This document shows positions 1 to 64,000 of a stretch of 64,000 nucleotides of DNA, in pieces. Both the position numbers and the translations under genes were made by a program. Position 1 is the stretch's first letter; each line of letters opens with the position of its first letter. The DNA comes from Verrucomicrobiota bacterium (GTDB lineage: Bacteria > Verrucomicrobiota > Verrucomicrobiia > Limisphaerales > MWDV01). The notes beneath the pieces are model-generated. The model ran no database searches. It saw only the letters and a program-made list of their open reading frames with translations, and had not been told where the DNA came from. The stretch lies in contig DAONTI010000010.1 of the NCBI GenBank assembly GCA_035411585.1, positions 47,370 through 111,369 on the forward strand, read 5' to 3'.

Positions 1-197
1 CGCGGCACGCGAAGTTATCAACCGAACCCGGTCCGACGCGGCGGTTTGCTTAGTCTAGGCACGAGGATCGGATGGGTTGCCGCCGCAAACGACCCTCCAG
101 CGTTTCGCCTGACCGGGGCCCGGTCTCCGGCACGATCAAGTCTGCCAGGCGCTGGTTTTCATTCTGGGTCTTTTTATTCAAAGCGATCTTGGTCTTG

Positions 198-712
198 GTT
201 CCCGTCCTCAGGCGGTCTGCTTCCCTTCACGCGTCAGCGCGCGCGGTTGGCCCATCCTTCCAATCGCCCCCACGAACCCCGCCAGTTCCCGCCCCAACGC
301 CGCCGCCGCCCACTTGCGACTTCTTCTTTCCCACGCCCGTCAGGTGTTTGTAGCGTGAATGCAATCGCGTTTGTGCGTTCCACGCCGCTTCCGTCACCGC
401 TTTGGGCAACCCGGCTTGCCGCGCCAGCACCGTGCGGCTCATGCGCGGGGCGCGGCTGTTGTTCCACGCCGCTTCGATCATCGTCTTGCGCGCCATCCCG
501 TGGCCCAGCTTGGTGATCCCGCCTTGCTTTCGCGTCGTCCCACGGGTGTGTTCGCTCGGGCACAACCCCAGGTAACTCATCAACGCCGGCGCACTCTCAA
601 ACCGATGGAGATCGCCCAACTCCGCCACCAGCGTCGCCCCCGTCAACTCCGCCACCCCGCGCCGACTCATCAACGCTTTGACCCCCGGCTGCCAGCGCCA
701 CCCTTCCCCCAC
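198..712 (-). pseudogene. IS110-family transposase remnant (C-terminal half only, frameshifted)
   Basis: ORF 227..712 reads ...GVAELTGATLVAELGDLHRFESAPALMSYLGLCPSEHTRG...AAWNAQTRLHSRYKHL, the conserved C-terminal region of IS110/IS116/IS902 transposases. The N-terminal DEDD catalytic half is missing; the DUF2726 gene ends only 46 nt away. After GKKKSQV the expected continuation VAAAALGRELAGFVGAI appears only in another frame (stop at 198..200), implying a frameshift near 300..310. Confidence 0.75.
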
Positions 713-757
713 GCGCCCGATCTGCTGCTCAGTTCGTCGCGCTCGATGAAGATTCCT

Positions 758-1342
758 TCAGAACGTCCGCTGTCCATGACTTGGCCCGTCTGCGGAACGG
801 GCGCCGACGTTGGGGGTGGCTCCCTCACCTGAACGAAATAAACCCTGCACCTGCGCTCGAATCTGCGGGGGCGAATACGACTGCCGCGCTGACACTCGCC
901 AGACGGGAATGCGCGCATCCGTCAACGCCGAATCCACAAGGCTGTCACGGATGCCGCGTTCCAATTTCTCGTGCGTCCGGTCATCCAACTCAATCACGGC
1001 CACAACGCCGAAGTGCGACGAATCACAGAGAACGAAATCAACGTGCTTCCCGGCGATGCGGTTGAAGGCCGTCTGCCAACCACTCCGGTTCGGATTGCGA
1101 ACCGGCTGGACAATGTCGGCCAGCCTGACCTTGGTGAAAATCTGATAATCAGAGGCGACTGCCTGCTGAAGCACGGCGAAGAACGACCGCTCTGCGGGGG
1201 TGAGCAAAGCCGGAACCGCTTCGTAGGTGTTCGCGCGGATCTGCGCGGTTCGTTGCCGGCCAATCAGACGAACAACAGACGCGGCAACCGCGAGCAGCAC
1301 CAGTATTACAACGGCAACAATCAACGGCGGGGGAATGGACAT
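758..1342 (-). CDS. DUF2726 domain-containing membrane-anchored protein (restriction-endonuclease-like fold)
   Basis: An N-terminal TM helix (PPLIVAVVILVLLAVAASVV) is followed by LLTPAERSFFAVLQQAV..YQIFTKVRLADIV..GKHVDFVLCD..AVIELDDRTH, which matches my memory of the DUF2726 family. The C-terminal tail (RSGEGATPNVGARSADGPSHGQRTF) runs toward the IS remnant and may be non-native. Confidence 0.7.
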   Translation of the reverse strand: MSIPPPLIVAVVILVLLAVAASVVRLIGRQRTAQIRANTYEAVPALLTPAERSFFAVLQQAVASDYQIFTKVRLADIVQPVRNPNRSGWQTAFNRIAGKHVDFVLCDSSHFGVVAVIELDDRTHEKLERGIRDSLVDSALTDARIPVWRVSARQSYSPPQIRAQVQGLFRSGEGATPNVGARSADGPSHGQRTF

Positions 1343-1358
1343 AATCGGCGAAGTGGTC

Positions 1359-1374
1359 TGGACAATCTGGCTTA
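1359..1374 (-). repeat. 16-nt leader element CTGGACAATCTGGCTT (copy 1), 17 nt upstream of the DUF2726 start codon
   Basis: Exact 16-nt match to 1879..1894. Both copies sit at nearly the same distance (16-17 nt) 5' of the ATG of consecutive minus-strand genes. Confidence 0.9.
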
Positions 1375-1467
1375 TGATGAAAACAAGAAATGGGGCGACT
1401 CTTCAGAATAAACATGGGTTGCGCCTGCACGCCAACGTGTCACCTTTGGCTTCACACTTGTCTCCGT

Positions 1468-1863
1468 TTAATCATGTGTCTCACACACTGTTGGAGCGAT
1501 GGCACTTTTTCTTCTGAATTTTGAACGAACCCAAACTCCTGCAAAAAAACCGGCGACACAGCCGCCGATGTTTGCGACGGCCAAGCCACCGACAAAAAGG
1601 AGGATAACGACTGGAGCCGCCGCTCCATTCATAATATCCGAGAGAATCTGATGTATGGGTTTCAGCATCAAGTTAACCAACCCCCACGCAACAAGCCAAA
1701 ATAGGATGTTTCCGAGGATAAAGCCTGGAATCGTGCCGGCCGCCCCACAGGCGATATACGAGCTCCAAGACCGTGTGCTTTTGATGAAGAAAAGCACTGC
1801 GGAGACCAGAAGCAAGCCCACGAAGAGCAGTGCATAAATTGGGCAGATAATAAAGTAAGGCAT
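1468..1863 (-). CDS. hypothetical small integral membrane protein (about 4 TM helices)
   Basis: 131-aa ORF with four clear hydrophobic helices (ALLFVGLLLVSAVLFFI, GTIPGFILGNILFWLVAWGLVNL, APVVILLFVGGLAVANIGG, VAGFFAGVWV). No competing ORF. Visibly more A/T-rich than the rest of the window. I recognise no family. Confidence 0.55.
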   Translation of the reverse strand: MPYFIICPIYALLFVGLLLVSAVLFFIKSTRSWSSYIACGAAGTIPGFILGNILFWLVAWGLVNLMLKPIHQILSDIMNGAAAPVVILLFVGGLAVANIGGCVAGFFAGVWVRSKFRRKSAIAPTVCETHD

Positions 1864-1878
1864 GGCGCTTAATGCGGG

Positions 1879-1894
1879 CTGGACAATCTGGCTT
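1879..1894 (-). repeat. 16-nt leader element CTGGACAATCTGGCTT (copy 2), 16 nt upstream of the 4-TM gene start codon
   Basis: Exact repeat of 1359..1374 in the same orientation and at the same spacing from the ATG. Confidence 0.9.
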
Positions 1895-2199
1895 TTATCG
1901 CCAGCGCCGGCCGCGCTGATCCGTCAGAGCAAACCGGCGTTGCCCAACGATGTTGGCCTCTACCGCGAGGCAGAATCAACGGGTCCACAATAGCAACTTC
2001 GCAGAACCGTGTCATGGATCGCATGAAGCCCTACATACGCTGTCCCAGCGGACCAGTCCAGCACCAAAGCCACAGAGTTGCGGACGCTGGCGCCAGCTCG
2101 ATCCGCACGTGCCGTTCACGGACCTTGTTTGATTGAGCTTTTGGCGGTTGAATTGCTCAAACGCCGACGAACAACCTCCGTCTTTCGATAGCGGCGATT

Positions 2200-3921
2200 T
2201 TATTTGATGCGGCGCAAAATGGCTTCGGCAAGCTGACGCCGCAACTTTGGCAACGCGTCGGGTGATTGCTGCCATTGTCCCCAGGTGGGTGCCGCAGTCC
2301 GCACCAGGTTGTCCACCAATGCTTTGCCTCCCAATTGCTCCAGCAGCACGAAATACTCGTAATCTTCCATCCCGTCGCGGAGGCATTTCAGCCGGACCGA
2401 CGCCACCGGGCCTTCAATGCCAGCCTCGTTGCCGGGATAAAACAACGCGCCTTCGCCGTTCCACTGCAATCGGAAGCCCGGCTCATCCCACGGATTCCGG
2501 TCGGGACTGCCCCAGTAAACCGTCGCCCAATAAAGCAGTCCGGTGATGTCGTAACGCCGGTTGAGCCAGGGCGCAATGCGATAAGCGGTCACGGGGAAAT
2601 CCAGTTCCCAATACGGCGGGTTGTCGTCCTTCACCTGTTCGTATTGCGGATGGTACGACGGCGCGGGTTGGACGAGCGCGGTATAGCTCCAGACGCTGTT
2701 GCCTTGAGCGCGCACACGCTCAATGCTGGCCGCGTCAATAAAGCCAAAAAGCGGACACCAAATATCCACCGCCCCGTCCAGCACGCCCCAAGCTGGATCT
2801 TCCGTGTATGGCTGCTCGACCACCAAGCGGCGTAACCTCGGCGCGGCTTCGTGAACCAGCGCGCCCAGTTGCCGCACCCGCTCGTAAGCCCTCGAATCGT
2901 TGGGTTCATCCAGCATGTAAAGGTAGGCGCGTTTGGCCCAACCATGCTTTTCGAGGTAGGCAAACACGGTACGATAGAAATTGATGGCTTGCGAACGGTG
3001 CTCCCCCAAGACGTCGCGGAACGGCGCGCGCGGCACGGGGAAATCAGTCACATGATAACGCGCCACAAACTCGGAGAACTTCTGGTCAGCCGCCGGATCG
3101 AAAACGACCGTTCCGTTGGCTTCTGGTTTCGGCCAAAGCCGATTGGGAAGCGGCGGGTTCAACCGATGCGCCGCCAGCATGGCGATATACCGTTCCTCCA
3201 AGCGGATGTATTTTTCGGGATCGTTTTCCAAGCGGTGATAAGCCCGCAACCGGCCAAAACCGCCGAAATGATTTTCGTGAGTCGGCCCTTCCGGCAAAGT
3301 GAAATCCCAGACGGTCAGTCGCACGGGAATCTTGGCGGGGCTGGCGTTCTTCGCGGTCACCCGCAGCACGCCCTCATAAACGCCGGGAGCGGCATCCCGC
3401 GGGATCCGCACATCCACCCACAACGCTTGATGATGGTCCGGCCATAAGGCAAAACCGGTTGCGCCAAAACGCGGCCCGTCCGGCTTGGCATCGGACCAAC
3501 GAGGTTCGCGCACTGGTTCACCGGTGTAAGGATCTTTGAATGGTATCAACGCATCCGCAATCAAGCCGGGCGCAACCGTGGCTCGCGGCGACGAATGGCG
3601 CACCGGCACCCATGCCACCCGGAAAAGCTCCAGGCTGGTTTCCGGCAGCGACGGCCCCCCGGCTTGGCGCAAAGGGTCGAGGGATGCCGTAACGCCTTCC
3701 AGTTTTTCGTCCACGCCGGTCACTACCACTTGAAACGATTCGGTTTCGCCCCGCGCCCCGGCAATCTCCACAGCGGACGTGCCTGCCAGCGGGCCGGTTG
3801 GCGTCGCGCGCATTGTTGCGGGCAGTGCCGTCAATTGGATGCGTGCCTCGGCGGCCTGCCCGGTCGCGGCCAGGTTCAGCAGGAGTGCTGCGCCCACGAC
3901 GGCAATCAAGATTCGATTCAT
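2200..3921 (-). CDS. secreted DUF4091 / glycoside hydrolase family 123-like protein
   Basis: Signal peptide MNRILIAVVGAALLLNLAATGQAAEA; the longer ORF start at 3951 is also possible. The C-terminal ...GEGALFYPGNEAGIEGPVASVRLKCLRDGMEDYEYFVLLEQL is the characteristic DUF4091/GH123 C-terminal signature as I recall it. Confidence 0.7.
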   Translation of the reverse strand: MNRILIAVVGAALLLNLAATGQAAEARIQLTALPATMRATPTGPLAGTSAVEIAGARGETESFQVVVTGVDEKLEGVTASLDPLRQAGGPSLPETSLELFRVAWVPVRHSSPRATVAPGLIADALIPFKDPYTGEPVREPRWSDAKPDGPRFGATGFALWPDHHQALWVDVRIPRDAAPGVYEGVLRVTAKNASPAKIPVRLTVWDFTLPEGPTHENHFGGFGRLRAYHRLENDPEKYIRLEERYIAMLAAHRLNPPLPNRLWPKPEANGTVVFDPAADQKFSEFVARYHVTDFPVPRAPFRDVLGEHRSQAINFYRTVFAYLEKHGWAKRAYLYMLDEPNDSRAYERVRQLGALVHEAAPRLRRLVVEQPYTEDPAWGVLDGAVDIWCPLFGFIDAASIERVRAQGNSVWSYTALVQPAPSYHPQYEQVKDDNPPYWELDFPVTAYRIAPWLNRRYDITGLLYWATVYWGSPDRNPWDEPGFRLQWNGEGALFYPGNEAGIEGPVASVRLKCLRDGMEDYEYFVLLEQLGGKALVDNLVRTAAPTWGQWQQSPDALPKLRRQLAEAILRRIK

Positions 3922-4288
3922 GGCAATAAATCTGATATTGACGGTTTTCACGGTTTCACATGTCTGACGCCAACAGATCGTGCGGAGTCAAAGGCGCGCC
4001 AAACGCTCATGTGACGGCAGAAAACACCAAACTGAATGTATCTTCCAACGCAGGAGTGGCCTAGAAGTAAATTTTAGAGAATGACAAAAGGAAGCACAAC
4101 GGGAACCTTTACTACTCAAAAAATCGTCCGATACCACGAGGTTGGAAAGACAGAACACGGATTAGTTTCGAGCAGTAAGGTGACATTGCACGACCACGCT
4201 CTGCTCGTCTGATACTACTGCTCACCGTCGCCACCCTTGTTATCTCGTCCTTCAACCTGTGCAGAAGCTCCGTCGAACTTGGGCGCAA

Positions 4289-7078
4289 CTATTGTGTAGC
4301 AATGCGGTAATAGGTTTCCGGTGCGGTCGTGGTCGGCAGGAAAAGTTGCATCGTGTTACCGTCGCCGATGAAGTTGGTGACGTTTATCCAGGGGGCAGTG
4401 GTGAGATTGGTGCGGGATTGCACAGTGTGGGTGCGTCCCGCCTGCGTGAGCAAAGAGAGGCTGAAGTTCGTCCCCGTGTGCCAGGGATTCAGAATCTGGA
4501 CCGGCGTTGCGGGCGGTTCAACAGCGCCAACGACGAAGCGGCGAATCTGACTGGAGGTCAAACTGACTTGAGCATACCAAGAGGAGAACGGCGTGGACGT
4601 TATTATATCCTCCGGATCGCTGATGGTCACTCCCGAAAAATCATTCAGGGTAAAATTAATATGGACCGCGTTGGTGCCAGGCATCAGCGGATTCGGCACG
4701 GTACTGCTCACCACATCATGTGCGAGATTTGTAAACCCGCCACTGACTGTCCTCGAGTCGGAGAGGTACGAACAAAGATAAAGCGAATCATAATTACCGG
4801 GACCGGTCCAGGTGAAGATGTGATCCGTGGAAACCCCAGTTTGCCATTCAGTGGGCGAGGTGACATTCACGGCCGGCAAATCGGACTCCACAAGCGTGTC
4901 AACGTTGACGTTGAATTTGTATTGTCGCTCGGACGGATGGCCCCGGTTGATGTAAATCGTCCAGTCGCCAGCTTCCAACGCCGTGATGAGTGTCGCCAGT
5001 GTGGGTTGGATGGAATAGGAAATCGAATCCTGACCACTGCCATCCCTTTGGGTGGTGAATGTGTTTCCAGGTGAGACAATCTCGTGCGAAGTAATCGGAT
5101 CGGGTTGGACGTAAGTAATTGAGGGATAGGCGAAAAAACCAGGATTGGTTGGATCCGACGACCGCTCGATGTGCAGCGTCATGATCATTTCAATTTCCGG
5201 GATGAATTGCACTTCATCAAGCCAGGCGGCGTCGGCTCCCGCGGTAAAGTCGCCATCCTTGTGATAGGTCCAGCGCAATGTATGCGTGCCAGCCGAAAGA
5301 TTGACTTCGTAAAATTCCCAGCCCGATTCACCGGAGAGCTCCGTTTCACTGTCGCCGTCCACTGTCAATTCGAGGTAGTCGTAGCTGTCAGAATCGTCAC
5401 TCGACACGTTCCACCAGAAGGTCAGTGTACCCGGCCCTTCCACGGTCGTTTCAATCCAGGACTCTTCGTCGTGGTCGATGGCGCCGCTCTGCGCTGCATC
5501 CATGCCATCGTGCGTTTCGTTGGTTTGTCGAAACCATGGAGCGTCTCCGCCGGTGATCCAGAGGAGGCTCGGTTGATCCACGGCATCGGCCAGTTCGCTA
5601 TCACCACCGACATCAGGAATGGTCGAGCCAGGGGCGTCGTAGAGCGCGGCGATTTCCGAGGCACTCAAGATGCCGGAATAAATTTGAACATCATCCAACA
5701 AACCGACATACGCGTGGAAATAATCCCCGCCGATTCGCAAATCTCCCACCTCGGTCAACGCATCCAGAGCGCCAAGGTAACCAACGGCGGCCCCCTCAAA
5801 GTCGCCGTTGACGTAAATCTTCTTTTCGCCGGTGATTTGGTTGCGGGTAACTGCCACATGAACATAGCTGCCAGTGCCTACTACATCCGTGCTCGAATGC
5901 AAAGTGTTGCCCGAGTAGGAGTTTGGATCGCCGGTGAAAAAGGCGGCTTTTGTTCCAGTCAAGGCCAGAGGCACAACATCCGCGGCCGCGCCGGCCAAGT
6001 CGCCCCAGAGGACGCCAGTGCCCACGAAACCGGGATCATCGTCTTCGCCAAACGTCTGTGTCGTTTTTATCCACGCCGACACGGTAAAACTGCCAGCCAG
6101 AACCGGAAACAGGTTTGTCGGCAGCCACAGAGTTGAATAGCCGTAAAGCTCAACGGCGCCCGAACCGGCGATGTTATCGGCGACGTAAGCATGCACGGGT
6201 TGGCCCCAGCTCGAAGAAACCATGATGTGATTTTCGCTCGGAGAAGAATCCCGTCCCAGAAAATCGTTATCGTCGAATTCGTAGTGAGCTTTCAGGCTGT
6301 GCGCCGCCATTCCACCGCCCGCAACACTGAAGTTTGAGATCTTGTAACTATACAACCCGCCAATGCCGGTCCAGTCGCTTATGGGCGCTCCCAAAGCGTT
6401 CGTTGGGGTGGAGAAACTGATTCCAGGGAAATCAAAACGGGAATAACGCACCAAAAGCAGGTTAGGTCCCGGGGTTAATGCAGCCGGACTCCACTCGGTG
6501 GCCGTGCCGGGCAAATAGGCCGACCAGAAGTTGCCAGACGTCTGGTGCGCGGTGTACGCGTAGATGGAAGATAAGGTATTGCTCGGGCCGCTCCAGTGGA
6601 ACGTTGGCGTGGTCGTCACTCCCGTACTGCCGTCCGCCGGAAAATCAATCGTCACCTCGCCTAATGTCTCCGTAGTGAGGTTGTTAATCGACATTGAAAA
6701 TTGATAGAGTTGTTCCGAGGGGTGACCGCGATTCAAATACAATTTCCAGAGGCCATTCGTGCATTCGTGGATGATATCGTTGAGATTGTTTTTCAAGAGG
6801 AAGTCGCTGGCACCATTGGTGTCACCAAATTGCCGCCACACCTGACCACTGGCCGATTCCAGCCAGTGAAAAGTCAGCGGTGGATTTGTGGCCGAGAGCC
6901 CCAACGAAACGGAGTAGAAGTCGAAGTAGAAGTCATGTCCGCGTTGAAGTGAAATTTCGGTGGTAACGTCCGCTTGGGCGAGGGTTGGGGAGCAGGCCGC
7001 GACGGCGCCGGCGATCAACCACCCGCGCCAAACTTGGGCAATCGTGGCCCGAAGGGAAGACAGAAACACGCAGTACAT
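4289..7078 (-). CDS. large secreted LamG-domain protein with bookend-duplicated module and C-terminal YYRI domain
   Basis: 929 aa with a signal peptide (..AACSPTLAQA). The central concanavalin-A-like/LamG segment reads SFTVSAWIKTTQ...YVHVAVTRNQITGEKKIYVNGDF...LRIGGDYFHAYVGLLDDVQIYSGILSASEIAALY. It is followed by a CUB/galactose-binding-like segment (GTLTFWWNVSSDDSDSYDYLELTVDG...GTHTLRWTYHKDGDFTAGADAAWLDEVQF). A roughly 190-aa module occurs twice (WKLYLNRGHPSEQLYQF / WTIYINRGHPSERQYKF). The protein ends ...ETYYRIATQ. Confidence 0.8.
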   Translation of the reverse strand: MYCVFLSSLRATIAQVWRGWLIAGAVAACSPTLAQADVTTEISLQRGHDFYFDFYSVSLGLSATNPPLTFHWLESASGQVWRQFGDTNGASDFLLKNNLNDIIHECTNGLWKLYLNRGHPSEQLYQFSMSINNLTTETLGEVTIDFPADGSTGVTTTPTFHWSGPSNTLSSIYAYTAHQTSGNFWSAYLPGTATEWSPAALTPGPNLLLVRYSRFDFPGISFSTPTNALGAPISDWTGIGGLYSYKISNFSVAGGGMAAHSLKAHYEFDDNDFLGRDSSPSENHIMVSSSWGQPVHAYVADNIAGSGAVELYGYSTLWLPTNLFPVLAGSFTVSAWIKTTQTFGEDDDPGFVGTGVLWGDLAGAAADVVPLALTGTKAAFFTGDPNSYSGNTLHSSTDVVGTGSYVHVAVTRNQITGEKKIYVNGDFEGAAVGYLGALDALTEVGDLRIGGDYFHAYVGLLDDVQIYSGILSASEIAALYDAPGSTIPDVGGDSELADAVDQPSLLWITGGDAPWFRQTNETHDGMDAAQSGAIDHDEESWIETTVEGPGTLTFWWNVSSDDSDSYDYLELTVDGDSETELSGESGWEFYEVNLSAGTHTLRWTYHKDGDFTAGADAAWLDEVQFIPEIEMIMTLHIERSSDPTNPGFFAYPSITYVQPDPITSHEIVSPGNTFTTQRDGSGQDSISYSIQPTLATLITALEAGDWTIYINRGHPSERQYKFNVNVDTLVESDLPAVNVTSPTEWQTGVSTDHIFTWTGPGNYDSLYLCSYLSDSRTVSGGFTNLAHDVVSSTVPNPLMPGTNAVHINFTLNDFSGVTISDPEDIITSTPFSSWYAQVSLTSSQIRRFVVGAVEPPATPVQILNPWHTGTNFSLSLLTQAGRTHTVQSRTNLTTAPWINVTNFIGDGNTMQLFLPTTTAPETYYRIATQ

Positions 7079-7741
7079 GGTATGTAATTCAGTTTGTTAG
7101 AATTTGGCAATATTCACACAGCCCCGCCACGGGGCATCAATGGGCGGAATGTAGATTGCTTTCCGGGCGAGCGCAAATGGGTGAAAATTTTGTCTCCCTT
7201 CCCCCCAAAGTTCCGGTCGGAAGCCGTTAAAAATGCTCTGTTGGGGGAGTCACGTTACCGTTCGATAAAATTTTTGAAGTTCGGTAAATCAACGGAGGAC
7301 GGCAAACTTGTTGGCTTTTCAGCGAGGCAATTGGCGATGAAATGTCTGGCTGGGAAACTCGCGCCGCCCGGAGATTACGGTGTGGTCAGTTAAGGGTAAA
7401 CAATGGCCCAACCCGGGGAGTGTCTGACCATCTCGGGGGTAGAAATCGCTGAGAAATTTCGTTAACGATATTCGAGTCCTCTTTGCCTGAATCCCGACAA
7501 GCGGGGGACGCGATACACAACGGATCTGACCGTTGACGCGTAGCCATGCATCCGTATTGCTTTCCCAAATCCAACTCGATGGGGTGACCGCACGAAACTT
7601 CGGCGGGTTGGGCGCGACTGGCGGCGAAGCCATCGTGATGACGAATCTCCAGCCGCAACGGACAAAGCGGCCGTGGATGTCACCCTGATGCCCCTCAGGC
7701 CGGCTCGCGGAGCCAGCCTTGAGGAGTTTTCAAATACGCCC

Positions 7742-9772
7742 TTATTCCTGAAGCCGGAAGAATCGTGCGGCACCGGTGACGGGAAGCGAAACGACTTTTC
7801 GTTCCCCCACTACGACCGGCGTTTCCGCGACTGGCTGCCACTCCGGTGTGTTGAGATCCGCCGTGGCCTTGAGTTGCCCCGCCGCGCTTGCCGGCCAGGA
7901 GATTTCGAGATTGCCCTCTTTCAAGGTGGCTTCCAAAGCAACGGCCGGGACGTAGGGCGCGGCGGTGATCGTAACCATGTCCATCCACATGGTCCCACTG
8001 GAGCCGCCATAGCTATAATCCGAATCCCGGGCCACGTAGGCATCCACCCCCGCTCCGGTGGCGGTCCTCTCAAATTCGCTCACTATCCGGAAGCCAAAGT
8101 TGGGATTGTTATCCACTCCCGGTAAACCGGCAAAATCGGCGGAAAACAGCAACCACCCATCCCAGGCATTCGAGCACACCACGTGATCCGTCCAAACGCT
8201 TCCGTTGGTCGTGTATTGAATCCGCCAAAACCGGCTGGCGGATACGTTGTTGTTATGTTCCCAGATCACCACGGGCTGTTGATAACCCACGGTGCTAAAC
8301 TGGTATTGCACGCCGCTGGTTTTGTTGTCGGCGTCCACGGCGGGATAATTACCGGTGCGCAGCGCGCTTTGGTCGGCCTTGTTTGGATCCGAATTGGCGC
8401 TGGCTTGGAACCGGTAAGTGGTGCTGCTGCCAATAATTTGGGCTTCGCCGGTGCCGATGCTGGGGAACAGGGTGCCAGTGCTTCCATCATTGTCCGGTAC
8501 GGGACTGTTAAAATCCCAGAAGGCGGCGATTTCGGAACGCTCCGCCCGGATCATGAACGTGGTTTCGCTCTCCAGTTCGCCATCACTCGCCACCACGGCC
8601 AGCCGGCCAATGCCCCCGCTGGTGGGGGTCAAATGCAAAGTTCGGTTCGCGCCGGTCCCCGTGAAGGTGGCGTCAAAGGTGAGAAAATTCGGCTGGACCG
8701 GCCGTACGCTGACCGAGATTCCTTCGGGGGCGGATTCGAGATCGCCGACCGTGAAGTTGAGGTCTGCCGTCGCGCCCGGGGGGAGGGTTTGGTCGGCGAA
8801 GGCGGAGATGGTCGGCGGGGTGTTGAGCGGCAGGATGTTCACGAGAAACATGCGCTCGGTGTAGCGACCGCCACCGTCGGTGACCCGCACGATAATGCGC
8901 GACGTCCCAAGGGCCCCGGTGGGTACCACAGTCACGGTGCGGCTGCTCCCGCTGCCGCCAAACGTGAGATCCTGGATGAGATTCGGATTGGAAAATTCCC
9001 CGGATACGTACAAATCCCCCGCGGGTGTTTCCGCATCGCCCACGGTGAACGAAATCGGCGGCAGCGAACTGCCGGCGCGCACGATTTGGTCGGGAATCGG
9101 TGAGATGCTGGGCCGGGTGTTGGCTGGATTCACGGGGTTGCCACTGACCGTGACCATGTCACTCCAGAACGTGCCGGCGGTGGCGTAATTGGCCGTGATG
9201 CCGACGTAGCGCTGGTTATCCCCCTCGCCGATGGCGGTGGCTTCAAATTCCGCCACGATCCGCACGCTAAAGTTGGGATTGTTGTCGGCCTCCGGCAAGC
9301 CGGCCAGGTCCACCGTGTGAAAATACCAGACGCTGGGGGTTAGATTAGTCAGGACAATGTAATCGGCCCAGGCGCTGCCATCCGCCGTGTACTGGATGCG
9401 CAAATACCGGCTCGGGGTCGAGTTGTTGTTGTGCTCCCAGCTCAAGGAAATGTCTTCATAGCCCGCCGTGCTGAACTGCAACTCCAGTCCGCTGGTCTTG
9501 TTGTGCTCGGTGGCGGGCGGGAACGAACTGATGCGCAGACAACTGTTGTCGAAGATCCACGGATCGGAACTGGTGCTGTTTTGGAACCGGTAGGCAATGG
9601 TGGGACCAATGACGTTGGCCATGCCGGTGCCGATCTTGGGCTGGAGCGTCCCGGTGGCGCCGTCGTTGTCCGGCTCGCCCTGGGTGTTGTAATCCCAAAA
9701 GGCCACTGTATCCGCCCGCAAAGCGCCGGCGGTGAGGATGAGGATCGCGAGGAAGTGCAATGCAATTTTCAT
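7742..9772 (-). CDS. secreted protein: duplicated uncharacterised ~185-aa domain flanking two Ig/cadherin-like domains, C-terminal FFRL domain
   Basis: 676 aa with signal peptide MKIALHFLAILILTAGALRA. Domain copies start at AFWDYNTQGEPDNDGATGTLQPKIGTG and AFWDFNSPVPDNDGSTGTLFPSIGTG, and both contain WEHNNN, R(I)QYT and NNPNF. Between them lie two Ig-like repeats (..ISFTVGDAETPAGDL.. / ..LNFTVGDLESAPEGI..). The protein ends ..GAARFFRLQE. Confidence 0.8.
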   Translation of the reverse strand: MKIALHFLAILILTAGALRADTVAFWDYNTQGEPDNDGATGTLQPKIGTGMANVIGPTIAYRFQNSTSSDPWIFDNSCLRISSFPPATEHNKTSGLELQFSTAGYEDISLSWEHNNNSTPSRYLRIQYTADGSAWADYIVLTNLTPSVWYFHTVDLAGLPEADNNPNFSVRIVAEFEATAIGEGDNQRYVGITANYATAGTFWSDMVTVSGNPVNPANTRPSISPIPDQIVRAGSSLPPISFTVGDAETPAGDLYVSGEFSNPNLIQDLTFGGSGSSRTVTVVPTGALGTSRIIVRVTDGGGRYTERMFLVNILPLNTPPTISAFADQTLPPGATADLNFTVGDLESAPEGISVSVRPVQPNFLTFDATFTGTGANRTLHLTPTSGGIGRLAVVASDGELESETTFMIRAERSEIAAFWDFNSPVPDNDGSTGTLFPSIGTGEAQIIGSSTTYRFQASANSDPNKADQSALRTGNYPAVDADNKTSGVQYQFSTVGYQQPVVIWEHNNNVSASRFWRIQYTTNGSVWTDHVVCSNAWDGWLLFSADFAGLPGVDNNPNFGFRIVSEFERTATGAGVDAYVARDSDYSYGGSSGTMWMDMVTITAAPYVPAVALEATLKEGNLEISWPASAAGQLKATADLNTPEWQPVAETPVVVGERKVVSLPVTGAARFFRLQE

Positions 9773-9811
9773 TTGATTTTGGAGGGTTTTAGCGCATTGA
9801 AGGCTCGGGGT

Positions 9812-10570
9812 TTAAGGCGCGACGTCGAGCCCAAATTTGAACACGTTATTCCATCGTTTTTGGGCCACCCATTCGGCGTGTCCGTCGCAAAAATTCATGT
9901 TCGCCCCGGCCGCGCCGTGGTTGTCTTCCGGCGAATCCGGGTAGTCGTTCAAATCCGTCGGTCCGTTGGCATCATCCCCGTCCAACATCAATAAGATTCC
10001 CGCGGGGCCGGGCTTTTCTCCGATCCGCGGCGTGTAGTGGGTGATGACGTAGCCCGCCACCGAGGCTTCGGTTTTCTTAATGCCCCGGATGTTGCCGGAA
10101 ACCTCGTAGCTGTGTCCTTCGTCCCCGCGTTTCTTGGCGATGAACACCAAGTGGCGGGGAACCATGGTCAGATCCGGCTTGTACACCAGGTTGCTGGGAT
10201 TGATGGTATGGCGTGCGCTAGGGCAGATGAAGCTGCGCACAGTGGACACGTAAGTCGGCCACAGCCAAGTCATATCGTCATCGGTGGAATCCCGATCCGT
10301 GGTGGTGCTGTTGACGGGCAAGCGCCAAGTGGGTGCGGTGTAATGGCCGCGGAAGTCGTGGGCGTACATTTGGCTGCCCAAACCCAGTTGCTTGAGATTA
10401 TTCAAACAGGACGTGCGGTTCGCCCGCTCCTTGGCTTTGCCCAGTGCCGGTAAAAGCATGGCTGCCAGGATGGCAATAATGGCGATGACCACCAAGAGCT
10501 CGATCAGAGTGAACGCCAAATTCCGCCGCCAGCCGCCGCTGCGGCCAGGGCCTGTGTGTCGCTGCGCCAT
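9812..10570 (-). CDS. prepilin-type N-terminal cleavage/methylation domain protein (pseudopilin-like, H-X9-DG-type family)
   Basis: [46 protein letters not shown] is the class III signal/pseudopilin N-terminus. The C-terminal [19 protein letters not shown] resembles the H-X9-DG tail, with one extra residue. It is a close paralog of 23848..24657. Confidence 0.9.
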
Positions 10571-10597
10571 TGGGGAAAGCCGGATGAAAATGACCTG

Positions 10598-11530
10598 CTA
10601 TTGGCTCCGTTGCCGCCGCCACCAGAGTAATCCGCCCAGCATCGAAAGCCCGAACAAGAAACCGGACGCCGGCTCGGGTACCGGAGCAACCGAGGCAAAG
10701 GAGGTGCCGATCCGGATTTCATCAAAATCGGTGGAGTACCGCCCCCTGACGCCCACTTGATCCCAGATCGAGTATTGCATCGTTCCTGAGAAGACCGGAG
10801 TGGACAGCGCGCTTTCATCGGTCAGATCGAGGGGATTCAGCCAGACGGAAACTCCGGTCTGCCCATCCACAGCGTCGGGAAACTCCAGTTTCATCACGAA
10901 AAAGGTCTGCAAATCCATCTTGGCGTCGTCGCCAAAATCCGCCGAAGTCACGGGCGCATTTTGCATTTGAATCCCCCAGTTGCCGGTGGTGTTCGGGGTT
11001 ACTTTCCCCAGCCAAAGCGGGTTGCTGGTCCCGCTGTTTTCCAACTCAACAAAGGCGTACCGCGGGCTGGCCGTGGCAATTCCATCGGATTGAGCTAGGA
11101 AACTGACCCAAATGGTGCTGCCCAGTTCACCAATGGGCTCCGACAACAGCCGCTGGTCCCAGGAATTATTGCCGAACGCCGTCCGAATTTGACTGCCTGA
11201 CGTTTGCAAGGTATGGCCAAATCCATCCGTGTACACCAGTGGCGCCACCCGACTACCCGCCGGATAATCGTCGGGATAAACCGGAATACCCGCGTTCTTG
11301 GACCCCCGTGAAGTCCACGCCCCGGCCCAACCGATGCCGCCCGCCAAACCGGCAATGCCTTCGCCCAGCACACTGTCGGAGGCGTACCATTGCACCCGGC
11401 CGTAATCGAACGGTTCATACGCGATCAACTCGGCCGCCGCGCGATCCACCGCCAAGGCCAGGCAGGGCAGGACGGCGAGTAAGAGGCGATACTTGCAGAA
11501 GTAATTTGTGTGGATTTTCATGAGTATCAA
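10598..11530 (-). CDS. PEP-CTERM sorting-domain protein with LamG-like jelly-roll N-domain
   Basis: Has a signal peptide. The N-domain begins LIAYEPFDY..GIGWAGAWT and ends VWLNPLDL...DFDEIRIGTSFASV. The C-terminus VPEPASGFLFGLSMLGGLLWWRRQRSQ has the three parts of a PEP-CTERM signal: PEP motif, TM helix and basic tail. Confidence 0.85.
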   Translation of the reverse strand: MILMKIHTNYFCKYRLLLAVLPCLALAVDRAAAELIAYEPFDYGRVQWYASDSVLGEGIAGLAGGIGWAGAWTSRGSKNAGIPVYPDDYPAGSRVAPLVYTDGFGHTLQTSGSQIRTAFGNNSWDQRLLSEPIGELGSTIWVSFLAQSDGIATASPRYAFVELENSGTSNPLWLGKVTPNTTGNWGIQMQNAPVTSADFGDDAKMDLQTFFVMKLEFPDAVDGQTGVSVWLNPLDLTDESALSTPVFSGTMQYSIWDQVGVRGRYSTDFDEIRIGTSFASVAPVPEPASGFLFGLSMLGGLLWWRRQRSQ

Positions 11531-11844
11531 CTGGGTAAATTCATTAAAACCTTGCCCACCCTAAGCGCATAATTTTTCGGCGTCAAGACAGTCAGTTTGA
11601 AAATTGAAAAATTTTTCCGAATTGTCACCTGCCCACCCTCGTCCCATCATTTGGTTGAAATGAGATGTGACCACTCGCCGCATGCCGGCTCTTTTGCTTT
11701 TCATCGTTGCCCCACTTCGGTTAACTGCTTGGAAATTTTGCGCGGGCGCATCGTCGGCAATCCGTGGCGCCGGGGGTACCGGAATCATTGAAGGCGGTCG
11801 GCAGTTTCAAAAGCGTTTTGCGGTTTAAGGAACTCAAGGATTGT

Positions 11845-12828
11845 ATGAAGCATTACTCGAAAATTTTCCTAATGACCGGCACTGTCGTGCTGGTCTTGGC
11901 CGCGAATGCGGTGGCGGTCGCTGAAACCACGAAACCGTTCCAGGGCATTACCCTGCGGCATGAAAGACTGACCGAGCCCCGGCAGATTGATGTCCACGTG
12001 GTCCGGGTGGATCTCCGGGCGCCGGGAATCCGGTTCAAGGTCACAGAATCATCACGGCCCGGGGAGAGCCGGCTGACCACGGTGCGGGATTCGCTCGCCA
12101 AGGAAAAAGCGCGGGACGCCGCCGCCTGCCTGGCGGTCAACGGCGCCTTCTTCACCTTCAGCCCCAAGACCGGCATCTACCCGCCCCACTGTTACATTGA
12201 GGGGATTGCCGCCAGCGAAGGCGAACTCTATTCGGCCTGGGAAGACATCGCCATTCCGTTCCCGGCTTTCAACCTTTCCAAAGACAATGTTCCCTCCATC
12301 CTCGACAAGCAGGAGGTGATTCCCAATGACCGCTACCGCTCCGTGCTCACCGATATGGAGCATCGCCAGACGTGGGAGGTGGCCTTGGGGCTTCTGGGCC
12401 GGTATTTGAGCAATTATCCGGAACTCCCCGATGACGATATTTCCGGGCACTTTTACAATGCCATCAGTGGATCGCACCGCCTTGTGCGCTCCGGCACCAA
12501 CACCATGGACATAACTTCCTATCCCAAGAACGACGAACCGCATCCCCGGACCGGGATCGGCTACGGCCCCGGGTTTCTCGTCATTGTGGTGGTGGACGGG
12601 CGTAATCCCGGCCACAGCCTCGGTGTCACCTGTCCCGAACTGGCTGATCTTCTGATCAAAGAGGGAGTGGTTGAAGCCGTGAATTGGGACGGGGGCGGCT
12701 CCACCACGCTGGCAATTGCCGATCCGATACCCCGGCTGCTCAATCGCCCCGTCGGCGTCAAAGGCCGGCCCGGCACCGAACGCCCGGTAGGCGCGAGTTT
12801 GATCATTTTTGCCAATCCGGGTAATTAA
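11845..12828 (+). CDS. phosphodiester glycosidase family protein (NAGPA/DUF2233-like)
   Basis: Signal peptide MKHYSKIFLMTGTVVLVLAANAVA (ATG at 11845; the ORF is open from 11764). Motifs AVNGAFF, AISGSHRLVRSG and PRTGIGYGPGFLVIVVVDGRNPGHSLGVTCPELADLLIKEGVVEAVNWDGGGSTTLAI are typical of the NAGPA 'uncovering enzyme' domain family. Confidence 0.85.
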   Translation: MKHYSKIFLMTGTVVLVLAANAVAVAETTKPFQGITLRHERLTEPRQIDVHVVRVDLRAPGIRFKVTESSRPGESRLTTVRDSLAKEKARDAAACLAVNGAFFTFSPKTGIYPPHCYIEGIAASEGELYSAWEDIAIPFPAFNLSKDNVPSILDKQEVIPNDRYRSVLTDMEHRQTWEVALGLLGRYLSNYPELPDDDISGHFYNAISGSHRLVRSGTNTMDITSYPKNDEPHPRTGIGYGPGFLVIVVVDGRNPGHSLGVTCPELADLLIKEGVVEAVNWDGGGSTTLAIADPIPRLLNRPVGVKGRPGTERPVGASLIIFANPGN

Positions 12829-12942
12829 GTCGGACACGAGCCCACCATGACGCGTCAGCACGCATCGCCACCGGCCCGTAGTTTTCGTCGCCCCACCCGC
12901 TCTTTGATGGGGCCGTTCACGCGATGGGGACCGCGGTTTTGG

Positions 12943-13752
12943 ATGGGTGACATAAAATCAATTTTCCGCGCCGCGTTTCTGCTCGGGGCGGCCCTCATTT
13001 TGTCCGGATGCGCATCCCCATCGGCCAAAGTCGGGCAGGTGCGGGTGTTGTGTTACAACATTCGTCACGGGCGCGGGATGGACGGCCGCATTGATCTGGA
13101 GCGCACCGCCCGGGTGATCAAGTCGGTGCAACCGGATTTGGTGGCCGTTTTGGAAATTGACCGGGCCACGCGCCGCTCCGCAGGTGTAGATCAAGTGGCG
13201 GAGCTCGCGCGGTTGACGGGGATGACATACTATTTCGGCAAGTGCCGGGATTATCAGGGCGGCGAGTTTGGGCAGGCGGTGCTTTCGAAATGGCCGTTGA
13301 CCAATGAAGTGTTGCCCTTGCCGGGGAGCCCCGAATTCGGCGCCCGGATTTTGCAAATCAACCGTGTGCAGCCGCCTTCTGGAATTCCCGATTTGATGTT
13401 CCTGAGCACCCACCTCAGTCACGGCGTCAGTCCCGCCGATCGCCTCGCCCAAATTGAATTCATCAATCAATGGTTGCAAACCCAGAGTCCGGACGCCCTG
13501 GCCATCCTCACCGGCGACTTCAACGCAACCCCGGAATCGGAGGAATTGCAACGTCTGTTGCCTCACTGGCGGGATGTCGGGGCGGTGAACTCCGCCGCGA
13601 CGTTCAAGGCTGATCAGCCGAGGATTCGCATTGATTACATCTTCGCCCGTCCCGCAAGCCGGTGGCGGATCATCCAGACGTACGTGCTGGACGATGCCGT
13701 AACTTCGGATCACCGGCCTGTCTTCGCGGTGCTGAAAGCGACGGCCCAATGA
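12943..13752 (+). CDS. endonuclease/exonuclease/phosphatase (EEP) family lipoprotein
   Basis: Lipobox in MGDIKSIFRAAFLLGAALILSGC; the ORF is also open from the ATG at 12847. EEP motifs present: VLCYNIRHG, DLVAVLEID, TGDFNATPES, IDYIFAR, SDHRPV. Confidence 0.85.
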   Translation: MGDIKSIFRAAFLLGAALILSGCASPSAKVGQVRVLCYNIRHGRGMDGRIDLERTARVIKSVQPDLVAVLEIDRATRRSAGVDQVAELARLTGMTYYFGKCRDYQGGEFGQAVLSKWPLTNEVLPLPGSPEFGARILQINRVQPPSGIPDLMFLSTHLSHGVSPADRLAQIEFINQWLQTQSPDALAILTGDFNATPESEELQRLLPHWRDVGAVNSAATFKADQPRIRIDYIFARPASRWRIIQTYVLDDAVTSDHRPVFAVLKATAQ

Positions 13753-15728
13753 ATCCCACTTTCAGGTCCGGTCCGATCATCAGGGCCCGGTTCATCTTGT
13801 TGTGTTTGGTGCTGGCCGCCATCCCGGGTCTGGCGCAGTTGCTGATTTATGAAGACTTCAATTACGAGCGCCGGCAGGGGTTTGTCAGCGCCGCCATTCC
13901 GGGCGAGGGCATAGATGGATTAAATGGCGGGGTGGGTTTCGCCGGTCCGTGGACCACCACCGGAAATTACTTTTCCGGCATCCCAGTTGGTCCCGGAGAT
14001 TACGGTGCGGGGGTCACTTACGGAAATCCGCTTGGCGCGCGCCTGGCCCCGCTGGCCTACAGTGACGGATTCGGCAACCATCTGGTCACCCGGGGACACC
14101 AACTGCGCACGGCCTTCGGCAACCATTCGCGCGAAGTCCGGCGCCTGGCGTCCCCTGTGGGCGGATGCGGAAACACGCTGTGGATGAGTTTTCTGGCGCA
14201 AGCCCACGGGCTGGCCGGCACCTCACGCTACGCCTTCGTGGAACTCGCCAACGCCGACGGCAACGCCATCCGTCTCGGCAACGTCACCCCCGTCTCCTCC
14301 GGGCAATGGGGAGTGCAGGTGTTGAACAGTGGCGGTGGTGCGCCATCGGCCGACTTGGGATTGCCCATGGACGTCCCGACCTTGTTCCTGGCCCGGTTGG
14401 CATATCCGCCAACGCCTGGCGATCCCGCCCGGCTCGCGGTTTGGCTCAACCCGCACAATCTGGTTCATGAAAAGGCGCTGCCCGCGCCGATCATTGAATG
14501 GGATTTTGCACCGGTCGCCTTTGACCAGTTGAGCGTGGCTGGGCGTTACTCCACAGATTTCGATGAGTTGCGTCTCGGCACCCGCTTTGACGCAGTGACG
14601 CCAACGCAACCCGCGCCGGTCGGCGATGCCTGCCTGACCACCGAACGCGACGGTCAGAATCTCCGGCTCAGTTGGCCCGAAGCCTACACCGATGGGTTGG
14701 TGCCACAGGTCTCCCTCGATTTGCAGGAATGGCAGCCGCTGCCCTTGCCGCTAGAGCGCACCAACGGCCAATGGCGGCTGACCGTGCCTCTCGATGGCCA
14801 GCAGCGGTTTTTCCGATTGCATTATCCCGCGCCGGGACCGTCGCGACCGCGGCTCGCCACCCTCGAAGCCACCGGCTGGCAGCCGCAGGAGGTCCGCGCC
14901 GGACTCGTGTATTACGAACGGCAGTTGACCAATTTGTTGGGCAGTCCACAGGTGGTGAACGTGCTGGCGCTCGACCTCGACCACCCCGGCTTGCGTCTCG
15001 AACTGACCGCGATGGATGTCTGGGGGCTTTCCCGCGTTACCGTGCCGGTGCTGGCCGAACATGCCGGCGCGGTCGCGGCTATCAACGGCGGGTTCGGCAC
15101 CGCCCGCACGTTTTCCGAAGTGGGTTACGGCATCATGATTTTTCGCGGGATTGTCTGGCCTTTCGTCAACGATCCCGATTTCCACGAACTCTACGAAGCG
15201 CATGGGCGCAATGCCGTGGGAATTGACGCCGCCGGGGAGTGGCACTTTGCCTCGCGCGGCGCGGAAGGTTGGGAAGTGGGCGCGCGTTGGCCGACGAACT
15301 GGCCGGGCATGGTGCAGGCCATGGCGGGCGGCAGCCAATTGGTGCGGGCCGGTGCGGTCCATCCGTTGGTGGTGCCGGCCACGACGCGCGGGGCGTACCT
15401 CTCGCACAGTGGTTTGCATGACTTGACCTTCAATCGAAATCCGCGTACCGCCATCGGCATCACCAATCATCGGATCGCGGTGCTGGTGACGGTGGCCGGC
15501 CGTTTTCCGGGCATTGCGGAGGGCATGACCTTGCAGGAGATGGCGGAATTGATGTTGTTCATGGGCTGCCGCGACGCCCTCGAACTCGACGGTGGGGGAT
15601 CCTCCACCATGTGGATCGGCCAGCCGCCTTTCGACGGAGTGGTGAATTACCCGACTGACAACGGCCAGTTTGATCACGATGGCCTGCGTTCCCTGCGCTT
15701 GGCCGTCTTAATCATGGAGACGGATTAA
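13749..15728 (+). CDS. fusion protein: LamG-like N-domain (paralog of 10598..11530) + internal FFRL beta-sandwich + phosphodiester glycosidase domain (paralog of 11845..12828)
   Basis: The start ATG at 13749 overlaps the EEP stop (ATGA). Signal peptide MNPTFRSGPIIRARFILLCLVLAAIPGLAQ. The N-domain LIYEDFNYE..GVGFAGPWT..AVWLNPHNL..DFDELRLGTRFDAV aligns along its length with the PEP-CTERM protein. The middle contains ..LRLSWPEAY..QQRFFRLHYP. The C-terminal part has AINGGFG, MAGGSQLVRAG and PRTAIGITNHRIAVLVTVAGR..ALELDGGGSSTMWI. Confidence 0.85.
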   Translation: MNPTFRSGPIIRARFILLCLVLAAIPGLAQLLIYEDFNYERRQGFVSAAIPGEGIDGLNGGVGFAGPWTTTGNYFSGIPVGPGDYGAGVTYGNPLGARLAPLAYSDGFGNHLVTRGHQLRTAFGNHSREVRRLASPVGGCGNTLWMSFLAQAHGLAGTSRYAFVELANADGNAIRLGNVTPVSSGQWGVQVLNSGGGAPSADLGLPMDVPTLFLARLAYPPTPGDPARLAVWLNPHNLVHEKALPAPIIEWDFAPVAFDQLSVAGRYSTDFDELRLGTRFDAVTPTQPAPVGDACLTTERDGQNLRLSWPEAYTDGLVPQVSLDLQEWQPLPLPLERTNGQWRLTVPLDGQQRFFRLHYPAPGPSRPRLATLEATGWQPQEVRAGLVYYERQLTNLLGSPQVVNVLALDLDHPGLRLELTAMDVWGLSRVTVPVLAEHAGAVAAINGGFGTARTFSEVGYGIMIFRGIVWPFVNDPDFHELYEAHGRNAVGIDAAGEWHFASRGAEGWEVGARWPTNWPGMVQAMAGGSQLVRAGAVHPLVVPATTRGAYLSHSGLHDLTFNRNPRTAIGITNHRIAVLVTVAGRFPGIAEGMTLQEMAELMLFMGCRDALELDGGGSSTMWIGQPPFDGVVNYPTDNGQFDHDGLRSLRLAVLIMETD

Positions 15729-15890
15729 GGCTCTTCTTCCCGGCGGAATTTTCGCGGACGAAAACTCGAAGGGTTCCTATCGTTCAACGAATTTGGATTG
15801 GCGGCGAGGATGGACGTTGTGATCCGGCGCCTGGGTCCACCTTACCGATCGCCCCGCAGTTCCCTTGCCGGCTTGCTTTGATCTGGCGGA

Positions 15891-16217
15891 ATGGTTTACT
15901 TCGCCGACGTGCCGTCAATTGCTGTTAGACGCCGCTGTTTCCCGCACGCCCTGGCCGTGTGGTTGCTGGTGGTTTTTGGCGTGATCCTGCTGCACTGGCT
16001 TTACGCTCAATCCTGCGGAGAACACGCGCATGGCCGGACGCATTATCCCTACTGCGCGCTCTGCCTGCTGGTGCACGGGCACGTCGCCCTGGCGGATTCG
16101 TTGCCGCCATTGCCTGTGGTAATCTGGCGGGTGGATGAGTCTTCACGGGAAATGGGGTGGCCGTTCCGCAGTTGGGGAACCTTGGCCGCGCCGAACCGGG
16201 GCCCGCCGGCGGCCTGA
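15891..16217 (+). CDS. possible small membrane protein with Cys/His-rich motif (DUF2946-like?)
   Basis: One TM helix (ALAVWLLVVFGVILLHWLY) is followed by CGEHAHGRTHYPYCALCLLVHGH. It lies just upstream of the metal-uptake operon. Coding status and start are uncertain, and the family assignment is from memory only. Confidence 0.3.
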   Translation: MVYFADVPSIAVRRRCFPHALAVWLLVVFGVILLHWLYAQSCGEHAHGRTHYPYCALCLLVHGHVALADSLPPLPVVIWRVDESSREMGWPFRSWGTLAAPNRGPPAA

Positions 16218-16322
16218 TCTGCTTTCCGTTTATCTTGCGTTGGGCCGGACGAATCTCCGGCAGAGTTGGTGATCTGAAAATCCGGGCGCGCTGGAAAGGG
16301 CCGCCGGGAAAACAAGTTTGGG

Positions 16323-17870
16323 ATGATTTCTATGAGATTAAGTTTAATGCGATGGCTGGGCATGCTCTGCATTGGAGGGGTGATGGCGGCGACAGCCCAG
16401 GGCGCCGGGGAGGTGGAGCAATTGCAACGGCAGTTGCGGGAGTTGCAGGAAAACTTTGAGCGGGTGATGCGCGAACAGCGGCAGCAGATCGAAGCCTTGC
16501 AACAGCAGGTGGAGCGGTTGCAAGCCCGCCAGCCGGCGCCGCCGGTCAAGGCTGAGTCTCCCCCGGTGGCGGAAGCTCCTGAAGAGTCCGATGCGGTCCG
16601 GCGCGGGTGGTCGCCCCCGGATCCCATCCGGATCGGACAAGGCGGGGCGTATATGGATATTGGATTGGTCGGGACGTTTGCGGTGGGCGGCTCCACCGCG
16701 CGGGATATTGAAGGCGGGACGCAATTGGGCGGGCACGATCCAAACCGGCGCGGGTTCACGGTGCAGGGGGTGGAAGTGGAATTCGAAGGGGCGGTGGATC
16801 CGTATTTCCGCGGCAGCGCCAATCTCAACTTTGCGATGGATGGGGAAGGGGAGTCGTTTGTCGAGTTGGAGGAGGCCTGGCTGGAAACGATGGCGTTGCC
16901 GGGGAATTTCCAATTGCGCGCGGGCCAGTTCCTGACGGATTTCGGCCGGTTGAATGGGCAGCACCCGCATCAATGGGCGTTTGTGGACGCGCCGCTGGTG
17001 ACGGCGCGTTTCCTCGGTCCGGATGGGTTGCGGAATCCCGGGGCCCGGGTCTCGTGGCTGATGCCAACGCCGTTTTACTCGGAACTATTTCTCGCCGTGC
17101 AAAACAGTCACGGTGCGGGTGCCGCCGGGTTTCGCGGTGGCGGACATCATCACCACGGCGGCCATGGTGATTCCACGGCGTTGCCGCTGGGCTACCGGCA
17201 CGCGGACAATGACCGTGGCATACGGGGCCTGGGGGATTTGCTATGGTCACCGCGGTATGCGGTGTCGTTCGATGTGACGGAAACCCAAACCGTGCTCTTG
17301 GGCGCCAGCGCCGCTTGGGGGCCGAATGCCAGCGGCGGGCGCGGAGACACCACCACCCAAATTTACGGATTGGATGGTTACTGGAAATGGAAGCCGGCCA
17401 ACGCGCACGGCGGTTTCCCTTTTGTCTCGTTCCAAACCGAAGGCCTGGTGCGTCGGTACGGACTGGGCGCGTTTGACTGGGCGGACGAAGCCCAGCCCCA
17501 AGTATTCACCGCGCCGCTGACCCCCGCCCGGTTGGGCCGCGAGACGGTCACGGATTACGGATTTTATGCGCAACTGCTCTATGGATTCCGCAAAGGCTGG
17601 GTCGCGGGACTGCGGTATGACGCGGTGACCGGCGAACGCGGGAAGTATGAAAAACTGGGGTTGACCGACGCCGACGGCGCCCCGTGGGGGCGCGACCCGC
17701 TCCGGCGCAAACGCTGGCGGCTCTCGCCCAACCTGACTTGGTATCCGAGTGAATACTCGAAAATCCGGCTGCAATATAATTACGATGAGCGCGCGGACCT
17801 CGGCGCGGATCATTCGTTATGGTTGCAGTGGGAACTCCTGCTGGGCGCGCATGGGGCGCATCGTTTTTAG
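16323..17870 (+). CDS. putative outer-membrane beta-barrel/porin with N-terminal coiled coil and His-rich loop
   Basis: Has a signal peptide. The coiled coil reads EVEQLQRQLRELQENFERVMREQRQQIEALQQQVERLQARQ. The long region after it has the alternating/aromatic pattern of beta strands and ends in ...LWLQWELLLGAHGAHRF (terminal aromatic). The His-rich loop GGGHHHHGGHGDS is encoded at about 17137..17175. The gene is directly upstream of the metal ABC genes. Confidence 0.65.
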   Translation: MISMRLSLMRWLGMLCIGGVMAATAQGAGEVEQLQRQLRELQENFERVMREQRQQIEALQQQVERLQARQPAPPVKAESPPVAEAPEESDAVRRGWSPPDPIRIGQGGAYMDIGLVGTFAVGGSTARDIEGGTQLGGHDPNRRGFTVQGVEVEFEGAVDPYFRGSANLNFAMDGEGESFVELEEAWLETMALPGNFQLRAGQFLTDFGRLNGQHPHQWAFVDAPLVTARFLGPDGLRNPGARVSWLMPTPFYSELFLAVQNSHGAGAAGFRGGGHHHHGGHGDSTALPLGYRHADNDRGIRGLGDLLWSPRYAVSFDVTETQTVLLGASAAWGPNASGGRGDTTTQIYGLDGYWKWKPANAHGGFPFVSFQTEGLVRRYGLGAFDWADEAQPQVFTAPLTPARLGRETVTDYGFYAQLLYGFRKGWVAGLRYDAVTGERGKYEKLGLTDADGAPWGRDPLRRKRWRLSPNLTWYPSEYSKIRLQYNYDERADLGADHSLWLQWELLLGAHGAHRF

Positions 17871-17976
17871 TGCGGGTATGAATGGCAACAATCACCAAGC
17901 AAACATCGCCGATGAGAGGCGACCCGGCCATCGCATCCCCGGTTCCCAATCTGAATTTCGGGAAGACGATCCACCA

Positions 17977-18972
17977 ATGAAACCGGCCAAACGCAGAGCG
18001 GGTATCCCCGGCGGATCGCACCTGCTTCGGTTTCGTGCGGTCGCGGGGAGCGTGCTGCTGCTGGCGGCGACGATTGTCCACGCCAAACTCAACATTGTGG
18101 CGACCACCGCCGATCTGGCCGCGCTGGCGCAGGCCATCGGCGGCCAGGAGGTTGCGATCACCGCGCTGGCGCGGCCCACGGAAGATCCGCATTTTGTGGA
18201 CGCCAAACCGAGCTTCATCGTCAAACTGTCCCGGGCCGATGCGCTGATTCACGGCGGGGCGGAGTTGGAATCCGCCTGGCTCGCGCCGTTGCTGGCCGGC
18301 GCGCGGAACGCAAAAATCCTCCCCGGCGCCCCCGGCAACATCCGGGCCTGTCAAGGCGTGCAAATGCTCGAAGTGCCGGATGCGTTGGACCGTTCCCACG
18401 GCGACATCCACGCGGCAGGCAACCCCCATTTTCTGGTGGCTCCGGAGAATGCCCGGATCGTGGCGACGCACCTCGCGGAGGTGTTCGGACAATTGGATCC
18501 GCCATCCGCCGCGTTGTATGCCGCGAACCGCAAGGCGTTCACCGAACAGCTCGAGGCGCGACGGCGGGTTTGGCGGAACGCATTGGCGCCGTTCAAAGGC
18601 GCGCGGTTGGTGGCGTATCACAATTCCTGGCCCTATTTTGCCCGCGAGTTTGGTTTGGAAATCAGTTTGTTCCTCGAACCCAAGCCGGGCATCCCGCCGT
18701 CGGCCGCGCATCTGGCGATGGTGATGGCCCGGATGAAAGAGCAACAGGTGCGGGTGATTTTGCACGATCCGTATCTGGACCGGCGCACCGCGGAAACGGT
18801 GGCCCGGACCACCGGGGCGCGTGTGGTGAATGTCACCCAGTATCCCGGCGGCGTGAAAGGCAGCGAGGGCGGCTATCTGGAAATGATGGATTACCTGGTC
18901 AACACACTGGCTCAAGCTCTGGCCGCCGCTTCCCCAGCGCCGCCGGCGGCGCCGGGCGCGCAACCGAAATGA
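17977..18972 (+). CDS. metal ABC transporter substrate-binding protein (ZnuA/TroA cluster-9 family)
   Basis: Signal peptide followed by KLNIVATTADLAALAQAIGGQEVAITALARPTEDPHFVDAKPSFIVKLSRADALIHGGAELE...GNPHF...YHNSWPYFAREFGLE, typical of ZnuA/TroA-type binding proteins. ATG 17977 was chosen; 17878 is also possible. The listed ORF from 17749 overlaps the preceding gene. Confidence 0.85.
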   Translation: MKPAKRRAGIPGGSHLLRFRAVAGSVLLLAATIVHAKLNIVATTADLAALAQAIGGQEVAITALARPTEDPHFVDAKPSFIVKLSRADALIHGGAELESAWLAPLLAGARNAKILPGAPGNIRACQGVQMLEVPDALDRSHGDIHAAGNPHFLVAPENARIVATHLAEVFGQLDPPSAALYAANRKAFTEQLEARRRVWRNALAPFKGARLVAYHNSWPYFAREFGLEISLFLEPKPGIPPSAAHLAMVMARMKEQQVRVILHDPYLDRRTAETVARTTGARVVNVTQYPGGVKGSEGGYLEMMDYLVNTLAQALAAASPAPPAAPGAQPK

Positions 18973-19844
18973 TTATGGACGTCAACGTGCCGTTGAGCTG
19001 GTCGGAAATCCTGGCGGTCATGCACCGGCCACTGGTGGCCTGTTTGTTGTTGCCGGGAATGCTCGTGTATTACGGGCTGCACATTGTGCGGCGGGGCATC
19101 ATCTTTGTGGACCTGGCCCTGGCGCAGATTGCCACGCTGGGCACGTGCGTCTGCCTTTTGCTGGGCCACGAAGCCACGGATCTGCATACCTATTATTGGT
19201 CGCTGGGATTCACCCTGGGCGGGGCGCTGATCTTTACGTTCACGCGACCGCCCCGGCACGCGCGGGTGCCGTTGGAAGCGTTGGTGGGCATTGTGTACGT
19301 CGTCGCGGCAGCGGCGGGCATCCTGCTGCTCAGCAAGAGCGCCCACGGAAAGGAGGAACTCCAGAAAACGCTGGTGGGGGATTTGCTGACCGTGAGCTGG
19401 TCGCGCATCTGGATTACCGCCGGGTTGTACGCGGTCATCGGCGCGACGCATTGGACGTTCCGCCGGATTTTCATTGCCCTTTCCTTTCAGCCGGATTCGG
19501 CGCGGGCGCGCGGCCTGAAAGTGCGGCTGTGGGACTTCGTGTTCTACGCGCTGTTTGGGTTGGTGGTGACCAGTTTTGTCCACGTGGGCGGGGTGTTGCT
19601 CGTGTTCTCGTATCTGATTGTCCCGGCGGTCTGCGGCAATTATTTGACGGCGTCGCTGCGGGCGGCGTTGGGGATCGGCTGGCTGGTGGCCACCGTTTCG
19701 AGCGGGGCGGGATTGTATGCGTCTTATCGTTGGGATGTGCCGACCGGCGCGGCGGTGGTCTGCGCGTTGGGGGTGGCGCTGTTGTTGGCGGTGATCCTGG
19801 CCGGCTGGCGCGAGCGAAAAAGCCGTATCGCCGCAGCCAAGTAA
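18969..19844 (+). CDS. metal ABC transporter permease (ABC-3/ZnuB-like)
   Basis: ATG 18969 overlaps the stop of the binding-protein gene (ATGA). 291 aa and polytopic, with a pattern typical of ABC-3 permeases (GIIFVDLALAQIATLG..., LLVFSYLIVPAV). The ORF-track start at 18570 is an in-frame upstream extension inside the previous gene. Confidence 0.85.
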   Translation: MIMDVNVPLSWSEILAVMHRPLVACLLLPGMLVYYGLHIVRRGIIFVDLALAQIATLGTCVCLLLGHEATDLHTYYWSLGFTLGGALIFTFTRPPRHARVPLEALVGIVYVVAAAAGILLLSKSAHGKEELQKTLVGDLLTVSWSRIWITAGLYAVIGATHWTFRRIFIALSFQPDSARARGLKVRLWDFVFYALFGLVVTSFVHVGGVLLVFSYLIVPAVCGNYLTASLRAALGIGWLVATVSSGAGLYASYRWDVPTGAAVVCALGVALLLAVILAGWRERKSRIAAAK

Positions 19845-20070
19845 AACCCGTCTCCCGGGCGCCGGAAATCTTTGCCGCTTTGGCCTCGCGCCCGGCGCAT
19901 TTGCGGGAAAGCACTTTCATCAACCGGCCACGGTCGTTGGTCCTTGGTGAGTTCACGGCCAACGAATGTTCGCTGCCGTGCGTCGCATGGTCCAGGCACA
20001 CGGCCGCCACAGGGAATGAACCCTCGGAGGTCTTGCGAGCGGTGGTTTTGGTGTTCGCGTCGGAAAAAAT

Positions 20071-21063
20071 CTAACGCGATGAGGCCCGGGCGGTTTTTAT
20101 CGGACTTCGCCGGCGGGTTGGCGGCGTTTTTGCCGAACAACTTGGTGTGGCGAGTAGGCGCTCGATTTCCCGACGCCGGGGGATGGAGGTTTGAGCCCCG
20201 ACCCGCGTCACGGAAATCGCCGCCGCCGCGCAGGCAAAGCGCGCCGCTTCCGCCAATGTCCGGCGTTCGGCCAGAGCCACCGCCAACGTGCCGTTGAAAA
20301 CATCGCCCGCCGCGGTGGTGTCCACCGGTTTGACTTTGAAGGCCGGGATCAAGGCGTGGCCCTCTGACCCGGCGATCAACGCACCCCGCGCGCCCAGCGT
20401 GATGATGACATGGCGCACCCCCCGGGCGAGCAGTTTCCCGGCGGCCTTAACGGCGGTGGCCGGGCTGGTGACCGTCATTCCCGTGAGCAGTCCCGCTTCG
20501 CTTTCATTGGGCGTCAGCAGATACACTTGGCGGAGCAACTTGTCCGGGAGCGGCCGGGCGGGGGCGGGATTCAAAATGACCCGCGCGCCGGCGGCCACCG
20601 CCAGGTCCGCGGCGGCTTGAACCGTGTTCAGGGGCGTTTCCAGTTGGAGCAGTAACACGCTCGCCCCGCGCAAGGCGCTTTTGGCTTTGACCACATCCGC
20701 CGGCGTCAGTTTCCCATTGGCGCCGGAGGCCACCGCGATGCTGTTTTCGCCGTCCTTGCCCACAAAGATCAGGGCCACACCCGAGGGGTGGGTCCGGTCG
20801 CGGATCACGTGCTTGACGTTGAGGCCGTCCGCCCGGAAGCCGGCCAGGGCACGATCGCCAAACATATCCCGGCCCACGCGCGCGACGAACGTGACCGCGC
20901 CGCCGGCGCGCGCGGCGGCCACGGCTTGATTGGCCCCCTTGCCGCCGGCGGCGATGGCGAATTCGCCGCCCAACAACGTCTCGCCCGGTTTGGGGATGCG
21001 GTCCAGTTTGATGATCATGTCGGTGTTGGAACTGCCGACCACCACGAGGGAAGGCTTGCTCAT
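20071..21063 (-). CDS. rbsK: ribokinase
   Basis: VVVGSSNTDMIIKLDRIPKPGETLLGGEFAIAAGGKGANQAVAAAR..., LTPNESEA and DTTAAGDVFNGTLAVAL (the PfkB anion-hole/DTxGAGD motif) fit ribokinase. Confidence 0.9.
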   Translation of the reverse strand: MSKPSLVVVGSSNTDMIIKLDRIPKPGETLLGGEFAIAAGGKGANQAVAAARAGGAVTFVARVGRDMFGDRALAGFRADGLNVKHVIRDRTHPSGVALIFVGKDGENSIAVASGANGKLTPADVVKAKSALRGASVLLLQLETPLNTVQAAADLAVAAGARVILNPAPARPLPDKLLRQVYLLTPNESEAGLLTGMTVTSPATAVKAAGKLLARGVRHVIITLGARGALIAGSEGHALIPAFKVKPVDTTAAGDVFNGTLAVALAERRTLAEAARFACAAAAISVTRVGAQTSIPRRREIERLLATPSCSAKTPPTRRRSPIKTARASSR

Positions 21064-21123
21064 AATCGGAAATCAAGTGCGTTGGTTCAACGGGATGGAA
21101 ACGATGGCTGCATCCGGCGGACC

Positions 21124-22134
21124 TCAGAGTTTGGACGCGATCAGGATCCCCAGACCCAGCAGGTAGAAGAAAAACATCGCGCCCAGAAGCGAGTTGGTGC
21201 CGCGCGGCGCGCCCTTGAATTCCTTCCAGATGAAGACGCCCCAAAACGCGCCAATCATGGTGGCGCCCTGGCCCAGTCCGTAGGCCAGCGCGGGATCGGC
21301 GGCGTTGGCGGCAATGATGCTGAAGCTCATGCCCAGGTTCCAAATCATGCCGCCCAAAATGCCGATCAAATGCAGGCGGACGTTGCCTTTGCGAAAATAA
21401 TCGCCAAAAGCCACCGGGGCGCCGGAGAGCGGTTTGACCATCATCACGCTGTTCCAGATGAAATTGGACAGCAACACGCCGGCGGAAAAGGCCACGATGG
21501 CGGTGTAGGGACTCAGTTTGCCCGCTTCCAACATCTGGGTTTCGCCCTCCATGCGCCCCATGGCTTGCGCGACAAAGGCGTAGAACCACCCCATCAGCAA
21601 GCCGGCCACCACGGAAATGACAATGCCCTTGGTGGGCGTTTTTTGGCTGGTGCTGGCCAGGCGTTTGTAAGCCAGTCCGTCCAGAATGATGGCGATCACC
21701 ACGCCCGCCACTCCCAGGGCCAGCATGGGGACGTTGCCTTGTCCGGTGACGACGTAGGTTGTAATGACCCCCAAAACCAGGGCCAGGCCGACGCCGACCG
21801 GGAAAGCCACCGCCATGCCCGCAATGTCAATGGCCGCGACGAGCAGGATGTTGGAGAGATTGAAGACCACTCCGCCCAGAAAAGCCGAGCCCAGCCATTT
21901 GGCGTCGGCCTGCTGCAAATCCGCCAGGAACCCGCGCCCCCCGGCGCCGGTACTGCCCATGGTAAACGCGAGAATGAGCGCCAGCAAAAGGACGCCGATG
22001 GCGTAGTCCCAATAAAACAATTGGAAGCGCCACTCCCGGGTGGCCAGCTTTTGGGTGTTCGCCCACGATCCCCAGCACAGCATGGTGATCACACACATGA
22101 AAACCGCGAGCGGATAGGATTCGACAATGACCAT
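21124..22134 (-). CDS. GRP-family (GlcU/RbsU-like, DMT superfamily) sugar transporter
   Basis: Ten-TM-type protein starting MVIVESYPLAVFMCVITMLCWGSWANTQK (ATG at 22134). It lies immediately upstream of rbsK on the same strand. The family call is from general resemblance to glucose/ribose uptake proteins. Confidence 0.7.
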   Translation of the reverse strand: MVIVESYPLAVFMCVITMLCWGSWANTQKLATREWRFQLFYWDYAIGVLLLALILAFTMGSTGAGGRGFLADLQQADAKWLGSAFLGGVVFNLSNILLVAAIDIAGMAVAFPVGVGLALVLGVITTYVVTGQGNVPMLALGVAGVVIAIILDGLAYKRLASTSQKTPTKGIVISVVAGLLMGWFYAFVAQAMGRMEGETQMLEAGKLSPYTAIVAFSAGVLLSNFIWNSVMMVKPLSGAPVAFGDYFRKGNVRLHLIGILGGMIWNLGMSFSIIAANAADPALAYGLGQGATMIGAFWGVFIWKEFKGAPRGTNSLLGAMFFFYLLGLGILIASKL

Positions 22135-22389
22135 ACGTTGACCTTTCTCTTCGGATGTTGGGTGGTTGTTTTGGTGCGATTTCGCTTCCACCGCAGTCTG
22201 AGGCAGCCCGGGCCGTTCTGTCAAATCCTGACTCGCCCTCCGACTGCCGCTCCGGCAGCACCGGCGGGGGCAAGGGCCGTCACGCGCATTATTGTGGTTG
22301 CCGTCGGGAAATCGGATTGACCGTGGTCAGTTCCGGCGGCAGGCTGCGCGTATGACGATGATTGATTTTGGCAACCTCCTCCCGCTCCC

Positions 22390-23616
22390 ATGACCTCGCG
22401 CGAACGCATCCTCACGGCTTTGAACCACCAGGTCCCCGACCGGGTGCCGGTGGATTTCTCAGGACACCGGTCCTCCGGCATCGCCGCCATGGCGTACGCG
22501 CGGTTGCGCGAATTTCTCGGTCTGCCCCGGAAACCGATCCGGGTTTATGATCCGGTGCAGCAACTGGCCATTGTGGACGAGGATGTGTTGACGCGCTTCC
22601 GCGTGGATACCATCGAACTGGGCCGCGCGTTCGCCCGTGAAGATCATTGGTGGACCGAATGGACATTGCCCGACGGGACGCCGTGTCTCATGCCCGTCTG
22701 GGCGAAACCCGAGTGGGTGGCGGACGAATGGGTGTTGCGCTCCGCCCGCACGGGACGCGTCATTGCGCAGATGCCCGATGGCGTCTGGTATTTCGAGCAG
22801 GCGCATTTTCCGTTCCTGGAACACGAAGACTTGGACCAGCTCGAAGCCGAATTCTCCGAGTGCATGTGGTCGGCGGTGGCTTCGCCGCCCGGGCCCATCG
22901 TCGCCGGGCCGGACGGCGCTGAACGCCTGTCCGCGGGGGCGCGGCAATTGCGGGCGGAAACCGATCGCGCCATCATCGGCTTGTTCGGTGGCAACCTGCT
23001 CGAACTGGGCCAGTGGTTCTATCGCAACGACCAATTTTTCATGCTGCTCGCCGCCGAGCCGGAGCGGGCGCACGCGTTTCTGGAACGGCTCACCGAAATT
23101 CACCTGCGCCAACTGGAACGCTTCGCCCGCGCGGTCGGGGGACACATTGACCTCATCCTGTTCGGCGACGATCTGGGCATGCAAAAAGGTCCGCAGATTT
23201 CACCGGCGATGTATCGCGAATTTTTCCAACCGCGCCAGCAACGTCTCTGGCGGCGCGCCCGGGAACTGATCCCCGCCCGCATCATGCTGCATTGCTGCGG
23301 CGGGGTGCGGGAGTTGTTGGACGGGTTGATTGAAGCCGGGTTGGAGGCCATCAATCCCGTGCAAATCACCTGTCGCGGCATGGACCCCGCCGGGTTGAAA
23401 CGCGACTTTGGCCACCGGTTGACGTTTTGGGGCGGGGGCTGTGACACGCGGGACATGCTCAGTCACGGCACGCCGGCGCAAATCCGGGAGCATGTCCGCC
23501 GGTTGGTGGACCTGTGGCGCCCCGGCGGAGGCTTCGTTTTCCAGCAGGTCCACAACATCCTGGCGGATGTGCCTCCGGAAAACATCGTGGCCATGTTCGA
23601 TGCCGTGAATGAGTGA
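22390..23616 (+). CDS. uroporphyrinogen decarboxylase (URO-D) family protein
   Basis: N-terminal MTSRERILTALNHQVPDRVPVDF, and C-terminal ...IMLHCCGGVRELLDGLIEAGLEAINPVQ...FWGGGCDT...PGGGFVFQQVHNI. Both are typical of URO-D/MtaA-like TIM-barrel proteins often found in PVC carbohydrate loci. Confidence 0.8.
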   Translation: MTSRERILTALNHQVPDRVPVDFSGHRSSGIAAMAYARLREFLGLPRKPIRVYDPVQQLAIVDEDVLTRFRVDTIELGRAFAREDHWWTEWTLPDGTPCLMPVWAKPEWVADEWVLRSARTGRVIAQMPDGVWYFEQAHFPFLEHEDLDQLEAEFSECMWSAVASPPGPIVAGPDGAERLSAGARQLRAETDRAIIGLFGGNLLELGQWFYRNDQFFMLLAAEPERAHAFLERLTEIHLRQLERFARAVGGHIDLILFGDDLGMQKGPQISPAMYREFFQPRQQRLWRRARELIPARIMLHCCGGVRELLDGLIEAGLEAINPVQITCRGMDPAGLKRDFGHRLTFWGGGCDTRDMLSHGTPAQIREHVRRLVDLWRPGGGFVFQQVHNILADVPPENIVAMFDAVNE

Positions 23617-23847
23617 ACCCCGGACCGCCGGCCCAGGAAAGTATCCAATCACCCGGCAAGCTAGGCATTGCTTGATGAATAAATATGCGGCATGTTGCCC
23701 TTGACGGAAAACGATTTTCCGGGCAGGATGGGCCGCGAACATGAACAAATTTTTTGTCCGTGAACAACCAAAACACAGTGTAACCAGCACGTAATCACAT
23801 CGTTGAATCCGATCTTCCAGACACAACCGCAACCATACTCATACCAC

Positions 23848-24657
23848 ATGACCTGTTCTCCCTACTTACGTCGGCGCCGGTCGGCGTTCACCTTGATTGA
23901 ATTACTAGTGGTCATTGCGATTATTGCCATCCTGGCGGCCATGCTGTTGCCCGCCTTGGCCAAGGCCAAGGAAAAGGCCAAACGGCTGGGTTGCTTGAAC
24001 AACTGCAAACAACTCGGCTTGGGCAGCCTGTTGTACGCGGCGGACAATGAGGGGCATCTGGCCGGCCACACGTGGAATTGGAATTCCGGGTATTATAATA
24101 CCGCCTTGGGACAGATCAGGAGCGGTCTAAGTGACCGGGACGGGCGGGACGATGACATGAACTGGCTGTGGCCGACCTATGTGAAGAATGGCGTGGGCGG
24201 CGCGGGGCAGAGCAGTTATGTCTGTCCGGCCACGCGGAATGCGGTATCCACCAACCTCATACGGGATACGGTGGCCGGAGTGGATAAATTGCAACAACTC
24301 TGTGACAATGCCCGGACGCCCAAGGACACCCGGGGCCATAGTTATGAGTGTTTCGGGAATCTGACCGGCTCCCGGAAAAAGACCGAGCAAGCGGTGGCCG
24401 GCTGGACGATCATCAACTACAGGCAGGCGCTGGGCATCAAGCCGGGGGCCTCGCAGATTTTCCTGATCACCGACGCGGATGATGTCCCGGAGCCCGGCAT
24501 CGGCGACAACGAGAATTATCCGGATCCAATGGACAACCACGGTGCGCTCGGCCAGAATGTGGTGTTTTGTGACGGCCATGCCGAATTTGTGAAGCAGAAC
24601 CGCTGGCTCCACGTTTGGAACCTTTCCCACGACTCCAACCATACCAAGGGCGATTAA
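23848..24657 (+). CDS. prepilin-type N-terminal cleavage/methylation domain protein (pseudopilin-like)
   Basis: [52 protein letters not shown]. Shares [26 protein letters not shown] and [19 protein letters not shown] with 9812..10570. The ORF is open from 23803. Confidence 0.9.
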
Positions 24658-24714
24658 ACCATAACCACGGCAATCGAAATTACACCAAAAACCAAACACA
24701 AACCCCAAGGACCA

Positions 24715-27700
24715 ATGAAGAACACCAAGAACACACTCCTCACGCGCCTCCGCCGAGGCGCTCGTCTGTCATCCGGGTTGCTCCGGGTTCCGGCCGTGCT
24801 CACGGCTGTAGCGATGGCGCTGACCCTGCTCTGGCCGGCCGCCACCCAGGCGGCGCGGGTCCATCACGGCGTTGCCGCCGCAAATCTCCAAGTGGATCAG
24901 ATCTATTACCCGGATGAAAACGGGCAATGGCCGGATCCGCTGACCAACGAAAACACCAACGCCCTGGTAACCACGCTGTTGAGCATCAATGATTTCCGGG
25001 CGATTACCTCGGATTGGTACACCAACGCGGTGGACGAGTTTGGCGTCCCGACTTCCTGGCATCAATGGTGGAACCGGGCCGATTATCAAATTCAAATCGG
25101 CCCCACCCGGGGCGACGATATCACGGGGGGCGTCATGATGGCCGCCGTGGCGCAGAACGGGCGGAACAACTACGGCGTCACCCGTTATCCGGTTTGCGCC
25201 GTCCATGATGGCTGGCGCATTTGCACGTTCGCCAACAATCACGATGATCCCCTGATCAAGGCGGGCGACGGCTATGAATACAACGTCAACGTGGCGGGCG
25301 CGTGGTTCCCGTATCCAGATTACATCGGGGCCCTCGTGCGCAACAGCGAACGTAAAAACGGGCAGACCAATGACATGTTGATTGGCCACTCGAGCTTGGT
25401 GCTGGGCCAGCATTTCTATTGGTGGGCGAACGGACGGTTCATCGTGGACTTGCGCGACTTGGGTTTTGACTCGCGGACTGACGGGGTCATGATCACCACC
25501 CACGGCAAAGACGAGCAAAACTTCGCGCTGAGTCAGATCAACACCACCAACGGCACATGGACGCTCTACACGAAGGACATGTCGCAGCCGACCTACGGCA
25601 ATTTTGAGCAGGATCCGGTGGCGTTTGTGTTCATTCCCAAGACCAACACCATGCTGATTTCAGGCATGTTCAATGGCGACGGGAGCATCGTGATACACAG
25701 CGGCGACACCCCGCAATTCACCGTACGCCCCAAGAGCGACGTCGGCGCGGGACGCTGGGAGTTGAAAATCCCGGGTCATTCCCCGGCCTCCGGTGTGCTG
25801 ATTATTTCCGCCTGCGCGGGGGGTACCCTGAACACGGATAACATCGTCAGTTACGAACCGGACGGCGACGGTTGGGAAATCCAATCGCGGGACACGCCGG
25901 GCATGGGCTTGCAAACGCCGAAAGGAAATCTGGGCGAACCGGAACCGGTGTGCACGTTTGTCTTTATTCCGGCACCGACGCCCGGAATCACGGTCACGCC
26001 GACCAATAACCTCGTGACCAGCGAGGATGGTGGGACGGCGCAGTTCACGGTGGAATTGGACTTCAAACCGACGGCGGACGTGACGATTGGCGTCAGTTCC
26101 AGCAACCCCGCCGAAGGCGTGGTGGACGTGACTTCCCTGACCTTCACCCCGAATAATTGGAACATCCCGCAAGTGGTGACCATTACCGGACAGGATGATG
26201 CGGTGGCCGACGGCCAGGTGGCGTACACCATCGTTCTGGCCAAGGCGGTGAGCGCGGATCCCCAGTATCATGACATGAAACCGGCCGATGTGGCGGTTCT
26301 CAACGCGGACAACGAAGCCGGGATTACCGTCAGCAAGAACTGGTTGGTGACGACCGAAGCGGGCGGCACGGACAGTTTCACCGTGGTGTTGAATACCGCG
26401 CCCACGGCGGACGTAACGATTGGCCTGGCCTCCAGTGATGTGGGCGAAGGCACCGTCTTCCCGGCCAGCCTGGTCTTCACGCCAGACAATTGGAACATTC
26501 CCCAAACCGTCACCGTGACCGGCGTGGACGATGTGGTGGACGACGGCGATGCGCCCTACGCCATTGTTTTTGCGGCGGCCGTGAGCGCCGACGCGGCGTA
26601 TAACGGGGTGAAAGGCGCGGACGTGCCCGCCCTCAATCTGGATAACGACGAGGCGGGTATTATTGTTACACCGCAAGAGTTGACGGTGAGCGAAACGGGC
26701 ACGACGGCCAACTTCACGGTGGTGCTCGGGACGCGGCCGACGGCGGATGTGGTGATCAGCTATGTTTCCGGCGATCCGACCGAAGGCGTGGTGACACCGG
26801 CCAGCCGGACGTTCACCCCCGATAACTGGAATACGCCTCAAACCTTTACGGTGACCGGCGTGGATGACGCTGAAAATGACGGCGACATCACCTACAACCT
26901 GCAAGGGTCGGTGACGTCGAGCGACGCCGTTTATGCGGCGATGATTCCGGCCCCGATCTTGGTGACCACCTTGGACGACGAGGCGGAACTGGCGCTCCCG
27001 TCCGGCCCGGTTCAATACGGCATTGGCACGACCGGGATTGGCCTGGATGGCTGGGCCACTCTGACGGATTCCGTCGCCAATTACAACGGCGGCAATCTGA
27101 CGGTGGTGGTGACCAACAATGGCTCCGCCGATGACCGGTTGACTCTGCGGAATGAAGGCGTGGAGGAAGGCCAGGTGGGCGTCTCCGGCGCCAATGTCAC
27201 CTACAGTGGCATCCCGGTTGGCACCCTGGCGGGCGGCGAAGGTTTGACGCCGCTGGTGGTGACCTTCAACAACGCGGTGACGCCGGCGGTGGCGCAGGCG
27301 CTCGTCCGGGCGGTCACCTTTAGCAACGTGGCCGAGGAACCGTCGCTGGCGGACCGGACGGTCACCGTCATCGTCAACCGGGGCGCCGGTTCGAGCGCCG
27401 CGGAGAAACTGGTGCATGTGGGCTTGGTCCGGGTCACCCATTTCCAAGAGGGCGCGGACCATGGTTACGGCGTGTACACCGGCGCGCAGAATAACAACCT
27501 GTGGGCGCTCAATGAGGGGACGGCCTATCCGGAAGGATCTCATGCGGATGGACTGGCCATTGGCTTCGCGGGAGTGCAAATGTTGGATCGCGCCATCCTG
27601 TTGCGGTTTGACGATATCATCGGGGAGGGCCCCGGCCAGATTCCGCCCAACGCCACGATTGTTTATGCGGAGTTTCAGTTCTTCGTGTCCAACAACGGTG

Positions 27701-28887
27701 ACGGCAGCCCGATGTACCGGATGTTGATTCCGTGGACGGCGGAATGGGAAAGCTGGGGCTCCTTGGGGGATGGGGTGCAGTTGGATGACTCCGAGGCGCG
27801 CAGCACTTGGGATTCCGCCATTGGCGTTCCCAATCTCACCGGTTCGACTGGCACCGGCCGCAAATCCGTTGCGGTGACGGCCGACGTGCAAGCTTGGGCG
27901 AACGGCGAAGACAACTACGGCTGGTACCTGCCTGGCTGGGATCCTTCCGGCTGGAGCGGAAACTGGGACTTCTGGGCGATTGCCCCGTCCCAGCATGAGG
28001 ACATCACCCGGCGGCCTTCGCTGCTGGTGAAGTGGGTACCGGAAGGCACGTTGGCAACCAGCTTCCGCTACGGTGTCAACGATTACACGGCCACCTACGA
28101 CAGCCGGGTCCGGAGTGGGCGTTATGCCGATGAAGACGGATCTACAGCGATCGCGCTCTTCCCGGATTGGGAAATCAACACCGAGGCCGATGACCGGGAT
28201 ATCGGCTTGATCCGGTTCGAGGAGATCATTGGTGAGGAAGCCGATCAGGTGCCGCCGGGGGCGACGATTCACTCGGCGCAGTTGGACATCGCCGCCTTCC
28301 AGTCGAACTCGCCGGGCAACGGGTTCTATCTGCATTACATGCTCCAGCCGTGGAATGACACGGATACGTGGAACATGCTGGGCGATGGCGTGCAAGCCGA
28401 CGGCGTGAAGGCGGCGGTCACGCCGACCGCAATCCTGCGGGACTTCAGCACCGCCATTATACCTTACGTGCCGGGTGGGTATCACTCGCTGGAGGTGAGG
28501 CCGGATGTGCAGGCCTGGGCCTACAAACAACGGCCGAACTATGGTTGGGTCGTTCTGCCGTTCGAGTTCGGACGGGATGGATTCGGCTTCGGAACGGCGG
28601 AACACACTGATGTGGAACGGCGGCCGCAACTGCGGGTGTTCTACTCGCCGGGCGAAATTCCCGAGCCGGAAGACATCACGTTGACCCTGCCGGTGTGGAG
28701 CCCGTCGCAAGTGGTGGTCGGCTTCAACGCCAAGGCCAACACCACCTACACGGTACAACGGGTGGGGCAACTGGGTGATGCCTGGCAAACCATTGGCCAG
28801 GCGATGACCGACGGCGATGGCCACGGGAATTACGAAGACAAGTCGCCCTTGGCGGGTGCGGCGTTCTATCGCGTCGTATTGCCGTAA
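24715..28887 (+). CDS. giant secreted protein (1390 aa): novel N-domain + 3 Calx-beta-like repeats + 2 DNRLRE-like modules + C-terminal FYRV domain
   Basis: Has a signal peptide. The N-terminal roughly 380 aa are paralogous to those of 29205..32288 and 41889..45296 (HHGVAA..., AWFPYP, DPVAFVFIPKTN, WEIQSRDTPGMGLQTP, CTFVFIPAP). Three ~110-aa repeats follow (GITVTPTNNLVTSEDGGTAQFTV...). The protein ends AAFYRVVLP. Confidence 0.9.
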   Translation: MKNTKNTLLTRLRRGARLSSGLLRVPAVLTAVAMALTLLWPAATQAARVHHGVAAANLQVDQIYYPDENGQWPDPLTNENTNALVTTLLSINDFRAITSDWYTNAVDEFGVPTSWHQWWNRADYQIQIGPTRGDDITGGVMMAAVAQNGRNNYGVTRYPVCAVHDGWRICTFANNHDDPLIKAGDGYEYNVNVAGAWFPYPDYIGALVRNSERKNGQTNDMLIGHSSLVLGQHFYWWANGRFIVDLRDLGFDSRTDGVMITTHGKDEQNFALSQINTTNGTWTLYTKDMSQPTYGNFEQDPVAFVFIPKTNTMLISGMFNGDGSIVIHSGDTPQFTVRPKSDVGAGRWELKIPGHSPASGVLIISACAGGTLNTDNIVSYEPDGDGWEIQSRDTPGMGLQTPKGNLGEPEPVCTFVFIPAPTPGITVTPTNNLVTSEDGGTAQFTVELDFKPTADVTIGVSSSNPAEGVVDVTSLTFTPNNWNIPQVVTITGQDDAVADGQVAYTIVLAKAVSADPQYHDMKPADVAVLNADNEAGITVSKNWLVTTEAGGTDSFTVVLNTAPTADVTIGLASSDVGEGTVFPASLVFTPDNWNIPQTVTVTGVDDVVDDGDAPYAIVFAAAVSADAAYNGVKGADVPALNLDNDEAGIIVTPQELTVSETGTTANFTVVLGTRPTADVVISYVSGDPTEGVVTPASRTFTPDNWNTPQTFTVTGVDDAENDGDITYNLQGSVTSSDAVYAAMIPAPILVTTLDDEAELALPSGPVQYGIGTTGIGLDGWATLTDSVANYNGGNLTVVVTNNGSADDRLTLRNEGVEEGQVGVSGANVTYSGIPVGTLAGGEGLTPLVVTFNNAVTPAVAQALVRAVTFSNVAEEPSLADRTVTVIVNRGAGSSAAEKLVHVGLVRVTHFQEGADHGYGVYTGAQNNNLWALNEGTAYPEGSHADGLAIGFAGVQMLDRAILLRFDDIIGEGPGQIPPNATIVYAEFQFFVSNNGDGSPMYRMLIPWTAEWESWGSLGDGVQLDDSEARSTWDSAIGVPNLTGSTGTGRKSVAVTADVQAWANGEDNYGWYLPGWDPSGWSGNWDFWAIAPSQHEDITRRPSLLVKWVPEGTLATSFRYGVNDYTATYDSRVRSGRYADEDGSTAIALFPDWEINTEADDRDIGLIRFEEIIGEEADQVPPGATIHSAQLDIAAFQSNSPGNGFYLHYMLQPWNDTDTWNMLGDGVQADGVKAAVTPTAILRDFSTAIIPYVPGGYHSLEVRPDVQAWAYKQRPNYGWVVLPFEFGRDGFGFGTAEHTDVERRPQLRVFYSPGEIPEPEDITLTLPVWSPSQVVVGFNAKANTTYTVQRVGQLGDAWQTIGQAMTDGDGHGNYEDKSPLAGAAFYRVVLP
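25984..26985 (+). repeat. three tandem coding repeats (336+336+330 nt) of a Calx-beta-like adhesin module
   Basis: The repeats start at 25984 (GITVTPTNN), 26320 (GITVSKNWL) and 26656 (GIIVTPQEL). Each contains TADVTIG/TADVVIS, (L/R)TFTP(N/D)NWN(I/T)PQ.(V/F)T(I/V)TG.DD and a ..Y.. acidic end. Confidence 0.85.
27421..28655 (+). repeat. two tandem ~205-aa coding modules resembling DNRLRE-type carbohydrate-binding/accessory domains
   Basis: Matched motif pairs: LLRFDDIIGEGPGQIPPNATI / LIRFEEIIGEEADQVPPGATI; YRMLIPWTAEWESWGSLGDGVQ / HYMLQPWNDTDTWNMLGDGVQ; ADVQAWANGEDNYGW / PDVQAWAYKQRPNYGW; RRPSLLVKW / RRPQLRVFY. Confidence 0.7.
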
Positions 28888-28921
28888 TCATCATCCGATT
28901 GGGTAATATGGGTTGGTTCAA

Positions 28922-28951
28922 GTGCGGGACGGCGTCACGGCCGTCCCGCAC
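28922..28951 (+). terminator. hairpin terminator candidate downstream of the 1390-aa gene
   Basis: Perfect 12-bp stem GTGCGGGACGGC / GCCGTCCCGCAC with a 6-nt loop, 35 nt after the stop. It is followed by CCTTCTC, which is only a weak U-tract. Confidence 0.5.
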
Positions 28952-29204
28952 CCTTCTCGGGAAGCGAGGCGTCCGGCCTCGGGCGCCTCACAGAATCGCG
29001 AACCGTAGGGCGGTTGGTTCGCGTCTCCACTCATGACCGACCGGCGATTCTCGCTCCCCCGCACCGGGCTGTGCGCCAAAGCGCAAAGGAGCGGGCGTTG
29101 GATTCAAAAAGGCCCCTTGGGGCGGTTGGGCTGGAGGGTTCCCGTCGGCCCGGATTGAATGAGGGGCGATGAAGGACGGGTGATGTTTGCTTCGGTTCTT
29201 CCAG

Positions 29205-32200
29205 ATGACAGATATGCAAAAAGTTGATTTGAGTTGCCGGCGCTTGGGCAGTCGGTGCGCAGGTAGATTTCCGCATTTTTGGGGTTGGATGATCCTGGCC
29301 GCTTTGGCGGTGGGAGGTATCCCGTCCGCCGCCCAGGCGGGGCACGGCGTGGCTGCCGGGCATTTGCGCGTTATTCAGTTGGACGTGGGCGACACCACCA
29401 ATTCGGTGCGCGTCATTCCCACCCTGCGGATCAATGATTTTCGGCTGCGCGACGGCTCGAACCGCGGCGATTACCCGGTGCAGATCGGCCTGGCGGCGGC
29501 GGACGATGTGGCGACCGGAGTCTTGATTTCTTCCGTGGCCGAGAATGGGCGCTACAACTTTGGCACGAACAATTTTCCCATCAGCGCGGTTCACGTGGGG
29601 GCGACGGATTATCGGATTTCCACGTTTGTGCGGACAGCGGCGGTCGCCGATGCGGGGGCGGAGTATAACGTCAACGTGGCGGCGGCGTGGTTTCCCTACG
29701 ACCGCTTTTGGGGCGGCACCGCCCGCAACGCCTCCGGGTTGGATGGCGGTACCAACAATTTACTGGTCGCCTCGCCGGGATTGGTTTTGGGCCACCATTT
29801 CAAAGGGGTGGCCGCCGGGCGGTCGGTGGTGGATTTGCGGAGCTTCGGCATTGACGCGCGCACGGACGGCGTGTTGCTCGTCAATGGCGGCAAGGACGAG
29901 AACAACTTCGCGCTGTCGCAGGTCAACACCAACGACGGCACCTGGAACGTGTTCGTCAAAGATAACGCGACGCCGACGGCGAGCCAGTATGAACAGGATC
30001 CGGTGGCGTTCGTGTTCATTCCCAAGACCAACACGGCGTTGATTTCCGGGCGGTTCAACGGGGATGGCAGCATTGCCCTGTTCAGCGGCGCGGCGCCGGC
30101 GTTTACGGTCAGCAACCTGGCCGCGGGCCGCTGGGACCTCCGGATTCCCGGCCATTCCCCCCGGGCGGGCATTTTGATTATTTCCGCCGAGGGGGGCGGG
30201 CATTACAACCTGGATAACATCGTCAGTTATCAAATCAACGAGGCGGGCAACGGCTGGGAAATCCAATCCCGGGACACGCCCAACAACGGCTTGCAGACGC
30301 CCGTGGGATCGGGTGGGGAACCGGAGGCGGTTTGCTCGTTTGTCTTTATTCCCGCGGCGGCGCCGTTGTTGGTGTCGCCGGCCAATGGCGCGCCGAATCA
30401 GGCGTTGCCCCAGTTGCAAACGGTGCTGTTCAACGCGGCGCCGGGGGACCTGACCGTGACGGTTTACGGCGGCGAAGCGGCCACGCCGCCGGCCGGGCCG
30501 GACTTCACGGTGGTCGTGCTGCCGGATTCGCAAAACTACACGGATGAACGCAACGGCGCGAAGAAAGAGATGTGGTTTGCCCAGTGCGAATGGATTATCA
30601 CCAACCGGCTCTCCCGCAACATCGCTTACGTCGCCCACCTGGGGGACATCAGCCAGACGGGCGACGTCAAAGGTGGTCGCCCCAATCTCGCCGAATGGCG
30701 CAATGCGACCAACGCAATGTATCGCCTGGAAAACCGGGTGCGGACCGAACTGGCCGAAGGCGTCCCCTATGGCCTGGCGGTGGGTAATCATGATCAGACC
30801 CCGCGCGGAGATCCCTTGGGGACCACGATTTTCTACAACCAATACTTTGGCATCTCCCATTTTCTGGGGCGCACCTATTACGGCGGATATTACGGCACGA
30901 ACAACAACAATCATTATGATTTGTTCAGCGCCAGCGGCTTGGATTTCATTGTGTTGTATTTCGAATACGACATGGACGCCAACCCGGCGGTGCTGGCCTG
31001 GGGCAACGAGGTCCTGCAGGCCTATGCCGACCGGCAGGCCATTGTGGTCACGCACTACATGGGCAGCGCCACGACCCCCAGCACCTTCAGCGCGCAGGGG
31101 GCCGCCATTTACAATACGCTCAAAGGCAATCCGAATCTGGCCTTGTTGCTCGGCGGCCACGTTGCTGGTCCGGGAGGCATCGGTGAAGGTTCCCGCGAGG
31201 ATCATTACGGCGGCAACACTGTTCGCACATTGATCTCGAATTATCAATTCCGCACCAACGGCGGCAACGGCATGTTGCGGCTCATGGAATTTTCGCCCAG
31301 CAACAACACGGTGGTCGTGCAGACCTATTCGCCCTGGTCGGATGAATACGAAACCGACGAGGACAGCGAGTTCTTTTTCACGCGCAACCTGCAGCCGCCG
31401 GGCGGCACGGGTTCCCCCGGCACACCGTTCACCGTGTTGACGACGCAAACAGGAGTGGCGCCCGGCAGCCTGGTGAATCTGACTTGGCCGGGGTTGCGGC
31501 CCGATCGCACCTATCAATGGTATGTCACCGTCACCGATGCAGCGGGGAATACGACCGTGGGGGAAACCTGGCGTTTTACCACCGTGCCCAACTCCCCGCC
31601 ACGGGCCAGCAACCAACTGGTGACCATTGAAGGCGACGCGCCGGCCCCCCTGACGTTGCGCGGATCGGATCCCAACGGCGACGCCATCACTTTTGGTTTG
31701 TTCGCACCGCCCTCCCAAGGGGCGATCACCGAGTTGAATACCAACGCCGGGACTTTGACTTACTATCCCGTCCGGGGCTACCGGGGCCCTGACCGGTTTA
31801 CCTACCGGGCGTATGACGGGCGCACCAACAGCAGCATCGCCACGTTCAACCTCATCATCACCGCGCCGGCGGATACCAACGCCAATGGCTTGCCGGATGC
31901 CTGGGAGGCCGCGTACGGCATCACCGATCCGGACGCCGATGACGATCGCGACGGGCACTCTAATCGCGACGAATACCGGGCCAACACCAATCCCACCAAC
32001 GCCGCTTCGGCTTTGCGGATTACCGGGATGACCCGGCAACCCGACGGACATTTTGACTTTGCGTGGGCGTCCGTGGGCGGCACCCGGTACCGGGTGCAGT
32101 TCACCGATGCGCCTGACCCCGCGGGGCTGGCGGGTGGATTCACTGATGTCGTTCGGGCCCTGACCAACGAGATGGATTTGGGGCCGTACGGAATCATGAG

Positions 32201-32288
32201 CACCCAAAGGTTTACGGATGATTTCACCCTGACCGGGGGCGCGCCCACGAATCAAAGCCGGTATTACCGGGTCCGGGTGGTGCCGTGA
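29205..32288 (+). CDS. giant secreted metallophosphoesterase: novel N-domain + calcineurin-like phosphoesterase + cadherin/Ig-like + TSP3-like Ca-binding segment + C-terminal YYRV domain
   Basis: The N-domain is paralogous to the other two giants. MPE motifs: VVVLPDSQ, HLGDIS, VGNHDQ, VVTHY, LGGHVAG. The acidic segment reads NGLPDAWEAAYGITDPDADDDRDGHSNRDEYRANTNP. The protein ends SRYYRVRVVP. ATG 29205 was chosen; TTG 29187 and ATG 29289 are alternatives. Confidence 0.9.
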   Translation: MTDMQKVDLSCRRLGSRCAGRFPHFWGWMILAALAVGGIPSAAQAGHGVAAGHLRVIQLDVGDTTNSVRVIPTLRINDFRLRDGSNRGDYPVQIGLAAADDVATGVLISSVAENGRYNFGTNNFPISAVHVGATDYRISTFVRTAAVADAGAEYNVNVAAAWFPYDRFWGGTARNASGLDGGTNNLLVASPGLVLGHHFKGVAAGRSVVDLRSFGIDARTDGVLLVNGGKDENNFALSQVNTNDGTWNVFVKDNATPTASQYEQDPVAFVFIPKTNTALISGRFNGDGSIALFSGAAPAFTVSNLAAGRWDLRIPGHSPRAGILIISAEGGGHYNLDNIVSYQINEAGNGWEIQSRDTPNNGLQTPVGSGGEPEAVCSFVFIPAAAPLLVSPANGAPNQALPQLQTVLFNAAPGDLTVTVYGGEAATPPAGPDFTVVVLPDSQNYTDERNGAKKEMWFAQCEWIITNRLSRNIAYVAHLGDISQTGDVKGGRPNLAEWRNATNAMYRLENRVRTELAEGVPYGLAVGNHDQTPRGDPLGTTIFYNQYFGISHFLGRTYYGGYYGTNNNNHYDLFSASGLDFIVLYFEYDMDANPAVLAWGNEVLQAYADRQAIVVTHYMGSATTPSTFSAQGAAIYNTLKGNPNLALLLGGHVAGPGGIGEGSREDHYGGNTVRTLISNYQFRTNGGNGMLRLMEFSPSNNTVVVQTYSPWSDEYETDEDSEFFFTRNLQPPGGTGSPGTPFTVLTTQTGVAPGSLVNLTWPGLRPDRTYQWYVTVTDAAGNTTVGETWRFTTVPNSPPRASNQLVTIEGDAPAPLTLRGSDPNGDAITFGLFAPPSQGAITELNTNAGTLTYYPVRGYRGPDRFTYRAYDGRTNSSIATFNLIITAPADTNANGLPDAWEAAYGITDPDADDDRDGHSNRDEYRANTNPTNAASALRITGMTRQPDGHFDFAWASVGGTRYRVQFTDAPDPAGLAGGFTDVVRALTNEMDLGPYGIMSTQRFTDDFTLTGGAPTNQSRYYRVRVVP

Positions 32289-32405
32289 GGCGCTGAAATA
32301 GATTGGGTGGCGGCCCCGGGTGCTGCACAGCAAACCCTTGCGCCGAATGACGCGCGACGGGACCGATGAATTTACAAGTGACAAATTAAAACTGGGAGAC
32401 AAACG

Positions 32406-33905
32406 ATGAAAACAGGCGAACCGAAGAAACGAGCAGACGCCGTGGGGGCGTTGACGGATGGCGTGTATGACGTGTTGGTGGTGGGCGGCGGCATTGTGGG
32501 CGCCGGGGTGGTGCGCGACGCGGCGCTCCGCGGGCTGAAGGTGGCGTTGGTGGAGCAGCGGGATTTTGCGTTTGGCACGAGCAGCCGGTCGAGCCGGTTG
32601 TTGCACGGCGGCTTGCGGTATCTGGCGCAAGGCCGGGTGGGCTTGGTGCATGAGGCGAGCGTGGAGAAAAAGGTGGTCCACCGCATCGCGCCGCACCTGG
32701 CGGACCCGTTGCCGTTCATCTTCCCGACCTACCGGGGCAACCGGCATTGGGTGCTTTGGCAGTTGAAGATCGGCGTCAAAATTTACGACCTGCTGTGCGG
32801 CGGACGGAATCTGGGGAAATCAACGTGGTTGAGCCGGGCGGAGGTGCTGAAGACGGTGCCGGAGTTGTCGCCGGTGAACTTGAACGGGGCGGTGCGGTAT
32901 TACGATGGCCTGACCAATGACGCGCGCCTGACCCTGGATACGCTGCGGTCGGCGGCGAAGGGCGGAGCGGTGGTGGTCAACTACTGCCGGTTTGTGGATG
33001 CGACCCGGGGGGAACACTGGACCTGCACGGTAACCGACCAATTGACGGGGCGGAACCTGACCGTGAAGACGCGGGCGGTGGTGAATGCCACCGGGCCGTG
33101 GGCGGACGGGTTGCCGCACAGCCGGGTCAAACTGCGGGCGACCAAGGGAATCCACCTGGTGGTGGACCGGGCCCGCGTGCCGGTGCCGGACACGGTGGTG
33201 ATGACGGAGGAGAAACGAATCCTGTTTGCGATTCCGTGGGGTGAACGGACGATTTTGGGCACCACCGACACGGATTACCACGGCTCACTGGACCGGGTCC
33301 TGGCGGACGCGGAGGACATCCGTTATGTGCTGGGGGTGACGAACCAGTTTTTCCCGGGCGCGAAATTGCAGGCCGGGGACGTGATCAGCGCATGGGCCGG
33401 GTTGCGGCCGTTGATCGCGGATCCGAAGGGCAAACCCTCGGACATCTCGCGCTCGCACGAGATCAAAAATCCCGAACCGGGCTGGTGGGATGTGGCCGGC
33501 GGCAAGCTGACCACGTACCGGCTGATGGCGGAGCAGACGGTGGATCGGATCGTGCGTGAGCAAAAGCTGACTGCGCGGAAATGTGTGACGGCGACGGAAG
33601 CCTTGTTGCCGGAGGCGGAGGTGCGCGAGGTGAGCGGGATTTTGCCGCCGCCCATGGACCCGGCGGCCGTGAAGCATTATTGCGCGCAGGAATGGGCGGT
33701 GCATTTGGACGATGTCTTGTTGCGCCGGACCAGTTGGCACTATTACCAGACCGACATGGAAACCCAGGCCCCCCGGGTGGCGGAATGGATGGGCGAGGAA
33801 CTGGGATGGACGGCGGAACAGCGGGCGGCGGAACTGGCGGATTACCGCGTTGCCGTCGGTTTGGTGGAACCGCCCGCGAAGGCACCGGCTGGAGGCGCAG
33901 CTTGA
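32406..33905 (+). CDS. glpD: FAD-dependent sn-glycerol-3-phosphate dehydrogenase
   Basis: YDVLVVGGGIVGAGVVRDAALRGLKVALVEQRDFAFGTSSRSSRLLHGGLRYL is the GlpD N-terminal FAD fold and signature. At 499 aa the length fits. Confidence 0.9.
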   Translation: MKTGEPKKRADAVGALTDGVYDVLVVGGGIVGAGVVRDAALRGLKVALVEQRDFAFGTSSRSSRLLHGGLRYLAQGRVGLVHEASVEKKVVHRIAPHLADPLPFIFPTYRGNRHWVLWQLKIGVKIYDLLCGGRNLGKSTWLSRAEVLKTVPELSPVNLNGAVRYYDGLTNDARLTLDTLRSAAKGGAVVVNYCRFVDATRGEHWTCTVTDQLTGRNLTVKTRAVVNATGPWADGLPHSRVKLRATKGIHLVVDRARVPVPDTVVMTEEKRILFAIPWGERTILGTTDTDYHGSLDRVLADAEDIRYVLGVTNQFFPGAKLQAGDVISAWAGLRPLIADPKGKPSDISRSHEIKNPEPGWWDVAGGKLTTYRLMAEQTVDRIVREQKLTARKCVTATEALLPEAEVREVSGILPPPMDPAAVKHYCAQEWAVHLDDVLLRRTSWHYYQTDMETQAPRVAEWMGEELGWTAEQRAAELADYRVAVGLVEPPAKAPAGGAA

Positions 33906-33944
33906 TCCGGTTGTGAACGCGCGTTTACCCCCCGAAGACTGCCT

Positions 33945-35054
33945 GTGAGTCAGACCCGAGCTTCCACGGTTTCCTTCCTGGACAACTCCGCCCCTGCGGC
34001 GGAGCGGTCGGCGCGGTCCGAACCCGGGGCGATGATCGCCCGCCCGCCCCAGCGACCTTGGACGGACATCCCGGTGCGTTACTCGGATGAACAACTGCGT
34101 CTGGCGGCGCGCTTGTATTATCTGGATGGCCTGGGGCAAACCGAGGTGGCGAAATTCGTCAAAGTGTCCCAAGCGAAAGTGTCGCGGTTGCTGGCGTTGG
34201 CGCGGGAGCGCGGCATTGTGCGCATCTCGGTGGCGGAATATGAACCGCGCAACCTGGAGCTGGAACAGCAGATCTGCCAGAGATTCGGCCTGGCCGCCGC
34301 CGCTGTTTTCAAGACCGTGCCCGAAGCCACGCCGGAGGAAGCCCGACGGGCCGTCGGCCATTTTGGCGCGGCCTTTGCCGCCTCGTTGATCGCGCCCAAC
34401 AGCGTCGTGGCCATTGCCGGCGGCCGCACGATTCGGGAGTTGGTCTTGGGATTGCCCGAGGACAAGGCGCGACAGGTCACGGTGGTGCAGGCCATGGGGA
34501 GCATTGATTCCACCGTCAGCGCGGTGGACGCGCTGGAATTGGGCCGCACCCTCGCCTGGCGGATGGGCGGTTATTTTCTGACGTTGAACACGCCGGCATT
34601 CGTGCCGGACAAACGCACGCGCGACGCGTTTCTGGCGCTCCAGCAAATCCGTTCCGTCTGGCAACGTTTGGACGCGACGGATGTGGCCTTGGTGGGGATC
34701 GGCTCCTTGGACAACTCAGTGTTCGTGGATCGCGGGGTGCTGAGCGCCAACGATCTGGGCACCCTCAAGCGTTTGGGCGCGGTGGGCGAGATTTGCGGAC
34801 ACTTTTTTGACGCGGAAGGGTGCGAGTGTGATTCGCCGTGGCGCGACCGGGTGTTGAGCGTGGATTTGAATCAAGTGCGGCGCATTCCCCATGTGGTGGG
34901 CGTGGTGGTGGGCGCGGATCGCGCCGCGGCCATCGCCGCCGCCATCCGGGGTGGGTTGGTCAAGTCCTTGATCCTGGACGATGCCGGCGCCCGCTCGCTG
35001 CTCGCGCTTCCCAACGCGGTGTCCGGGGGAAAGCCGAATGGAATCTCGAAATGA
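33945..35054 (+). CDS. SorC/DeoR-type sugar-binding transcriptional regulator
   Basis: HTH segment LRLAARLYYLDGLGQTEVAKFVKVSQAKVSRLLALARERGIVRISV, followed by a sugar-phosphate-binding domain (AIAGGRTI..., VVGVVVGADRAAAIAAAIRGGLVKSLILD). The ORF starts at a GTG; ATG 34032 is an alternative. Confidence 0.85.
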   Translation: MSQTRASTVSFLDNSAPAAERSARSEPGAMIARPPQRPWTDIPVRYSDEQLRLAARLYYLDGLGQTEVAKFVKVSQAKVSRLLALARERGIVRISVAEYEPRNLELEQQICQRFGLAAAAVFKTVPEATPEEARRAVGHFGAAFAASLIAPNSVVAIAGGRTIRELVLGLPEDKARQVTVVQAMGSIDSTVSAVDALELGRTLAWRMGGYFLTLNTPAFVPDKRTRDAFLALQQIRSVWQRLDATDVALVGIGSLDNSVFVDRGVLSANDLGTLKRLGAVGEICGHFFDAEGCECDSPWRDRVLSVDLNQVRRIPHVVGVVVGADRAAAIAAAIRGGLVKSLILDDAGARSLLALPNAVSGGKPNGISK

Positions 35055-36061
35055 AAGGCCTTGCTGCAACACCGCGTAGTCGGACGCGCCCCCAGCGCTT
35101 GGTCCGGCTGGGATGGAGTGCCGGCATGGCCGGCGCGGCCCTGTTGCTCTACGCCTGCGCGGCGCCGACCCGGTCCGCACGCCAGACATCCGGGGAATGG
35201 ACGGTGCGCGGGCATCTGCCACGCCAGCAGTTTGTGGTGCAAAGCCATCGCGGCGCCGGTTTTTTGGCACCGGAGAACACGCTTGAGGCTTTTGAATTGG
35301 GATGGAAACTGGGCGCGTGGCCGGAAGCCGACGTGCGCACGACCAAGGACGGGGTGATCGTCGCTTTCCACGATGGCAATTTCAAACGGACGGTGAAAAA
35401 TCCCCCGCCGGAATTGGCCCGGAAAGGCGTGAAGGATGTCACCTTTGCCGAATTGTCCACACTCGACGTGGGCGGTTGGAAAGGCGACGCCTTTGTGGGC
35501 CGCCGGGTTTCCCGGCTCGCGGAGATATTCCAGCTCATGACCGGCCGGCCGGAGCGCATGTTGTATCTCGACATCAAACAGGTGAACCTGGCGCAATTGG
35601 CCGCCGAGGTGCGGGCCGAACGGGTGGTCAGCCAGGTGGTATTCACCAGTCCGAATTACCCGTTGATCCGCGAGTGGAAACGGCTGGTGCCGGAATCCAA
35701 GACCTTGTGCTGGTTGCGGGGACCGGAAACCAACATGACCCATCGCCTCGCGGAAATGCGGGCGTTGAACTACGCGGATTTAACCCAGGTGCAATTGCAT
35801 CTCCGGGCCAACACCAACCGCGCGTCGAGCGAACCGTTTGACATCTCCCGCGCCTTTGTGCGCGCGACCGGCGAGGAACTTCGCCGCTACGGAGTGACCT
35901 TCCAAGTGCTGCCGTGGGACCTGGCGGCGCCGGAAATTTACTGGCAATTGATGGACCTTGGCGTGATGGCTTTCGCCACGGATTATCCCGATATTGCCCT
36001 GCAAGCCGTGCGCGACTACTACGCCGGCCGCAACCGCAGCCCTGTTGATACCCGACCATGA
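35051..36061 (+). CDS. glycerophosphodiester phosphodiesterase (GDPD family), probable lipoprotein
   Basis: ATG 35051 overlaps the regulator stop (ATGA). Possible lipobox in AALLLYAC. The GDPD signature is VQSHRGAGFLAPENTLEAFELGWKLGAWPEADVRTTKDGVIVAFHD. Confidence 0.85.
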   Translation: MKGLAATPRSRTRPQRLVRLGWSAGMAGAALLLYACAAPTRSARQTSGEWTVRGHLPRQQFVVQSHRGAGFLAPENTLEAFELGWKLGAWPEADVRTTKDGVIVAFHDGNFKRTVKNPPPELARKGVKDVTFAELSTLDVGGWKGDAFVGRRVSRLAEIFQLMTGRPERMLYLDIKQVNLAQLAAEVRAERVVSQVVFTSPNYPLIREWKRLVPESKTLCWLRGPETNMTHRLAEMRALNYADLTQVQLHLRANTNRASSEPFDISRAFVRATGEELRRYGVTFQVLPWDLAAPEIYWQLMDLGVMAFATDYPDIALQAVRDYYAGRNRSPVDTRP

Positions 36062-37422
36062 TACCGCCCCCCCGCTCCCTCACTCTCGCGGAAGCCCTGC
36101 AATCCGCCCGTGAAACCCGCGCCCTGGAAATTGGGTCGGGAATCCTCGAGCAAACCCTGCGTCTGTATCGCGACCACTTCGGCGACCGCCCGGCGATGTT
36201 GGTGGCGGACGGCAACACCTACGCCGCCGCCGGACAACGGGTGGTCGAAGCCTTCCGCAAGGCGGGCCACCCGTTGCAGGATGCCTTCATCTTCCGGGCG
36301 CCCGATTTGTACGCGGAACATCGGTTCGTGACCGAACTGGAAGCCGCCTTGCAACCGCACCAGGCCATTCCCATCGCCGTGGGGAGCGGCACGATCAACG
36401 ACCTGACCAAGCTGGCGTCGCACCGCACCGGCCGTCCGTATCTGTGTGTGGCGAGCGCCGCTTCGATGGACGGATACACCGCGTTCGGCGCTTCGATCAC
36501 GTATCAAGGCGCGAAGCAAACCTTCCTGTGCCCGGCGCCGACTGCGGTGTTGGCGGACTTGGAGGTCATCTGCGCCGCACCGGGATTGATGAACGCGTGG
36601 GGTTACACTGATTTGCTCGCCAAAGTCACGGCGGGCGCTGATTGGATCGTGGCGGACGCGCTGGGCATTGAGCCGATTGACCCGCCGGCCTGGGCGATTG
36701 TGCAAGGCCGGTTGCGAGAAATGGTGGCGGATCCCGCCGGGGTGGCGGCGCGCAATCCCGAGGCGGTGGGACGGTTGGTGGAAGGGTTGATGCTCGGCGG
36801 TTTTGGCATGCAATCCTCCCGCTCCAGCCGGCCGGCTTCCGGCGCGGAACATCAGTTCAGTCATTTGTGGGACATGCAGCATCACACCCACAACGGAAAG
36901 ACCCCTTCCCACGGCTTCAAAGTCGGCATCGGCACGCTGGCGGTGGCGGCGCTGTATGAGTATCTGTTGGCGCAACCGTTGGACCAACTGGACGCGGCCG
37001 CGTGCGGCCGGCAATGGCCCGATGCGGAAACGTGGTGCCAACGCGCGCGGGAATGGCTGGGCGAGGGGGAACTGGCCGCCGGCGCGGCGAAGGAATTGCG
37101 CGCCAAGCACAGTCCGCCGGAGGCGCTCCAGGCGCAGATGGAACAGTTGCGTTCGCTCTGGCCGGAGTTGCGCGAGCAGTTGCGCGCCCAATTGATGCCG
37201 TTGGCGACGCTGCGGGAGATGTTGCGCACCGTGGGCGCGCCCACCGCGCCGGAGGAGATCGGCATCACCCGGGAACGATTGCGGCGAAGCTACTGGCAGG
37301 CGTATTGCATCCGGCGCCGGTTCACGGCGCTGGATCTGGCGGTCCGCACCGGATTGCTGGAGGCTGCGTTGGACCACATTTTTGGTCCCGCCGGCGTCTG
37401 GCCGATTGACGCGCGCGGTTAA
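36058..37422 (+). CDS. iron-containing alcohol dehydrogenase superfamily protein, sn-glycerol-1-phosphate dehydrogenase-like (AraM/EgsA clade)
   Basis: ATG 36058 overlaps the GDPD stop (ATGA). VGSGTINDLTK (nucleotide-binding glycine motif), SMDGY and SGAEHQFSHLWDM resemble the G1PDH/Fe-ADH_2 metal-site motifs as I remember them. At 454 aa it is longer than classical EgsA. Confidence 0.6.
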   Translation: MIPPPRSLTLAEALQSARETRALEIGSGILEQTLRLYRDHFGDRPAMLVADGNTYAAAGQRVVEAFRKAGHPLQDAFIFRAPDLYAEHRFVTELEAALQPHQAIPIAVGSGTINDLTKLASHRTGRPYLCVASAASMDGYTAFGASITYQGAKQTFLCPAPTAVLADLEVICAAPGLMNAWGYTDLLAKVTAGADWIVADALGIEPIDPPAWAIVQGRLREMVADPAGVAARNPEAVGRLVEGLMLGGFGMQSSRSSRPASGAEHQFSHLWDMQHHTHNGKTPSHGFKVGIGTLAVAALYEYLLAQPLDQLDAAACGRQWPDAETWCQRAREWLGEGELAAGAAKELRAKHSPPEALQAQMEQLRSLWPELREQLRAQLMPLATLREMLRTVGAPTAPEEIGITRERLRRSYWQAYCIRRRFTALDLAVRTGLLEAALDHIFGPAGVWPIDARG

Positions 37423-37451
37423 TCTCCAGCCCATGTTGCAACCCCTTAAAT

Positions 37452-38819
37452 TTGCCGAGGTGTTTTTTGTTTAAGTCATTTCTCCAATTCTTCCTGACGG
37501 GGCCGGATGCGACCCCATTGACCGACACGGCGGAGATCCAGCGGCGCTACCGGCGCGGCCGGATTTCGGTGTTTTTATCCATCACCCTCGGCTACGCCAT
37601 GTATTATGTCGTCCGCCAGGGCTTCGCGGTGGTCAAAAAACCGCTGCTCGAGGCGGGGATCTTCGACGCCTTGCAGATCGGCAAGATCGGTTCGGTGTTT
37701 TTCCTCACCTACATGATCGGGAAGTGCGTCAACGGCTTTCTCGCCGACCGGTTGAACATCAAACGGTTTCTGGCGTTGGGGTTGCTGGCCTCCTCGACGT
37801 TGCTGGTGGTCTTGGGGTTCTGTTCCAGCTTCTATCTGTTTGCCGTGTTATGGGGGCTGTGCGGCTGGTTTCAAACCTTTGGCGCGGCACCGTGCATCGT
37901 GTCCCTGAACCAATGGTTCTCGAACAAGGAACGGGGCACTTTGTACGGCATCTGGTTTTCCGCGCACAACATCGGCACCGGCCTGACCTACATCATCACG
38001 GCCTATATCGTCGGCGCCTTTGGCTGGCAGATGGGGTTCTTCGCGCCGGGATTGCTGGGGATTACCGCGGCGGTGTTTCTGTATTTGTTCATGTATGACC
38101 GGCCCCAGGTGTACGGGTTGCCGCCGATCGCGGTGTATTCCGGCGAACAAACGCACGCCGAACACCAGGCCAAGGAAAAATCCGTGCTCCGGGCGCAATG
38201 GGCGGTCATCATCCGGCCGGCCGTCTGGATTCTAGGGTTGTCTTCCGCCGCCTGTTACATCACCCGCTATGCGTTCGAATCCTGGGGGGTTGTGTTCCTG
38301 ACCGAGGCCAAGGGATACACCTTGACCAAGGCCAGCGCCATCATCTCCATCTCCCAGTTCGCCGGCATTGCCGGGGCCATCACCTGCGGCTGGATCTCGG
38401 ATAAATTTTTTCAGCACCGCCGCAACGTGCCCTGTCTGTTATTCGGCATTTTCTTCCTGCTGTCCACGGCGACATTCGTCTATGTGCCGGCCGGTTATCC
38501 GTGGAGCGATTATGTGAGCATGGTGTTCTTTGGCTACACCGTGTACGCGTTGGTGACTTATCTGGGCGGGTTGATGGCGGTGGACATCTGTTCCAAGAAA
38601 GCCACCGGCGCCGCCATGGGGGTCATTGGTTTGTTTAGCTACGCCGGCGCGTCGCTGCAGGAAGGCGTGGGCGGTTATTTATTAAACAGCCACAAAATCA
38701 TCGGTCCGGATGGCCAAATTCTTTACGATTTCACCGCCGCCGGTCATTTTTGGGTGATCGCCTCGGCCTTTGCTCTGTTGCTTCCCTTGTTGGTCTGGAA
38801 CGCCAAACCTGAAGATTAA
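37452..38819 (+). CDS. MFS organophosphate:Pi antiporter (GlpT/UhpC family), copy 1
   Basis: EIQRRYRRGRISVFLSITLGYAMYYVVRQGF..., LADRLNIKRF, GWFQTFGAAPC and WFSNKERGT align with GlpT/UhpC landmarks. The only in-frame start upstream of the conserved N-terminus is non-ATG (TTG 37452), so the start is uncertain. Confidence 0.8.
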   Translation: MPRCFLFKSFLQFFLTGPDATPLTDTAEIQRRYRRGRISVFLSITLGYAMYYVVRQGFAVVKKPLLEAGIFDALQIGKIGSVFFLTYMIGKCVNGFLADRLNIKRFLALGLLASSTLLVVLGFCSSFYLFAVLWGLCGWFQTFGAAPCIVSLNQWFSNKERGTLYGIWFSAHNIGTGLTYIITAYIVGAFGWQMGFFAPGLLGITAAVFLYLFMYDRPQVYGLPPIAVYSGEQTHAEHQAKEKSVLRAQWAVIIRPAVWILGLSSAACYITRYAFESWGVVFLTEAKGYTLTKASAIISISQFAGIAGAITCGWISDKFFQHRRNVPCLLFGIFFLLSTATFVYVPAGYPWSDYVSMVFFGYTVYALVTYLGGLMAVDICSKKATGAAMGVIGLFSYAGASLQEGVGGYLLNSHKIIGPDGQILYDFTAAGHFWVIASAFALLLPLLVWNAKPED

Positions 38820-38843
38820 ACCAATTCCCATCCCTCTCCGTAT

Positions 38844-40223
38844 TTGAATCACATGACGCATTCGCCCGGTTCCGCTCCCGCCCCCGCCCCCCGTTTTCCC
38901 TGGCCCTTTCGTGTCTTCGAACCGGCGCCGCCCGCCCCGGTGATGCTGACCGATCCGACCGAGATCAAGCAACACTACCGCCGCTGGCAACGCCGGGTGC
39001 TCATCGCTTCGATCATCGGCTATGCCATGTTCTATTTCGTGCGCAAGAACCTCAGTATTGCGATGCCGGTGATGGAGAAGAGCCTGGGCATTACCAAGAC
39101 CGATCTGGGGTTGTTTCTCACGCTGCACGGGTTGCTCTATGGGCTGTCCAAGTTCGGCAATGGTTTTCTGGGCGACCGCTGCAATGCGCGCACGTTCATG
39201 GCGTTTGGCCTGGCGCTCTCGGCCGTCGTGAACATCTTTTTCGGATTGAGTTCCGCCGTGTTGACCCTCGGGTTGTTGTGGATGTTCAACGGCTTGGTGC
39301 AGGGCATCGGGTTTCCGCCCTGCGCCCGGTTGATGACCCACTGGTTTTCCCCCAAGGAACTGGCCACCAATTTTTCCATCTGGAACACGTCGCATTCCAT
39401 CGGAGCGGCGTTGGTGGTGGTGCTGTGCGGGTATCTGGTGAGCACGTGGGGGGATTGGCGGCTTTGTTTCTTCGTGCCCGCCGGCCTGGCCATTCTCTGT
39501 TCCATTTACCTGCTCTTTGCGTTGCCGGATACCCCGCCCTCTGTGGGGCTGCCGGAAGTGGAGGGCACCGCGCAACCGGAAGCCGGGACGAAAGGGTTTT
39601 CCACCGCGCTCCTCAAACAGGCGTTCACCAACAAATACATTTGGTTTCTCTGCCTGGCGAATTTCTTTGTCTATACCGTGCGGTATGGCGTCTTTGACTG
39701 GGGCCCGACGATGCTCACGGAAATGAAGGGGGTCAAACTCACCCACGCCGGCTGGATGGTGTTCGCCTTCGAGGGCGCCGGGGTGGTGGGCATGTTGATC
39801 AGCGGCTGGTTGACCGACCGGATTTTCGGCGGACGCGGCGCGCGGGTGTGTTTGATTTCCATGTGTCTGGCCGGCATTTCCATGCTCCTGTTCTGGAAGC
39901 TGCCGGGACAATCCATCTGGCTGGGCACGCTCCTGTTGTGCGCGGCGGGATTTTTCATTTATGGCCCGCAGGCGTTGGTGGGGACGGTGGTCGCCAATCT
40001 GGCCACCAAACAAGTGGCGGCCACCGCCATTGGTTTCACCGGGGTCTTCGCCTACGCCAGCACGTTGATCTCCGGTTGGGGACTGGGCGCGCTGGTGCAA
40101 CATTACGGTTGGGAAGCCGGGTTGGCCGGACTGACCGGGATGGCGGCCATCGGGATGATCTTGTTTGCCTTTGCCTGGCCGGCGCAGGCGCACGGTTATG
40201 GCGAAAACCATTCCGCGAAATGA
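38844..40223 (+). CDS. glpT: MFS glycerol-3-phosphate:Pi antiporter (GlpT-like), copy 2
   Basis: IIGYAMFYFVRKNLSIAMP, LGDRCNARTF, GLVQGIGFPPCARLMTHWFSPKE, FVYTVRYGVFDWGPT and GFTGVFAY match E. coli GlpT landmarks closely from memory. An alternative start is at 38943 (MLTDPTEIK). Confidence 0.8.
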   Translation: MNHMTHSPGSAPAPAPRFPWPFRVFEPAPPAPVMLTDPTEIKQHYRRWQRRVLIASIIGYAMFYFVRKNLSIAMPVMEKSLGITKTDLGLFLTLHGLLYGLSKFGNGFLGDRCNARTFMAFGLALSAVVNIFFGLSSAVLTLGLLWMFNGLVQGIGFPPCARLMTHWFSPKELATNFSIWNTSHSIGAALVVVLCGYLVSTWGDWRLCFFVPAGLAILCSIYLLFALPDTPPSVGLPEVEGTAQPEAGTKGFSTALLKQAFTNKYIWFLCLANFFVYTVRYGVFDWGPTMLTEMKGVKLTHAGWMVFAFEGAGVVGMLISGWLTDRIFGGRGARVCLISMCLAGISMLLFWKLPGQSIWLGTLLLCAAGFFIYGPQALVGTVVANLATKQVAATAIGFTGVFAYASTLISGWGLGALVQHYGWEAGLAGLTGMAAIGMILFAFAWPAQAHGYGENHSAK

Positions 40224-40270
40224 CACACGACCGCGCATGCTGTTCCCAGCAAACCTGAGGATGACGAACC

Positions 40271-40726
40271 ATGCGAATTGCCATTGATTGTGACGAGGCG
40301 GGATTGCCGCTCAAACCGGTGCTCGCGGATCATTTGCGCGCCCAGGGCGTGGCGGTGACGGATTTGAATTATCAGCAGGATCATCCGGTGGATTATCCGG
40401 ATGTCGGATATCACTTGGCCCGGCGGGTGGCGGCGGGGGAATTTGACCGGGGCATCCTGATTTGCGGCACCGGTCTGGGCATGGCGATGATTGCCAACAA
40501 AGTGCCGGGCGTCTGGGCGGGCACCTGTCACGACACCTTTTCCGCCGAGCGACTCAAGAAAAGCAACGATGCCAACGTGCTGACGCTGGGGGCGCGTGTG
40601 ATTGGGCCAGAGCTGGCCAAAACCATCGTCACCGCCTGGGTGCAATCCGAATTTGCCGGCGGTGGGTCAACGGCCAAAGTCCAGCGTCTGCGTGAACTGG
40701 AACGGACCGAATGCGGGCGGGCGTGA
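40271..40726 (+). CDS. rpiB: RpiB/LacA/LacB family sugar-phosphate isomerase
   Basis: MRIAIDCDEAG..., GILICGTGLGMAMIANKVPGVWAG and DANVLTLGARVIG are the RpiB family signatures. 151 aa. Confidence 0.85.
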   Translation: MRIAIDCDEAGLPLKPVLADHLRAQGVAVTDLNYQQDHPVDYPDVGYHLARRVAAGEFDRGILICGTGLGMAMIANKVPGVWAGTCHDTFSAERLKKSNDANVLTLGARVIGPELAKTIVTAWVQSEFAGGGSTAKVQRLRELERTECGRA

Positions 40727-40772
40727 AGCGCGGTGCCAACGCGCCTGCCTTTCCGGCCCCGGCCTTTTACCG

Positions 40773-41759
40773 ATGACAGCATTTCGCGGCTCCATTTCCG
40801 ACGCGACGCCGAAACAGCATGTCTTGGCGTCGGCGTTGCCGGGGACGGAGAAGCGGGGTCGCCCCAAGTTGCCGCATTCGCGTGGGCAAAATTGGCTTGG
40901 CGGGGTAATCGGTGGGATCCTGGGGTTGATCATCTTGAGCCCGGCAATCGGCTGGGCGCATGGGGAATTATTGATCCGCATTGACGAAGTCACGCAACGT
41001 ATCGTCGCCGCCACAAACACCCCGGAACGATTGGCCCCGCTTTACGTGGAACGCGGCGATCTGTATCGCGAAGATGAGAATTGGGAGGAGGCGGAAGCCG
41101 ATTTCAACCGGGCGGCGGCGTTGGCGCCGCATTGGGCCGCTGTGGATTTTTTCCGGGGAAAACTGCGCGCCGCCACGGACCAACTGGAGGCCGCCCGGGC
41201 GTTGTTCGACAAAGTGTTGGCCCGCGACGCCAATGACGGCGCCGCGCGGGTGGAACGGGCGCGGGTGCTCGTCCGGCTGAAGGAACTCCCGTTGGCCGAG
41301 GCGGATTTTCAACGGGGCGCCACCCTGTTGGCGGAGCCGGAACCGGAAGTATTCGTGGAATGGGCGCAGGTGTTGATAACGGAGGGCCGCACCAACGATG
41401 CCTTGCGCGCGCTGGATATGGGCATCCAAAAGCTGGGCGTGTTGCCGCCGTTGCAAACCCTGGCGCTGGATTTGGAGGTGGGTCGCCGTAATTACCCCCA
41501 GGCGTTGAAACGCTTGGAAACGCTCCATGCGCGGGCCATGCGCAAGGAAGGTTGGCAGGCGCGGCGGGGCGATATTCTCCGGGCCATGGGGCGGGACGCG
41601 GAAGCGAAGACATCGTATGCCGCCGCTTTGGTTACGATCAAAGCGCTGCCGCCGCGCATCCAACAAGGCCCGGCCATGACTGATTTGCGCGCGCGCGTTC
41701 AAGCGGCGTTGGCGGAATTGGGCGAACCGCCCGCCCACAATGCCCCGGCTCCGCCGTGA
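40773..41759 (+). CDS. membrane-anchored tetratricopeptide (TPR) repeat protein
   Basis: One TM helix (WLGGVIGGILGLIILSPAIGWA) followed by TPR-like helices (LYVERGDLYREDENWEEAEADFNRAAALAP..., ARALFDKVLARDANDGAARVERARVLVRL...). The ORF-track start at 40602 overlaps rpiB, so ATG 40773 was chosen. Confidence 0.65.
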   Translation: MTAFRGSISDATPKQHVLASALPGTEKRGRPKLPHSRGQNWLGGVIGGILGLIILSPAIGWAHGELLIRIDEVTQRIVAATNTPERLAPLYVERGDLYREDENWEEAEADFNRAAALAPHWAAVDFFRGKLRAATDQLEAARALFDKVLARDANDGAARVERARVLVRLKELPLAEADFQRGATLLAEPEPEVFVEWAQVLITEGRTNDALRALDMGIQKLGVLPPLQTLALDLEVGRRNYPQALKRLETLHARAMRKEGWQARRGDILRAMGRDAEAKTSYAAALVTIKALPPRIQQGPAMTDLRARVQAALAELGEPPAHNAPAPP

Positions 41760-41888
41760 CACCGGGAGGATGATCGTGCTTCGTCGAGCCAAGTTGTCGT
41801 CAATGAGCGAACCGGTAAGGCTGGATATTTATTTGGTCCCCTCAATTGACGGAGGGCGCGCGATGCCTTAACCAGTTTATTTGCGGAT

Positions 41889-44800
41889 ATGAAGTGCGTT
41901 TCAAGCTTGGAGCAAACGGCGGCTGGCCGGGCCGCCGGGTTTTTGTTTTTCCGACCGGGAAGATCTCGAGGATGGCTGGCGGCCATGATAGCGGCGGCGC
42001 TCAGCTTTTCTCCCCAGGCCGTCGCCGAGCCGGTTCATCATGGCGTGGCGGCCGGGCGGCTGGTGGTTTCCCAGGTACCGGGCTTGGATGATAACACCAA
42101 CGCCGTCGTCACCCTGGCGCAATCCATCAACAATTTCCAAATCGGCAGTTACAACCGGGGCGATTACGCTGTGCGCATCGGCGTGGGGATGCTGGCTGCG
42201 GAGGACAGCGCCCGCGGGGTTTTGATGGCGTCGGTGGCCGAGAACGGACGGAATAACTTCGGGACCAACGGTTATCCGACCTGTTCCATGGAAGGGAATT
42301 CGGCCGGCGCGTTGCGGATCTCAACCGCGTTGGGCGGCAGCGGCGGGGAATACAACGTCAATGTCGCCGGAGCGTGGTTTCCTTATGACCGCTATCTGGC
42401 CGGTTGGGCGCGCAACGCGAACGCCATCAATGGCGGGACCAATGACCTGCTCACCGCGTCGCCCGGAATCGTGTTGGGCACGCATTTTCGAGGCGTGGCG
42501 AGTGGCCGGTCGGTGGTGGATTTGCGGAGTTTCGGCGTGGATGCGCGCCAGGACGGAGTCTTGTTGGTGACGCATGGGAAGGACGAAGGCAATTTTGCGC
42601 TCTCGCAGGTCAACCCCGTGAATGGGACCTGGAATGTTTTTGTCCGCGACAACGCCCAAGCCACATACAGCAAATACGAGCAGGATCCGGTCGCGTTTGT
42701 GTTCATTCCCAAAACCAATGCCGCGCTCATTTCCGGCCGCTTCAACGGCGACGGCAGCATTGACCTGTTCAGCGGCGTGAGCCCGCGGTTCTCGGTCACC
42801 AACATCGGGACGGGCCGCTGGCTCTTGCGGATGCGGGGCTACACGCCGGCTGAGGGTGTGCTGATCATCTCGGCCGAGGGCGGCGGCAGTCTGAACGGCG
42901 ACAACGTCGTCAGCTACGAGATCACGCCGGACGGGGAGGCGTGGGAAATCCAATCGCGCGACACCCCGGGCATGGGCTTGCAAACTCCGGTGGGTGCGGC
43001 GGGACAACCGGAGGCGGTGGCTTCGTTTGTCTTTATTCCCGCGCCGACTCCCGGAGTGACCGTGACGCCCACCAACAACCTGGTGACCCGGGGCGATGGC
43101 GGCACGGCGACGTTCGCCGTGGTGTTGCATTCGTCGCCGGCCACCAATGTTCACATTCAACTGACATCGAGCGATCCCGCGTTGGGCCGGCCGACCCCGG
43201 CGACGCTGACGTTCCGCTCCACCGATTGGCATTTGCCCCAAACCGTCACCGTCACGGGCGGGGACGCGCTCACGCCCGGCGCGGTGCCGTACCATATTTT
43301 ATTATCGCCGGCAGCCAGCGGGGATGCGGCCTATCGGGGATTGAAACCGGAGGATGTCGCCGTGGTTTATCTTCCCGCGCCGGTGGCGGTGATTACGCCT
43401 CCCCCCGGCGCGCTGAATATCAGTCCTTCGCCCATGCTGACCGTGGTGGCCACCAATCCCGCGCCCGAGGCTCTGACGGTGACGTTTTATGGGCGGGAAG
43501 TGACGGAGACCTTCCCTGGCCCGGATTTCTGCATCGTCGCTTTGCCGGACACGCAAGTTTACGTGGCGGAAAAACGGGGGGCGAAGAAAGAGATGTTCAT
43601 CGCCCAGACGGAATGGATTGTCACCAACCGGATCGCGCGCAATATCGCCTACGTCGCCCAGTTGGGGGATATCGTGAACGACGGTGATATTTATCAGGGC
43701 CAGCCCAATCTCACGCAGTGGCGCAATGCGACGAATGCCATGTATCGCCTTGAGAATCCCGTGCGCACCCTCCTGACCCACGGCATTCCCTATGGCGTGG
43801 CGGTGGGAAACCACGAACAACAGCCGCGCGGCGACCCCACCGGCACCACCTATTTTTACAATCTCTTTTTCGGCCTGCCGCATTTCAGCGGACGGCCGTA
43901 CCACGCCGGGCATTACGGGACCAACAACAACAATCACTTCGATTTTTTCAGCGCCAGCGGCTTGGATTTTGTGGTCCTGTATTTCGAGTACGACCAGGGC
44001 GCGAATCCCGCCGTGCTGGCTTGGGGGAGCGAGGTGCTCCGCACCAACGCCCATCGCCGCGCCATTGTGGTAACCCATCATGTGGGCAATTCCCAGACCC
44101 CCAGCAGCTTCAGCCTGCAGGGCAGCGCGATCTATAACGCGCTCAAGGGCCACACCAACCTGTTTCTCATGCTGGGCGGGCACATCACCGGCCAGGGCTC
44201 GCGGCAGGACATCCACAACGGCAATATCGTGCGCTCGCTGGTGGCGGATTACCAGGGGTGGGCCAACGGTGGCAACGGGTTCATGCGGATCATGGAATTC
44301 TCGCCCAGCAACAATCTGGTGGTCGTGCAAACCTATTCCCCGTGGACCAAAGAATACCTGACCGACGAACACAGCGAGTTTTGGTTCGATTACCCGATGC
44401 AGCCGGCGGGGACGGGTCCGGCGGGCACGGCTTTTGTCCCGCTGGGTACGAACACGAATGTGACGCCGGGCAGCCGGACCAGCCTCGCCTGGCCCAGTCG
44501 GCGCCCCAATCAGAATTACGAGTGGTTTGTGACGGTCACCGATGCCGCCCAGAACACTTGGACGAGCCGTCTCTGGAGGTTCACCACCACCGTGACGAAT
44601 ACGCCGCCGGTGTTGACGAACCGCAGCCTGACCCTCCAGGGGGACACGCCGACCCGTTTGCTGTTTCAGGCGATGGATGTGAATCAGGACCCACTCACGT
44701 ACCACGTGATCGTCGCCCCCACGCGGGGTTTGATGCAGGATTTTGATCCGGTGACGGGGTCGTTTCTCTATGTGCCCGCGCGCGGCTTTCGCGGGATGGA

Positions 44801-45296
44801 CCGCATCACCTATCGGGCGCGCGATGGCCAGGCCTTCAGCGGCATAGCCACGTTGAACCTGAATGTCATCGCGCCGCCGGACGCCAATGGCAACGGCTTG
44901 CCGGACGCCTGGGAATTGTATTACGGCATCACCGATCCCGAGGCTGATGACGATGACGACGGCCTCAGTAATCGTCAGGAGTATTGGGCCCATACCAATC
45001 CCACGAATGCCGCTTCCGCTTTCCGGATTCTTAACGCCGCGTGGCAGCCCAGCGGGCACTTTGCGTTGACCTGGGCCTCCGTGGGCGGCGTGCGGTATCG
45101 GGTGCAATACACCGATGCGACTCATCCGGCCGGTGTGGCCGGGACCTTTACGGACCTGCAACGGGGTATTGAGCTCGAGATGGACGCGGGCCCGGCGGGG
45201 GTGGAGTCCACGCAAACTTTTGCCGATGATTTCACCCACACCGGCGGCCCGCCCGCGCGTGGCGCCCGCTATTATCGCGTGCGGATTGCTCCGTGA
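41889..45296 (+). CDS. giant secreted metallophosphoesterase, paralog of 29205..32288 (with one extra Calx-beta-like repeat)
   Basis: 1135 aa. It has the same N-domain and one Calx-beta-like repeat (GVTVTPTNNLVTRGDGGTATFAV...). MPE motifs: IVALPDTQ, QLGDIV, VGNHEQ, VVTHH, LGGHITG. The acidic segment reads NGLPDAWELYYGITDPEADDDDDGLSNRQEYWAHTNP. It ends ARYYRVRIAP. By eye, well over half of aligned residues are identical to the 29205 protein. Confidence 0.9.
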   Translation: MKCVSSLEQTAAGRAAGFLFFRPGRSRGWLAAMIAAALSFSPQAVAEPVHHGVAAGRLVVSQVPGLDDNTNAVVTLAQSINNFQIGSYNRGDYAVRIGVGMLAAEDSARGVLMASVAENGRNNFGTNGYPTCSMEGNSAGALRISTALGGSGGEYNVNVAGAWFPYDRYLAGWARNANAINGGTNDLLTASPGIVLGTHFRGVASGRSVVDLRSFGVDARQDGVLLVTHGKDEGNFALSQVNPVNGTWNVFVRDNAQATYSKYEQDPVAFVFIPKTNAALISGRFNGDGSIDLFSGVSPRFSVTNIGTGRWLLRMRGYTPAEGVLIISAEGGGSLNGDNVVSYEITPDGEAWEIQSRDTPGMGLQTPVGAAGQPEAVASFVFIPAPTPGVTVTPTNNLVTRGDGGTATFAVVLHSSPATNVHIQLTSSDPALGRPTPATLTFRSTDWHLPQTVTVTGGDALTPGAVPYHILLSPAASGDAAYRGLKPEDVAVVYLPAPVAVITPPPGALNISPSPMLTVVATNPAPEALTVTFYGREVTETFPGPDFCIVALPDTQVYVAEKRGAKKEMFIAQTEWIVTNRIARNIAYVAQLGDIVNDGDIYQGQPNLTQWRNATNAMYRLENPVRTLLTHGIPYGVAVGNHEQQPRGDPTGTTYFYNLFFGLPHFSGRPYHAGHYGTNNNNHFDFFSASGLDFVVLYFEYDQGANPAVLAWGSEVLRTNAHRRAIVVTHHVGNSQTPSSFSLQGSAIYNALKGHTNLFLMLGGHITGQGSRQDIHNGNIVRSLVADYQGWANGGNGFMRIMEFSPSNNLVVVQTYSPWTKEYLTDEHSEFWFDYPMQPAGTGPAGTAFVPLGTNTNVTPGSRTSLAWPSRRPNQNYEWFVTVTDAAQNTWTSRLWRFTTTVTNTPPVLTNRSLTLQGDTPTRLLFQAMDVNQDPLTYHVIVAPTRGLMQDFDPVTGSFLYVPARGFRGMDRITYRARDGQAFSGIATLNLNVIAPPDANGNGLPDAWELYYGITDPEADDDDDGLSNRQEYWAHTNPTNAASAFRILNAAWQPSGHFALTWASVGGVRYRVQYTDATHPAGVAGTFTDLQRGIELEMDAGPAGVESTQTFADDFTHTGGPPARGARYYRVRIAP

Positions 45297-45345
45297 TTCC
45301 GCCGGTTGATCTGGATTCAGCCGCGGCGTTGATCGGCGGACCGGT

Positions 45346-45888
45346 TCAAGGTTGGTTCAGAATCCAGTGCGCGGCACGGGGTAAATCGTCCACCACGATC
45401 GCGGGCGATCCGGCGGGCAGTTGCGCGGCTTCCTGTTGTCCGTAACCGGTGCGAACCAGCAGGCACGCTTTCACCCCTGCCCGCCAACCGCACTCCAAGT
45501 CAATCCGTTTGTCGCCAATCAAGTAACTGCGCGCGAGGTCCACGCCGAATTCATCGCGCGCGTCGAACAGGAACTGTGGCGAGGGTTTGCGTCCGCGGCT
45601 CGGCTGATCCGGCGCTTCGGGCGCGACATACACGTGGGTGAACCGCACTCCGTGGCGCGCAAATTCTTCGGCAACCCGGCGGTTGACGCGTTCCACGTCC
45701 GCGAGGGTGAAATATCCGCGACCCACGCCGGATTGATTCGTCACCTGGATCAAATGAAATCCGGCATCCTGTAATTGCCGCAGCGCCCCGCCCGCGCCGG
45801 GCAGGAGCGCCACGTCTTCGGGGCGGTGCAGATAATGGCGTTCCTCGATGAGGGTGCCGTCGCGATCAAGAAACACGGCGCGTATCAT
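45346..45888 (-). CDS. gmhB: HAD-IIIA phosphatase, D-glycero-D-manno-heptose-1,7-bisphosphate 7-phosphatase-like
   Basis: AVFLDRDGTLIEE (DxDGT), VTNQSGVGRGYF, GRKPSP and LIGDKRIDLECG are GmhB/histidinol-phosphatase-type HAD motifs. ATG 45888 was chosen; the ORF is open to 45921. Confidence 0.75.
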   Translation of the reverse strand: MIRAVFLDRDGTLIEERHYLHRPEDVALLPGAGGALRQLQDAGFHLIQVTNQSGVGRGYFTLADVERVNRRVAEEFARHGVRFTHVYVAPEAPDQPSRGRKPSPQFLFDARDEFGVDLARSYLIGDKRIDLECGWRAGVKACLLVRTGYGQQEAAQLPAGSPAIVVDDLPRAAHWILNQP

Positions 45889-46095
45889 GGTCGTATCGGT
45901 GGGGATTCTGGGGAAGCGCACCGGAATGAAAACTCTTTTCTCCCGTTATCCGAGACCGCGTACGGCGGGAAATGTGTTTTCCCCACCCACCGAAGCGCAG
46001 CCGCAAGGGCCATCTCGGAAACGGCCTGTGGCTGGTTTTCCCGTTCAGGCGATTGTTTTCACCCGGGGTGGGCGGTCCAAAATCCGAACAACGAA

Positions 46096-46121
46096 GAAGG
46101 GCGGCTGGAAAGCCGCCCTTC
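46096..46121 (-). terminator. rho-independent terminator candidate for the 46161..48281 gene
   Basis: Perfect 10-bp stem GAAGGGCGGC / GCCGCCCTTC with a 6-nt loop, 40 nt downstream of the stop on the minus strand. On that strand it is followed by the T-rich TTCGTTGTTCGGATTTTGG. Confidence 0.6.
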
Positions 46122-46160
46122 GCTGGATTCAACTGACCATCGCTGTTGGGCGAGGGCCGG

Positions 46161-48281
46161 TTACGGCGCAGGTGACCAGAACAACCGGAAATAGCGCTGG
46201 CTGTCGGAAGGCGACACTGTATATCCCGTGTTCGACGCTTCCGGCACTTCCGTGAACGGTCCGTTGACGGTCGGCGCGGCCTCCAAGATGAAGACGGGAT
46301 TGCCCCAGCTCAAGGTCAACTGGCCTGCGGCATAGGTCGCAACCAACGCCTCGGCTGCGGGGGTGCTGGGCTCCCACACATCGCTCCATTGCGAGCCGAT
46401 CTTGAGATCGTCCACCCAGAGCGTGGGCGTGCTGGGGCCGTCCGCCTGGCGGAAGCTGTACCAATAAAGCGTGATGGGCGTGGTATTATCAACGGCGGTG
46501 ACGCCGCCGACGGCTTCGGCGGTCGGATTAACCCAGAGAGTGCTTTCCGCCGTATCCACGTTATAGCGGGTCAGCACCAGGTAGGTGGTGTTCAACTCCA
46601 GGTCCTGCGGCACGCCGGCCAGCACGAACCCGCCGTTGGAGATGTGGAACCGGAATTTGCCGGGCGCCGCGCCGTTGGTAGCGGCAAACACCCGCGCGCG
46701 GAAGCCGGTGCCAATATCGCGGTAATGGGCAAAGTAATTGCCGTTGTTTCCGGTCGGCAAAGTGGCCAGGTTCACTTTGAACGCGCTGTAAAGCACGATG
46801 CCGTTGTCCACCGGCTGATAGAAGTTTGAGAAACCCCGGCTGATGTCTTCCGAATCCCCCGCTTTCAGATGCAGCCGGCCTTCCACCACCTGCGTTTGTC
46901 CCGTTGCGCCCGTGCCGGCACTGTGGGTGAACCAGCGGTTGAAGGAATTTTCGATGATGCTGCCGTCGTCGTAGGAGAAATCCTCGTCCAACACGAGGCC
47001 GAACTTGGGATGGAACGTCACCTTGAAACTCGTGGGAATGTCCCAGGTGCCGTCGCTCACGGTCAGGGTGATGGTCGCGGTGCCCGCCATGTCGGGCTGG
47101 GGCGTGATCGTCACCGTGCGGTTGGCGCCGCTGCCCTGGACCTTGATGTTGCTGCTGGGAATGACGGCTTCATTCGAGGAGGTGGGCGTCACCACCAGAC
47201 TGCCCGGCGTTTCGACGTCGGTCACGGTGAAGGCCAGCGGCCCAATGACCGTGTTTGTGGGACCAAACTGGTTGGCCAGCGCGGAAATGGCCGGCTCGCC
47301 CACATAAACCTTGAAGCTGTTGGTCGCGGTTTCATTGTTGCCGTCGGTGACGACCACTTCGATTTGCGCCAGACCCTGCTGGCCGGTGGCGGGAGTGACC
47401 GTGAGCGTGCGGTTTTCGCCCGCGCCGCCAAAGGTGAGATTGGCCGGATTGTTCGGCACCAGGGCGGGATTGTCCGAGGTGGCGGTGACCACCAAATCAC
47501 CGGCGGGCGTCTCGACATCGCTCACCAGGAAAGCCAGCGGCTCGGTGGCGGTGTTCCACGGCAGGTGAACGTCCACCAGACCGGAAATGGACGGCGGACC
47601 GCCAATGGTTTGCACGTCGGCGAACGTCGTGCCGATCCGGAGATCGTCCAAAGTCAGCGTCCCCATCCCATTCCCGCTGGAGAGTGACTGGCGCAGGCAT
47701 ACCGAATGAAGAGGAACGGCTGAGGTGTTATCGTTGGCGTCGGCGCGGTTCGCGCTGCTGGCCTCGGAGGTCGGGTTAATCCACAAAGTGGAGTTGGTGC
47801 CGTTGATGATCCGCACCACCAATTTGACATCCGTATTCAAATCCAGATCCGTGGGGATGACGACCGGCGCATTGCCGCCGTTGGCGATGCCCACGCGGTA
47901 CGTGCTTCCGTTGGGGACCGCGAATACGCGCGCCCGAAACATCGTCGTTCCCGTGTCCCGATAATGCCAAAAATAGCCGCCCGTTCCCACCGGCGGCATG
48001 GAGAAATTCACCACGAAACTGGCAAAAAGGACCCCTTCGCCGGAGTACGGTCCGCCGGGCAGCCCCGCACTGACATCCTCGGCTTCTGACTGGGTGAGAT
48101 TTACCTTGCCCGAGGCAACGTCAACTTGTTCGGGTGCTCCGCTATGGTTGGTCCACACCCCGCCCGAAACTAAAATGAGACTGCCGTCGGGGTAATCAAA
48201 AGGTTCATTCCAGATTAACGCGCCCGGCGCCAGCGAAGCCGCGCCCACCAAGGCCATCAGAGGAAGAAATATGCGTTTCAT
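46161..48281 (-). CDS. secreted protein: two LamG-like jelly-roll domains flanking two Ig/cadherin-like domains, C-terminal YFRL domain
   Basis: 706 aa with signal peptide MKRIFLPLMALVGAASLAPGA. D1 (aa ~21-224) spans LIWNEPFDYPDGS...STLWINPTSEA...LDDLRIGTTFADV. D2 (aa ~428-636) spans LVLDEDFSYDDGS...STLWVNPTAEA...VDDLKIGSQWSDV. Ig-like repeats with FLVSDVETPAGDL / FTVTDVETPGSL lie between them. The protein ends SQRYFRLFWSPAP. Confidence 0.85.
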   Translation of the reverse strand: MKRIFLPLMALVGAASLAPGALIWNEPFDYPDGSLILVSGGVWTNHSGAPEQVDVASGKVNLTQSEAEDVSAGLPGGPYSGEGVLFASFVVNFSMPPVGTGGYFWHYRDTGTTMFRARVFAVPNGSTYRVGIANGGNAPVVIPTDLDLNTDVKLVVRIINGTNSTLWINPTSEASSANRADANDNTSAVPLHSVCLRQSLSSGNGMGTLTLDDLRIGTTFADVQTIGGPPSISGLVDVHLPWNTATEPLAFLVSDVETPAGDLVVTATSDNPALVPNNPANLTFGGAGENRTLTVTPATGQQGLAQIEVVVTDGNNETATNSFKVYVGEPAISALANQFGPTNTVIGPLAFTVTDVETPGSLVVTPTSSNEAVIPSSNIKVQGSGANRTVTITPQPDMAGTATITLTVSDGTWDIPTSFKVTFHPKFGLVLDEDFSYDDGSIIENSFNRWFTHSAGTGATGQTQVVEGRLHLKAGDSEDISRGFSNFYQPVDNGIVLYSAFKVNLATLPTGNNGNYFAHYRDIGTGFRARVFAATNGAAPGKFRFHISNGGFVLAGVPQDLELNTTYLVLTRYNVDTAESTLWVNPTAEAVGGVTAVDNTTPITLYWYSFRQADGPSTPTLWVDDLKIGSQWSDVWEPSTPAAEALVATYAAGQLTLSWGNPVFILEAAPTVNGPFTEVPEASNTGYTVSPSDSQRYFRLFWSPAP

Positions 48282-48434
48282 AAATGTTTTAGAGTATCAG
48301 AGCGTGTTTGGAGTTGCGGTTTAATTTGGATCAATGTTGCGCCTATTATGCGGGCGGCGACGGGGCTGGCAAGGAGAACCTATTCACATTTCCCCCTACG
48401 CCGGCCGGGGCCGGTCGCGCGCGCGCGGCGGATG

Positions 48435-49259
48435 TCAGTTGGGCGTGTTTGCGGTGGGATACCAATACATCCGCCGCTCAATGGCCCATTCCGTGCTGGC
48501 GCTGTTGGATTCCGCCGTCGTGCGCAGGAAATCGTTGGTGCGCGCCACGCGGCCGCTGCCGTCGGCCATGGCGAAGTTGCCGCGCAGATCGTGCCGCGCC
48601 ACGGCGTACTGGCCGGTGACATTGGATTGGGCGGGCGAGGCGTTCTGCGGGGAATTCGGGTCCACTTCCGCCACGAGGACGGTGTCCACCGGTTTCTGGA
48701 TGTTGACGAACTTGGTATTGCTGATGCCCAAAGTGGCACGGGTCGAGCGGTTGATGCAAAGCCGGCCATTCTCGCCGTACATGAACACCGCCCGGCTGAA
48801 ATTGGGCGGATTGGGGTAGGGCATCGCCGCGCGGTTGAGATCCGGCGTGCTGGGACAGGAGAACACGCTGCGCGTGGTGGGCACCGGCGGTTCGGGCGGC
48901 GTGCGCATGTACAAATCTTTGAGACGGGGCTGGCTGATATAAGAGGCCACGGTGTTGTACCAGGCTTCCTCATTTTGGGGGTCAATGATCGGCACCACCG
49001 TGTTGCCTTCCTCGGGGACAAAATCGTTGTGGTCATCGGCATACATGCGAAACCCGAGCGACCATTGCCGCATGTTACTAAGGCAACTGGTGGCCTGGGC
49101 TTTGCTCTTGGCCTTGGACAACGCGGGGAGCAGCATCGCGGCCAGGATGGCGATGATCGCAATGACCACGAGCAATTCAATCAGCGTAAACGCCCGCCCC
49201 GGGCGGGAATAACGCGTCGGCATACAGCGGACGAGTGGCATAGTCGAACTTGTTTGCAT
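48435..49259 (-). CDS. prepilin-type N-terminal cleavage/methylation domain protein with canonical H-X9-DG tail
   Basis: [46 protein letters not shown], and C-terminal [16 protein letters not shown] (H, nine residues, DG). The start is one of ATG 49259/49241/49223; the listed ORF is open to 49520. Confidence 0.9.
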
Positions 49260-49582
49260 TTCCCGGTGCGCATCGCCGCGTCCCGGCAACGTCACCAAAG
49301 TCGTCCGTAGCATAGGGGAGGCGTCCACCCAAAGCAAGCGGCGCGGGTTGTCGTAAGCCAGACGGACGGTCACCGACGAAAGGTTGGGCCGGGAAGCCGC
49401 ATTTGGCGGCTCCAGACGGGGCAAATGCCGGCTGCGCAGCCGCGGCTTGACTTGTCGGTGGGGGCAACTCTTAATGCTCCCGCGCGCGGCGGGTTGGATT
49501 GCGTTTGGTCCCGTCGCCACCCAGTGATGAAGCGAATTTGCATTGAAACATCAGCTCTCCCCATCCCGGGCCGCTCACTGCC

Positions 49583-52018
49583 ATGATTTATCGAAATTTC
49601 TTCCGGACGTTGCCGCTGCTGGTGGTTTGTGCCGTGGCGGCCGGGGCGCGTGATTATCCCATTCAACCCGTGCCGCTGAACGCGGTTCAGGTGCGGGATG
49701 ATTTTTGGACGCTGCGGTTTGAAACCAACCGGGTGGTCACGGTCTGGTATGACTTCCACAAGTGCGAGGAGACCGGGCGCATAGATAATTTCGCCAAAGC
49801 CGGCAAACTGATGCCCGGCGAGTTTCAAGGCACGCCGTTTGATGATTCGGATGTGTTCAAGGTCATGGAAGGCGCCGCCTACATTCTGGCGATGCACCCG
49901 GATCCGAAGCTCGATCAATATCTGGACGAACTCATCGTCAAAATCGCGGCGGCGCAGGAGCCGGACGGGTATCTCTACACCGCGCGCACGATTGATCCGC
50001 AATGCCGGGTGAAATTTTTCGGGCCAACCCGCTGGTCCAATCTCTCCGTCAGCCATGAACTTTACAACGTCGGGCATCTCTACGAGGCGGCGGTGGCGCA
50101 TTTCCAGGCCACCGGCAAGCGGTCGCTGTTGCAGGTCGCGCTCAAGAACGCCGATCTGTTGTGCGACACGTTTGGTCCGGGCAAAGTGCAGGAACCGCCG
50201 GGGCATCAGGAAATCGAGATCGGTTTGGTGAAGCTCTATCGCGTCACCGGGGAGGAAAAGTATCTGCGGTTAGCCCGGTTCTTTGTGGACCTGCGCGGCC
50301 GGGCGGACACGCACGCATTGCGGGGTCCCTATCAACAGGATCACGCGCCCATTTTTGAGCAGACCGAGGCCGTGGGGCACGCGGTGCGGGCGGCTTATTT
50401 TTACAGCGGCGTGGCGGACGTGGCGGCCCTGACCGGCGACGCCCGCTACACGGCGGCGATTGACCGGCTGTGGACCGACGTGGTGGATCACAAACTGCAT
50501 CTCACCGGCGGCATCGGCGCCCGGCGATCGGGCGAGGCCTTTGGCGCGGCCTACGAGTTGCCCAATCGAACCGCCTACCTCGAAACCTGCGCGGCCATCG
50601 CCAACGTGTTTTGGAATCATCGCCTGTTCCTGCTGCACGGGCGGGCGGCATACGTGGATGTCCTGGAACGGGTGCTTTACAACGGCTTCCTCAGCGGCGT
50701 GGCGTTGAGTGGCGATCGTTTTTTCTATCCCAATCCGCTCGAAACCGACGGGCGCACGAAATTCAATCAAGGCGGGACCGAACGCGCGCCGTGGTTTGGG
50801 TGCTCCTGTTGTCCGGTGAATGTGGTGCGGTTCATCCCGTCCATCGCGGGATATATTTACGCCACGCGCGGGGAGACGCTGTACGTGAACCTGTTCATCG
50901 GGAGCCGCGCGACCGCCCGGGTGGGGGAGCGTACGGTGCGGTTGACGCAACAGACGCGGTATCCGTGGGCGGGGAGCGTGCGCTTGGGGATTGATCCGGA
51001 TCAAGCGGGCGAATTCACGGTCAACCTGCGCATTCCTGGCTGGGTGTTGGGCCAGCCCGTGCCCAGTGATTTGTACCGATACGCCGCTACGGCGCCGACG
51101 GAGAAGCAGACTACAACCGCGTTCCAAATCCATATCAACGGACGTGAATTCGAGGGCGGTCCGGTGCGGGACGGTTTTCTGGCGCTCCGACGCGTGTGGC
51201 AACCGGGTGACGAAGTGACGATCAATCTGCCGATGCCGGTGCGTCGGGTGATCGCGCATGAGGCGGTCAAGGATAACCTCGGCCGCATTGCCATCGAGCG
51301 CGGGCCGCTGGTGTATTGCGCCGAAGGCGCGGATAACGCCGGGGCGGTATTGAACGCCGTGTTGCCGGATGAGACGATACTGACGCCGGAGCATCACGCG
51401 GATTTGTTGGGCGGGGTGACGATGTTGCGGGGGCGCGCGTTGCGGGTGCAAAGAACGGATGATGGGCAACGTCAAACCCAGTCTGCCGAACTGAAATTGA
51501 TTCCGTATTACGCTTGGAACCATCGCGGCGCGAATGAGATGGCGGTCTGGCTGGCGCGCACGCCTGAGAGTGTGCCTTTGGCGTCCTTGATCCGGCCCCG
51601 TTACTCGGCGAGCGCATCACATTGTTTCGAGCACGACTCCGTGGAGGCGTTGTGCGACGGCATCGAGCCGGTCAGTTCGAACGATCATGACCTCCCCCGT
51701 TTCACCTGGTGGCCGCGCACGGGCAGTGCGGAGTGGGTGCAATACGATTTTGCTGCGCCCCGCAAGGTGTCGGGCATGGCGGTGTATTGGTTCGATGACA
51801 CTGGCGCGGGCAGTTGCCGGGTGCCGCAGTCGGCGCGGTTGCTCCATGCGGTGGGCGGGGAGTGGAAAACCGTGCCCGGCGCGGCGGCGGTGGGCGTCAA
51901 AAAAGACGCGTGGAATCATCTCCAGTTTCCCGCTCTCGAAGTTTCCCGCCTGCGTCTCGAAGCGCAACTGCAACCGAAATTCTCCGGCGGAATCTTGGAA
52001 TGGAAAATCACTGAATAA
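49583..52018 (+). CDS. glycoside hydrolase family 127 (beta-L-arabinofuranosidase-like, DUF1680) with C-terminal discoidin/F5-8-type-C-like domain
   Basis: Has a signal peptide. SHELYNVGHLYEAAVAH, PGHQEIEIGLVKLY, YLETCAAIAN and WFGCSCCPVNVVRF (the Glu/Cys3 Zn-site pattern of HypBA1-type GH127). The C-terminal ~150 aa (..EWVQYDF..VYWFDD..) look like a galactose-binding domain. Confidence 0.85.
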   Translation: MIYRNFFRTLPLLVVCAVAAGARDYPIQPVPLNAVQVRDDFWTLRFETNRVVTVWYDFHKCEETGRIDNFAKAGKLMPGEFQGTPFDDSDVFKVMEGAAYILAMHPDPKLDQYLDELIVKIAAAQEPDGYLYTARTIDPQCRVKFFGPTRWSNLSVSHELYNVGHLYEAAVAHFQATGKRSLLQVALKNADLLCDTFGPGKVQEPPGHQEIEIGLVKLYRVTGEEKYLRLARFFVDLRGRADTHALRGPYQQDHAPIFEQTEAVGHAVRAAYFYSGVADVAALTGDARYTAAIDRLWTDVVDHKLHLTGGIGARRSGEAFGAAYELPNRTAYLETCAAIANVFWNHRLFLLHGRAAYVDVLERVLYNGFLSGVALSGDRFFYPNPLETDGRTKFNQGGTERAPWFGCSCCPVNVVRFIPSIAGYIYATRGETLYVNLFIGSRATARVGERTVRLTQQTRYPWAGSVRLGIDPDQAGEFTVNLRIPGWVLGQPVPSDLYRYAATAPTEKQTTTAFQIHINGREFEGGPVRDGFLALRRVWQPGDEVTINLPMPVRRVIAHEAVKDNLGRIAIERGPLVYCAEGADNAGAVLNAVLPDETILTPEHHADLLGGVTMLRGRALRVQRTDDGQRQTQSAELKLIPYYAWNHRGANEMAVWLARTPESVPLASLIRPRYSASASHCFEHDSVEALCDGIEPVSSNDHDLPRFTWWPRTGSAEWVQYDFAAPRKVSGMAVYWFDDTGAGSCRVPQSARLLHAVGGEWKTVPGAAAVGVKKDAWNHLQFPALEVSRLRLEAQLQPKFSGGILEWKITE

Positions 52019-52038
52019 TCCTCACGTCAACCACCTTT

Positions 52039-53916
52039 ATGAAACAAATCCTGCAACGTCTTGTCCTTCTCGTTTTGGTAAGCGGTATGCCCGCGCTGGC
52101 GGCCTCAAAAACCTGGCAACCCGCCCAAGGGCCGTTGATGACCCGCTGGGCGGCGGAGGTCTCGCCCCGGAACGCGCATCCGGAATATCCGCGGCCGCAG
52201 ATGGTCCGCGCGGACTGGCAAAATCTGAACGGGCTTTGGGCCTACGCGGTCACCGATCGGGCTGCGGCGGCGCCGACGCACTGGGACGGTCAAATCCTCG
52301 TACCTTTTCCCATTGAATCCGCGCTTTCCGGTGTGATGCGGCGGGTGTACGAAACAAACCGCCTGTGGTACCGCCGCACGTTTACGATTCCGCGCGGCTG
52401 GCGGGGCCGGAATGTCCTGCTCCACTTTGGCGCCGTGGATTGGGAGACGACGGTTTACGTGAACGGCCAGGAGGTCGGCACTCATCGCGGCGGGTACGAC
52501 GCGTTTAACTTCGACATTACCGCCGCCCTCAAACCGCGCGGGCAACAGGAGATCCTGGTGGCGGTTTGGGATCCGACCGATGCCGGACCGCAACCGCGCG
52601 GCAAACAGGTCCGCAATCCCCACGGGATTTGGTACACCCCCACCAGCGGCATCTGGCAGACGGTGTGGCTAGAGCCGGTGTCGCGGGCGCATCTCCAAGA
52701 CTTGAAGATCACCCCCAATCTCGATGAATCCTCGGTGACCATCGAGGCGCGGGGCCTTGGCGATCGCGGGCGTCCCACAGTAAAGGTGCAGGTGTTGGAA
52801 GGCGCGGAAGTCGTGCGGGAAGGCATGATTGAGCAAATGATTTCCACCCGTTCCATTCCCCCGCAGATTCGCCCGTCAATCACGCTCTCCGTGCCAAACG
52901 CCCGGTCGTGGTCGCCGGACGCGCCCTTCCTTTACGGGCTCCGCGTGACCCTGCTGGAGAACGGCCGGAAGGTGGACGAAGTGGAGAGCTATTTCGGCCT
53001 GCGCAAAATTTCCCTGGCCCCGGACGCCTACGGCAACCTGCGTCTGCATCTGAACAATCAACCCTATTTCCAATTCGGTCCGCTGGATCAAGGGTTCTGG
53101 CCCGATGGCCTTTATACCGCGCCCACCGATGCCGCGTTGCGGTACGACATCGAAATGACCAAGAAGCTCGGGTTCAACATGGCGCGCAAGCATGTGAAGA
53201 TCGAGCCCGCCCGCTGGTATTACTGGTGCGACAAACTCGGCCTGCTGGTCTGGCAGGACCTGCCCAGCGGCGACCGCAGCGCCAAATGGAAAGGGCCCAG
53301 CGGCATTGACGGCGAAGAAATGCAACGCACACCTGAATCCACCGCCATTTTCGAGCACGAATTGCGCGCCATGATCGCCGGGTTGTACAATCATCCCTCC
53401 ATTGTCATCTGGGTGCCGTTCAACGAAGGCTGGGGTCAGTTCGACACCGTGCGGATTCTGAATCTGACCAAGCAACTCGATCCCACGCGGCTCGTGAATG
53501 GTGCGAGCGGCGGCAATCATTTCCCGGCGGGCGACATCATTGACCATCATCAATATCCGGGTCCGGGATTGCCGCCGCGGGTGACCGATCGCGCCATGGT
53601 GCTGGGCGAGTTCGGCGGGCTGGGGTTGCCGCTCAAGGGCCACACCTGGCAGGACGAAAAAAATTGGGGCTACAAGAGCTTCACCAACGCCCAGGACCTG
53701 ACCCGGGCCTACGTGGAACTGCTGGAGAAATTGCATCCGTTGACCGGACGCGACGGACTCAGCGCCGCCATTTACACGCAGACCACCGACGTGGAAATCG
53801 AGGTCAACGGGTTGATGACCTATGATCGCGCGGAAGTGAAAATGGATGTGGAACGCATCGCGACGGCGAACCGGAAAGTTTACACGCCGCCGCCCCAACC
53901 CGCCTCGACGGAGTAG
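52039..53916 (+). CDS. glycoside hydrolase family 2 protein
   Basis: Has a signal peptide. HPEYPRPQMVRADWQNLNGLW..., the sugar-binding beta-sandwich, and the TIM-barrel motifs FNMARKH and IVIWVPFNEGWGQ (acid/base NE) are typical of GH2. Confidence 0.85.
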   Translation: MKQILQRLVLLVLVSGMPALAASKTWQPAQGPLMTRWAAEVSPRNAHPEYPRPQMVRADWQNLNGLWAYAVTDRAAAAPTHWDGQILVPFPIESALSGVMRRVYETNRLWYRRTFTIPRGWRGRNVLLHFGAVDWETTVYVNGQEVGTHRGGYDAFNFDITAALKPRGQQEILVAVWDPTDAGPQPRGKQVRNPHGIWYTPTSGIWQTVWLEPVSRAHLQDLKITPNLDESSVTIEARGLGDRGRPTVKVQVLEGAEVVREGMIEQMISTRSIPPQIRPSITLSVPNARSWSPDAPFLYGLRVTLLENGRKVDEVESYFGLRKISLAPDAYGNLRLHLNNQPYFQFGPLDQGFWPDGLYTAPTDAALRYDIEMTKKLGFNMARKHVKIEPARWYYWCDKLGLLVWQDLPSGDRSAKWKGPSGIDGEEMQRTPESTAIFEHELRAMIAGLYNHPSIVIWVPFNEGWGQFDTVRILNLTKQLDPTRLVNGASGGNHFPAGDIIDHHQYPGPGLPPRVTDRAMVLGEFGGLGLPLKGHTWQDEKNWGYKSFTNAQDLTRAYVELLEKLHPLTGRDGLSAAIYTQTTDVEIEVNGLMTYDRAEVKMDVERIATANRKVYTPPPQPASTE

Positions 53917-53930
53917 CAAGGAGACCGAAC

Positions 53931-56576
53931 ATGGAAACTGATGTGCGGTTGGTTGATGGCAAATCGCCCGCCGGACCGTCCGGTGTTGGCGCGGTCAAGG
54001 TCACAGCGGCAGAGGACTGCCGCACGCTCGGACGCCGCCGGGTTGTTGGCGTCGTGGGGCTGTTCGTTGCTTTGGTAATTCAGGCCGTGTTGGGCGCCGT
54101 CGCGCAAGAGCCGCCCCCTTTGCGCCCACCCGCCGTGCCGCTGGTGACCTGCGATCCTTATTTCAGCATCTGGTCGCCGGCGGACAAACTGACCGACGCG
54201 GACACCGCCCACTGGACCAGCAAACCGCAGCGGCTCACCAGTCTCGTGCGGATTGACGGCCGACCGTTTCGCGTAATGGGCAAAACTCCCGCCGACGCGC
54301 CCGCGTTGCCCCAAACCAAACTCGAAGTGCTGCCGACCCGCACGATCTATTCCTTCGAAGGCGCCGGTGTGCAACTGACACTCACATTCATGACGGCCGC
54401 GTTGCCAGACGATCTGGATTTGCTCGCCCGACCGGTCACATATCTGACTTGGAAAGTTAAATCCGCCGATGGAAAAAAACACGAAGTTGAAATCAGCCAG
54501 AATGCTTCGGCGGAAATCGCGGCTAACATACCCAGTCAAATCGTCGCTCCCAGCCACGAAAAGATCGGAAATCTGGAGGTCTTAAAAGTCGGCACGGTCG
54601 AACAACCCGTCCTGGCGAAGAAAGGAGACGACCTGCGAATTGATTGGGGCTATTTCTACGTGGCCGCCCCGGCAGCGTCGGTGCGTCGAGCAGGAATTGT
54701 CGCCAAGAATTCCGGTCAAGGCAACCCTCCGCCAACCGGCCCCGCCGACGCTTTTCAAACCGAAGTTTTGTTTCAGCCTCTGTCCGTTACGTCGCAACCC
54801 GTGTCCTGCTGGCTCATGCTCGCCTATGATGACGAGTATTCCATCCAATACATGAAGAAGAACCTGCGCCCGTATTGGCGGCGCAATGGGGATGACGCCG
54901 CGGCGCTTTTGCGAAAGGCGGCGGCCGATTACGCTTCACTGCAACAACGCTGCGAAAAATTCGACGCCGAATTGATGACGGATTTGCGACAGGCGGGTGG
55001 CGAGAAATACGCGCGACTCGCGGCCCTGGCGTACCGGCAATGTTTCGCCGCGGGCAAATTCGTGGCCGACGCCAACGGGCAACCGCTGCAATTCAGCAAG
55101 GAAAATCATTCCAACGGTTGCATCGGCACGAGCGACATCTTTTATCCGATGTCACCGCAGTTTCTGCTATTCGGCCCCACCCTGCCCAAAACGTTTCTGG
55201 TGCCGTTCATGAATTACGCGTCCAGCGAGCATTGGAAATTTCCGTTTGCGCCGCACGACCTCGGCACGTATCCGCAGGCGAACGGGCAGGTCTATGGCGG
55301 CGGCGAGCGTTCCGAAGAAAACCAGATGCCGGTCGAAGAAAGCGGCAACGTGCTCATCGTCATGACGGCAATTGCCGAAATCGAGGGGAACGCCGATTTT
55401 GCCGGGCAGTGGTGGCCCACACTTGAAAAATGGGCTGAGTATCTCAAGGCCCGCGGCTTCGATCCGGAGAATCAGTTGTGCACGGACGATTTTGCCGGAC
55501 ACCTGGCGCACAATGTCAATCTGAGTGCGAAGGCCATTGTCGGCCTGGGCGCGTTTGCCAAATTATGTGAACTGCGCGGGGATCACGCCAAGGCCGGCGA
55601 ATACCGGGAGCTCGCGCGCGCCTTCGCCCAACGCTGGATGAAGGAAGCCGATGACGGCGATCATTTCCGACTGGCGTTCGACAAACCCGGCACGTGGAGT
55701 CAGAAATACAATCTCATCTGGGATCGCATTCTCGGTCTGAACCTGTTCCCCGCGGAAGTGGCGCAAAAGGAAATGGCTTATTACAAAAAGAAGCAAAATC
55801 GCTACGGCCTGCCCTTGGACAATCGCAAGGATTACACCAAGCTCGATTGGATTACATGGAGCGCCACGCTCACGCAAAACCGGACGGATTTCGAGACGCT
55901 GATTGATCCGGTCTATCGGTTTTTGAACGAAGCGCCGGATCGCGCACCGCTGACGGATTGGTATGATTCCAAAACGGCGAAGAAAGTCGGCTTCACTGGG
56001 CGGCCCGTGGTGGGCGGCGTGTTCGCTCGGCTGCTCTACGACAAACCCGTATGGCGTAAATGGGCGAGTCGCGACCGGACGCATGCCGCAGGTTGGGCGC
56101 CGATTCCAATCCCGCCAAAAATCACGCCAGTGGTGCCAGCCGCCGATACCGCCGCTGTCGTCTGGCGTTACACGACAACCAAACCCGCCGACGGATGGAC
56201 GGCTCCCGGTTTTAATGATTCGGCCTGGAAAGAAGGCAAAAGCGGTTTCGGCACGCGCGGCACACCGGGCGCAATCATTGGCACGGAATGGAACACCGCG
56301 GACATCTGGCTGCGGCGGACGATTGATATTCCAGCCGCCCAACTGGCGAACATTCAACTCTGGCTGCATCACGATGAAGATGCCGAAGTTTATTTCAATG
56401 GCGTGCTGGTGTTTCGCACCACGGGTTGGACCACCAGCTACGACGCGTTTCCCCTAAGCGCGCAAGGCAAGTCGGCACTCAAAGCGGGCCGTAACGTGGT
56501 GGCGATCCATTGCCATCAAACCGGTGGCGGCCAGTACATTGATTTGGGCCTCATCACCGTCGAAGCCGCGCCGTAA
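53931..56576 (+). CDS. glutaminase-A-like DUF4964/DUF5127/DUF4965/DUF1793 family putative glycoside hydrolase with C-terminal galactose-binding-like module
   Basis: PPAVPLVTCDPYFSIWSPADKLTD..WTSKPQRLTSLVRIDGRPFRVMG is the typical N-terminus of this family. An (alpha/alpha)6-like middle region follows. The C-terminal module is WRYTTTKPADGWTAPGFNDSAWKEGKSGFG...IWLRRTIDIP...EVYFNGVLV. Confidence 0.8.
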   Translation: METDVRLVDGKSPAGPSGVGAVKVTAAEDCRTLGRRRVVGVVGLFVALVIQAVLGAVAQEPPPLRPPAVPLVTCDPYFSIWSPADKLTDADTAHWTSKPQRLTSLVRIDGRPFRVMGKTPADAPALPQTKLEVLPTRTIYSFEGAGVQLTLTFMTAALPDDLDLLARPVTYLTWKVKSADGKKHEVEISQNASAEIAANIPSQIVAPSHEKIGNLEVLKVGTVEQPVLAKKGDDLRIDWGYFYVAAPAASVRRAGIVAKNSGQGNPPPTGPADAFQTEVLFQPLSVTSQPVSCWLMLAYDDEYSIQYMKKNLRPYWRRNGDDAAALLRKAAADYASLQQRCEKFDAELMTDLRQAGGEKYARLAALAYRQCFAAGKFVADANGQPLQFSKENHSNGCIGTSDIFYPMSPQFLLFGPTLPKTFLVPFMNYASSEHWKFPFAPHDLGTYPQANGQVYGGGERSEENQMPVEESGNVLIVMTAIAEIEGNADFAGQWWPTLEKWAEYLKARGFDPENQLCTDDFAGHLAHNVNLSAKAIVGLGAFAKLCELRGDHAKAGEYRELARAFAQRWMKEADDGDHFRLAFDKPGTWSQKYNLIWDRILGLNLFPAEVAQKEMAYYKKKQNRYGLPLDNRKDYTKLDWITWSATLTQNRTDFETLIDPVYRFLNEAPDRAPLTDWYDSKTAKKVGFTGRPVVGGVFARLLYDKPVWRKWASRDRTHAAGWAPIPIPPKITPVVPAADTAAVVWRYTTTKPADGWTAPGFNDSAWKEGKSGFGTRGTPGAIIGTEWNTADIWLRRTIDIPAAQLANIQLWLHHDEDAEVYFNGVLVFRTTGWTTSYDAFPLSAQGKSALKAGRNVVAIHCHQTGGGQYIDLGLITVEAAP

Positions 56577-56585
56577 CCGTTATTC

Positions 56586-57896
56586 ATGCACAACTCATTG
56601 CTTAAACTCCTGGCGATTCCTTGCGGAGTCGTTCTGTTGACAACTTTCACCGTGGCGGCGGGGGCCGGCCCTTTGGTCGTGACAGATTTCGGTGCCAAAG
56701 GCGACGGTCAAACCGATGACACGGCCGCCTTCCAGAAAGCGTTGGAAGCCGCGGGCGACGCGGGCGGCGGGGTGGTGTTTGCGCCGCGGGGTAACTATTT
56801 TTTTGCCGGACACCTCACGGTACCGCCTGCCGTCACACTGAAAGGTATTTGGGAATCCGTGCCCGCGCACAACGGCATTCGCAATCCCGGATTGCCCAAA
56901 CCCACCGAGGACGGCACCACGTTTCTCGTCACCGCCGACGCCGGGCGGGAGGAGGGGCCGGCGTTCATCACCCTGAACCATAACAGCACGCTGAAAGGGG
57001 TGGTCATTTATTATCCAGAACAGCGCGTGGATGCGCCACCGCAGCCCTATCCCTACGCCATCGCCATGCGCGGCAAAAACCCCGCCGTGCTGGCGGTGGA
57101 ATTGCTGAATCCGTACAACGGCATTGATGCCTCGCGTAATGAACGCCACTTGATTCGCGATGTCCACGGGCAGCCGTTGCGCCGCGGTATTTTCGTGGAC
57201 GTCATCTACGACATCGGCCGCATTGAAAACGTGCATTTTAATCCGTGGTGGAGCATGAAACCCAAATTGTTTCAGTGGCAGATGCAGCACGGGGAGGCGT
57301 TCATCTTTGGCAAGAGCGACTGGCAATATGTCCTCAACACCTTCTGTTTCGGTTACAACGTGGGGTACAAATTCATTCAAACCAAGACCGGTGTCTGCAA
57401 CGGCAACTTCCTCGGCATCGGCGCGGACGACTGTTTTACGGCGCTTGAAGTCGAACAATGTTCGCGCATCGGTTTGCTGATTACCAACGGCGAATTTGTT
57501 TCCTTTCATGGTCCCGATCCCACCATGGTGCGCGTGGGTGCCAACAATGTGGGCAGCGTGCGATTCGTCAATTGCGCGTTTTGGGGCCCGTGCCATCAAA
57601 TTGCCCGGGTGAGCGGCGCCGGCACGGTGGGGTTTGGGGATTGCACCTTCATGCAGTGGGATCATCGCGGAGAAGGCCGCGCGGCGCTCCAGGCGGAAAG
57701 CGGCGATCTCTTGGTGCGCGGCTGTGAGTTCCAAGAGGACAAACTTCAGGTGACCTTGGGGGCGTCTGTCCAGCGGGCCGTGATTACGGGCAATATCATC
57801 AAAGGAAAATTGAACATCGCCAACCAAAGCAAGGGCAGCGTCATCGTGAAGGATAATGCCAGCGATGATCGGAAAGCGGACGCCCCGGGGAATTAG
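56586..57896 (+). CDS. pectate-lyase-superfamily (right-handed beta-helix, GH28/GH55-related) protein
   Basis: Has a signal peptide. VVTDFGAKGDGQTDDTAAFQKALEAAGDAGGGVVFAPRGNYFF is the Pectate_lyase_3-type N-terminal signature. Confidence 0.75.
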   Translation: MHNSLLKLLAIPCGVVLLTTFTVAAGAGPLVVTDFGAKGDGQTDDTAAFQKALEAAGDAGGGVVFAPRGNYFFAGHLTVPPAVTLKGIWESVPAHNGIRNPGLPKPTEDGTTFLVTADAGREEGPAFITLNHNSTLKGVVIYYPEQRVDAPPQPYPYAIAMRGKNPAVLAVELLNPYNGIDASRNERHLIRDVHGQPLRRGIFVDVIYDIGRIENVHFNPWWSMKPKLFQWQMQHGEAFIFGKSDWQYVLNTFCFGYNVGYKFIQTKTGVCNGNFLGIGADDCFTALEVEQCSRIGLLITNGEFVSFHGPDPTMVRVGANNVGSVRFVNCAFWGPCHQIARVSGAGTVGFGDCTFMQWDHRGEGRAALQAESGDLLVRGCEFQEDKLQVTLGASVQRAVITGNIIKGKLNIANQSKGSVIVKDNASDDRKADAPGN

Positions 57897-57962
57897 CGCG
57901 TTGACCGGACGATTGTTGCTCCACAAAACCCCGTTCCTCCTCGGCGTCGAGACACTCCTTCC

Positions 57963-60161
57963 ATGAACTCCCTTATACCTCCTTCTTCCCCGTCTGCTGT
58001 TATGCATCGTGCGGGATTGTTTTTTCTCCTCACGCTGGCGGTGATGTTGGGGGGGTGCCGTGCGTGGCCGCGTGCCTCCGCGCATCGTCCAGCGCAACCG
58101 CAAACCGGCCCGGGCATTTTTTTTGTCGCGACTAACGGCAATGATGCCTGGTCAGGCCGGAGGGCAGTCCCGAATTGGCGCAAGACAGACGGGCCCTTCG
58201 CGACCCTGCCACGCGCCTTGACCGCAGTGCGCGAATACAAAGCAGGGCAGGGGAGCAGTGAGCCGAACGGGGCGACGATTTGGGTCCGCGATGGCACGTA
58301 TTTCCTTTCCGCTCCCCTGACGCTCACGCCGGACGATTCCCAATTGACCCTGGCGGCTTATCCGGAAGAACACCCCGTGCTCAGTGGCGGGCGGCGCATC
58401 GCGAACTGGCGTGAATCCCAAGTTAACGGGCGTCCGGTTTGGGTGGCGGAAGTGCCGGCCGCGCGTGGCGGGCGCTGGTCCTTTCGTGAACTTTGGGTGA
58501 ATGGGCAACGGGCCGTGCGCGCTCGGCGGCCCAATTGGGGATACTACCAAGTGGCCGGGTTGCCCGATCGCACGCCTAATTGGACTGACGGCCACGCGCG
58601 GTTCCGCTTCCAGGCGGATGATCTGCAGGCATGGCCCACCTGCACAAACGCCGATGTAGTCGTCATGACCCGCTGGGTGGAATCGCGATTGCCGGTGGTG
58701 GCGGTGGATGCGGCGGCGCGGGAGGTCCGGTTTGCCAAACGGTCGGTGTTTCAACTCCAGCCCGGTGATTATTACTACATCGAAGGCGCCTTGGAATTAT
58801 TGGATTTGGAAGGCGAATGGTATCTCGATCCCAATGCCGGTCGGTTGTTTTACGCTCCGCGATCCGGGGAAACGCCGGAGCGTGCTGAAGTCATTGCTCC
58901 GGTGTTGCAATTTGTTGTGCGTCTGGCGGGACAGCCTGAGGCAGAGCGATTTGTGGAACGGGTCAATTTTCGCGGGCTGACGTTTGCTCACGCGGAATGG
59001 ACGTTTCCGTCCGACGAAGCCACCGCCCGTCGTGCGGCCACGATCTGGCCGGCCCCGTCCACCCAGATCGGAGGCTTTGCCCAGGCCGCCGTCGGGGTGA
59101 CTGGTGCGGTGTGGGGGGAAGGCGCGCGGGAATGTGTCTTTAAGGAATGTCAATTCACGCATCTCGGTGCGTATGGTCTGGAACTGGGCCGCGGCTGCCA
59201 GAGCAATTTGATTTCACGGTGCGAATTCGCAGACCTGGGCGCCGGCGGGATCAAGATTGGCGAAACACACATCCGGGAGAATCTGGCCGAGCTGGCCCGC
59301 GCCAACGAGATCACGGATTGCTGGCTGCACCACGGCGGCCGGACGTTTCACAGCGGGATCGCGATTTGGATCGGGCAATCGCCGGATAATTGCGCCCAGC
59401 ACAATTTGATTCATGATTTCTACTACACCGGCATCTCCATTGGCTGGACTTGGGGTTACGATCCGCGCGCACGGGCGACTAATAACTGGGTCGCGTTCAA
59501 TCATGTTCATCACATTGGGGTGCAGTCGGATGGCGACGGGCCGATTCTGAGTGACATGGGCGGCATTTACACCTTGGGAATGCAACCGGGCACACGCATC
59601 GTGAACAATCTGTGGCACGACATCGCGGGCCTGCGCTACGGCGGCTGGGGCATCTACACCGATGAAGGCAGCAGCAGGGTTCTTATCGAAAGCAATCTAG
59701 TGTATCGCACAACCCACGGCGGTTTCCATCAGCATTACGGGGCGACCAATATCGTGCGGAACAATATCTTCGCCTTTGCCCGCGCCCATCAACTCCAGCG
59801 CACCCGGGACGAGCCGCATCCCAGCTTCAGCTTCAGCAACAACGTTGTGGTGTTCAACCACGGGGTGGTGTTGGGCGGAAGCTGGCGGAACGATCGGTTC
59901 ATCCTGGACCGCAACCTGTATTGGGACTACCGGGCCGCGGCCACGCCCGATGACCTGACCTTCGCCGGCGGGACATTCGATCATTGGCGCAAGCGCGGGC
60001 ACGACATGCACTCACTCTTTGCCGATCCACTGTTTATCGCCCCGGAGCAGGATGATTTCCGGTTGCTCCCGGCGTCGCCGGCTTTCCGACTGGGCTTTCA
60101 ACCGATTGAAATCAGCCGGGTTGGTCCACGCGGAGACCCCGGTTCGGTGGGAATAAAATGA
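57963..60161 (+). CDS. right-handed parallel beta-helix repeat protein (probable polysaccharide lyase/hydrolase), lipoprotein-like
   Basis: Possible lipobox in LTLAVMLGGC. FFVATNGNDAWSG...GPFATLPRAL...IWVRDGTY is the usual N-terminus of beta-helix enzymes. Repeated G-x-Y/I-x-D/N beta-helix turns are present (GIAIW, GISIGW, GGIYT, WGIYTDEGSS). Confidence 0.75.
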   Translation: MNSLIPPSSPSAVMHRAGLFFLLTLAVMLGGCRAWPRASAHRPAQPQTGPGIFFVATNGNDAWSGRRAVPNWRKTDGPFATLPRALTAVREYKAGQGSSEPNGATIWVRDGTYFLSAPLTLTPDDSQLTLAAYPEEHPVLSGGRRIANWRESQVNGRPVWVAEVPAARGGRWSFRELWVNGQRAVRARRPNWGYYQVAGLPDRTPNWTDGHARFRFQADDLQAWPTCTNADVVVMTRWVESRLPVVAVDAAAREVRFAKRSVFQLQPGDYYYIEGALELLDLEGEWYLDPNAGRLFYAPRSGETPERAEVIAPVLQFVVRLAGQPEAERFVERVNFRGLTFAHAEWTFPSDEATARRAATIWPAPSTQIGGFAQAAVGVTGAVWGEGARECVFKECQFTHLGAYGLELGRGCQSNLISRCEFADLGAGGIKIGETHIRENLAELARANEITDCWLHHGGRTFHSGIAIWIGQSPDNCAQHNLIHDFYYTGISIGWTWGYDPRARATNNWVAFNHVHHIGVQSDGDGPILSDMGGIYTLGMQPGTRIVNNLWHDIAGLRYGGWGIYTDEGSSRVLIESNLVYRTTHGGFHQHYGATNIVRNNIFAFARAHQLQRTRDEPHPSFSFSNNVVVFNHGVVLGGSWRNDRFILDRNLYWDYRAAATPDDLTFAGGTFDHWRKRGHDMHSLFADPLFIAPEQDDFRLLPASPAFRLGFQPIEISRVGPRGDPGSVGIK

Positions 60162-61612
60162 AAAGCACACTCGCAAGCCTCGGCCTCGGAATTGCCGTGC
60201 TGGCGATTGATTCGGGAACCGCTGTTGCCGCGTCATCCGCTTCATTCGCTCCCAACATTCTGTGGTTGATCGCCGAGGATTTTGGGCCGCACCTCGGTTG
60301 TTATGGCACCCGCGAGGTGTGGACGCCTCATCTTGATGAACTGGCCGCCCAAGGCGTGCGTTACACGCGGTTCTTCACCACCGCCCCCGTGTGTTCGCCG
60401 AGTCGCTCGGCGTTCATGACCGGGATGTATCAGACGACCATCGGCGCGCACAACCATCGGTCGCATCGCGACGACGGCTACACGTTGCCCGCGGGCGTAC
60501 GCCTGCTGACGGACTGGCTGCGTGAGGCGGGCTATTTCACCGCCAACGTGAGGGAGCTGCCGCCGGCGGTGGGGTTCAAAGGTACTGGCAAAACGGATTG
60601 GAATTTCGCTTACGCGGGTTCGCCCTTTGATTCGGACCGGTGGGATGATTTGCGCCGGCAACAGCCTTTCTACGCGCAGATCAATTTTTCCGAAACCCAT
60701 CGCCGCTTTCGCGCGCCCCGCCGCGCGGATCCCGCCCGTGTGGAACTGCCCGCCTGGACTCCTGATCATCCAGTGGCGCGCGAAGACTGGGCAAAATATC
60801 TCGACGCTGCGAGCGCGTTGGATCGCAAGGTCGGGCGCGTACTGGAACAACTTGAGGCTGACGGATTGGCGGACAATACGGTGGTGGTATTTTTCGGGGA
60901 CAACGGCGCCGCCCATGTGCGGAGCAAGCAATTCTGTTACGATTCCGGCCTGCATGTGCCTCTGATTATTCGTTGGCCCAAAAATTTCCCCACGCCCCGG
61001 CATTTCCGGGCCGGCACGGTGGACAGCCGGTTGTTGATGGCGATTGATCTCGCGCCCACGATGCTGGCCATCGCGGGGGCGAAGAAACCCGCCCGGATGG
61101 AAGGCGAAATTTTCCTGGGCGACAACGCGGCGAAACCGCGCACCTATGTCTTTGGCGCGCGGGACCGTTGCGATGAAACCGTCTTCCGTTTCCGCACCGT
61201 GCGCGATTCGCGGTATCGCTACATCCGCAACTTCACGCCCGGGCGGCCGTTTCTGCAGGATAACGCCTACAAGGAGCGCGCTTATCCGGTGTGGAATTTA
61301 CTCAAAGAACTTCACGCGGAGGGAAAGCTGACGCCGGCCCAGGCGTTCCTGTGCGCGCCGGCGATGCCGGTGGAGGAATTGTACGATTTGCAGGCGGACC
61401 CGGACGAAGTCCACAACTTGGCGGCGTCATCCGCGCATCAGGCCGTGCTGATGCGTATGCGCGCGGTTCTCGCAGATTGGATTGCGGCCACGCACGATCA
61501 AGGCGCCCAACTTGAACCGGCGGACGTGGCCGCTCGCGGCGGGACAACGAAACCGAATTCCAACCCCAACGCGCCCGCTCAACCGCCTCCCGCCAACCCG
61601 GGGCGACGTTGA
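60158..61612 (+). CDS. sulfatase (formylglycine-dependent, arylsulfatase A family)
   Basis: ATG 60158 overlaps the previous stop (ATGA). PNILWLIAEDFG...FTTAPVCSPSRSAFMTGMY carries the C-x-P-x-R formylglycine motif. The middle contains GDNGA. Confidence 0.9.
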   Translation: MKSTLASLGLGIAVLAIDSGTAVAASSASFAPNILWLIAEDFGPHLGCYGTREVWTPHLDELAAQGVRYTRFFTTAPVCSPSRSAFMTGMYQTTIGAHNHRSHRDDGYTLPAGVRLLTDWLREAGYFTANVRELPPAVGFKGTGKTDWNFAYAGSPFDSDRWDDLRRQQPFYAQINFSETHRRFRAPRRADPARVELPAWTPDHPVAREDWAKYLDAASALDRKVGRVLEQLEADGLADNTVVVFFGDNGAAHVRSKQFCYDSGLHVPLIIRWPKNFPTPRHFRAGTVDSRLLMAIDLAPTMLAIAGAKKPARMEGEIFLGDNAAKPRTYVFGARDRCDETVFRFRTVRDSRYRYIRNFTPGRPFLQDNAYKERAYPVWNLLKELHAEGKLTPAQAFLCAPAMPVEELYDLQADPDEVHNLAASSAHQAVLMRMRAVLADWIAATHDQGAQLEPADVAARGGTTKPNSNPNAPAQPPPANPGRR

Positions 61613-61992
61613 ATGTTCAGCCCGTAGTTGAGCCCGGGCTCCCGTATTCAACTTTCCCACGGACTGGCTGGGGGATCGTCAAAGCGAATTTGGACGCGTC
61701 ACATCCCCGGATTGGCCGTTTCGGTTGCGCGTAAGTTTTTTGGTACGGTCTTCGAACATCCGGCCTGAAGTAGTCAAATGCGAGTAGCTGTGGAGGGCAA
61801 TCACGATGGCTGACCGAAATCGCGCGATTTTTCCAGGGTCGAAGGCGTTTTCCTCTTTCTCTATGAGTTACGCTCGCGTCCGTTCATCTTCGTTCACTCC
61901 GGAATAATCGAGACCATATCAAGTCGCGTTCCGGTTGCGGCTCACATGCTTTGTCCTTGTGCGTATTGGATTTTAATGAAAGAGTGAAGAGC

Positions 61993-64000
61993 ATGTTGTT
62001 TGGCGGTTTTCTGCGTGCGTTTTGGTTGTCGGTGATTTTGGGAGGGACGATCCAGCTTGCCTGGGGGCAGGTGATCATCAATGAATTGGTGGCCACTTCG
62101 TCGGACCGGTTGCTGCAACGGGTGCCGGGTGCTTATCCCCGCGTTGGAAACACCACGCCGTGGCAGGACATTGCTTACGACGATTCGCGGTGGGGTCTTG
62201 CGGCCGGGCCCTTTGGCTTTGGCACCTTCAGCGGCGTAACCATCGCCACCGATCTCGCGGCGCAACTCCAGTATCGCGCCGCCTCACTCTACTTACGCAA
62301 GACGTTTGTGGCCACGCCGGAGCAAGCCGCCAGCGGCGCGGCGATGGAGTTACGCGTCCGTTACAACGATGGCTTTATCGCCTTCCTTAACGGCGTCGAA
62401 ATTGCGCGACGCAACATGGGTAATCCCGGGATGTTTGCCTTTCACGATCAGGACGCCCTCAACCCCAATCTCAATACCCTCAATATGGAAACTATTCCGG
62501 TAGGGAATGCGAACACGCGGTTAGTGGCGGGGGACAACGTGCTTTGTCTCCAAGTGCATAATCACAGTGCGTCGGGGGCCAATTTTTTAATCCAAGCCGA
62601 TCTCCAAATGGCGGGCGGCGAAACCTTGGCGGATCATCAATCGTTCTGGAAGTATTTTCCGGGCTTGAGTGAGCCGTCCGGCGGGCTCCTGGACTATGGG
62701 CTGTATTATGCTTTTGTCCATCAACTGAGCGCGGTGGCATGGACGACGCGGGGATTCGATGACGCCGACTGGCCGGTCAGTCCCGGGCCCGTCGGGATTG
62801 AAGGGGCCAATCCGCCGGATTATCTCCTCGGCACCAATTTGTACCAGCAGGTGTATAACATAACGCCGACCATCTATTCACGGCTTGTGTTTTCCCTGTC
62901 CCCGGAGGAAGCGGCAGCGGAAGCCCCCTTGCGGTTGACGCTGGATTATGACGACGGGGTGATTGTTTATTTGAACGGCCGTGAAGTTGCGCGGCGTAAC
63001 GTGGGCAAGCCCGGAGTGCCGACCGCACGCACGGCGGTTGCGACGTCCATTCACGACGCCAACGGAGACCAGAATGGCGCGGTTACCGGGCGGGAGGAGA
63101 TTCTGCTGTTGGGGTCGCCCAAGAGTCTGTTGGTGGCCGGGGACAACGTGCTGGCGGTGCAGTTGCACAACGCCGCCAAGAAAGATGAGGACGCCATTGT
63201 GCGCGTTACGCTGGAAACGACCGGGTCCAATGGCCGGGTGCTTTGTCAGCCTACGGATATCGTGCGTTTTTTTGTTGGCACCCAGGAGCCGTCGCCCGCA
63301 CCGCCGCAAAGCGACATCGGGCCAATCGCATCGGTGCCGGACGGGAAAAACGATTGGATCGAACTGCACAATTCGGGGAGTGCGGAAGTTTCCTTTGATG
63401 GATGGGCGTTAACCGACAACGCATCCAATCCGCAAAAGTGGCTGTTTCCCGGCGGCACAACCATTCCTGGCGGTGGATTTCTTCTCGTGTTGGCCACGGG
63501 GTTGGATATCGGGCCCGCAGATGGCGCCACGTATTTGCACGCGAACTTTAGCTTGTCTGCCAGCGGCGAATATCTGGCCTTGATCAATGCCGAGGGGCAA
63601 GTGGTGAGTGAATTGTCCCCGACCTATCCCGTCCAAAACGTCTTCCATTCGTACGGGCGAGATACGAACGGGAATTGGGGTTTTCTGGCGGAGGCCACTC
63701 CCGGCGCACCTAACGTCGGACCGGCGTTGGCTGCGGCACCGTCGGCTCCCGAATTCAGCATTTCCGGCGGCTTTCATGACGCACCGGTGTCCTTGGTAAT
63801 CACCTCAACGACCGCCGGCGCTGATATATATTATACACTGGACGGCAGCGAGCCAAATCCAGGTCTTCGCTACACCGGACCCATTTTGATTTCGACCAAT
63901 CAGGTTGTCCGAGCGCGGGCGGTTCAGGACGGAGCCATTCCATCAGCAACGTTGACGCACACTTATTTGATCGGCGTATCAGCCGCCAAAAAATCGCTGC
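61993..64000 (+). CDS. partial (3'-truncated by window) secreted lamin-tail-domain / CotH-type protein
   Basis: This frame is open from the stop at 61864..61866 to the window end and is absent from the ORF track because it has no stop. It starts at ATG 61993 with signal peptide MLFGGFLRAFWLSVILGGTIQLAWG. Two galactose-binding-like modules follow (..RVRYNDGFIAFLNGVEIARRNMG.. / ..TLDYDDGVIVYLNGREVARRNVG..). Then a lamin tail domain (NDWIELHNSGSAEVSFDGWALTD...ANFSLSASGEYLALIN), and finally a chitobiase/FN3-associated-type segment (FSISGGFHDAPVSLVITSTTAGADIYYTLDGSEP). Confidence 0.75.
   Translation, partial: MLFGGFLRAFWLSVILGGTIQLAWGQVIINELVATSSDRLLQRVPGAYPRVGNTTPWQDIAYDDSRWGLAAGPFGFGTFSGVTIATDLAAQLQYRAASLYLRKTFVATPEQAASGAAMELRVRYNDGFIAFLNGVEIARRNMGNPGMFAFHDQDALNPNLNTLNMETIPVGNANTRLVAGDNVLCLQVHNHSASGANFLIQADLQMAGGETLADHQSFWKYFPGLSEPSGGLLDYGLYYAFVHQLSAVAWTTRGFDDADWPVSPGPVGIEGANPPDYLLGTNLYQQVYNITPTIYSRLVFSLSPEEAAAEAPLRLTLDYDDGVIVYLNGREVARRNVGKPGVPTARTAVATSIHDANGDQNGAVTGREEILLLGSPKSLLVAGDNVLAVQLHNAAKKDEDAIVRVTLETTGSNGRVLCQPTDIVRFFVGTQEPSPAPPQSDIGPIASVPDGKNDWIELHNSGSAEVSFDGWALTDNASNPQKWLFPGGTTIPGGGFLLVLATGLDIGPADGATYLHANFSLSASGEYLALINAEGQVVSELSPTYPVQNVFHSYGRDTNGNWGFLAEATPGAPNVGPALAAAPSAPEFSISGGFHDAPVSLVITSTTAGADIYYTLDGSEPNPGLRYTGPILISTNQVVRARAVQDGAIPSATLTHTYLIGVSAAKKSL

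Follow-up and report, generated by a model that had tools for sequence, protein, structure and literature searches.

A prepilin-type gene (pp2, 23848..24657, + strand), the gene for a 1390-aa protein directly downstream of it (cargo2, 24715..28887, + strand) and usually the gene that follows form a conserved gene cassette. The window, by which we mean the whole 64-kb stretch of DNA analysed, holds two further cassettes with a single pilin-like gene each (pp1, 9812..10570, and pp3, 48435..49259, both on the - strand). In all three, strong comparative-genomic support now stands behind the suggestion of the first-pass annotation that the pilin-like gene and the gene downstream belong together. 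The data establish how the genes are laid out, that pp2 has a prepilin-type signal, that the genes stay adjacent in three different orders, that pilin clades go with particular cargo families, and that the partners have a C-terminal domain in common (the FYRL CTD). We propose, with a probability of roughly 0.45, that pp2 works as an adaptor pilin specific to its cargo, linking the partner to a type-IV-filament or T2SS-like machine that exports it or displays it at the surface. The literature searched contained no description of either the pairing or the FYRL CTD.

Conserved adjacency of pilin-like and partner genes

A contig scan with a full-length alignment served as the background sample, and it collected PVC prepilin genes broadly rather than the pp2 subfamily. 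Among these genes at large, the downstream gene encoded at least 600 aa in 7 of 37 cases (19%) versus 71 of 441 (16%) in the background (p = 0.64), and this lack of enrichment indicates that the pairing is a trait of certain subfamilies rather than of the family as a whole. Because such a scan is driven by the invariant N-terminal helix, metagenomes were re-queried with an alignment of the pp2 globular domain only. This yielded 80 loci, 56 of which were informative in having at least 700 nt downstream of the pilin-like gene, and in 24 of the 56 the cargo2 N-terminal domain starts directly after that gene. Synteny in PVC genomes is thus borne out for subfamily-specific pairs and not for prepilin genes in general.

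The cargo2 orthologues downstream of pilin-like genes are full-length (1338-1423 aa, 42-48% identity), with -40 to +78 nt between the two genes, several of the orthologous pairs overlapping by 4 nt. The third gene usually follows, and it is present (50-63% identity) at every locus with enough sequence. Loci picked via the cargo rather than the pilin (L166, L167 and L169) also have an adjacent pilin-like gene. The adjacency survives reordering, with cargo2 placed before the pilin-like gene in L007, L111, L117 and L169 and the two genes convergent in L006, and it also survives changes of the flanking genes. Counted over distinct loci, specific orthologous pairs turn up about 30 times, with 40-60% identity, three different orders of the genes and changing flanks; in these subfamilies the adjacency is therefore not at random expectation, and pp2 and cargo2 are a conserved gene pair across dozens of Verrucomicrobiota that are only distantly related. 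About one quarter of the pp2-clade genes have no adjacent cargo2. In GC-rich DNA the gene caller used sometimes misplaces a start codon or assigns the wrong strand, and the key adjacencies were therefore re-checked by tblastn, which does not rely on gene calls.

In a neighbour-joining tree, pp2-clade genes pair with cargo2 and pp1-clade genes with cargo1-type proteins. The pilin and cargo2 distances correlate across 14 loci (Mantel r = 0.73, p = 5e-4), but not significantly in a 7-locus subset, because distances saturate near 50%. The anticipated co-evolution of pilin and partner is hence seen in the larger set and not in the smaller, and the correlation is a sign of co-inheritance only, which alone could account for it.

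Cassettes 1 and 3 are conserved pairs too, including in the cultured Limisphaera ngatamarikiensis. Cassette 1 starts with pp1, followed by cargo1 (7742..9772, - strand, 676 aa, with a FYRL CTD), whose orthologues in L148 and L164 (30% identical over their full length) each come after a pp1-clade gene. Next on the same strand is a 929-aa LamG-domain protein with a FYRL CTD (4289..7078, -). In cassette 3, the partner of pp3 is cargo3 (46161..48281, -, 706 aa, again with a FYRL CTD); each of the three orthologues of cargo3 (46-54% identity) has a pp3 orthologue (60-77% identity) directly upstream, and this pair persists while all surrounding genes change. In Limisphaera ngatamarikiensis the pp3 orthologue precedes G4L39_03405.

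The pilin-like protein pp2

The 269-aa product of pp2 carries a class III signal. Its leader spans M1 to A13, with cleavage predicted before F14 (context RRRRSA|) and a glutamate at +5, and it thereby has the short basic leader, the Gly or Ala at -1, the Phe at +1, the Glu at +5 and the roughly 20 hydrophobic residues of prepilin-type proteins, the -1 residue being Ala rather than the usual Gly. Both general prepilin profiles match above their cut-offs, namely PF07963 N_methyl (E 5e-9, 35.7 bits vs 21.2) and TIGR02532 (28 bits vs 16.3). As the first-pass annotation had it, pp2 is a close paralog of pp1 (50-52% identity over full length), whereas its likeness to pp3 is confined to the N-terminal helix. 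The motifs said to be shared by pp2 and pp1, i.e., DRD..DDDM.WLWPTYV, GHSYE and a further stretch of 12 residues, are found in both. Counting confirms ten residues between the conserved His and the DG in pp2 and pp1 (H-X10-DG) and nine in pp3 (H-X9-DG) and its orthologues. N230, H231, D242, G243 and H244 of pp2 are invariant across 25 homologues, which makes the X10 spacing a hallmark of a H-X10-DG/DDDxxWL subfamily; this subfamily is discrete and comprises 345 clusters (50% identity, E <= 1e-3). Other invariant residues of the globular domain are R97, D101-103, C126, E167, D209 and D211, and the Asp/His/Glu-rich conserved domain may bind a metal.

The AF2 model of pp2 has a long N-terminal helix (residues 16-66) followed by beta-strands, with a mean pLDDT of 70 that falls below 60 at residues 80-160. 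At this only moderate pLDDT, Foldseek against the PDB returned no pilin or pseudopilin and nothing with E < 2, and in profile and sequence searches of the PDB the matches of solved pilins to pp2 covered the helix only.

The nearest named family is DUF1559 (PF07596), together with TIGR04294 (H-X9-DG-CTERM). Members occur in the same phyla (Planctomycetes, Verrucomicrobia and Lentisphaerae) and share with pp2 the prepilin N-terminus, the CLNN.KQ.GLG motif and the C-terminal His...DG. A regular member is pp3 (29.9 bits, profile positions 2-124), whereas pp2 and pp1 align over only the first 29-54 of 268 profile positions, have the X10 spacing and carry motifs of their own (DDDxxWL, G.SYE and KKTE). 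For pp2, PF07596 scores 22.6 bits against a whole-domain cut-off of 23.3 (positions 2-29), and for pp1 32.8 bits (positions 2-54 only); both have ten residues between His and DG, and the TIGR04294 score is 18 against a cut-off of 19. The literature found gives no function for DUF1559. Planctopirus limnophila has 68 DUF1559-type copies, two of which are essential, with the function stated to be unknown (PMC10632474).

The partner proteins and their common C-terminal domain

The open reading frame of cargo2 lies directly downstream of pp2, as first described, and its full-length orthologues adjoin pp2 orthologues. Its N-terminus, with a positively charged region, a hydrophobic stretch and ATQA|AR, resembles a Sec signal, so cargo2 is predicted from sequence to be secreted. 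An N-terminal all-beta domain (about residues 48-430, 24856..26004) is common to the third gene (29187..32288) and to 41889..45296; its AF2 model has a pLDDT of 84 and a pTM of 0.87, with no Foldseek match in the PDB and no Pfam match. A word-indexed homologue search with this domain returned only 19 short proteins, all fragments of frameshifted long-read assemblies. Three Ig-like or Calx-beta-like repeats follow (about residues 431-765, 26005..27009, with weak Calx-beta and fn3_6 matches); this region aligns several times over to a single segment of 41889..45296. Two DNRLRE-type domains (about residues 958-1109 and 1160-1312, 27586..28650; NF033679, E 1e-11) are 39% identical to each other in a direct pairwise comparison (E 8e-23), a repeat that self-BLAST of cargo2 did not show. 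With its Ig-like repeats and DNRLRE domains, cargo2 looks like a binding protein.

The third gene of cassette 2 (29289..32288, + strand) encodes about 999-1033 aa, depending on a start at ATG 29289 or TTG 29187. It combines the cargo2-type N-terminal domain with Metallophos and Big_9/cadherin-like domains, a TSP3-like region and a FYRL CTD, and its product looks like a metallophosphoesterase; profile and sequence searches of the PDB with the metallophosphoesterase region gave no match. A paralog of 1135 aa (41889..45296, +) has the N-terminal domain, the metallophosphoesterase region and the FYRL CTD, and it follows a TPR gene, with no pilin-like neighbour.

The partner proteins differ in their enzymatic or binding domains and have in common an unannotated CTD of about 80-95 aa ending in [FY][FY]R[LVI]. 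In cargo2 it comprises about 80 aa at the extreme C-terminus (28651..28884), ends in AAFYRVVLP and has no Pfam family, a search with the last 99 residues giving none at E <= 5. Among proteins of at least 500 aa, it is present in 19 of 23 encoded downstream of pilin-like genes vs 33 of 80 others (p = 7e-4), and in both samples proteins with a FYRL CTD are 4-5 times more often prepilin-adjacent (p = 0.009 and 0.002). FYRL-domain proteins outnumber pilin-like genes, and three of them in the window (29187..32288, 41889..45296 and 4289..7078) have no pilin-like gene directly upstream; the domain therefore cannot require a private pilin. The proposal that each pilin-like protein is dedicated to its downstream cargo accordingly stands as far as the pairs are conserved, but not as a strict one-to-one relation, cassette 2 usually having three genes and 41889..45296 having no pilin-like neighbour. 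Like the CTDs of T9SS, the FYRL domain is beta-rich and about 80-95 aa long, and it forms the very C-terminal end of secreted proteins that are not otherwise related; it differs from T9SS and PEP-CTERM signals in having no transmembrane tail and no profile match, the full partner proteins matching no T9SS or PEP-CTERM sorting profile at E <= 0.01.

The spacer between pp2 and cargo2

The gap at 24658..24714 is exactly 57 nt long, and its reported G-poor, C/A-rich sequence is correct (A28 C20 G5 T4), with AAGGA 7 nt before the ATG. No terminator-like site was found in it, which favours the pairing. Equally G-poor 57-nt segments are rare, only 43 of 63,943 on the + strand, so the composition is striking as a number, but not as a mark of the cassette: similar G-poor, CA-rich leaders precede pp2, cargo1, cargo3 and 4289..7078 as well as several unrelated genes. 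The composition is therefore a general trait of translation-start regions in this genome; the idea of a cassette-specific regulatory element was rejected on this ground, and the composition has no bearing on the pilin-cargo interpretation.

A proposed adaptor role and comparison with known systems

We infer that pp2 is processed by a peptidase, incorporated into a filament and in physical contact with its partners. A prepilin peptidase would cut the class III signal peptide, and the N-terminal helix would then be embedded in the inner membrane or built into a structure of the type-IV-filament class (T2SS pseudopilus or T4P-like). The globular domain would bind the co-encoded, Sec-exported partners, most plausibly via their common FYRL CTD, and couple them to the filament machine for outer-membrane crossing or retention at the cell surface. 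This machine would be encoded elsewhere in the genome. It counts against the proposal that a Pfam scan of the window genes detected no T2SS or T4P machinery (secretin, ATPase, platform protein or prepilin peptidase) in the 64-kb window; the annotated neighbourhoods of L001-L005, L167 and L171-L175 contain no gsp-type secretion genes either. The moderate pLDDT and the Foldseek result for pp2, the surplus of FYRL-domain proteins over pilin-like genes, the pp2-clade genes with no cargo2 beside them and the Ala at -1 speak against it as well. The genes of the cassette-2 partners, a putative binding protein and a putative metallophosphoesterase, lie amid genes of glycerophosphodiester catabolism.

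The closest match for this mechanism is that of CofB-CofJ (ETEC) and TcpB-TcpF (Vibrio cholerae), in which a soluble protein encoded at the same locus docks on a type IVb minor pilin and needs the filament machine in order to be exported. These systems differ in having complete pilus operons and small partners, and are unrelated to pp2-cargo2 in sequence and domains. T4P minor pilins with PilY1/PilC tip proteins (fimU-pilVWXY1E operons and the minor-pilin/PilY1 clusters of Myxococcus) provide another parallel, since pilin-like genes there adjoin the gene of a large protein that is not a pilin, carries a Sec signal and is presented on the filament, with a different large protein for each of the paralogous clusters. 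The PilY1 systems have four or five pilin-like genes, in contrast to one here, where the partners include enzymes and no pilus genes are nearby; no Pfam or NCBIfam match to a PilY1 beta-propeller or vWA domain was found in cargo1, cargo2 or cargo3.

The helix of pp2 matches the profiles of the T2SS pseudopilins GspG and GspH, and the tips of these pseudopilins (GspH-I-J-K) are thought to contact folded periplasmic substrates, similar to the role proposed for pp2. The scores are far below the cut-offs and cover the helix only (GspG TIGR01710, 27.4 bits vs 88.85, residues 13-56), and there are no adjacent gsp genes. Cargo-specific pseudopilins are not known from T2SS. The Verru_Chthon cassette (TIGR02596, TIGR02598-02600), likewise found in Verrucomicrobia, has four genes, three of them pilin-like, and also joins prepilin-type proteins to one of very large size. 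TIGR02596 scores 22 bits against a cut-off of 70, and TIGR02599 16 bits in pp1 and pp3 against 256, in each case over the helix only, and cargo2 has no match to cassette protein A.

As a broader and doubtful possibility, the FYRL CTD and DUF1559-type pilins might together constitute an undescribed protein-sorting or surface-display system of Verrucomicrobiota, in which each pilin serves as receptor or adaptor for a set of CTD-bearing proteins. Such a system would be comparable to the T9SS CTD or PEP-CTERM/exosortase, and it would explain the tens to hundreds of pilin-like genes per PVC genome.

Alternative explanations

The pilin-like protein could instead be a membrane-anchored, bindosome-like ligand binder for uptake of substrate or product, tied to its neighbour by pathway and regulation with no complex between them, which we consider unlikely. 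The Pfam name of PF07596 is SBP_bac_10, and a ligand or a metal could be bound by the invariant acidic and His residues. Moreover, cassette 2 is followed by glycerol-phosphate/phosphodiester catabolic genes (32406..40223, +; GlpD-like DAO, SorC-type regulator, GDPD, Fe-ADH_2 and two MFS transporters), as are other loci (L167, L174 and L175). In the Sulfolobus bindosome, substrate-binding proteins with class III signals are assembled at the cell surface for nutrient uptake, and such use of a pilin-type signal by non-pilus proteins may apply to pp2. The bindosome is archaeal, has a two-lobed alpha/beta fold and is ABC-transporter-linked, whereas the pp2 model is one long helix plus beta-sheet, with no transporter gene directly adjacent (the nearest are the MFS genes 13 kb downstream and ZnuA/ABC-3 genes 4 kb upstream, the latter not conserved with the cassette). 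Uptake also fits poorly with one globular domain pairing with functionally unrelated partners (cargo1 type, cargo2 type, metallophosphoesterase-only and other proteins of 872-1431 aa) that have the FYRL CTD alone in common, and with the persistence of pp3/cargo3 as its surroundings change.

It is less probable still that the pilin-like protein is no filament subunit and is instead dedicated to processing or maturing the FYRL CTD, as a membrane-anchored metal-dependent enzyme or chaperone, by analogy perhaps with dedicated sortase/exosortase pairs or with PorU for T9SS CTDs. Sorting signals typically look like this, a conserved module at the very C-terminus of secreted proteins with nothing else in common. 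Pilin-like and partner genes also adjoin almost one to one, and the globular domain has invariant Arg, Asp, Glu, His and Cys. But the N-terminus is of textbook pilin type with E+5, a filament-assembly feature, pp2 shows no similarity to hydrolase or transpeptidase families in Pfam, NCBIfam or the PDB, and the pilin-like genes are fewer than the proteins to be processed.

Chance or historical adjacency, for which one could cite the sheer number of prepilin-type genes, the unenriched broad PVC sample and the abundance of predicted large secreted proteins in the window (11 of about 40 genes), is effectively refuted by the recurrence of specific orthologous pairs for all three cassettes. A genuine PEP-CTERM protein is encoded elsewhere in the window, at 10598..11530.

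Significance of the pairing

In some PVC genomes no paralog family is larger than that of the DUF1559-type pilin-like proteins, and the pairing gives them a concrete, testable context: certain subfamilies are firmly tied to certain secreted proteins, whose common CTD is described in no database. Since one pair occurs in the cultured Limisphaera ngatamarikiensis, experiments are possible. The conserved pairing suggests a testable role for the pilin-like family, each member serving its own secreted partner. If the pilin does serve as an adaptor for a specific cargo, two-membrane bacteria would have a new route for sending out large enzymes and binding proteins or presenting them at the surface, and this bears on substrate handling by Verrucomicrobiota, which are abundant polymer degraders of digesters, soils and guts.

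The pilin-like protein and its subfamily

The pilin-like gene of cassette 2 (23848..24657, + strand) encodes a protein of 269 aa with a textbook class III signal (RRRRSA/FTLIELLVV..., E at +5), and in profile searches it matched both PF07963 and TIGR02532 with scores above the cut-offs. The first-pass annotation had called it a close paralog of the cassette 1 gene (9812..10570, - strand), which is borne out by 50-52% identity over the full length; its likeness to the pilin-like gene of cassette 3 (48435..49259, - strand) is confined to the helix. Sequence comparison likewise confirmed the motifs quoted in that annotation, and the H-X10-DG spacing of the first two proteins as against H-X9-DG in the third. 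The cassette 2 protein scored slightly below the cut-offs for DUF1559, a family of unknown function in the accessible literature, and for H-X9-DG; of the 268 positions in the DUF1559 profile, its globular part aligns with none beyond the first 29, and in strict terms it falls outside both families. It belongs to a discrete subfamily of 345 clusters (50% identity) at E <= 1e-3, or 130 at E <= 1e-10, drawn from 1.84 billion representative proteins, with invariant residues that include R97, D101-D103, W106, C126, E167, K177-K178, D209, D211, N230, H231, D242, G243 and H244. The AF2 model (pLDDT 70, poor in its middle) predicts a helix at residues 16-66 followed by strands, and Foldseek and PDB sequence searches recognized the helix and nothing beyond.

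Contigs encoding the protein occur in 83 blocks of the searched collection. The window, of 61% GC, matches the Verrucomicrobiota genome GCA_018001285.1 (contig JAGNIG010000029.1, anaerobic-digester metagenomes). Directly upstream of the pilin-like gene lies a URO-D / MtaA-CmuA-like methyltransferase homologue (22390..23616, +), which is not kept with the cassette in other lineages.

Domain organization of the downstream proteins

The downstream gene, cargo2 (24715..28887, +), encodes 1390 aa. Its product begins with a sequence resembling a signal peptide and continues with an all-beta domain of ~385 aa (residues 48-430), three repeats of Ig-like type, a pair of DNRLRE-type domains (NF033679, E 1e-11; 39% identity between the copies) and a C-terminal domain of ~80 aa (residues 1313-1390). 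The all-beta N-domain is present in three predicted secreted proteins of the window (the domain copies lie at 24856..26004, 29316..30386 and 42021..43070), the other two being encoded by the third gene of cassette 2 (29187/29289..32288, +) and by 41889..45296. In these two proteins it is accompanied by a calcineurin-like phosphoesterase region (PF00149, 23.7 bits in a separate scan), by cadherin-like Ig domains and by a C-terminal domain of the cargo2 type. The N-domain was modelled confidently by AF2 (pLDDT 84, pTM 0.87), and it matched no structure in a Foldseek search of the PDB and no Pfam family; it may be novel in its fold or in the way its domains are arranged.

Between cargo2 and the third gene, 28888..29288 would be ~400 nt of non-coding DNA if translation starts at ATG 29289; no terminator-like site was found in it, and the corresponding gap in other loci is -4 to 195 nt. 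A TPR protein gene (40692..41759, +) directly precedes 41889..45296, and TPR genes adjoin genes of this type in three comparison loci (L166, L167 and L168), a pattern suggestive of another conserved pairing.

Conservation of the pilin/cargo pairing

The first-pass annotation had suggested that each pilin-like protein is dedicated to its downstream cargo. For prepilin genes in general no sign of a pairing was seen: among 80 PVC loci centred on a prepilin gene, large downstream genes were not enriched (7/37 vs 71/441, p = 0.64). The result was very unlike this when the scan was restricted to the globular domain of the cassette 2 subfamily, with the cargo2 N-domain starting directly 3' of the pilin-like gene in 24 of the 56 loci whose downstream sequence extends for 700 nt or more. 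Where the locus is complete, the downstream gene encodes a full-length cargo2 orthologue (1338-1423 aa, 42-48% identity) at a gap of -40 to +78 nt. The pilin globular domains of the cargo2-adjacent loci are only 39-51% identical to that of cassette 2, and the lineages are therefore distant. The third gene is conserved too, its best match in the window being 29187..32288 or 41889..45296 (50-63% identity), and the genes flanking the pair vary among loci. A search that started from the cargo and ignored the pilin found a pilin-like neighbour in L166, L167 and L169. The order is reversed, cargo2 preceding the pilin gene, in L007, L111, L117 and L169, and the pair is convergent in Methylacidimicrobium (L006).

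The repeated gene order noted in the first pass also recurs for cassettes 1 and 3. A neighbour-joining tree of the subfamily places the cassette 1 pilin-like gene with genes upstream of cargo1 (7742..9772, -) orthologues or of proteins carrying a cargo1 segment; the orthologues (L148 and L164) are 30% identical over ~740 aa. For cassette 3, three orthologues of cargo3 (46161..48281, -; 46-54% identity) were picked regardless of any pilin, one of them (G4L39_03405) from the cultured Limisphaera ngatamarikiensis (GCA_011044775.1), and in all three an orthologue of the cassette 3 pilin-like gene (60-77% identity, H-X9-DG) lies 116-137 nt upstream, amid differing surrounding genes.

The G-poor spacer

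The spacer between the pilin-like gene and cargo2 was described as strikingly G-poor, and indeed its 57 nt contain 5 G, with equally G-poor windows of that length being rare (43/63,943, + strand). It holds no terminator-like site. A similar leader precedes the pilin-like gene itself, each of the three cargo genes and a number of unrelated ones, and the CA-rich leader is therefore read as a trait that translation-start regions of this genome share in general. Such stretches lie at 23788..23873, 24649..24745, 38798..38863, 51999..52076 and 57934..58010 on the + strand, and at 7051..7107, 9728..9817, 11469..11554 and 48255..48342 on the - strand. The many genes that have them mostly encode secreted proteins, and the pattern suggests that unstructured leaders with weak Shine-Dalgarno sequences may be a habit of this genome.

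A shared C-terminal domain

A similar beta-rich C-terminus of ~80-95 aa, with [FY][FY]R[LVI] as the sequence of its final strand (hence FYRL domain), is found in cargo2 (28651..28884, +) and at the 3' ends of 7742..9772 (-), 4289..7078 (-), 29187..32288, 41889..45296 and 46161..48281 (-). It matched no Pfam or NCBIfam profile. In other loci it also ends otherwise unrelated downstream partners (1431, 872, 792 and 1101 aa). Among the complete proteins of 500 aa or more in the subfamily loci, with redundant ones removed, the motif occurs in 19/23 pilin-downstream proteins vs 33/80 others (p = 7e-4). Conversely, FYRL proteins lie beside a prepilin gene 4-5 times more often than do the remaining proteins above the same 500-aa limit, both in the subfamily sample (24/47 vs 9/47, p = 0.002) and in the broad one (7/13 vs 28/146, p = 0.009).

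The statistical link in Verrucomicrobiota covers Akkermansia-labelled loci (L034). In one subfamily clade (L154 and L161) the gene next after the pilin-like one encodes a small Cys-rich lipoprotein-like protein (125-133 aa), with a 1101-aa FYRL protein coming next in L161. A 310-aa PEP-CTERM protein (10598..11530, -) is encoded directly upstream of the cassette 1 pilin-like gene on the same strand, and the NAGPA protein 13746..15728 has an N-terminal part that is 47% identical to it; the window therefore contains two kinds of C-terminal tag.

Possible role of the pilin-like proteins

The analysis shows a conserved cassette, a pilin-type signal, a match between pilin clades and cargo families and a shared C-terminal domain. 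The likeliest of the readings considered, though a tentative one with a rough probability of 0.45, makes the pilin-like protein an adaptor specific to its cargo. As such it would become part of a type-IV-filament or T2SS-like structure and would bind its partners, probably via their C-terminal domain, so that these partners could cross the outer membrane or be displayed on the surface. In its working the cassette is proposed to be most like the minor-pilin/partner modules of PilY1 with its minor pilins and of CofB-CofJ; by membership tests it falls outside GspG, the PilY1 systems and the Verru_Chthon cassette. The accessible literature yielded no paper on the pilin/cargo pairing or the C-terminal domain. 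Two results count against an adaptor: the 64-kb window contains no filament or T2SS machinery genes, and proteins with the C-terminal domain outnumber pilin-like genes. It is conceivable, if unlikely, that the pilin-like protein instead binds ligands in the manner of a bindosome and makes no contact with the cargo. A processing factor acting on the C-terminal domain seems less probable still. Chance adjacency, as the broad PVC sample taken by itself might allow, is scarcely credible beside the subfamily counts.

Genomic setting

The window is abundant in predicted secreted glycoside hydrolases, with a sulfatase and phosphodiester-related genes in addition. Cassette 2 is followed here and in L174 and L175 by genes for a GlpD-like oxidoreductase, a SorC-type regulator, a GDPD phosphodiesterase and Fe-ADH_2, with MFS transporters further downstream in the window; L167 retains the GlpD-like and MFS genes, and L168 and L169 have PhoD, a PF04185 phosphoesterase or a glycerol-kinase-like gene in the vicinity of the related genes. 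Together, the phosphodiester / glycerol-phosphate regions of the window (32406..40223, 11764..15728 and 45346..45921, the last on the - strand) comprise these four genes, two MFS transporters, two NAGPA phosphodiester glycosidases, an EEP phosphatase and a HAD hydrolase. This neighbourhood suggests that polymers containing phosphodiesters may be harvested.

Follow-up and report, generated by a model that had tools for sequence, protein, structure and literature searches.

A lineage-specific FN3-like module at the C-termini of predicted secreted proteins of Verrucomicrobiota, and its candidate role in protein localisation

Seven tails in one locus

The window, as we call the whole 64-kb stretch of verrucomicrobial DNA analysed, encodes seven large proteins, A to G, that share a segment referred to below as the tail. 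The focal copy lies at 28657..28884 on the + strand, where it closes protein D (gene 24715-28887) with the sequence ..AAFYRVVLP*. On the - strand are found the tails of the LamG-containing protein A (4292..4525; gene 4289-7078), which ends ..ETYYRIATQ* with 3 aa between motif and stop, of protein B (7745..7963; gene 7742-9772), which ends ..ARFFRLQE*, and of protein G (46164..46373; gene 46161-48281), which ends ..QRYFRLFWSPAP*. Proteins E (tail 32010..32285, +; gene 29187-32288) and F (tail 45018..45293, +; gene 41889-45296) bear a longer variant of ~92 residues, compared with ~65-75 for the usual module, and end ..SRYYRVRVVP* and ..ARYYRVRIAP*, respectively. Protein C (gene 13662-15728) differs in that its tail, at 14592..14831 on the + strand, is internal, the sequence ..QRFFRLHYP being followed by an NAGPA phosphodiester glycosidase domain.

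Other genes of the window also bear on the tail. Protein C has a paralogue of its N-terminal domain, encoded at 10598..11530 (-), which carries a PEP-CTERM signal (PF07589, aa 283-306). Pseudopilin-like genes of the prepilin-type N_methyl/DUF1559 kind lie directly upstream of B (9812..10570, -; PF07963 and PF07596), of D (23803..24657, +) and of G (48435..49520, -).

All seven segments of the original prediction were confirmed. When every six-frame ORF of 100 aa or more is considered, the pattern [FY][FY]R[LVI] occurs eight times in the window: six occurrences stand 2-6 residues ahead of the stop, in A, B, D, E, F and G, one is internal (residue ~398 of 697 in C) and one falls in a non-gene frame. 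As to the boundaries first proposed, 28672-28884(+) is in frame, but the ranges given for B (7745..7940) and F (45020..45293) have lengths that three does not divide, and they translate out of frame; read in frame, the two tails span 7745-7963(-) and 45018-45293(+).

Common ancestry and extent of the family

Homology was assessed with an HMM built from 117 tails of other organisms and zero window sequences. In hmmsearch, --max was needed, since default filters overlook the D tail within its 1409-aa ORF. Only the seven proteins stand out, with scores of 1e-20 (B), 1e-16 (C), 7e-10 (A), 2e-8 (D), 1e-6 (G), 0.03 (E) and 0.08 (F); the remaining window proteins score 1.1 or worse. The envelope covers aa 1334-1409 of D and, in A, extends to the final residue. 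The E and F tails are 64% identical to each other, and hhalign connects their profile with that of the compact type at 94% probability (E 1e-7). The shared domain that had been proposed is thus upheld by the independent HMM and hhalign, beyond the motif alone, and sequence comparison makes all seven copies of a single lineage-specific protein module.

We also weighed whether a short motif might recur by chance in β-rich C-termini that have no common origin. BLAST, taken alone, would leave some room for this, as it finds clear links only among B, C and G (B against C and G, 7e-9 and 3e-5) and between E and F, with A and D joined at just 0.08. The profile comparisons, however, set the seven apart from all other window proteins and tie in the E/F type. 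Motif position speaks in the same direction: in the 1.3 Mb made up of the window and related 20-kb genomic loci gathered with an E/F-type alignment, 127 of 157 motifs lie within eight residues of the stop, against 3.3 expected under uniform placement, ~80 of the 127 being the search seeds. Together these results refute chance recurrence, to which we attach a negligible probability.

The family is large, and its hosts are Verrucomicrobiota and their PVC relatives (Kiritimatiellia, Lentisphaerota). A profile search gave 16,708 matches among 1.84 billion representatives, a count that, like the 150 best matches, is biased to LamG+tail proteins because the 159-position profile included the LamG region of protein P0012. 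This bias was countered by rescanning with a tail-only HMM and by the independent genomic sample. Word-indexed protein searches with tail alignments returned only short fragments (16 and 23), unsuited to the study of positional bias.

No Pfam or NCBIfam family matched the 124 tails more than sporadically, source annotations of the proteins read 'hypothetical protein' or give the names of other domains, and a literature search by motif, verrucomicrobial sorting signals and DUF1559 turned up no description of the domain. The module is therefore real, C-terminal and uncatalogued in Pfam-A and NCBIfam. Should its role prove merely structural, thousands of protein ends that are now blank could still be annotated with a model of the family.

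Position at the C-terminus and interchange with PEP-CTERM

The C-terminal bias claimed in the original prediction proved very strong. In the 1.3 Mb sample, 104 of 113 HMM matches are terminal, among them 45 copies that were not search seeds, and only two are true internal tails. The distance from motif to C-terminus is 2-4 residues in 236 of 247 cases. Similarly, ~130 of the best 150 representative matches, a LamG-biased sample, end within three residues of a tail on rescanning with the tail-only HMM. About 12 of these 150 (~8%) contain 4-10 tandem copies, the motif closing each repeat. In some orthologues of D the Arg is replaced by Leu (FFLLQLP), which counts against reading the tail as a tag.

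In one family the tail had been said to replace a PEP-CTERM signal, and homologues of the C N-terminal domain do switch between the two at the same junction. The paralogue at 10598-11530 is 47% identical to aa 54-328 of C over 279 aa and has its PEP-CTERM signal at the position where C bears the tail. More broadly, homologues of this domain continue after ..GTTFDSVTP with either PEP-CTERM or a linker and tail, and the two forms adjoin both in the window and in a related locus (L085). The swap amounts to a natural experiment on protein localisation.

Unfused homologues of C end directly past FFRLQ(Q). In C itself the NAGPA domain follows (aa 469-668), and the same fusion of N-terminal domain, tail and NAGPA is kept in locus L083 at 58% identity. 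As far as sequence conservation can tell, the internal tail of these fusions is a stable, conserved arrangement, which is a point against a strict sorting signal.

A truncated FN3-like fold

The AlphaFold2 model of the D tail (pLDDT 89) has six strands, and on this model the tail is a six-stranded FN3-like β-sandwich that ends after the F strand, the G strand being missing. As the chain stops there, the protein end falls 2-4 residues past the strand [RQ]-[FY]-[FY]-R-[LVI]. The long E/F variant was modelled at a pLDDT of only 42, and a like fold is presumed for it from profile alignment only. The A3 profile matches the consensus FN3 domain 5j7k (E 2.4e-4) and the FN3-like protein 3mpc (6.5e-3); alignment to FN3con spans strands A to F only, stopping at residue 71 of 99. 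When compared by hhalign with bacterial FN3 taken from these loci, the tail aligns at 89% (E 2e-6) across strands A-C', and the top Foldseek match is an FN3-like protein, the fold matches being weak. The Pfam fn3 models match none of the 124 tails, even at E<=1, nor do the full window proteins give an fn3 match across the tail.

Tail and FN3 (PF00041, E-set/Ig-like clan) have the strand order A-F in common. The tail shows 'L.LSW' in strand B, 'Y.VQ' in strand C and a Trp in C', and its F strand, [RQ][FY][FY]RL, lines up with YxFRV of FN3. It differs in lacking the FG loop and G strand, having six strands rather than seven, and in placing Arg or Gln at the tyrosine-corner position. Further, the tail closes the protein almost every time, while canonical FN3 mostly lies inside it. 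The positions that are conserved (the Trp of strand B, an aromatic residue in strand C, the Trp of C' and the F strand) are mostly ordinary FN3 fold determinants. They therefore provide no mark of a dedicated recognition site, a second point against a strict sorting signal. A generic FN3 fold lacking C-terminal bias had been named as the outcome contrary to a sorting role; the lack of bias is contradicted by the positional counts above, but the kinship to FN3, along with the tandem copies in some matches, was indeed found.

These features invite a purely structural explanation, in which the tail is an FN3-like end-cap or spacer that takes no part in sorting, a lineage-specific G-strand-less variant that domain shuffling has distributed over surface and secreted proteins. 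Its place as the last domain would then simply reflect where FN3 tolerates truncation best, at the chain end or before a flexible linker. The similarity to FN3 in profile, hhalign and Foldseek comparisons, the conservation of core positions, the tandem arrays, the conserved internal copy of the C-type fusion and the fruitless search of the window for machinery (see below) are all in keeping with this. One would nevertheless not expect a passive spacer to occupy the very C-terminus in over 90% of cases and in dozens of unrelated architectures, or to alternate with PEP-CTERM at one junction. Moreover, the canonical seven-strand FN3 domains present in the same tail proteins (loci L075 and L058) are internal and keep the G strand. 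We consider the structural explanation rather unlikely.

Cargo and export

Verrucomicrobiota are major polysaccharide degraders, and how their many secreted enzymes and adhesins are targeted is poorly understood. Tail carriers in the window are LamG, NAGPA, DNRLRE and cadherin-like proteins, and related loci add cyclophilin, GH26+CBM35, GH10, sulfatase, Exo_endo_phos+LamG, InlB B-repeat, Ig and LamG-array proteins. Attachment to otherwise unrelated proteins, as first noticed in the window, is therefore general, with glycoside hydrolases, sulfatase, cyclophilin, LamG and phosphatase-like proteins among the carriers. Ahead of the tail comes a Pro-rich linker or, in E and F, a TSP3-like Asp-rich motif instead; in E this is immediately 5' of the tail, and its TSP3_bac match is weak (E 0.04, under the Pfam cut-off). 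A simple heuristic recognises a hydrophobic, signal-like N-terminus in 95 of 117 full-length representatives, and hydrophobic signal-like N-terminal sequences, read by eye in the seven window proteins, agree with the secretion proposed for all of them. The tail is thus shown to be carried, in Verrucomicrobiota and related PVC bacteria, by predicted Sec-exported proteins whose functions are unrelated.

The nature of this cargo raises the further question of whether the tail is a binding module, CBM-like or protein-docking, that tethers enzymes and adhesins to a substrate, the surface glycan of the cell itself or scaffold proteins with tandem copies. Carriers such as GH10, GH26+CBM35, sulfatase and LamG proteins lie in polysaccharide-utilisation neighbourhoods, aromatics and an Arg are conserved in the tail, and proteins with tandem tails could serve as the scaffolds. 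A Paenibacillus glucanase (2rv9/4zxe) is also matched in part by the profile, at its CBM32/discoidin domains (E 3e-5), but the match is limited to strands A-E, involves a different fold class and resembles a shared sequence pattern. No Pfam CBM family HMM was consistently matched among the 124 tails, CBMs are not normally confined to the extreme C-terminus, and non-glycan enzymes (cyclophilin, phosphatase-like) carry the tail as well. A binding module accordingly strikes us as improbable.

A candidate localisation tag

The reading that we tentatively favour, while putting it a little short of an even chance, is that the tail is a modular C-terminal localisation tag. The sorting or anchoring role originally suggested stays a plausible candidate: C-terminal bias, unrelated secreted cargo and alternation with PEP-CTERM speak for it, while kinship to FN3, tandem repeats and the stable internal copy speak against. 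The arrays of 4-10 copies are a particular difficulty, as to our knowledge known sorting domains do not form tandem arrays.

If the tail is such a tag, export of the tail-bearing protein to the periplasm would come first, and the folded tail would then be recognised by a partner in the envelope, the likely contact being the free edge of its F strand together with the C-terminus close by. The partner would either move the cargo across the outer membrane or retain it on the cell surface. A true address tag would form a new sorting class beside LPXTG, PEP-CTERM and the T9SS C-terminal domain, one that is compact, readily recognised and apparently borne by dozens of proteins in each genome. With such a tag the surface and secreted proteome of the phylum would become predictable, and there would be a handle for finding the machinery.

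Of the known systems, the T9SS C-terminal domain of Bacteroidota (TIGR04183/PF18962) bears several likenesses to the tail. It is a 70-100-residue Ig-like β-sandwich at the extreme C-terminus of Sec-exported, functionally unrelated cargo that includes many glycoside hydrolases, is lineage-restricted with many copies per genome, and often has basic last residues. The tail, however, has six strands rather than seven, occurs in tandem and internal copies, is hosted by Verrucomicrobiota/PVC and has no known PorU/PorV-like partner. Membership of this family was rejected, as none of the 124 tails matches the Por_Secre_tail or T9SS sorting-domain models of Pfam and NCBIfam at E<=1. We know of no T9SS described in Verrucomicrobiota or the PVC group.

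PEP-CTERM (PF07589, TIGR02595) occupies the same C-terminal junction in homologues from the same genomes, likewise on secreted carriers. It comprises ~25 residues with a Pro-Glu-Pro motif, membrane helix and basic cluster, whereas the tail is predicted to be a folded soluble domain. All three elements are absent from the tails, and PF07589 matches only the paralogue at 10598-11530. As a tag, the tail would play the same logical role as the T9SS domain and PEP-CTERM, but with neither a membrane helix nor an obvious cleavage motif.

With the donor-strand-complemented pilins, chaperone-usher and Bacteroidia type V, the tail shares an Ig-like fold lacking its final strand, and it has pilin-like genes beside it. 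The likeness goes no further than resemblance. The neighbours of the tail are type II/IV-type pseudopilins and not usher-type pilins, the tail is modelled confidently without a seventh strand, and neither a complementing strand nor an usher or chaperone was identified for it. An outer-membrane β-signal was considered too and rejected, the last tail residue being P, Q, K or R and not aromatic.

Neighbouring pseudopilin-like genes

Among the genes of the 64-kb window we found no secretion machinery, processing enzyme, translocon or anchor, and no T9SS components (SprA, PorV, PorU and others). The sole lead to a partner is provided by the N_methyl/DUF1559 pseudopilin-like proteins encoded beside several tail genes, whose association with tails is unproven. 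The gene order pilin-D-E recurs in three related loci (L016, L017 and L032). Overall, N_methyl genes adjoin tail genes 13 times against 5.3 +/- 2.1 expected, a count that is partly one conserved gene order tallied repeatedly.

One can imagine a PVC-specific pathway for export or display that uses the tail as its cargo tag, and in which the adjoining pseudopilin would complete or grip the F-strand edge left free by the missing G strand. The hugely expanded pseudopilin families of Verrucomicrobiota would then be substrate-specific adaptors, pushing enzymes to the surface or holding them there through type II secretion or a pilus-like machine. We regard this as a long shot; were it true, a type-II-like system would for the first time have a cargo signal defined by sequence.

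Pseudopilin paralogues are abundant in these genomes regardless of tails. In another verrucomicrobium, pulG-like pseudopilin paralogues have been noted within secreted-enzyme loci (PMC13274419).

Seven copies of one domain family

The original prediction held that seven proteins of the window, here A to G, share a C-terminal segment (the tail) ending in [FY][FY]R[LVI], and translation of the seven genes, together with a six-frame motif search of the window (ORFs of at least 100 aa), bore this out. The motif occurs eight times. Six occurrences end large proteins, 2-6 residues ahead of the stop: A (4289-7078, minus strand; LamG cargo), B (7742-9772, minus), D (24715-28887, plus; DNRLRE cargo) and, with cadherin-like Big_9 cargo, E (29187-32288, plus), F (41889-45296, plus) and G (46161-48281, minus). 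One is internal to C (13662-15728, plus), a NAGPA fusion, and the last lies in a non-gene frame. All seven N-termini, judged by eye, are signal-peptide-like, a basic stretch preceding a hydrophobic one. As to predicted boundaries, the range of the D tail is in frame and the ends of B and F are right, but the ranges of B and F are 1-2 bases out of frame.

In BLAST comparisons among 100-residue window tails, B, C and G are linked with E-values of 7e-9 to 1e-3 and E and F share 64% identity, while A and D are paired at only 0.08. We then ran on all window gene products an HMM built from 117 tails collected elsewhere, with no window sequences. It matched B (1e-20), C (1e-16), A (7e-10), D (2e-8), G (1e-6), E (0.03) and F (0.08), the remaining proteins scoring at least 1.1. 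The E/F type has ~20 additional residues inserted and is preceded by an Asp-rich, TSP3-like motif; aligned with the compact-type profile, its profile matches from strand B as far as the terminal motif (94% probability, E = 1e-7). This alignment and the non-window HMM together show that a single domain family is present in the window in seven copies and no more. The thrombospondin-type-3-like motif (D.DGDG.SN..EY.ANTNPTNAAS; 31944-32009 and 44952-45017 in the window) always precedes E/F-type tails in the tail alignment A6, and this stretch gives a sub-threshold match to the NCBIfam entry 'Amuc_1099 family pilus-like system protein'.

Fold

An AlphaFold2 model of the D tail has six β-strands (pLDDT 89); that of the E/F variant is poor (pLDDT 42). 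With the D tail, Foldseek found in the PDB no more than weak matches of a generic FN3/Ig-like kind, led by an FN3-like C. thermocellum protein (E = 0.03, TM 0.63). A profile of 124 tails matches the consensus FN3 design 5j7k (E = 2.4e-4) over its residues 4-71, corresponding to strands A-F, with the FG loop and G strand outside the alignment. Canonical bacterial FN3 domains of the same loci (..YYYVVSA.N..) are internal and keep the G strand; hhalign relates the tail to them over strands A to C' (89%). By the six-strand model and the alignment ending at strand F, the tail is thus an FN3 relative whose chain terminates with the F strand.

Position and cargo

Absence of C-terminal bias had been named in advance as one of the points on which the prediction could fail, and on this point it was not refuted. 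In the six-frame ORFs of the window and 79 related loci (1.3 Mb), a sample not selected for tail position and scanned with the tail HMM, the bias is strong: 104 matches end within 6 residues of the stop, 45 of them in flanking, non-seed genes, against 9 internal ones. Six of the nine are weak matches to canonical FN3 and one is an E/F-tail fragment; the only true internal tails are those of C and of a Pontiella locus (L074). Of 157 bare motifs in this sample, 127 fall no more than 8 residues from the stop, ~80 of these being search seeds, versus 3.3 expected. The motif stands 2-4 residues from the C-terminus in 236/247 cases, and most of the proteins end in P, Q, K or R. D orthologues in L034, L036, L041 and L056 end in FFLL(Q/R)(L/V)(P/Q), with Leu for the otherwise nearly invariant Arg.

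The tail is almost always the last element of secreted proteins, on unrelated cargo. Flanking tail proteins carry cyclophilin, GH26 with CBM35, GH10, sulfatase, Exo_endo_phos with LamG, InlB-type B repeats, Ig domains or LamG arrays, and compact tails are preceded by Pro-rich linkers. An N-terminal domain of ~400 residues (the first ~400-450; 48-60% identity), without a Pfam or NCBIfam match, is common to D, E and F. In E and F it is followed by metallophosphatase-like motifs (GD..GD, GNHD/GNHE) undetected by Pfam, and the order D then E is kept in several loci (L016, L017, L032). D also contains three ~115-residue units (50-61% identity) and two DNRLRE-like units; B and G each have two copies of a ~200-residue domain (50% and 41% identity) with Big_9/cadherin-like repeats between, and in A one end matches the other at 29% identity over 193 aa.

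Several signal-bearing glycan-degrading enzymes of the window (GH127, GH2, GH141-like and a sulfatase) lack the tail; it thus marks some exported proteins but not others. Tail-less glycan-degrading genes occupy 2200-3951 and 49583-61612 and encode GH123, GH127, GH2, a GtaA-like six-hairpin protein, pectate-lyase-like and GH141-like β-helix proteins and a sulfatase. Between E and F lie adjacent MFS transporter paralogues (37452-38819 and 38844-40223, both plus; 31% identity) in a sugar-metabolism cluster with a Sugar-bind regulator, an Fe-ADH and a glycerol-3-phosphate-type FAD oxidoreductase.

Exchange with PEP-CTERM

That the tail replaces a PEP-CTERM signal in one family, as predicted, is upheld by the part of C before its tail. 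This N-domain has a PEP-CTERM paralogue at 10598-11530 (minus; 47% identity over 279 residues), and its 15 database homologues fall into two groups. In seven, ..TF(D/A)SVTP(V/I)PEP.. leads directly into a PEP-CTERM signal; in eight, the chain continues through ~15 residues of linker into a tail that ends ..RQFFRLQ(Q), with the stop at 354-366 aa. The two forms adjoin each other in the window and in the related locus L085. Tail and PEP-CTERM are thus interchangeable in this family, the strongest argument that the tail takes the place otherwise held by a known sorting signal.

C is thus the tail form joined to a NAGPA domain. The fusion is real, for locus L083 has the same three-part architecture (58% identity), and the case makes plain that an internal position is also open to the tail. 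A set comprising a PEP-CTERM paralogue, a tail paralogue, an N_methyl gene and a NAGPA phosphodiester glycosidase recurs in the window (10598-11530, minus; 11764-12828, plus; 13662-15728, plus), L083 and L085; the window and L083 have the tail paralogue in fusion with NAGPA, and a separate NAGPA gene is adjacent.

Family size and distribution

Neither Pfam-A nor NCBIfam has any match over the seven window tails or, with the cut-off relaxed to E ≤ 1, any consistent match across 124 diverse tails. Tail proteins are publicly annotated as 'hypothetical' or named for other domains, and we found no description of the domain in the literature. The tails constitute a large, homologous family of FN3-derived six-strand domains in PVC bacteria, uncatalogued in these databases; structure-based resources such as those of InterPro or the AFDB clusters may give the region a generic Ig-like label. 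An exhaustive profile search gave 16,708 matches, which include LamG-only proteins because the alignment used retained the LamG part of one protein (P0012). Of the best 150, examined with a tail-only HMM, ~130 end within 3 residues after a tail, typically ..QFFRLxx, and ~12 contain 4-10 tandem copies, the last one terminal; every repeat ends FFRV/FYRV, followed by a short, often Pro-rich linker.

The 79 loci, retrieved by scanning genomes with the E/F-type tail as seed, are nearly all from Verrucomicrobiota (Limisphaerales, Pedosphaera, Chthoniobacteraceae, Terrimicrobiaceae, Opitutaceae), with a few from Kiritimatiellia, Pontiella and Victivallales. Contigs from several JGI metagenomes encode an identical B protein among the same neighbour genes. 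Typical verrucomicrobial E/F-type tail genes also occur under GTDB titles of Akkermansia muciniphila (L010, L027) and of Bifidobacterium/Bifidobacteriaceae (L025, L029, L048, L050, L072, L073); the latter titles look like mis-assigned bin taxonomy.

Possible role and neighbouring genes

The predicted role as a C-terminal sorting or anchoring domain stands in part. C-terminal bias, unrelated cargo and the PEP-CTERM swap speak for it, and we tentatively infer a localisation tag for secretion or surface retention, a reading that falls somewhat short of probable. Tandem arrays and stable internal copies count against it, as do an Arg that is not universal (FFLL in some D orthologues) and the lack of a known partner. 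The conserved residues are, furthermore, determinants of the FN3 fold, which also tells against a tag; that the tail is a purely structural end-cap seems rather unlikely, and a binding or docking module distinctly so. As an FN3-like fold employed as a C-terminal module, the tail is analogous to the T9SS C-terminal domain.

No secretin, protease or sortase-like gene lies within the window. Prepilin-type N_methyl/DUF1559 (H-X9-DG) pseudopilin-like genes number just three there, and every one stands immediately upstream of a tail gene in the same orientation: 9812-10570 (minus) before B, 23803-24657 (plus) before D and 48435-49520 (minus) before G. Verruconatronum alginivorum is reported to have 67 paralogues of pulG-like pseudopilins, of which one is situated in a gene cluster induced by alginate; genes over-expressed on alginate include a pseudopilin, and the authors suggested type II export of its alginases (2026; PMC13274419). 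Across all loci (1.3 Mb) pilin-tail adjacency is 13 versus 5.3 ± 2.1 in within-locus shuffles (P ~5e-4), several of the 13 being one conserved pilin-D-E gene order and gene calls being rough in lower-GC loci. We regard the pseudopilin association as a lead, not a finding. In L085, the gene order is PEP-CTERM paralogue, tail paralogue, N_methyl gene.

Follow-up and report, generated by a model that had tools for sequence, protein, structure and literature searches.

In the window, a stretch of 64,000 nucleotides from a Verrucomicrobiota bacterium, two paralogous genes for secreted ShfP-like metallophosphoesterases (MPEs), P1 and P2, bracket an operon for glycerol-phosphate import and oxidation, and this context is the new element of the locus. 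Both are confirmed as real paralogous genes of a Verrucomicrobiota-like bacterium, and their products are placed by sequence comparison in the ShfP/YvnB radiation of cell-surface calcineurin-like phosphoesterases. The D-[ST]-Q-x-Y sequence found in place of the usual first metal motif is the normal and strongly conserved signature of a large family. Whether P1 and P2 work as active phosphodiesterases that free glycerol phosphate from polymers of the teichoic-acid type appears to us an evenly balanced judgement, in which both the substrate and the metal site are inferred.

Two paralogues around a glycerol-phosphate operon

P1 and P2 are built in the same order, with a signal peptide, an all-beta N-module, the MPE core, a Big_9/cadherin-like domain, a TSP3-like acidic stretch and a YYRV C-terminal domain (Table 1). 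The two proteins are 62% identical in the N-module and 49% identical from the MPE core to the C-terminus, the latter value referring to a BLASTP segment that also covers the extra insert of P2. N-terminal signal sequences were read from both translations. An earlier, sequence-only reading of this DNA had described secreted proteins that exceed 1000 aa and combine several domains, and this is borne out; their 'giant' size, which that reading had treated as special, is usual in the family, as 74 of the 137 listed representatives reach at least 1000 aa. The Big_9/Cadherin_5 matches exceed the Pfam cut-offs in both proteins, a TSP3_bac Pfam match is weak and confined to P2, and no Pfam or NCBIfam model matched the YYRV domain. 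Endings like YYRVRVVP also occur on four other proteins of the window, namely P3 and the products of ORFs 4289-7078, 7742-9772 and 46161-48281.

Table 1. Features in and around the P1–P2 region, in positions of the window
Feature	Position	Strand	Remarks
Prepilin-type N_methyl/DUF1559 protein	23803..24657	+	kept upstream of P3-P1 in L005, L007, L008, L015
P3, 1390 aa	24715..28887	+	same N-module (48% identity), three Calx-beta-like repeats, DNRLRE domain, no MPE
P1, 1027-aa secreted ShfP-like metallophosphoesterase	29205..32288	+	ORF opens with TTG at 29187; ATG at 29205
P1 signal peptide	29205..29339	+	hydrophobic core WMILAALAVGG, AQA/GH cleavage-type site (cut at the slash); read from sequence by eye
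P1 N-module	29343..30353	+	three blocks with about 8 beta-strands apiece; second and third block homologous
P1 probable N-terminal half of Ig-like domain split by MPE core	30354..30488	+	joined-flank Pfam match
P1 MPE core	30489..31418	+	D441-S-Q443-N-Y445 (codons 30525-30539), G480-D481, G527-N528-H529-D530, H617, G651-H652
P1 probable C-terminal half of split Ig-like domain	31419..31589	+	joined-flank Pfam match
P1 Big_9 / Cadherin_5 domain	31590..31859	+	E 2e-11 and 8e-07
P1 TSP3-like acidic Ca-binding-type stretch	31881..32009	+	GLPDAWE...DPDADDDRDG; Amuc_1099 match partial over stretch
P1 C-terminal domain ending YYRVRVVP	32010..32285	+	no family match
FAD glycerol-3-phosphate dehydrogenase/oxidase-like gene (GlpD)	32406..33905	+	DAO + DAO_C
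SorC/DeoR-type sugar-phosphate-binding regulator	33945..35054	+	
GDPD glycerophosphodiesterase	35051..36061	+	lipoprotein-type signal (LLYAC lipobox)
Glycerol-1-phosphate-dehydrogenase-like (G1PDH-like) gene	36058..37422	+	Fe-ADH_2
Organophosphate:Pi antiporter (OPA) family MFS	37452..38819	+	GlpT/UhpC/PgtP-like
Second OPA-family MFS	38844..40223	+	
RpiB-type sugar-phosphate isomerase	40271..40726	+	
TPR protein directly upstream of P2	40935..41759	+	kept between two MPE paralogues in L012, L014
P2, 1135-aa paralogue of P1	41889..45296	+	P1 layout plus one Calx-beta-like insert (about 43044-43373)
P2 MPE core	43512-44426	+	D554-T-Q556, D594, N641-H642-E643, H730, H765

For the N-module, neither the Pfam and NCBIfam models nor the PDB folds gave a match, in agreement with the 'novel N-domain' of the sequence-only reading. 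The 'lectin-decorated' character suggested there is not upheld: a lectin assignment finds no Pfam, NCBIfam or PDB support and was rejected, and the only significant structural matches of the module (Foldseek E<=0.001) are predicted cyanophage tail-fibre modules. A word-indexed search, whose listed hits did not exceed about 610 aa, gave 34 homologues; full-length orthologues were drawn from the other searches. P3, which carries the module too, lies upstream of P1 in a conserved cassette.

Within the operon, the GDPD is likely extracytoplasmic, like GlpQ, because it bears a lipoprotein-type signal. The best PDB matches of the G1PDH-like gene are all glycerol-1-phosphate dehydrogenases (E 1.4e-41, versus 1e-5 for glycerol dehydrogenases), and a literature search for a catabolic bacterial G1P dehydrogenase found nothing relevant. 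Of 36 metagenome loci spanning 8 kb or more, 16 have an orthologue of the second OPA-family transporter following the G1PDH-like gene.

Linkage of MPE and glp genes is also found in three or more further contigs of Verrucomicrobiota type and is confined to such relatives. Locus L095 has the order P3-P1-GlpD-GDPD-G1PDH-MFS-MFS, with a G1PDH-like gene 68% identical to that of the window; L005 joins the MPE cassette to GlpD and an MFS transporter; L006 reads MFS-GDPD-MPE; and L004 has GDPD, GlpF and GlpK within 10 kb. The SorC gene adjoins MPE cassettes in L012, L014 and L040. Among about 21 loci that contain a G1PDH-like gene with at least 7 kb of upstream sequence (a count from the locus table), L095 alone has the MPE. 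Linkage to glp genes throughout the family is ruled out, since a phmmer search with the operon proteins over 80 species-representative loci found a GDPD nearby in at most 1 and a convincing GlpD in none.

These neighbourhoods also bear on a broader reading, which we hold to be rather unlikely, in which the enzymes are general scavengers of extracellular organophosphates, that is, broad phosphodiesterases or nucleases acting on eDNA or RNA, nucleotides and phospholipid head groups mainly for phosphorus, with the glp operon as one of several downstream routes. Within 5 kb of the MPE gene in 73 species-representative loci, SusC (23) and SusD (22) are the commonest neighbours, ECF sigma/FecR genes occur as well, and NPP-type phosphodiesterases and Exo_endo_phos proteins are found 4 times each; the SusC/SusD, NPP and EEP phosphoesterase neighbours in Bacteroidota fit organophosphate scavenging equally well. 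In L004, a 697-aa Exo_endo_phos gene adjoins the MPE, and eDNA and phospholipid head groups are named as candidate substrates of the radiation in the ShfP paper (Sci Adv 2024, 2026). However, the operon of the window serves carbon catabolism (GlpD, G1PDH-like, RpiB) and is specific to phosphates of glycerol or polyols, the surroundings of P1 and P2 showed neither a nuclease nor a nucleoside transporter nor a Pho-type gene, and the recurrent MPE-glp linkage described above likewise speaks against a general scavenger.

Fold and motifs of the MPE core

The sequence-only reading had claimed a genuine calcineurin-like core in which Gln replaces the His of motif I and the remaining motifs are retained, and both the translations and the structure prediction support it. 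Alignment to PF00149 and prediction of the structure had been suggested there as checks. The D-x-H of PF00149 motif I is replaced by D-S-Q in P1 and D-T-Q in P2, whereas motifs II (GD), III (GNH(D/E)) and IV (H) are present in both; motifs I to V lie at residues 439 (LPDSQ), 478 (HLGD), 527 (GNHD), 615 (VTHY) and 650 (GGHV) in P1, and at 552 (LPDTQ), 591 (QLGD), 640 (GNHE), 728 (VTHH) and 763 (GGHI) in P2. The isolated P1 core scores 24.4 bits against PF00149 (cut-off 21.5) in an alignment that begins at profile position 29 and leaves motif I outside; the P2 core gave no match, nor did full-length P1 or P2 at E<=0.01. The second His of GHxH is absent from both paralogues (GGHVA in P1, GGHIT in P2), a point that the earlier reading did not contain.

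The AlphaFold (AF2) model of the P1 core has a pLDDT of 90.3, and Foldseek relates it with a probability of 1.0 to purple acid phosphatases (PAPs), GpdQ, which is among its top matches, Mre11 and UshA. In this model, D-x-Q directly follows beta-1, GD follows beta-2, GNHD follows beta-3 and the two His follow later strands, so the predicted fold, a four-layer alpha/beta sandwich, has its ligand loops behind the beta-strands in the canonical MPE layout. Since PDB sequence searches with the P1 core and with the family profile found no MPE, the profile finding no PDB sequence at all at E<=1, the core is placed by fold comparison only.

The closest solved folds are PAPs (pig PAP, 1ute: E 2.3e-10, TM 0.54), and this proximity, together with an invariant Tyr near motif I, would suit extracellular phosphomonoesterases that free the phosphate of small monoesters, for example of glycerol or sugar phosphates, as would GlpF and GlpK near the MPE of L004, which would use free glycerol. 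We consider this improbable. PAPs do resemble P1 and P2 in a first motif without His and in the His2-Asp-Asn divalent-metal ligand set (PMC4223295), but identity is about 15% at a TM of only about 0.54, and the seven PAP ligands (GDxG / GDxxY / GNH(D/E) / VxxH / GHxH) are not all found, as the GDxxY/GHxH pattern is absent: motif II of P1 and P2 is GDI(S/V)xxGD, with no Tyr at +3, and motif V lacks the second His. Moreover, the two organophosphate:Pi antiporters and the phosphate-ester dehydrogenases of the window need the phosphate to be retained, and the monoesterase step that follows ShfP in B. subtilis has been attributed to PhoA, not to ShfP (Sci Adv 2024, 2026).

Conservation of the D-x-Q motif and probable kinship with ShfP

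The family comprises 6,427 representative clusters at E<=1e-3 and 1,334 at E<=1e-30, and conservation was counted over 269 domain copies from many phyla, collected from phmmer and word-search matches. Motif I has D in 259 of 259 copies, Q in 258 of 259 and Tyr two residues further on in 257 of 259; GD and N are found in 266/266 each, the motif-IV H in 265/265 and the motif-V H in 264/264, while a His at +2 of motif V is found in only 42 of about 264. The 'non-canonical first motif' of the sequence-only reading is thus real, but it is a near-invariant family hallmark and not a peculiarity of these two proteins. Near-invariance across the family rules out D-x-Q as a private substitution or a sign of decay, and therefore the motif is no argument for either a pseudo-enzyme or a locus-specific innovation.

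The M2-type ligand set (bridging Asp, Asn and two His) and the His of GNH(D/E) are intact in P1 and P2, and therefore both are, to judge by these residues, most likely active hydrolases. With Gln in place of the motif-I His and the second GHxH His gone, neither of the canonical His ligands is left at the M1 site, which is therefore probably oxygen-rich, as in PAPs and PhoD. PhoD of B. subtilis, an Fe3+/2 Ca2+ phosphodiesterase proposed to hydrolyse teichoic acids (PMC7086022, PMC4223295), is comparable in this proposed role and as an extracytoplasmic diesterase of MPE fold whose metal site is oxygen-rich and departs from the canonical one. However, the ligands of PhoD are rich in Cys, Tyr and Asp (a Cys/Tyr-ligated Fe3+ and an Asp-rich Ca2+ site), whereas P1 and P2 keep His2-Asp-Asn; PhoD is without a multi-domain adhesion architecture, and its Pfam model did not match the P1 and P2 cores even at E<=10. 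That the cores are dead binding modules, deprived of their metal site by the His-to-Gln change and serving as adhesins only, is very improbable, for although both canonical M1 His are missing and Pfam barely recognises the domain, D, Q, Y, GD, GNHD, H and GH are kept almost without exception over the 269 copies, which indicates selection on an active site, and mutation of these residues inactivates ShfP, for which we infer the same signature.

Genetic data connect ShfP with the breakdown of lipoteichoic acid and are the sole basis for its direct substrate; the glycerol release that depends on it needs the LTA synthase LtaSA and not GlpQ, and alanine at its ligand residues (D927, D963, NHD997-999, H1080, H1114/H1116) abolishes function (Sci Adv 2024, 2026). 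The assignment of P1 and P2 to its radiation runs through an intermediate homologue from Bacillus badius and an identity of spacing. The SLH-domain giant protein WP_223664105.1 of that species, matched by the core in tblastn at E 8e-23, carries D-T-Q-Y-Y and GHYH, and its ligand spacings of 36/34/83/34/+2 (hand count, alignment A2) are those of the published ShfP residues (D927/D963/N997/H1080/H1114/H1116), a combination found in none of 254 other domains of the family. Identity between the window clade and this Bacillus-type domain is low, at about 30%, and the spacings differ (40/47/89/35 vs 36/34/83/34). The equivalents of the ShfP ligands in P1 would be D441, D481, N528-H529-D530, H617 and H652, with none for H1116.

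The radiation has been described as having the MPE inside an Ig-like domain, Ig, cadherin and adhesion fusions, and an association with NAGPA (Sci Adv 2024, 2026). The joined flanks of the P1 core align to positions 10-105 of the 105-position Pfam Big_5 profile (E 1.2e-4, 23.2 bits), 0.4 below the cut-off of 23.6, and the corresponding chimera of P2 gave no match. A NAGPA gene is found at 13662-15728 of the window.

P1 and P2 resemble ShfP in the signal peptide, the giant multi-domain layout with cadherin/Ig/adhesion fusions, the conserved ligands D, D, NHD, H and H, a D-x-Q-x-Y motif that is probably present in ShfP too, being seen directly in the B. badius relative with the exact ligand spacing of ShfP, and a glycerol-phosphate polymer as the proposed substrate; the core, too, may lie within an Ig-like domain, the P1 flank match being just under the cut-off. 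They differ in lacking the second GHxH His, which ShfP has, and the LTD domain, and in having a rare triple beta-sandwich N-module and the YYRV domain. In addition, they stand in a nutrient-acquisition locus of Gram-negative type, linked to an operon for import and oxidation, whereas ShfP acts in sporulation signalling and is tied to PhoA and free glycerol.

A proposed route from teichoic-acid-like polymers to DHAP

A polymeric or phosphodiester substrate, already suggested by the sequence-only reading, is plausible because a glycerol-phosphate operon lies between the paralogues and because of the published ShfP genetics; extracellular DNA, one of the polymers it had listed, has no specific support here. 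In the route that we propose, the N-module and the Ig/cadherin domains of P1 and P2 would bind foreign envelope material, and the cores would cleave polymers of glycerol phosphate (lipoteichoic or wall teichoic acids), or related polymers with glycerophospho substituents, at their phosphodiester bonds. The lipoprotein GDPD would trim diesters, the two GlpT-like antiporters would import glycerol phosphates, and GlpD and the G1PDH-like enzyme would oxidise the sn-3 and sn-1 enantiomers to DHAP, with the gene set under the control of the SorC-type sugar-phosphate regulator. Wall and lipoteichoic acids are enantiomeric glycerol-phosphate polymers (PMC7086022).

The GlpQ/GDPD teichoicase and GpdQ are functional analogues of P1 and P2 in that they release glycerol phosphate from diesters or polymers, and the operon itself encodes a GlpQ-like lipoprotein GDPD. 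However, GDPD has a TIM-barrel fold unrelated to MPE, and GpdQ is a small cytoplasmic enzyme with the canonical D-x-H and GHxH.

Taken further, and as a tentative proposal, the region from 23.8 to 45.3 kb may be a teichoic-acid (poly-glycerol-phosphate) utilisation locus, in which ShfP-like 'teichoicases' with a new substrate-binding N-module would depolymerise Gram-positive envelope necromass. An unrecognised route would then import sn-glycerol-1-phosphate through a dedicated OPA antiporter and oxidise it by a bacterial G1P dehydrogenase in parallel to the G3P/GlpD step, and the D-x-Q-x-Y site without both M1 His would be a new variant of the MPE metal site.

In soils and sediments, teichoic acids make up a large pool rich in phosphorus and carbon, yet to our knowledge hardly any enzymes for their turnover have been described outside Firmicutes. 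For such turnover, the locus would offer a compact gene set of two enzymes, a GDPD, two antiporters, GlpD, a G1PDH-like enzyme and a SorC regulator, and it provides an independent genomic argument for the delivery of glycerol phosphate by ShfP-like enzymes. For the family as a whole, the findings mean that more than 1000 clusters run the MPE fold with Gln where the first His would stand, and that the last His is often missing as well.

Two secreted paralogues with a metallophosphoesterase core

Both large open reading frames claimed by the sequence-only reading, here P1 and P2, are present, and the motifs it described were found in both translations (LPDSQ 439, HLGD 478, GNHD 527, VTHY 615 and GGHV 650 in P1; LPDTQ 552, QLGD 591, GNHE 640, VTHH 728 and GGHI 763 in P2), with the second His of motif V (GHxH) absent from both. 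Their paralogy also holds, with 62% identity in the N-terminal all-beta region (N-module) and high similarity from the metallophosphoesterase (MPE) core to the C-terminus, and P2 has one additional Calx-beta-like insert. The two proteins have a secreted multi-domain layout: each N-terminus, as read from the translations, has basic residues, then a hydrophobic core and then an AxA site (AQA/GH in P1, AVA/EP in P2). Big_9/Cadherin_5 matches exceed the Pfam cut-offs and a TSP3_bac match in P2 is weak, while neither the N-module nor the YYRV domain at the C-terminus matched a Pfam/NCBIfam model. Next to P2 on its 3' side, and in opposite orientation, lies the gene of a GmhB-like HAD-IIIA phosphatase, which probably serves LPS heptose metabolism, unrelated to P2; a HAD phosphatase also lies close to the MPE cassette in L005, a locus from another genome.

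Features of the window discussed in the text
Feature	Position	Strand	Remarks
Large secreted protein	4289-7078	-	ends YYRI
Large secreted protein	7742-9772	-	ends FFRL
PEP-CTERM-type protein	10598-11530	-	
NAGPA domain protein	13662-15728		
URO-D-family protein	22390-23616		
N_methyl/DUF1559, P3, P1 cassette	23803-32288		
P3	24715-28887		ends FYRV
N-module of P3	24850-25960		
P1	29187/29205-32288	+	1027 aa; ends YYRV
N-module of P1	29343-30353		
GlpD/GlpO-like	32406-33905		
SorC/DeoR-type regulator	33945-35054		
GDPD	35051-36061		lipoprotein signal
Fe-ADH_2 protein, G1PDH-like	36058-37422		454 aa
MFS	37452-38819		organophosphate:Pi antiporter family
Second MFS	38844-40223		same antiporter family
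RpiB	40271-40726		
TPR protein	40935-41759		
P2	41889-45296	+	1135 aa; ends YYRV
N-module of P2	42030-43043		
GmhB-like phosphatase	45346-45921	-	
Large secreted protein	46161-48281	-	ends YFRL

The isolated P1 core matched the Pfam MPE profile marginally (24.4 bits, cut-off 21.5), in an alignment starting at profile position 29, so that motif I (D-x-H in canonical MPEs) falls outside it; the P2 core did not match this profile, and sequence or profile searches of the PDB with the core found no MPE. An AlphaFold model of the P1 core, built from a 20-sequence alignment (pLDDT 90.3, pTM 0.91), had pig purple acid phosphatase (PAP) as its top Foldseek match (E 2.3e-10, TM 0.54), with probability 1.0 for this enzyme, Lmo2642, GpdQ, Mre11 and UshA. 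In the model, D-x-Q lies straight after beta-1, GD after beta-2 and GNHD after beta-3, and both motif His come after later strands. As this is the ligand-loop order of canonical MPE topology, the fold assignment and motif mapping are sound, supporting the MPE core claimed earlier; the model places P1 in the MPE fold, yet remote from all solved structures.

The D-x-Q family and its probable tie to ShfP

The Gln in motif I had been correctly observed from the sequence, but its reading as a special substitution does not stand. A word-indexed search with the core gave 418 matches, and phmmer, run exhaustively over 1.84 billion cluster representatives, matched 6,427 at E<=1e-3, of which 1,334 reached E<=1e-30. 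Among 269 aligned domain copies, the motif I Asp (259/259), Gln (258/259) and Tyr at +2 from the Gln (257/259), GD and the Asn of GNHD (266/266 each), the motif IV His (265/265) and the motif V His (264/264) are near-invariant; the His of GNHD occurs in 257 copies, the Arg and Asp of a downstream G-x-R-x-D in 258 and 239, and the second His of GHxH in only 42. The nearest members (58-66% identity) are Verrucomicrobiota, with MAGs of this phylum the window's nearest relatives; others belong to Bacteroidota, Acidobacteriota, Myxococcota, Planctomycetota, Firmicutes, Actinobacteria, haloarchaea and further groups, and 74 of 137 listed representatives reach at least 1000 aa. Judged by this conservation, D-x-Q is the ordinary signature of an already known, recently named family. 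Of the two predicted metal positions, M2 retains the His2-Asp-Asn set, as in PAPs, and M1 would comprise an Asp and the bridging Asp, possibly with the Gln, Tyr or later Asp as additional ligand, which makes a hard metal at M1 plausible.

ShfP (YvnB), a cell-surface phosphoesterase of B. subtilis, is a secreted protein of 1289 aa whose calcineurin-like domain sits inserted within an Ig domain, and fusion partners in its radiation include LamG, FN3, SLH, cadherin, PQQ and NAGPA domains (PMC11488536, 2024). The window core was tied to ShfP through an intermediate: it matches a Bacillus badius SLH-domain protein (1847 aa, E 8e-23) with the motifs SDTQYY, GD, GNHD, H and GHYH, whose ligand spacings (36, 34, 83, 34, +2, hand-counted from the alignment) are exactly the ShfP residue spacings, a set absent from the 107 distinct combinations that 254 other family domains display. 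Because this intermediate combines D-x-Q with a spacing that it shares with ShfP and with none of those domains, ShfP is very probably a member of the D-x-Q family. The joined flanks of the P1 core match Pfam Big_5 end to end (E 1.2e-4, 0.4 bit below the cut-off), which agrees with a probable insertion within an Ig domain as in ShfP; the P2 flanks, joined as a chimera, had no Pfam match. P1 and P2 are filed as putative members of the ShfP-like radiation, in a subclade that differs from ShfP (spacings 40/47/89/35; motif V with its first His only). The window also encodes a protein with a NAGPA domain (phosphodiester glycosidase, the 'uncovering enzyme'); since NAGPA fusions to ShfP-like phosphoesterases are reported (PMC11488536), it may belong with P1 and P2 to one repertoire for phosphoglycan degradation.

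N-module and C-terminal domains

P3, which lacks an MPE core, has only the N-module in common with P1/P2 (48% identity). The N-module looks rare, with at least 34 homologues listed, none with a Pfam domain; the number may be an underestimate, as the listing had no protein above ~610 aa. The N-module model (pLDDT 89.6) is all-beta, with three ~110-aa blocks of ~8 strands each; hhalign shows homology between block 2 and block 3 (probability 81-94%), an internal duplication. It matched no PDB structure at E<=1e-3, and the structures most similar to it are predicted tail fibres of cyanophages (E 6e-7 and 6e-5); the earlier label 'lectin' finds no Pfam or PDB match behind it, and the module is plausibly surface-binding. 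The cassette of a prepilin-type N_methyl/DUF1559 gene followed by P3-like and P1-like genes is kept in L005, L007, L008 and L015, and the order in L012 and L014 is P3-P1-TPR-P1-P3-SorC.

The P3 C-terminus matches a DNRLRE domain (NCBIfam, E 1e-11), and a Halobaculum plasmid protein annotated DNRLRE (L088 3872-5692) has the same D-T-Q-type MPE core; DNRLRE and this MPE type recur together across domains of life. Six large secreted window proteins share a similar [YF][YF]R[VLI] terminal strand, and their ~95-aa C-terminal domains, which matched no Pfam model, may form a lineage-specific sorting or anchoring domain. The PEP-CTERM-type protein ends in VPEP, a hydrophobic stretch and RRQR, a sorting signal that implies an exosortase system in the organism.

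Glycerol-phosphate genes and proposed function

Among PDB entries, those closest to the Fe-ADH_2 protein encoded between P1 and P2 are all glycerol-1-phosphate dehydrogenases (G1PDHs; E 1.4e-41, glycerol dehydrogenases 1e-5). Of 36 metagenome loci that span 8 kb or more, 16 have a GlpT/UhpC-like orthologue of the second antiporter immediately 3' of the G1PDH-like gene; loci named with this gene are L091, L095, L098, L113, L117, L123-L125, L128, L130, L132, L152, L165 and L167. GlpD, GDPD, SorC or RpiB are sometimes close to the pair, and orthologues of the URO-D-family gene, which lies upstream of the P3-P1 cassette, are separated from the G1PDH-like gene by 2-3 kb in 5/36 loci (L133, L135, L147, L149, L168). 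The adjacency fits an enzyme acting on an imported phosphate ester, and the pair resembles a pathway that breaks down a polyol phosphate after import, with sn-G1P as a candidate; a literature search found no description of such a pathway.

The linkage of the MPE to glycerol-phosphate genes is not family-wide, with GDPD nearby in at most 1/80 species-representative loci and a convincing GlpD in 0/80; it recurs among Verrucomicrobiota-type relatives. L095 has the order P3-P1-GlpD-GDPD-G1PDH-MFS-MFS, its G1PDH-like gene 68% identical to that of the window, L005 an MPE cassette followed by TPR, GlpD and MFS, L006 the order MFS-GDPD-MPE, and L004 GDPD, GlpF and GlpK inside 10 kb, and SorC adjoins MPE cassettes in L012, L014 and L040.

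We propose that P1 and P2 cut extracellular phosphodiester bonds in glycerol-phosphate or related envelope polymers, that the lipoprotein GDPD would trim the diesters, that the antiporters would bring glycerol phosphates into the cell, and that GlpD and the G1PDH-like enzyme would convert the sn-3 and sn-1 forms, respectively, to DHAP. This fits the enantiomeric nature of WTA and LTA (PMC7086022), the requirement of ShfP-dependent glycerol release for the LTA synthase LtaSA, not GlpQ, and G1P as the predicted ShfP product (PMC13440414). The earlier interpretation was thus partly right, its polymeric phosphodiester substrate being retained as our inference.

General organophosphate scavenging by P1/P2 is a possible, though rather unlikely, alternative, supported by neighbourhoods in Bacteroidota. 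Recurrent neighbours in species-representative loci are SusC (23/73), SusD (22/73), ECF sigma/FecR, NPP phosphodiesterases and Exo_endo_phos proteins; the Bacteroidota loci (L024-L082) hold stand-alone family members of ~320-350 aa beside SusC/SusD pairs, often with ECF sigma/FecR, NPP phosphodiesterases and FG-GAP Exo_endo_phos proteins, and look like organophosphate-directed, PUL-like loci. That P1 and P2 are PAP-like monoesterases is improbable, as the operon between them consumes phosphorylated products. A pseudo-enzyme is very hard to credit, because motif residues so strictly conserved argue for a working active site and ShfP function is impaired by Ala at D927, D963, NHD997-999, H1080 and H1114/H1116 (PMC11488536).

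For the proposed polymer-degrading role, what is new is a Verrucomicrobiota locus linking the ShfP-like family to genes predicted to import and oxidise glycerol phosphate in both enantiomeric forms.
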